A stretch of 14,044 nt of DNA from an uncultured archaeon. Lineage in GTDB: Archaea > Nanohalarchaeota > Nanosalinia > Nanosalinales > Nanosalinaceae. Positions 1-14,044 of this stretch are shown here, piece after piece. The notes beneath the pieces were generated by a model, which did no database searches, was not told the DNA's origin, and saw only the letters and a program-made list of their open reading frames with translations. Within the stretch, counting starts at the first letter, position 1, and each line of letters opens with the position of its first letter. The translations under genes and the position numbers were made by a program. Location: contig CAYQYU010000018.1 of assembly GCA_964421955.1 (NCBI GenBank), positions 1-14,044 of the forward strand, given 5' to 3'.

Positions 1-279
1 ATCAGCAGGAGCACCTACTTCTTCTTGGAGTACCGGGATGTAGATAGCTGGTTCTCTACCTTTTTCCTCAAAGAAGTCTTCTACATCCGCTATCAGGCTC
101 TCTGTTACATCATCTTGACTGAAGATTACTGCGTGATTCCAGAAGACATTCGTATCCTCATAATCGGCTTCAGTCCAAGCGTAGAAACCAAAGTCTTCTT
201 CCTTTGTATTCTTGATATAGAGTGACTTTAGGAACTGATAGTTTTTCTTCAGAGTCTGAATGGCATCTTTCTTGTTCAT
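1..279 (-). CDS. Partial CDS running off the window edge; possibly the N-terminal part of a GNAT-family acetyltransferase
   Basis: Hand translation from ATG at 279 is open to base 1: MNKKDAIQTLKKNYQFLKSLYIKNTKEEDFGFYAWTEADYEDTNVFWNHAV...DVEDFFEEKGREPAIYIPV. Not in the ORF track because there is no stop in the window. The family call rests only on a loose resemblance in the 'WNHAV...FFEEKGREP' segment. Confidence 0.6.
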   Translation of the reverse strand, partial: MNKKDAIQTLKKNYQFLKSLYIKNTKEEDFGFYAWTEADYEDTNVFWNHAVIFSQDDVTESLIADVEDFFEEKGREPAIYIPVLQEEVGAPAD

Positions 280-323
280 AGATAATTTTCTCTCCGTTAA
301 CTTCTATGTAGTTTTTGGCTATA

Positions 324-701
324 TTATCCGGTCAGTATGTAGACACCTACTACGAACATTATCACCGATATTAATCTCAGAATGTTAGCTTTCCAACTCA
401 TATCTTCATCTGGGAAGTAGTCTCTTCCTGCTTTTCTGAAGGCTATTACTGTGGCTATTACGAATATAGGTCTGATGTTGAGAGATGCTGTTATTAGTGC
501 TACTTTACCTGTTTCGAGAGCTAAAGTGAATACCAAAAAGCCGAGGTAGAAGAATATTCTTCCCGGAAGCAGAAGTTTAAGGTATTCTTTTTCTTTCCAG
601 CTTCCCAGTGAACCTCTTACACCTTCATTTAGGGAGATAAGTACGGAGGAGAGGAAATCACCTACGAGGGCGGATGCGTAAGCAGGTAGGCTTCTCGACA
701 G
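324..701 (-). pseudogene. EamA/DMT-family transporter, C-terminal remnant
   Basis: The frame is open from 701 to 324 (LSRSLPAYASALVGDFLSSVL...GRIFFYLGFLVFTLALETGKVALITASLNIRPIFVI...LISVIMFVVGVYILTG) with an EamA-like helix pattern. It is bounded by TAA at 702-704 and has no suitable start. Hydrophobic fragments continue in other frames to about 790. Confidence 0.6.
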
Positions 702-799
702 TTAACTTTTACGGAAATGTCGAAGGGGTTGACTACGATGATGAAGCAGATAGACTGATAGTGGTGGCAAGAAAATGAAAATCAGGAGAGAAGTTTCTA

Positions 800-892
800 T
801 TAGTGTTCTTCTTCGGCATGCTCTTCTAGTTCTTCTTCCGTTTCGAAGCTTCCACCACATGCTTTGCATACCTTGTCATCGTCGTCTCCTAT
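800..892 (-). CDS. 30-aa acidic C2H2 zinc-finger microprotein, copy 1 (ATA at the start position)
   Basis: Hand translation (I/M)GDDDDKVCKACGGSFETEEELEEHAEEEH*, pattern C-x2-C-x3-F-x5-L-x2-H-x4-H. Preceded by SD GGAGGTGA (900-907). Clear paralogue at 8604-8702. Confidence 0.75.
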   Translation of the reverse strand: MGDDDDKVCKACGGSFETEEELEEHAEEEH

Positions 893-914
893 AATTTGAT
901 CACCTCCTAGTGTT

Positions 915-1184
915 CTATTTTACTTCTCCGCCGTTTGCCCAGGTTTTAAGTGTATCCATGTCAGCTTCGCCGCATATCCATTCATCTGTCTCAGTGTTGT
1001 AGAAGAAAGGTACTCCGCCGCATTTTCCATCGTCTAATTCTTTTTGTTTTTCAGCGTTTTCTTTGTCGTTCCATACCTCAAGCTGTTCTACTTTTACGTT
1101 CTCTACGTCTTCTAGCTTATCCACTTTAGGCATCATTTTTTCGCAATGCGGACAGCCATCGCCGTAGAACTCATAAAGTGTCAT
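915..1184 (-). CDS. Small thioredoxin/glutaredoxin-like protein, copy 1
   Basis: CPHC active site, GVP cis-Pro motif, 89 aa; 71 of 88 residues identical to the copy at 8714-8980 by manual alignment. Confidence 0.9.
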   Translation of the reverse strand: MTLYEFYGDGCPHCEKMMPKVDKLEDVENVKVEQLEVWNDKENAEKQKELDDGKCGGVPFFYNTETDEWICGEADMDTLKTWANGGEVK

Positions 1185-1207
1185 ACACGTTAAACCGGTT
1201 CGGCAGG

Positions 1208-1236
1208 TTATTAAACAGGCGCTTACCTTGATGAAA
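1208..1236 (-). promoter_or_regulatory. TATA-like box and candidate operator for thioredoxin copy 1
   Basis: Minus strand reads TTTC-ATCAAG-GTAA-GCGCCTG-TTTAATAA. The TATA-like box is about 24-31 nt before the ATG at 1184. The same layout occurs at 9003-9031 and 3808-3837. Confidence 0.45.
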
Positions 1237-1237
1237 T

Positions 1238-1579
1238 CTATAAGTTCGACCCGTGTTTTTCTCCCCAGTCAAACATTAGCTTGATTACTTTTTCTAGAGA
1301 TTTGCCGTTTTCTGTAAGTGAATACTCTACTTTCTTAGGTTTTCTTTCTATAACTTTCTTTTCTACTAATCCTTTCTCTATTAGATCTCTTAGGCTGTCT
1401 GAGAGAACTTTATCAGAGACATGGTGAACTTCACGCTGTAACTCGTTGAAACCCATAGGTCTTTTCAGTAGCCTGTGGACGATAACAGGGTGCCACTTTC
1501 TTCCAAGAATTTCAGCGGTCACGGTAATAGGACACCATTCTTGGGTTTCACACCACTCTGGCATGTTTTTCTCTTCCAT
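1238..1579 (-). CDS. HxlR/DUF24-family winged-helix transcriptional regulator, copy 1
   Basis: WCETQEWCPITVTAEILGRKW...MGFNELQR...VSDKVLSDSLRDL...PKKVEYSLTENG is a typical HxlR pattern; GAGGTG SD at 1586-1591. Confidence 0.9.
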   Translation of the reverse strand: MEEKNMPEWCETQEWCPITVTAEILGRKWHPVIVHRLLKRPMGFNELQREVHHVSDKVLSDSLRDLIEKGLVEKKVIERKPKKVEYSLTENGKSLEKVIKLMFDWGEKHGSNL

Positions 1580-1657
1580 TTACTGCACCTCGAAGATTTT
1601 AATTAATTTTTTGTAAAGAATACCTTTTGAATAGATTAACGGTTTTTAGCGAATTTC

Positions 1658-1875
1658 TCAATTTTTCTTGAGCCTCTCCTTGATTTCTGAGATCGCTTTC
1701 TTAGTGCCGCAGAAACAGGTGAAGTAGTTCGCTATAAATCCTAATCCTGCTATACTGAAGAATATAACTAGATTCGTTAAGCCCTGGCTAAGGAAGATTA
1801 GTAGAGCTGCGATTTCGAAGCCTATACGGTGAAAAGCCTCCTCTTCCTCTCTTTTTCATCAAGGTTCTGCTCCAT
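1658..1875 (-). pseudogene. Frameshifted small membrane protein, DUF2892/YgaP-like
   Basis: ATG at 1875 overlaps the SDR stop (TAATG). MEQNLDEKERKRRLFT hits a stop at 1822-1824. Restoring one base near 1827 gives ...IGFEIAALLIFLSQGLTNLVIFFSIAGLGFIANYFTCFCGTKKAISEIKERLKKN*, with two TM helices and an FC motif like DUF2892. Confidence 0.65.
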
Positions 1876-2687
1876 TAATTATCACCTTCGAATCCGTTTT
1901 CGATATTGAAAATTCTTCCCCTGTTATCTGAAACCCCGTAGAACTGGTGATAACCGGACTTTTTCTCGGGATCAGCCTTAATGATGGATGTTAGCGTTCT
2001 TCCCAGATCCTTATGACTCCAACGAAGTGTATGGTAATAAGGCTCTCCCTTCAGAGACTCTTTGTCCTCTGGATTAACTCCTCCGATTCTAATGCTGACT
2101 CCTATGCTGAAGTTACCTTCTTCGACTTCCTTTCGAAGTACTCTTTCAGTCATTACTTTATGCCATCCATAAGGACTGTCAGGGTTCTCCTCTCTAGGAT
2201 CTAAAAGCTTTCCAGGTTCATCCTTTCTCATGTCAAAACTTGAATCAGAGTCTATACTGCTTCTATATGGCTCAGGAGTATTTTCTAGACTGGCTTCCAC
2301 AGTATAAGCAGCTATATCCCCTGTTCCTGCGTGAATAGAGCTTCCGTTTATGAAAATAGGTACACCTGCATTTTTAGAGGCTTCAAGAATATTATGATAC
2401 ATATACATGTTTCCTTTCCAAGCCTTATGCGTATCAAAATTTTCTACCGGTATGTTCCAAGCAAGGTGGAAAACTGCGTCTACTTCTTCCTCCTTCATAA
2501 TATCTTCTAGTCTACTGAGATCGGTTTCATCAAGAAGATCTATTCTCTCAGTACGGGTGTAACAGTTTTCGTCTTCCCTGACGCTACGGCTGACACCTAT
2601 CACATCAAAACCTTGATCGCAGAGATAGCTTCCTGCTGCCCTTCCAACAGTTCCTGAAGCCCCGGTCACCAGAATTGTCTTAGTCAT
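1875..2687 (-). CDS. Extended SDR NAD(P)-dependent epimerase/dehydratase-family oxidoreductase
   Basis: ILVTGASGTVG Rossmann motif, VFHLA, SS, YGWHK (YxxxK), SIRIG and FYGVSDN. Start placed at MTKTIL (2687) because the longer ORF overlaps the DUF3179 gene. Confidence 0.88.
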   Translation of the reverse strand: MTKTILVTGASGTVGRAAGSYLCDQGFDVIGVSRSVREDENCYTRTERIDLLDETDLSRLEDIMKEEEVDAVFHLAWNIPVENFDTHKAWKGNMYMYHNILEASKNAGVPIFINGSSIHAGTGDIAAYTVEASLENTPEPYRSSIDSDSSFDMRKDEPGKLLDPREENPDSPYGWHKVMTERVLRKEVEEGNFSIGVSIRIGGVNPEDKESLKGEPYYHTLRWSHKDLGRTLTSIIKADPEKKSGYHQFYGVSDNRGRIFNIENGFEGDN

Positions 2688-2700
2688 ACTATTTATTGTC

Positions 2701-3786
2701 TCAGCTTTGATTGTAAACACTTGTGTCTTGGTTGAACTTGCTCCAAGCAAACCAGTAGAATCCCTTCGTAGAGATTCTCTCAAGTCTGTCATCCTCCACA
2801 TCCCAGGCTGTGCCTGAAGAGTCAACTAGTCGTCCGTTCTCAAGAGAAAGATCGAGCTTCTCTCCCTCGTTCTTTCTGATGAAGGCAACAATTGTTCCAT
2901 CTTTCGGATTTTCGAGAACCGCCACAGGTGTTCCGCCGACTTCATCCTGTATTAACCTATCCTCTCTGATATCCTGCTCAGGGTAAGCCTTTGAGGAACC
3001 ATTCAAGTTTATGCCGTATACAACTGTCTTGGATTCAAGTCTATCATCTACGTTTCCTACTCCAAATCCGACTCTTTGACTCTTCTTGTAGCTAGAGTAA
3101 GCACTTCCTTGATACGTTGAGGCGGGGTATATACCTGTGTCACGAGATAAAATACTTGTGTTTGGATGTCCTGATTTCCAACTAGACCAGTTGGAGACTG
3201 AAGAATGCACAAGTTCAAGGCTCTGACCTGTCCGAGGACCTATGATCGCATTTCCTCTGATCTGGCTCCAATAACTTTCGGTAGAACGGTCGTACATTAC
3301 GAGGTTAGCATTCAACAGCTTTCCGGATACTCCGAATTCAAGGTTTTCTCCATTGATATTTCTGGAATACGTCACTCCAGAACGGCAGAGAGGGCAGTAG
3401 GTGACGACTATCCGCTCTCCCGCTATTTCATCGTTGACTATCTCGTGTCTGTCCAGTATTCTCAACGGGTATGCCTTTGAAACGTTTTCTTCCTCTATGC
3501 CTATCACCGGATCATCAGGTCTCATCCAGTCAGATTCTTCTACAGTTTCGAAACTTGGATCGTCAATTGAAGGAATACAGTCCTTTCCAGGGCATCCCAG
3601 TACTAGCTCGGAAGGATGGACAGTATATTTTTTACCGTCCTCGGTTGTCATGTAATCCTGGCCTGAAAGGTTTCTTTCAGGAACCACCTGTTGTTCTCCA
3701 TTAAAGCTAGATTCGGCCGCCAAGTAGAGAGTTGTGAGGATTGCGAGAGAAACTACTGCGGCCGCCAGATAGTGTTTTCTCTCCAT
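2701..3786 (-). CDS. DUF3179-family protein with an N-terminal membrane anchor
   Basis: KDCIPSIDDP, KAYPLRILDRHEIVND, VTYCPLC, FGVSGKLLNANLVMYDRSTESYWSQ and FYWFAWSKF match DUF3179. Hydrophobic N-terminus. Start placed at MERKHY (3786). Confidence 0.88.
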   Translation of the reverse strand: MERKHYLAAAVVSLAILTTLYLAAESSFNGEQQVVPERNLSGQDYMTTEDGKKYTVHPSELVLGCPGKDCIPSIDDPSFETVEESDWMRPDDPVIGIEEENVSKAYPLRILDRHEIVNDEIAGERIVVTYCPLCRSGVTYSRNINGENLEFGVSGKLLNANLVMYDRSTESYWSQIRGNAIIGPRTGQSLELVHSSVSNWSSWKSGHPNTSILSRDTGIYPASTYQGSAYSSYKKSQRVGFGVGNVDDRLESKTVVYGINLNGSSKAYPEQDIREDRLIQDEVGGTPVAVLENPKDGTIVAFIRKNEGEKLDLSLENGRLVDSSGTAWDVEDDRLERISTKGFYWFAWSKFNQDTSVYNQS

Positions 3787-3807
3787 GCCTAAGTTGTGTT
3801 GCCTTTG

Positions 3808-3837
3808 CTTTTCAAGAGCCAAGTTACCTCACGGTAA
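3808..3837 (-). promoter_or_regulatory. Inverted repeat TTACC-N4-GGTAA and TATA-like TTGAAAAG in the divergent DUF3179/msrA spacer
   Basis: TTACC-TCAC-GGTAA at 3824-3837; TTGAAAAG (minus strand, 3808-3815) is 22-29 nt before the ATG at 3786. Confidence 0.5.
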
Positions 3838-3890
3838 GTTGCGTTCTCTATTCAGGGAAGGTTTTTACCGTTTGAATTCAACTGTTCTCT

Positions 3891-4562
3891 ATGGAAGGAA
3901 GGACTGTGGCCGTGATTTCCCTGTTGCTTATCGGGCTTATCGGCCTGGTCGTGACTTTGGCAGTTGATGGAATGAGTGAAGACAAGAAATCTTCGGGGCC
4001 GGAATGGCGTTCAGAAATCGTTGATGAGGATCCTCAGAAGGCCACTTTTGCCGGCGGCTGCTTCTGGTGCATCGAGGCAGTCTACGAGGGAGTCAAAGGT
4101 GTAGATTCCGCAGTATCAGGATATGCTGGCGGCAGTAAAGAGACAGCGACATATGGACAGGTACTGACTGGAGAAACCGATCACAGGGAGGCGGTGCAGG
4201 TGAAGTATTACCCGTCAATAATATCTTACAGCGAACTGCTTGAAATGTACTGGAGGAGCATCGACCCTACTGATGCGGGCGGACAGTTTTCGGACCGTGG
4301 GCCACAGTACACTACCGCGATCTATGTACATAATAAGGAGCAGCGCCGGATCGCTGAAGAGTCTAAAGAGAACCTGAGTGAAAGCGGAAGGTTCGAGGAG
4401 CCGATAGTGACTGAGATCGAGAACTTCACAACTTTCTTCAGGGCAGAGAAAAAGCACCAGAACTACTCACGCAAGAGAACCGCCCACTACAAAGTGTACG
4501 AGAGAGCTTCAGGCAGGAAGGGTTTTGTAGAGCGTGTGTGGGGCAAAAGCCCGCTGGAATGA
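3891..4562 (+). CDS. msrA: Peptide-methionine (S)-S-oxide reductase MsrA with an N-terminal TM anchor
   Basis: ATFAGGCFWCIE, VSGYAGG, TDHREAVQV, DPTDAGGQFSDRGPQY and FFRAEKKHQNY; hydrophobic residues about 6-25. Confidence 0.96.
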   Translation: MEGRTVAVISLLLIGLIGLVVTLAVDGMSEDKKSSGPEWRSEIVDEDPQKATFAGGCFWCIEAVYEGVKGVDSAVSGYAGGSKETATYGQVLTGETDHREAVQVKYYPSIISYSELLEMYWRSIDPTDAGGQFSDRGPQYTTAIYVHNKEQRRIAEESKENLSESGRFEEPIVTEIENFTTFFRAEKKHQNYSRKRTAHYKVYERASGRKGFVERVWGKSPLE

Positions 4563-5402
4563 TCAGTTCAGCTCCTGGAACCTCTTGACCAGTTTTTCTT
4601 TTTCGGGCACATCATAACCCTGGGAGAAAAGCTTTCCGTTGACTAAAAGTACCGGTGGATGAAATCCTCCCCTGATTAGGGGTCTGAGGAATCTTGTCCA
4701 GTAGGATTTGACCTGGATGTCGACTTCTCCGTCGATTTCCTCCGAGGCCTGTTGTACTGCTCTTATGAAGAGATGACATTCCTTGCAGAAACTTTCAGGA
4801 ATCCTTATTATGCCATGCATTCCTGTTACAACGTATACCTCGGCGGTTATGTCGCTATCTGTTTTTCCCTCGAAAGGCAGAATGGATGCTTTGATAGAGT
4901 GCCGGGAAGGCGGCAGAGAGGCCTGGGTTTTCCGATAGGTGTCGGCTGAGAGACTGGTTATGAGGTAGATCCAGAGAAAGTGGAGATACCAGCGACCATA
5001 CTGGAAGACAAGATCAGCGATTCCAGTACTTACCTGATCGTAGATTATCTTTACGGGGAAGAATATCTGGGAAGACGCACTGAAAGACAGGTTGAGCAGA
5101 CCCGAAAGCGGGAATTGGATGCCGTATATGAAGCTCGCCGCGGTGAGCAGGAATACGGGCGTTACTGCGTAGAACTTGCGGCGTTTTTCAAGGAAGAATT
5201 TGTTGAGTTCCTCTTCCAGGGATCCGAGATTCCTGTAGATGAATTTCATCGGCAGAAACATTGCGAAACCGGTCAATACGCCTATTAAGGATATTATTGA
5301 CGGCGACTCAAACACGTTCACTGTGAGTGCTGCGAGCGCAAGTATATTGAGCAGGGAGAAGATTACCGCTCCTGTGACTAGTATTATTTTCCCCGGTTTC
5401 AT
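4563..5402 (-). CDS. Multi-TM membrane protein with a C-terminal thioredoxin-like CxxC domain
   Basis: About four hydrophobic segments in the first 155 aa, then FCKEC and HPPVLLVNGK (cis-Pro/beta-hairpin pattern of the Trx fold). ATGA overlap with the ccdA stop. Confidence 0.7.
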   Translation of the reverse strand: MKPGKIILVTGAVIFSLLNILALAALTVNVFESPSIISLIGVLTGFAMFLPMKFIYRNLGSLEEELNKFFLEKRRKFYAVTPVFLLTAASFIYGIQFPLSGLLNLSFSASSQIFFPVKIIYDQVSTGIADLVFQYGRWYLHFLWIYLITSLSADTYRKTQASLPPSRHSIKASILPFEGKTDSDITAEVYVVTGMHGIIRIPESFCKECHLFIRAVQQASEEIDGEVDIQVKSYWTRFLRPLIRGGFHPPVLLVNGKLFSQGYDVPEKEKLVKRFQELN

Positions 5403-6124
5403 TCTATACCTGTCCCTGGCAGGAATTCGAGTGTTTCAGTAGGGACCAGGTGGAGCCCGAAGATGTCAAAGACTCCGAAAAGATAGTAGAATGCAACTGC
5501 AAACATTATCAGTCCTGTGACTCTATTTATTCTGGTCTGGTGCATTGTCAGCGTCTGGACTATCTTCTTACTCCAGCTTGATGATATCAGGGAAAATACG
5601 AGAAGGGGGAATCCAATACCCAGGCCGAAAAGCACGAAGTTGAAGACGCTGAACACTGGTGACTGGAAGAGAAATGCGCGTGCAAAGAAGGCGGCGATGA
5701 AGGCAGGGTTGCAGGGGATGATTATAGCTCCGAAGAAGAAGCCGAACCCGAACGCATTCAGAAGGGGGTTATCCGAGCGAGGCCCCTGGTAGCTCGGTAA
5801 TCGGTTCCAGAACTCGATATCAAGTATCAGGCCTATGCTTATCAAACCGAGCAAGAGAAATGCAACCGGTGAGACTATTTCAATGACGCCGGTGAGTGAT
5901 CGCTGGAGCAGTGTCGAGAATACTATGCCGAGAAGCAGCATGAAGCTCATCACCCCTAGGACGACAAGAAGGCCAAACAGGGCATAAGTTTTCCTGCTTT
6001 CCTCCCCGCTGAACTGTTTCGAGAGGTAGGCGATGAAGCCAGGATAAAGCGGAAGCACGCAGGCGGCGGTCAGTGGGGTCAGGAGACCGAGAGTGAAAGA
6101 ACTCAGGAGTTCTGCCAGCGCCAT
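5399..6124 (-). CDS. ccdA: CcdA / DsbD-beta-type transmembrane electron transporter
   Basis: GLLTPLTAACVLPLYPGFIAYL and GFFFGAIIIPCNP carry the two membrane Cys; about six TM helices; adjacent to a redoxin gene. Confidence 0.88.
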   Translation of the reverse strand: MALAELLSSFTLGLLTPLTAACVLPLYPGFIAYLSKQFSGEESRKTYALFGLLVVLGVMSFMLLLGIVFSTLLQRSLTGVIEIVSPVAFLLLGLISIGLILDIEFWNRLPSYQGPRSDNPLLNAFGFGFFFGAIIIPCNPAFIAAFFARAFLFQSPVFSVFNFVLFGLGIGFPLLVFSLISSSWSKKIVQTLTMHQTRINRVTGLIMFAVAFYYLFGVFDIFGLHLVPTETLEFLPGTGIE

Positions 6125-6658
6125 TCAGCAGCCCCTTTCTATCTCCTGCTGGAGCCTGGAGGAGGGTTTGACGCCTGTTGAAAGCAGCCTCTCTCCCTCT
6201 TCACACACGAGAACCATCGGAGCTCTCGGAGGAGTGATGATGACATTTCCGTATTCCTTCCTCAACAGGTTTGTAGCCTCGGGAGGTGAGACAGAGTACC
6301 GCCAGCTAAAGCCGTGTCTCTCCAAATGCTGACGTATCTTCTCCTCATCCTCATTGGGATCCACATCCAGCGAAACCGAGGTCACATCGATGTCCTGATG
6401 GAGTTTCCCTACTTCCCGTTGCTGTCTTGTACATGTGGGACACCACACCGCGAACGTTTCTACGAGTACAGGTTTTTCGAGCTCTTCCACGGTGTACTTC
6501 TCTCCGCTTGAGACATCCGTGAGCGGTACTTCTTTCCAGTCAGTAAAGTTTCCTGTGCGGCCTTCACGTTCGCCAGAAAGGCTCAGGGCTCCGAAAGCCA
6601 GGATCAGCGCGGCCACTATACCTGCCGCGGCATATCTCCTGTACTTTTTATCGATCAT
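6125..6658 (-). CDS. Membrane-anchored TlpA/ResA-like redoxin
   Basis: Basic N-terminus then a TM helix; KPVLVETFAVWCPTC; VSLDVDPNED. Start placed at MIDKKY (6658). Confidence 0.88.
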   Translation of the reverse strand: MIDKKYRRYAAAGIVAALILAFGALSLSGEREGRTGNFTDWKEVPLTDVSSGEKYTVEELEKPVLVETFAVWCPTCTRQQREVGKLHQDIDVTSVSLDVDPNEDEEKIRQHLERHGFSWRYSVSPPEATNLLRKEYGNVIITPPRAPMVLVCEEGERLLSTGVKPSSRLQQEIERGC

Positions 6659-8579
6659 TTTCCAGTTCCTCTTTCTTCTCAATATACCTGAAGACGGTTT
6701 CGATAAATGTTGAGTGGGACCAGGTCAGCGGCGCGACCGATTTTCCCTCGCCGGTGAAAGGATCTACCTGCTCGGGAAGCAATCCGGTTTCAAGCGAGTT
6801 CTCACAGGTCCAGTGCATCAGTTCCTTTGCGGTCTCCAGCTCCTCTCTGCTGTCTGCGTCCATTATCCTCTGCTGCGCCAGCCATAGCGTGCATATGATC
6901 CACGGGTTGCCGGGAACACGGTCAAATTCATCTGTTACATTGTGGTATGTGTCGCCGCTGTAACGGGCGATACCTCCTACATCTGTGTCGGGCGAAAGGT
7001 CGTGTTCTATCGCGTTCATGGTATTCCTGTAGTATTCATCGTTTTCATTGACAAGCCCGAACTTCTTGAGGAATATTAACGGTGCGGAAACAGAGTCGTC
7101 GAGCTCACCGTTGACAAGGCCACGGCCGTACCGCTTCTTCTGCTCCGACCTGAGATGTTTTAGTCCTTCCTCTTTGATTTCTCCAGCCCGTTCCCTGTAT
7201 TTTTTGCCGTCCTCATCGATTACCTCCGATATTTCTGCCGCGGCTGTAAGTCCTGCATAAACCGTTGCGACCGTGAAAGTTGAGACATAATGGCGCTCCT
7301 CCCAGAGGTCGTGGCTCGGCTCCGGCAGTTTCAGTTCCTCGTCAAAATAACTGTGGAGGAACTCTGCCGCGGGCTCGATAACGGTCGCGTATTTCTCTTC
7401 GAGCAATTCTTCATCGCCCGTAATCTCGTGGTATCTCTTCAGCGACCAGAGAACCAGCGCGGTCTCATCCTCCTGGATAGGAAGCATCTCGTCCCCATTC
7501 TCGTCTACCCAGGGATGCCAGCTGCTTCCCAGCGATTTATCCGGGTTGTACTTGTGGAGCAGGTAGCCTTCGGGCTGGATCACATCTTCCATGAAGTCGA
7601 AGAAGTTCTCCGCGAACTCCTCGTAGCCGGCCTCCGCCATGGTTTCGGCGACGAATGCGCCGTCCCGGGGCCAGAGGTAGCCGTACTTGTCCTGGTTGAA
7701 GTTCAGGTTCTCCGAATCATTTGCCGCGGTTATTGCCCCGTTCTCGTTTGACTGCCCGGTTATAACAAGTATCGACCGCTTCAGCTGGTTCTCGACGTGT
7801 TCATCGAGCATGCTGGTGTCACAGTCAAGTTTGCCGAGGTGGCCGCGCCAGCACATCGCGGTCTCCCTGAAGTAGTCCTCTATGTTCGGTTTGACCTGGT
7901 TGTTGAGTTCAATTATGCGGTCGAGACTTTTCTCTGCGGTTATCCAGTAGTAGAATGTTTTCTCGCTTTCCGGCCCAATCTCGAGTTCTATGCTGATCGC
8001 CGATTTCACATCCCCCTGTGCGATCGGATTGCCGTTGAGTTTGCCCGTGCTGATGGATTTTTCCGGGTTGTCCCCGTAGACGCCGTACTGCTGGAGGTCG
8101 CTGCATGATCCGCCTTCTTTCTTGACGTTTGCCATAAGGTAGCGTTTCTTCTTGTAGTGGACCAGCCCGTTCTGCCGTGGAAGGAAGAAAGCGGTGTCGC
8201 CTATACCGTTGCCGTAGAGCTGGAAGTCCTGGAGGAAGAATACTTCGACCGACCTCTCAGTTTTCTCGTTATTCTTTACGGTTATCTTCCGCAGGAAGGT
8301 GTTCTCGGTGCAGTGGACACAGCTCTCGAACTCCATCTCCAGATCCTCCATCGAGTTTTTCGCGGTGGATTGAGTGACGATTGTCTCGTCCTGGTAACGC
8401 GGGCGAGTTTCCCAGTCGCTCATCCAGGAGAAACCTTTCCCCATTACCCCTATCCTGTGTTTCTTCCCGAGGACGTGGTTTTCCTGGCCCGCGTATGGAA
8501 AGTAGAGATCCCTGACCCTGAGAGAACTGTCAAGATTGGCGAGCATTGACCCATTTCCAAGCGATATCTGTCTTACCAT
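6648..8579 (-). CDS. Glycoside hydrolase family 15 (glucoamylase-like)
   Basis: YGYLWPRDG, QEDET, DLWEE (general acid), GIARYSGDTY, NPWIICTLW, LLPEQVDP (general base) and PLTWSH; no signal peptide visible. Confidence 0.95.
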   Translation of the reverse strand: MVRQISLGNGSMLANLDSSLRVRDLYFPYAGQENHVLGKKHRIGVMGKGFSWMSDWETRPRYQDETIVTQSTAKNSMEDLEMEFESCVHCTENTFLRKITVKNNEKTERSVEVFFLQDFQLYGNGIGDTAFFLPRQNGLVHYKKKRYLMANVKKEGGSCSDLQQYGVYGDNPEKSISTGKLNGNPIAQGDVKSAISIELEIGPESEKTFYYWITAEKSLDRIIELNNQVKPNIEDYFRETAMCWRGHLGKLDCDTSMLDEHVENQLKRSILVITGQSNENGAITAANDSENLNFNQDKYGYLWPRDGAFVAETMAEAGYEEFAENFFDFMEDVIQPEGYLLHKYNPDKSLGSSWHPWVDENGDEMLPIQEDETALVLWSLKRYHEITGDEELLEEKYATVIEPAAEFLHSYFDEELKLPEPSHDLWEERHYVSTFTVATVYAGLTAAAEISEVIDEDGKKYRERAGEIKEEGLKHLRSEQKKRYGRGLVNGELDDSVSAPLIFLKKFGLVNENDEYYRNTMNAIEHDLSPDTDVGGIARYSGDTYHNVTDEFDRVPGNPWIICTLWLAQQRIMDADSREELETAKELMHWTCENSLETGLLPEQVDPFTGEGKSVAPLTWSHSTFIETVFRYIEKKEELENDR

Positions 8580-8603
8580 TGCGGACCAGCAGAAGTTTCC
8601 TGG

Positions 8604-8702
8604 TTACTCGTGTTCTTCTTCGGCGTGTTCTTCAAGATCTTCGTCGGTTTCAAAGCTTGTGCCGCAGGCCTTGCAGACCTTGTCTTCATCGTCGTCTCCC
8701 AT
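8604..8702 (-). CDS. 32-aa acidic C2H2 zinc-finger microprotein, copy 2
   Basis: MGDDDEDKVCKACGTSFETDEDLEEHAEEEHE*, ATG start. SD GGAGGTG (8708-8714) overlaps the thioredoxin stop codon. Confidence 0.85.
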   Translation of the reverse strand: MGDDDEDKVCKACGTSFETDEDLEEHAEEEHE

Positions 8703-8713
8703 TTAAACACCTC

Positions 8714-8980
8714 CTATACAGATTCTCCGAGGGCCCAGGATTTCAGGGTTTCGAGGTCGGTCTCGCCGCAGATGAACTCGTCGGTTTCAGTGTTGTAGAA
8801 GAAAGGTACTCCGCCGCACTTGCCGTCATCAAGCTCCTGCTGTTTCTCCGCGTTCTCCTTGTTGTTCCAGACCTCCAGCTGTTCAACTTCTACTCCTTCC
8901 TCTTCTTGAAGCTTTTCTACCTTCGGCTCCATTTTCTCGCAGTGGGGGCACCCATCGCCGTAGAACTCGTATAGTGTCAT
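8714..8980 (-). CDS. Small thioredoxin/glutaredoxin-like protein, copy 2
   Basis: MTLYEFYGDGCPHC...KCGGVPFFYN...ICGE. The start at 8980 is set by alignment with copy 1 and by the TATA box at 9003-9010. Confidence 0.9.
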   Translation of the reverse strand: MTLYEFYGDGCPHCEKMEPKVEKLQEEEGVEVEQLEVWNNKENAEKQQELDDGKCGGVPFFYNTETDEFICGETDLETLKSWALGESV

Positions 8981-9002
8981 GCTAAATGATGGCTTTTGCT
9001 CA

Positions 9003-9031
9003 TATAAAAACCCGGAGTTACTTTGTGGAAA
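9003..9031 (-). promoter_or_regulatory. TATA box and candidate operator for thioredoxin copy 2
   Basis: Minus strand reads TTTC-CACAAA-GTAA-CTCCGGG-TTTTTATA; the TATA box is 23-30 nt before the ATG at 8980. Confidence 0.5.
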
Positions 9032-9398
9032 CTGTGAAATCTTCGTCTTCCCTACCGGCTTCAAGCCGCTGCTTCCCCCATTCCGCCATACTCTGGATTG
9101 TAGGCTCCAGGGATTCGCCGATACCTGTAAGCGAGTACTTGACCCGCTTTGGCTCCTCGCTCACCAGTTTTTTCTCGACTATATGTTTATCCTGCAGGTC
9201 TTCAAGGCTCTCTGAAAGCACCTTGTTCGATATCCCCGGGAGATCGTTCTTCATATCGTTGAAACCCATTCCGCCGTTGCTCAGGAGCCGGTGGATGATT
9301 ACTGGGTGCCATTTCTTCCCGAGTATTTTTGCGGTTGCAGTCACGGGGCACCATTCCTCATCGGTGCACCAGACCTTGATCGTGGCCTCGTCTTTCAT
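9018..9398 (-). CDS. HxlR/DUF24-family winged-helix transcriptional regulator, copy 2
   Basis: WCTDEEWCPVTATAKILGKKW...GFNDMK..LPGISNKVLSESLEDL...PKRVKYSLTGIG. Start placed at MKDEAT (9398). Confidence 0.9.
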   Translation of the reverse strand: MKDEATIKVWCTDEEWCPVTATAKILGKKWHPVIIHRLLSNGGMGFNDMKNDLPGISNKVLSESLEDLQDKHIVEKKLVSEEPKRVKYSLTGIGESLEPTIQSMAEWGKQRLEAGREDEDFTVSTK

Positions 9399-9429
9399 GA
9401 TCGGGAATTGAAATTCTACACTTTTCAAG

Positions 9430-9444
9430 GTTACCTTTGGTAAC
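9430..9444. promoter_or_regulatory. Perfect inverted repeat GTTACC-TTT-GGTAAC; candidate HxlR autoregulatory operator
   Basis: Seen directly. It abuts a TATA-like TTGAAAAG (minus strand, 9421-9428) that lies 23-30 nt before the HxlR ATG. Confidence 0.6.
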
Positions 9445-9507
9445 TTTACATACCTGCAGTTGAGATGCTGTAATAATGGATAAGTTGCTGTGTCGGCCCA
9501 CCTTCAT

Positions 9508-9759
9508 ATGTCTGAACTATGGATCAAGACGTGGCGCGAACCTGAGGGACAGACAGTAGAGTGGATCCTTTTCTCCTCTACTGACCAAGATATCAAGCGC
9601 TGCCGCGCCCGTACTCAGCGCGAGGCCCTTGAGAAAGCGGTGGAGTCCGGAATCGAACCTGGTAAAACGGAACATGTCAGGCCGCGTTTCGGTCGTCCGG
9701 GAGAGAATGTTCTTATGGATAACCGCGAATTCTTCCGCGTTCTGGAATCGATGAGGTAG
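9508..9759 (+). CDS. Hypothetical protein, 83 aa
   Basis: ATG-started ORF that fills the gap; its stop abuts the convergent gene at 9760. No family recognised. Confidence 0.6.
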   Translation: MSELWIKTWREPEGQTVEWILFSSTDQDIKRCRARTQREALEKAVESGIEPGKTEHVRPRFGRPGENVLMDNREFFRVLESMR

Positions 9760-10119
9760 TTAAAGTGGAGGTACTCCTATCGCCGTAAATGTGGTGATGC
9801 CGAGCCAGGAAAGTATCGCAAGTATTGCGGCTGCTGCCAGCCACGAGAACAGGCTTATGAATATCGCGTTCAGCCATCCGCCCTCGTACCTCATATTGAT
9901 CACCCAGGCCCAGGATATCAGTGCGAGCCACGGTCCGAGAACTGCGACTCCTCCAACAAAGAAGCTCACGACTCCCCAGACGACCGCACCGATTAGTGCG
10001 GCTACAACGGCATTTGAGAAGTCTTCTTCACCTGTAACCAGTCTTGCTCCTGTGTAGATGCCGAGGCTACCTATAATCAGGCTGACGGTGAATACGAGCA
10101 GTGAATCAATCAGTGCCAT
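9760..10119 (-). CDS. Small four-TM membrane protein of unknown function
   Basis: Hydrophobic 119-aa ORF with a 'RYEGGWLNA' loop; TTTATAA box at 10141-10147 fits a leaderless start. Confidence 0.8.
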   Translation of the reverse strand: MALIDSLLVFTVSLIIGSLGIYTGARLVTGEEDFSNAVVAALIGAVVWGVVSFFVGGVAVLGPWLALISWAWVINMRYEGGWLNAIFISLFSWLAAAAILAILSWLGITTFTAIGVPPL

Positions 10120-10188
10120 AATGGGTAAACCCCGCGTGTCTTATAAACCCATTATTGCAACTGAATGCAGCCAAGAAGGAACTAAAGA

Positions 10189-10479
10189 TTATTCGCTCTT
10201 GTAAAAGATATCCCACATCGCGGATACCAGGAAACCGAGTGTAAGCGCCTCCCACCATACGTAAAGGGGCGGAATATAGAGACCGAAAAGGTTGTAGGTC
10301 TGCCTCGTGGTTGCAGGGATAAGCACGGAGAACATCTCCAGGGTGTAGAATACGAGTGCACCGAGGATCTTCGCCTTCGTCGCATCGGGATTTGACGTAT
10401 CTATCGAGTCGGCGAACAGCAGCACGAATCCCAGTCCCGCGATACCGATAGCCACCTGGAAAATAGCAGTAACCGCCAT
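10189..10479 (-). CDS. Small membrane protein of unknown function
   Basis: 96-aa ORF with about three hydrophobic segments, an ATG start and an upstream TTTAATA box. Confidence 0.65.
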   Translation of the reverse strand: MAVTAIFQVAIGIAGLGFVLLFADSIDTSNPDATKAKILGALVFYTLEMFSVLIPATTRQTYNLFGLYIPPLYVWWEALTLGFLVSAMWDIFYKSE

Positions 10480-10532
10480 ATCTGCTGGAAAATTAGTTTC
10501 CTCCGGTATTAAAGCTTGTTATCAGATAAGTA

Positions 10533-10795
10533 AGCCCGACCCGAGATTTGAACCCGGGACCTCGTCCTATTCGTAGACTGGAACCCTCCAGTCTCACGTT
10601 CACCACGGTTCCACTCTCACCTGACGGTTCGAGTCCAGAAAATAATATTCTGGAAGCCATTCATAGAATGGCTTATTGCGTGTCGATCTGTCGTGAAATC
10701 AGAGATTTCACTCGACTCGAACGAAATCTCCGATTTCGTGACTGAGCGTAACCAGTCGTACCAAGGACGTGCTCTGGCCGCTGAGCTAGTCGGGC
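10533..10795 (-). tRNA. tRNA-Thr(GGT) with a 190-nt intron at position 37/38
   Basis: Exon 1 (10795-10759): GCCCGAC-TA-GCTC-AGCGGCCA-GAGC-A-CGTCC-TT-GGT-A. Exon 2 (10568-10533): A-GGACG-AGGTC-CCGGG-TTCAAAT-CTCGG-GTCGGGC-T. All four stems pair; G1-C72, C2-G71 and U73 fit archaeal Thr. Confidence 0.93.
10569..10758 (-). ncRNA. Long, highly structured tRNA intron
   Basis: Six local hairpins (10575-10594, 10635-10653, 10654-10674, 10693-10711, 10721-10739, 10740-10757) plus a 9-bp long-range helix (10627-10635 with 10714-10722). Confidence 0.8.
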
Positions 10796-10894
10796 GTCTG
10801 TGGTTGAGGTTGGATGGAAATATTCTTAATAGAAATTGTTGAGACGTATCTGAGGAGATCATCCAAAACTGGCTTGCCTAGGTGAAATTCTGAG

Positions 10895-11056
10895 TTAACC
10901 CGCGAACTGGTCGTTCTTCTTCCTGAGGTGTGGGTATCCGCATTTCCTGCAGGTCGTTTTCTCCGGGTTCTTTGTCCGGTTCCGGGCGTTGCATCTCCTG
11001 CAGATGTATACATCCTTGAACACCCGGTTCTCTGCTTCCTCAAATTTTTGTGCCAT
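10895..11056 (-). CDS. rpl40e: 50S ribosomal protein L40e
   Basis: MAQKFEEAENRVFKDVYICRRCNARNRTKNPEKTTCRKCGYPHLRKK has the L40e zinc-ribbon pattern; GGTGA SD at 11064-11068. Confidence 0.95.
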   Translation of the reverse strand: MAQKFEEAENRVFKDVYICRRCNARNRTKNPEKTTCRKCGYPHLRKKNDQFAG

Positions 11057-11156
11057 ATCTGTCTCACCTATAGTCTTCTCGGCGGTCTCAGGTTTTTTAT
11101 ATGCTATGTGGAGGATTATGGAAGAGGATATATCCATGCAGGATCATTACCGTTTT

Positions 11157-11401
11157 ATGACAGAAGAAATACTTTTCGAGGCTGAGAAGAAAGTTTCGCG
11201 TGAAGAGGCTGTTTCCAGGATCCGTGAAATAGTTGATGGAGTTGAAAGCGGTAGTTTAAGACTTTCCTCTGACCGGTTCGATCGAGATTGAACCCGCGGA
11301 GGACATGGCTTGAGGTCAAGGTCGAGCGTGAGAACGGCGAAACTTCTCTCGAAGTAGAGATCGAGTGGGGCGAGGAGCCAGGTTCTCTCGAGGTCGGCTA
11401 A
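11157..11401 (+). pseudogene. Amphi-Trp domain protein with two frameshifts
   Basis: Three consecutive frames join into one protein: MTEEILFEAEKKVSREEAVSRIREIVDGVESGSLRLSSD / GSIEIEPAEDM / LEVKVERENGETSLEVEIEWGEEPGSLEVG*. Shifts at about 11274 and 11308. 'SLEVEIEW' is the family signature. Confidence 0.8.
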
Positions 11402-11437
11402 GTTAGAGTTATCAAGCTGGTACCTAAAGAGTCAGGC

Positions 11438-12241
11438 ATGGAGCTGGTCAACGCGGTTCTGCTCGGAGTTTTACAGGGAATATTCGAGTGGCTGCCGGTA
11501 TCAAGTGAGGCAGTTACAACGTTAGTCATGACGCAGTTTCTCGGCCAAGAGCCGATTAATGCGGTCAACACCGCCATATACCTTCACTCCGGCACGATGC
11601 TCGCCGCGCTACTCTACTTCCGGGGCGACTTTCTGGAGATGTTCCGTCGGATCCCTGGTTACGTCCGGGAGACCGTTGACCAGCCGTCGAAGCTGAAGCA
11701 GCCCGGCCTAATGAACTTTCTAGTGGTGTCAACGTTCGTGAGTTCCGCGCTCGGAGGTACACTCTACGTTTTTGGAACCGGATCACTGCCCTCAAATCCA
11801 GACATCTTTGCAGGGCTTGTGGGTGTAGCTCTGCTCGCGACTGGCCTGATGAAACTGCTTGGAGAGGGGGCTGGAAGGGCGTACAGAGATGCCGACCTGA
11901 ATGACAGCCTTCTTGTGGGTGCGCTACAGGGCCTAGCTATAATACCAGGTATAAGCCGCTCGGGATCGACGATATTCGGCCTGTTCTACCGAGACTTCTC
12001 ATCGGACGACGCTTTCAAACTCTCCTTCCTGATGTCCGTCCCCGCAATATTCATCGCCCAGATCGGGCTGAACCTTTTCTCCGGCTTCACGGTGAATGCG
12101 GAGATGATTATAGCGGCGGCGTCGGCTTTCCTGGCGGGCTATGTCTCTATAGGTGCGGTGCTTGAGGTTGCAAGGAGAATAGAGGTTGGCTACATTGCAG
12201 TGGTGCTGGCACTACTCAGTTTCCTGCCGCTCCTGATCTGA
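11438..12241 (+). CDS. uppP: Undecaprenyl-diphosphate phosphatase (BacA/UppP family)
   Basis: LGVLQGIFEWLPVSS, LHSGT, GALQGLAIIPGISRSGST and LSFLMSVP. Confidence 0.93.
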   Translation: MELVNAVLLGVLQGIFEWLPVSSEAVTTLVMTQFLGQEPINAVNTAIYLHSGTMLAALLYFRGDFLEMFRRIPGYVRETVDQPSKLKQPGLMNFLVVSTFVSSALGGTLYVFGTGSLPSNPDIFAGLVGVALLATGLMKLLGEGAGRAYRDADLNDSLLVGALQGLAIIPGISRSGSTIFGLFYRDFSSDDAFKLSFLMSVPAIFIAQIGLNLFSGFTVNAEMIIAAASAFLAGYVSIGAVLEVARRIEVGYIAVVLALLSFLPLLI

Positions 12242-12312
12242 CAGCAGGTCGTAGCTGAACACAGTAGAAACAGTAAAAATAGTTCCTGACCTTTTCTACT
12301 TTCTAGATAACC

Positions 12313-13824
12313 ATGGCGGTTGATCATACAGGGCCTAGAGAGTTCCATAAGGAAAGTGTCTGCTGGCCTCCTGGGACAGAGCTGACTAACGAGGTTGAAA
12401 GCTATTTTGCAGAGTAAGCACTTGTGCTGGATCACTTTTTAGGCCAGTATGCTTCTGAGATAAGTATCACACAGGACTTTGCCTCTCGTAAAGGTATAGA
12501 AGATAGATGGAGCCATGAAGAAGCTTTCGATCAATCCTATATACCAGAACCGTATGACACACCTGACATCTGGGGTTTTTCTCCCGAAGATGTCGATGGA
12601 GATATACTGGATATAGTATTCTCTGATTCCTTCCAGAATTTACGTGGGAAATCCCAGCAGGGTATTGTATCGTCATTTATCAACAGGTTTGGCACAAGCC
12701 GTTTCGAGCACTCTGTAGATGCTCTTTTCCTGCTGCGGATGCTGGCTTCGAGGTCTTCAGTTGATATAGAGCCGGCTCTTGAGTTGAGAACGATCAGCCA
12801 TGATATCGGCCATGGTGCGGGATCGCACTGGAGTGAAATGGTGATGGGTGACGACTATAGCATCCATGATAAAAGAGCCAGAAAAGTTCTGGAAGCTGAG
12901 GGGTTATGGGGCCGGATAGAACAGAGGTACGGCGATATTTTCGAGCAGAAATATCCGCTCCTGGAAGCTTCGAAACCAGATCTTTCAATTGACCGGCTAG
13001 CGTATATCCTGAAAGATGCCTGGAAACTGAAAGGGCCTGAGGGTTTCTATCCTGAAGACCCTATTCGCCAGAACGGAAACAAAATAGAGGACGTAGTAGA
13101 CTGGAAAGATGTCGAACTTATACTGGACGACATAGAGATTCATACAGAGCTCAGGAATGAGGGGAAACAACAGGAACTAGTTTTCACAGGGGAAGAAGCG
13201 GCCGAAGAACTTGTTTACCTGTACCGGGATCTTGAGGAAAAAGTCTACTTCAACCCGGAGTATGACCTGGTCAACCAGGTTTTCGCAGACGCCGCAGTAA
13301 TGGCTTTGAACGATCATGATATTTCTGTAGAAGAACTCTTCGCACTACCAGACAGCCACGCAATGAACCTTATAGCTGGAAATTCGAGGGCAAGAAATCA
13401 CATGGATGAAATGTTTGACAGACTCAAGAATGGCTACGAAGCTGTCAGGACGGGAGATGATCCAGATATACAGGTAGAACTCAGGAGAGATACGATCAAC
13501 CCGAAGATCAGAGACCGCCCTGATCAGAGACTGGAAGACATGCGAAGATCATCAGAAATATCCCATGTGGAAGGAGATATTGAAGAGTACAGGGAAAGAG
13601 ATGGAGAAGTCATAGCTTACAGCTTCCTGAACTGGGATTACCCGGATGTCCAGCTCTCCAATGATATAGTTGAAACCTGGGAAGAAACGGATTATGTGCC
13701 GGGGAGGCCAAAATATGAGAAACCAGGGACTCTGGTCGGACCCCACCAGAGAGACGGTTCCTACTGGTTCCAGAAAATGAAAGACCTCAGAAAAGGTATT
13801 GCGGAAGAACACTACAAAATGTAA
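12313..13824 (+). CDS. HD-superfamily phosphohydrolase (SAMHD1/dNTP-triphosphohydrolase-like core), with an in-frame TAA at 12415-12417 or else a GTG start at 12424
   Basis: FQNLRGKSQQG, SRFEHS, HDIGHGAGSH and IDRLAYILKD. The ATG at 12313 is in frame with the 12424-13824 ORF and separated from it by a single stop. Confidence 0.75.
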
Positions 13825-13989
13825 GGTTCTTGCCTGTAGAAATCTAGTAAAGGTAGCGGAACACGGCGTTTCGGATTCAAACGCTGTTCGAGCGACGCAC
13901 TATATAGGAAATTGCGGTGCCCGGGATTTCTACCCCGAGCTTGTGCGCAAAGTTCGATCATGCGAAAACTAAAGGTGGTCATGTTGATT

Positions 13990-14005
13990 GAACTGACAGC
14001 AGTTC
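13990..14005 (-). terminator. Short hairpin directly 3' of the tRNA
   Basis: GAACTG-CTGT-CAGTTC begins at the discriminator base. There is no clear U-tract, so a terminator role is uncertain. Confidence 0.25.
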
Positions 14006-14044
14006 GAGCCCGCAGGGATTTGAACCCTGGACCTAGCGGTGTCT
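14005..14044 (-). tRNA. 3' part of a tRNA gene cut by the window edge; Lys- or Arg-like (G73), probably intron-containing
   Basis: Minus strand reads AGAC-A-CCGCT-AGGTC-CAGGG-TTCAAAT-CCCTG-CGGGCTC-G: T-arm, variable loop and acceptor 3' strand. The anticodon cannot be determined. Confidence 0.8.

What the first reader, a model, noticed from the sequence alone, without database searches (positions are those of the whole stretch)
10569..10758. 190-nt hairpin-tiled intron in tRNA-Thr(GGT) without a canonical bulge-helix-bulge motif
Seen: removing exactly 10569-10758 gives a complete cloverleaf. Much of the insert is inverted repeats: six hairpins plus a 9-bp helix (GTTCGAGTC/GACTCGAAC). The junctions read TTGGTA^CGACTGG and CCAGTCTACGAAT^AGGACG, and the 4-bp central helix a strict BHB needs at positions 32-35 (TTGG) cannot be formed without a mismatch. 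Known: most archaeal tRNA introns are tens of nt; longer ones can host a C/D guide RNA (euryarchaeal tRNA-Trp), and some DPANN splicing endonucleases have relaxed specificity. Inference: the excised intron may be an undescribed structured or circular RNA, or a small mobile element sheltering in a spliced site.
Basis: partly seen in the sequence, partly recalled or inferred. Interest (0 to 1): 0.78.

Follow-up and report, generated by a model that had tools for sequence, protein, structure and literature searches.

The report
Mosaic 190-nt intron in tRNA-Thr
The only threonine-GGU tRNA gene of a tiny salt-loving archaeon carries an unusually long intron stitched together from small self-folding hairpin modules that recur in other tRNA introns and in insertion-like elements of related tiny archaea, which may show how such introns arise.

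Summary
Window 10795..10533 (minus strand) is a tRNA-Thr(GGU) gene with a 190-nt intron (10758..10569) at the canonical 37/38 site. It is the genome's only copy.

The splice motif is relaxed, not absent: three of four central-helix pairs, an intact 3' bulge and a 6-bp outer helix. Orthologues share this geometry. An alpha-type EndA and RtcB are present.

The intron is not a one-off:
- 29 of 40 ARAGORN tRNA calls in this 0.92-Mb genome carry introns of 42-190 nt.
- This intron equals a 75-nt orthologous intron plus 54-nt and about 61-nt additions.
- Its 5' module is a 5-bp covarying stem with invariant loop GGUUACGCUC followed by ACACGCAA. The module recurs in records titled Woesearchaeota, Nanoarchaeota, Nanohaloarchaea and others, and Rfam has no match for it.
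- About a quarter of copies are flanked by 14-70-nt direct repeats of the target.
- One site is filled in one genome and empty in a congener.

Best reading: a genuine spliced intron that is a compound of small, probably mobile, self-folding elements. No RNA data exist.

The parts
10759..10795 (-). tRNA-Thr(GGU) 5' exon (tRNA positions 1-37; anticodon GGT)
   Evidence: ARAGORN -i. The exons are 85-95% identical to the Thr(GGT) genes of relatives.
10569..10758 (-). 190-nt intron at the canonical 37/38 position
   Evidence: The boundaries cannot slide, because the flanking bases differ.
10533..10568 (-). tRNA-Thr(GGU) 3' exon (positions 38-73; no encoded CCA)
10741..10758 (-). Intron nt 1-18: the P1 hairpin of the conserved 5' module (CGACU-GGUUACGCUC-AGU). 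Nt 2-7, GACUGG, can instead form the outer BHB helix.
   Evidence: Matches covariance model R1 at positions 5-22 (22.7 bits). Identical to the first 18 nt of this module in the Arg(GCG) intron.
10687..10740 (-). Insertion 1 (intron nt 19-72): two 8-bp hairpins B1 (10721-10739) and B2 (10693-10711) joined by GUUCGAGUCGA. Together they can also form one 20-bp hairpin.
   Evidence: Absent from the orthologous introns of G049, G016 and G005 and from the Arg(GCG) paralogue. Inverted repeats I1, I7 and I8. The same double hairpin is found in G034, G032, G038 and G030.
10675..10686 (-). Intron nt 73-84: UCGACACGCAAU, the 3' half of the conserved module (J motif ACACGCAA)
   Evidence: The second, separate R1 match at 10674-10696; alignment.
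10654..10674 (-). Hairpin D, AAGCCAUUC-UAU-GAAUGGCUU
   Evidence: I5. Near-identical hairpins follow ACACGCAA in many relatives.
10635..10653 (-). Hairpin E, CCAGAA-UAUUAUU-UUCUGG (start of the second addition)
   Evidence: I4. Absent from the G049 intron.
10596..10634 (-). Module G (ACUCGAACCGUCAGGUGAGAGUGGAACCGUGGUGAACGU). Its 5' end pairs with the B1-B2 spacer (window 10627-10638 with 10711-10722).
   Evidence: I2 (11 of 12 pairs). The module is found in Arg, Lys and Ser introns of relatives, in both orientations.
10575..10595 (-). Terminal hairpin (G)AGACUGGA-GGGU-UCCAGUCU. Its 3' arm CCAGUC (10576-10581) can instead pair with intron nt 2-7 (10752-10757) as helix h'.
   Evidence: I6 and I10. 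The pre-tRNA minimum-energy fold uses the long-range pairing.
10569..10574 (-). Intron tail ACGAAU: CGA pairs with U32 U33 G34, A lies opposite G35, and AU plus A38 form the 3' bulge
   Evidence: The orthologues have ACAAAC, AUGAAU or ACGAAA with the same register.

Best explanation
**What it is.** This is the single, functional tRNA-Thr(GGU) gene of a roughly 0.92-Mb nanohaloarchaeal genome, interrupted at the canonical 37/38 site by a genuine protein-spliced intron.

**Splice motif.** The splice sites sit in a relaxed bulge-helix-bulge:
- the anticodon stem;
- a 3-nt 3' bulge (A, U, A38);
- three central pairs (U32-A, U33-G, G34-C) followed by G35 opposite A;
- a small internal loop that holds the 5' site;
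- a 6-bp outer helix, GACUGG/CCAGUC.

I infer that the genome's one alpha-type EndA cuts it and that RtcB joins the exons, releasing the intron, probably as a circle. This EndA has the longer loop seen in DPANN enzymes.

**Why it is so long.** The length comes from accretion. The base is a roughly 75-nt intron of a lineage-wide type: a P1 hairpin with invariant loop GGUUACGCUC, then ACACGCAA, then a hairpin. It gained a 54-nt self-complementary double hairpin between P1 and ACACGCAA, and about 61 nt of further hairpin modules.

Every module recurs in other tRNA introns. The modules also recur in short non-intron insertions next to tRNA genes and between protein genes, many of them flanked by direct repeats of the target.

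So the intron is a compound of small, probably mobile, self-folding elements. They persist because each folds on itself and leaves the splice motif intact.

**Shown:** the gene, the intron boundaries, the module homologies, the covarying P1 stem, the flanking repeats, a filled-versus-empty site, and the presence of EndA and RtcB.

**Inferred:** splicing, circularisation, mobility and its mechanism.
For: **The gene is functional.**
- It is the only Thr(GGT) call among 40, and no other copy of either exon exists in the assembly, which is 98.8% complete.
- ACC plus ACT make up 4914 of 9026 Thr codons in long ORFs.
- The acceptor stem differs from orthologues by paired changes: GCCCGAC/GTCGGGC here against GCCCCGC/GCGGGGC.

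**Splicing context.**
- 29 of 40 tRNA calls have introns.
- Of 21 at the canonical site, 16 have 4 of 4 central pairs, 4 (this one included) have 3 of 4, and 1 has 2 of 4. Only 2 of the 21 have an outer helix of 3 bp or more in the strict register.
- There is one EndA gene with Pfam N and C domains.
- Its Tyr-to-His loop is 9 residues longer than in chain 5x89 and within 1-2 residues of chains 3iey and 4fz2.
- Passages of PMC5829648 link such a DPANN loop to disrupted tRNA genes.
- RtcB is present at 554 bits.

**Mosaic origin.**
- The alignment with the G049 (75 nt), G016 (76 nt) and G005 (74 nt) Thr introns and the own Arg(GCG) intron shows two blocks of extra sequence.
- Model R1 hits the intron as two separate halves.
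- G030 has the same P1-[double hairpin]-ACACGCAA layout.
- Modules D, G and B are found in other tRNA introns.

**Conserved 5' module.**
- Of 122 pattern matches, 66 have a perfect 5-bp flanking stem. I calculate a chance rate of 0.7%.
- All 5 stem pairs show double changes, 39 cells in all.
- 38 of 70 genomes of the phylum have 1-8 copies.

**Insertion signature.**
- 13 of 59 copies in the phylum have a direct repeat of 14 nt or more abutting the element, against 2 of 177 mismatched controls.
- 14 of 49 copies in records with other labels have one.
- At the junction of the two DNA polymerase D genes, G050 carries a 97-nt insert flanked by an 18-nt repeat, while G010 of the same genus has the uninterrupted overlapping TGATG.
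Against: - There is no RNA evidence of any kind, so splicing, circles and expression are untested.
- A strict hBHBh' is not met. My own BHB scanner finds the expected site only with relaxed settings, and at those settings it also returns many chance sites.
- A beta subunit of EndA could have been missed, so the 'alpha4' assignment is an inference.
- Neither the intron boundaries nor insertion 1 shows a flanking direct repeat. Mobility is therefore shown for the family, not for this copy.
- The direct repeats vary from 14 to 70 nt, which does not fit a transposase with a fixed stagger. They could reflect recombination or scars of integration.
- Rows of alignment A1 were selected for 4 or more of 5 stem pairs, which inflates the paired percentage.
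- The genome scan was capped at 119 stretches and needed exact motifs, so the distribution is a sample.
Confidence: 0.75

Rival explanations
1. The intron, or its conserved P1/ACACGCAA core, is a functional small RNA. On this reading a protein-binding or guide RNA rides on tRNA processing for its biogenesis: it is released by EndA from introns, released by tRNase Z when it directly follows a tRNA 3' end, or carried in 3' UTRs. The hairpins are then part of a working RNP rather than selfish DNA. This can coexist with the best explanation.
For: - The 10-nt loop and the 7-nt ACACGCAA are invariant by construction of the pattern. However, the stem covaries and the flanks differ across records titled Woesearchaeota, Nanoarchaeota and Nanohaloarchaea.
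- The module always sits at the very 5' end of what processing would release: intron nt 1-4, or directly after the discriminator base.
- The genome's Trp and Met introns combine it, or similar hairpins, with box C/D-like motifs, read by eye.
- A UGAUGAU-plus-hairpin module lies at many element 3' ends.
Against: - The copy number is low and patchy: 32 of 70 genomes of the phylum have none at E<=0.001.
- Other modules occur in both orientations.
- In this intron the core is split by 54 nt.
- There is no Rfam family, and I identified no target complementarity. The rRNA genes are mostly missing from the assembly.
- Flanking direct repeats and filled-versus-empty sites point to DNA-level insertion.
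Confidence: 0.2
2. The tRNA is an insertion-killed pseudogene: a mobile element landed in the anticodon loop and the gene no longer yields tRNA.
For: - A strict BHB is missing.
- The intron is 2-3 times longer than the genome's typical intron.
- No RNA data exist.
Against: - It is the only Thr(GGU) gene in a 98.8%-complete genome that uses ACC and ACT for 54% of Thr codons.
- The cloverleaf is intact, with paired changes in the acceptor stem.
- The same relaxed geometry is kept in the orthologous introns of G049 and G016.
- Relatives carry introns of 131-315 nt in other single-copy tRNAs.
Confidence: 0.04
3. The long intron is an assembly artefact, produced by palindromic repeats that collapsed or chimerised during assembly.
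For: The region is rich in inverted repeats, and the genome is a 27-contig metagenome bin.
Against: - A second assembler's contig (Logan, run X1) spans 10540-11000 with no difference, although X1 may be the same reads.
- Run X2, from another study, holds a 190-nt contig that matches 10570-10731 with 12 differences and 5 gaps. Its loose end reads as another tRNA's 3' exon, so a diverged copy of most of the intron body exists elsewhere.
- Each block has homologues in other genomes.
Confidence: 0.02

Closest known systems
Intron 'transposition' among tRNA genes of Thermoproteales (Fujishima et al. 2010). I saw it only as cited and summarised in a passage of PMC4033280.
   Same: Similar intron sequences occur in different tRNA species and positions within a lineage, implying that introns spread between tRNA genes. 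All are BHB-type and protein-spliced.
   Different: Here the shared units are sub-intron hairpin modules that combine, nest and invert. One module is conserved across records with different phylum-level labels. The same elements also sit outside introns, flanked by 14-70-nt direct repeats, which that passage does not describe. The host is a DPANN archaeon with a single alpha-type EndA.
Euryarchaeal tRNA-Trp intron that carries a box C/D guide RNA
   Same: It is a long (about 100 nt) canonical-position intron that houses a structured RNA. This genome's own Trp intron (103 nt) shows C/D-like boxes (read by eye).
   Different: The Thr intron has no RUGAUGA box and no Rfam match. Its conserved core is a different motif, GGUUACGCUC loop plus ACACGCAA.
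Integration of mobile elements into archaeal tRNA genes with duplicated tRNA fragments, including the Caldiarchaeum tRNA-Thr(GGU) model (PMC3293823, abstract seen)
   Same: An intact tRNA is followed by the insert and then by a repeated tRNA 3' part, or a repeated 5' fragment lies upstream. That model links such events to intron gain, in the same isoacceptor.
   Different: The inserts here are 60-110 nt with no recombinase gene, against 1.8 kb encoding one. The repeats also flank inserts between protein genes.
DPANN alpha4-type EndA with the 'L3' loop and broadened specificity (PMC5829648, passages seen)
   Same: There is a single alpha subunit gene with an extended loop next to the catalytic residues, and the genome has heavily disrupted tRNA genes.
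   Different: The activity of this enzyme on relaxed motifs was not tested. That this loop is L3 is my inference from alignments to PDB chains, whose organisms I recall rather than read.

Membership tests
Archaeal protein-spliced (BHB) tRNA intron | The intron lies between tRNA positions 37 and 38, and its removal restores a cloverleaf | tested here: met
   ARAGORN -i; junctions.
Archaeal protein-spliced (BHB) tRNA intron | Strict hBHBh' motif: two 3-nt bulges separated by a 4-bp helix | tested here: not met
   The central helix has 3 of 4 pairs (G35xA). The 5' site lies in a 4x2 loop, or the helix carries a 1-nt bulge.
Archaeal protein-spliced (BHB) tRNA intron | Relaxed motif: anticodon stem, 3-nt 3' bulge, pair between position 32 and the intron, and an outer helix | tested here: met
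   U32-A, U33-G and G34-C; bulge A-U-A38; 6-bp GACUGG/CCAGUC. The geometry is kept in G049 and G016.
Archaeal protein-spliced (BHB) tRNA intron | A splicing endonuclease and an RtcB ligase are encoded in the genome | tested here: met
   PF01974 at 96.8 bits and PF02778; PF01139 at 554 bits.
Archaeal protein-spliced (BHB) tRNA intron | Spliced tRNA and excised or circular intron are observed | not testable with these tools
   No RNA holder is listed for this stretch.
Box C/D sRNA-bearing intron | C (RUGAUGA) and D (CUGA) boxes with guide regions | tested here: not met
   No UGAUGA is in the 190 nt. There is no Rfam snoRNA or sRNA match even at E<=10.
Self-splicing group I or group II intron | Match to the ribozyme core models | tested here: not met
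   The Rfam gathering and E-value scans give only sub-threshold miRNA and thermometer hairpin matches. At 190 nt it is shorter than such ribozymes (recalled).
MITE (miniature inverted-repeat transposable element) | Terminal inverted repeats and a short target duplication of fixed length | tested here: not met
   The element ends differ: the P1/ACACGCAA module at the 5' end and a UGAUGAU hairpin or other module at the 3' end. The flanking repeats vary from 14 to 70 nt.
Lineage-wide P1/ACACGCAA element (defined here; model R1) | A 5-bp covarying stem, the loop GGUUACGCUC, then ACACGCAA within 0-3 nt | tested here: inconclusive
   Both halves are present and match R1, but they are separated by 54 nt. 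The same split layout exists in G030, and uninterrupted copies exist in the orthologous G049, G016 and G005 introns.

The most novel reading that the evidence does not exclude
The P1(GGUUACGCUC)/ACACGCAA elements and their companion hairpin modules form a previously undescribed family of very small (60-110 nt) non-autonomous mobile elements of DPANN archaea. They insert at tRNA genes and elsewhere, leaving long direct repeats of the target. When they land where the pre-tRNA can still form a relaxed BHB, they become tRNA introns.

The 190-nt Thr(GGU) intron would then be a nested pile-up of three such insertions. It would be a living example of how archaeal tRNA introns are gained and grow, and of why only self-folding inserts survive.
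Probability: 0.4. Interest if true: 0.85.

Novelty: new variant of a known kind. Interest (0 to 1): 0.7.

Why it matters
How archaeal tRNA introns arrive is an open question. [quoted passage not shown]

In this locus and its relatives the same short modules are seen in four states:
- as canonical introns;
- as D-loop and T-loop introns;
- as inserts right after tRNA 3' ends, followed by a repeated tRNA end;
- as inserts between protein genes, with a filled site and an empty site within one genus.

Two nanohaloarchaea are described as cultivated, and many of their tRNA genes are intron-bearing (PMC10266531 passage). Splicing, circles, binding proteins and insertion could therefore be tested at the bench.

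The finding also warns annotators. The default tRNA and Rfam scans miss this essential gene entirely.

Tried and rejected
**Scans that found nothing useful.**
- Default ARAGORN and Rfam at gathering score on the window found nothing.
- The Rfam E-value scan of 10480-10850 gave only far-sub-threshold miRNA and thermometer matches. The best was 21.5 bits against a gathering score of 76.
- An Rfam scan of 8 loci holding uninterrupted elements gave only tRNA plus two sub-threshold hits.
- blastn-short of the intron against its own genome found only the 18-nt Arg(GCG) match and smaller ones. The modules are too short and too diverged for BLAST.

**RNA evidence.** No RNA holder is listed.

**Laid contigs.** They showed cover and variants only. 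Joints that skip 189-190 nt in X2 and X6 probably come from relatives' intron-less genes, not from splicing.

**Viral scan.** A 15-nt hairpin motif returned 100 stretches. I judged this near chance for a 15-mer in a collection of that size, which I did not compute exactly, and did not follow it up.

**BHB scanner.** My own scanner returns many chance sites at relaxed settings. It gave no BHB that would excise the repeated tRNA-Ser 3' ends on contig C14. I therefore treat those repeats as DNA duplications, not introns.

**rRNA complementarity.** This test of the invariant loop was abandoned. My probe script was noisy and found only a 16S 3' end at the edge of contig C16. By eye I saw at most 6 bp of complementarity to conserved rRNA sequences that I recall, which is not evidence.

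**Target duplication of this copy.** I looked for a target duplication around insertion 1 and at the intron ends and found none longer than 5 nt.

**Literature.** Seven full-text searches found no description of this motif, of modular nanohaloarchaeal introns, or of these flanking repeats. Subscription journals and supplements were not searchable, so 'not in print' is not shown. The supplements and Figure 7 of PMC5829648, which tabulate tRNA disruption in one nanohaloarchaeon, could bear on the intron counts, and I could not see them.

**Selection bias.**
- Alignment A1 holds 65 rows. They were kept from 72 distinct instances after I dropped 6 rows from bacterial-titled records or with odd spacing, and one 34-nt row. 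All rows were pre-filtered for 4 or more of 5 stem pairs.
- The control is inflated by shared tRNA T-arms.
- No control was run.
Full report
**1. The observation**

The minus strand of window 10795..10533 reads as a complete tRNA-Thr(GGU). It has the acceptor stem GCCCGAC/GTCGGGC, a D arm, the anticodon stem CGTCC/GGACG, the loop TTGGTA|A and a T arm, but only once 10758..10569 is removed.

ARAGORN with introns allowed gives the same call: c[10533,10795], intron at position 38, 190 nt. The default ARAGORN tool and Rfam at gathering score see nothing in the window.

They comprise four hairpins of 8-9 perfect pairs and a fifth with 10-nt arms at 90%; a 5-bp one is read by eye. There is also a long-range helix of 11 of 12 pairs, the 6-bp pair GACTGG/CCAGTC near the two intron ends, and a 32-nt imperfect palindrome.

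The intron folds far better than shuffles: -79 kcal/mol, z = -6.56, 0 of 200.

A Logan contig of run X1 spans 10540-11000 without a difference. X1 may be the source sample, so this does not count as independent.

**2. Is it a live gene?**

The genome is 922,649 bp in 27 contigs and 98.8% complete.

- This is the only GGT-anticodon call.
- Neither exon has another copy.
- ACC plus ACT account for 4914 of 9026 Thr codons in long ORFs.
- The exons are 85-95% identical to the Thr(GGT) genes of relatives.
- The acceptor stem differs from those genes by paired changes.

A pseudogene is therefore unlikely.

**3. The splice motif**

In the canonical register, positions 32-35 pair with intron nt n-2..n-5.

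- Here that gives U-A, U-G and G-C, followed by the mismatch G opposite A.
- The 3' bulge is A-U-A38.
- After one extra nucleotide, intron nt 2-7 (GACUGG) pair with CCAGUC.

The motif is therefore relaxed, not missing.

The introns of G049 and G016 keep the same layout, including A opposite G35 and a 6-bp outer helix.

Across the 21 canonical-position introns of this genome:
- 16 have 4 of 4 central pairs, 4 have 3 of 4, and 1 has 2 of 4;
- only 2 have an outer helix of 3 bp or more in the strict register.

Relaxed motifs are thus the rule in this genome.

The genome has one EndA gene with Pfam N- and C-terminal domains. Its loop between the catalytic Tyr and His (residue roles recalled) is 9 residues longer than in PDB chain 5x89 and within 1-2 residues of chains 3iey and 4fz2. 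Passages of PMC5829648 describe such a loop in DPANN alpha4 enzymes that go with disrupted tRNA genes. RtcB is present.

That this enzyme cuts this substrate is inferred.

**4. The intron is one of many, and a mosaic**

29 of 40 ARAGORN calls in this genome have introns of 42-190 nt. A few of these calls are mis-typed or doubtful, and some tRNAs have a second, D-loop intron.

Relatives hold introns of 131-315 nt.

Thr(GGT) itself is variable among the relatives examined:
- it is intron-less in 7 loci;
- it carries 60-87-nt introns of at least three unrelated types in 8 others.

The alignment shows that this intron equals the 75-nt G049 intron plus two blocks. The G049 intron consists of P1 with loop GGUUACGCUC, then ACACGCAA, hairpin D and a tail.

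- **Block 1** is 54 nt between P1 and ACACGCAA (window 10687-10740).
- **Block 2** is about 61 nt (hairpin E, module G and a terminal hairpin; window 10575-10653).

Covariance model R1 accordingly hits the intron as two separate halves.

Block 1 is a pair of 8-bp hairpins whose sequences are reverse complements of one another.
- The same pair makes up the tRNA-Cys intron of G034.
- It is part of a 315-nt tRNA-Ser intron in G032, and it lies between protein genes in G038 and G032.
- In G030 it interrupts a P1/ACACGCAA element at the same point as here.
- A paired change, GAAAUC/GAUUUC to GAAACC/GGUUUC, supports the two local hairpins.

Module G occurs in Arg, Lys and Ser introns of relatives, in either orientation.

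Because each added block folds on itself, the P1, ACACGCAA and BHB strands stay next to one another. That is my inference for why such inserts are tolerated.

**5. The conserved 5' module**

A scan of one genome per species for GGTTACGCTC-N5-8-CACGCAA returned 119 stretches, at which point it was capped.

- Of 122 matches, 66 have a perfect 5-bp stem flanking the 10-nt loop. By my calculation the chance rate is 0.7%.
- The 65 rows I kept all come from records titled as archaea:

| Record title | Rows |
|---|---|
| Woesearchaeota | 30 |
| 'uncultured Methanosarcinales' | 17 |
| Nanoarchaeota / Nanoarchaeia | 5 |
| Nanohaloarchaea, Nanohalobium, Asbonarchaeaceae, Nanohalalkaliarchaeum | 10 |
| Other | 3 |

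- All five stem pairs show changes on both sides, 39 cells in all. The rows were pre-selected for pairing, so the paired percentage is biased.
- In the window's phylum, 38 of 70 genomes have 1-8 copies at E<=0.001.
- This genome has six full copies besides the split one: two in introns (Arg-GCG, Asn-GTT), one after tRNA-Ser(CGA), one upstream of tRNA-Gly, one after a stop codon, and one between the two DNA polymerase D genes.
- No Rfam family matches.

**6. Signs of insertion**

The module starts within 0-4 nt of the 5' splice site, or directly after a tRNA's last base.

- In the phylum, 13 of 59 usable copies are followed 20-110 nt later by an exact repeat of 14-45 nt of the sequence that precedes them, ending 0-9 nt before P1. 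The corresponding figure for mismatched controls is 2 of 177 at 14 nt or more.
- In records with other labels, 14 of 49 copies have repeats of 16-70 nt (no control run).
- Typical cases are an intact tRNA, then the element, then a repeated tRNA 3' end. On this genome's contig C14 the tRNA-Ser 3' end occurs three times, with two different elements between the copies.
- At the junction of the two polymerase D genes, 30 loci were examined and 20 have the small-subunit gene directly upstream. G007, G023 and G010 have the overlapping stop/start TGATG.
- At that same junction, four genomes carry 70-110-nt inserts built from intron-type modules. G000 has a 17-nt repeat. G050 has an 18-nt repeat and belongs to the same genus as the empty G010. 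G051 has one module inverted. G062 is the fourth.

This is what insertion, or loss by recombination between the repeats, would leave behind. The variable repeat length argues against a fixed-stagger transposase, so the mechanism is open.

**7. Comparison and verdict**

The locus works like a canonical-position archaeal tRNA intron and meets the relaxed, but not the strict, motif.

The nearest precedent for shared intron sequences is the Thermoproteales 'intron transposition' (passage of PMC4033280). The nearest precedent for repeated tRNA fragments is the Caldiarchaeum integration model (abstract of PMC3293823). Neither describes sub-intron modules, this motif, or 60-110-nt inserts with long repeats.

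For nanohaloarchaea, the literature I could search gives only intron counts: 15 of 39 and 4 of 38 tRNA genes (PMC10266531 passage).

I rate the gene and the intron as real and functional, the mosaic origin as well supported, and mobility as likely for the family but unproven for this copy. No RNA evidence could be had.

Noticed in passing
G000 contig C14:9330-9690 (minus strand; outside the window): The 3' end of tRNA-Ser(CGA) (GGTTCAAATCCCAGTCCCGGCG) occurs three times in a row, with two different hairpin elements in between. The first element begins with an imperfect inverted copy of the tRNA 3' end. The same layout is seen at a tRNA-Pro in a record titled Asbonarchaeum (L028).
   Followed up: partly
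G000 contig C4:64760-64880 and loci L329-L358: The junction between the DNA polymerase D small and large subunit genes is a recurrent site for 70-110-nt hairpin-module inserts. It is filled in G000, G050, G051 and G062, and empty with an overlapping TGATG in G007, G023 and G010. The duplicated segment contains a Shine-Dalgarno-like GGAGGTGA.
   Followed up: partly
L002 (G032:C31), L296 (G052:C11), L318 (G008:C70): Even longer or similar introns occur in relatives: about 315 nt in tRNA-Ser(TGA), about 195 nt in tRNA-Val(GAC), and 152 nt in tRNA-Ser(GCT). The last contains module G in both orientations, as a long palindrome.
   Followed up: partly
G000 contigs C15:16301-16527, C17:5064-5251, C1:140740-140899: ARAGORN mis-types these three genes as Glu, Gln and Arg. 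By eye they are tRNA-Leu(TAA), tRNA-Gly(GCC) and tRNA-Leu(CAA), each with an extra intron in the D-loop region. The Gly D-loop intron is flanked by a 10-nt direct repeat, GTGGCTAA(A/G)A.
   Followed up: no
L095 (record titled uncultured Methanosarcinales): There is a tandem array of at least three units of [36-40-nt target copy + 53-nt P1/ACACGCAA element]. Seventeen of the 65 element rows come from MAGs with this label, whose tRNA features look DPANN-like, so the label may be unreliable.
   Followed up: no
L040, L044, L064, L068, L071, L081, L097, L117 (one Woesearchaeota-titled MAG); L090, L126: A repeated unit of about 130 nt recurs many times in one genome with a conserved left flank. It consists of P1/ACACGCAA plus three further hairpins and is not visibly inside tRNA genes. 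It may be an independent small-RNA gene family or a longer element.
   Followed up: no
window 14017-14034 (minus strand): A T-arm-like match (17 of 18 to the Thr 3' exon) lies at the very end of the contig. It is probably a tRNA gene cut off by the contig end.
   Followed up: no
G000 contigs C2:49960-50136 and C6:15456-15630: The tRNA-Trp (103 nt) and elongator tRNA-Met (101 nt) introns contain box C/D-like motifs (GAUGAGG/CUGA and CUGAUGAUU/CCGAUGAUU). The Trp intron also starts with a variant of the P1/ACACGCAA module.
   Followed up: no
window 1-14044: The neighbouring ORFs look ordinary by Pfam: GH15 glycosidase (6648-8579), DUF3179 (2701-3822), MsrA (3891-4562), a DsbD-like membrane protein (5399-6124), an NAD-dependent epimerase (1875-2825) and BacA/UppP (11438-12241). 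No integrase or transposase is seen next to the tRNA.
   Followed up: partly
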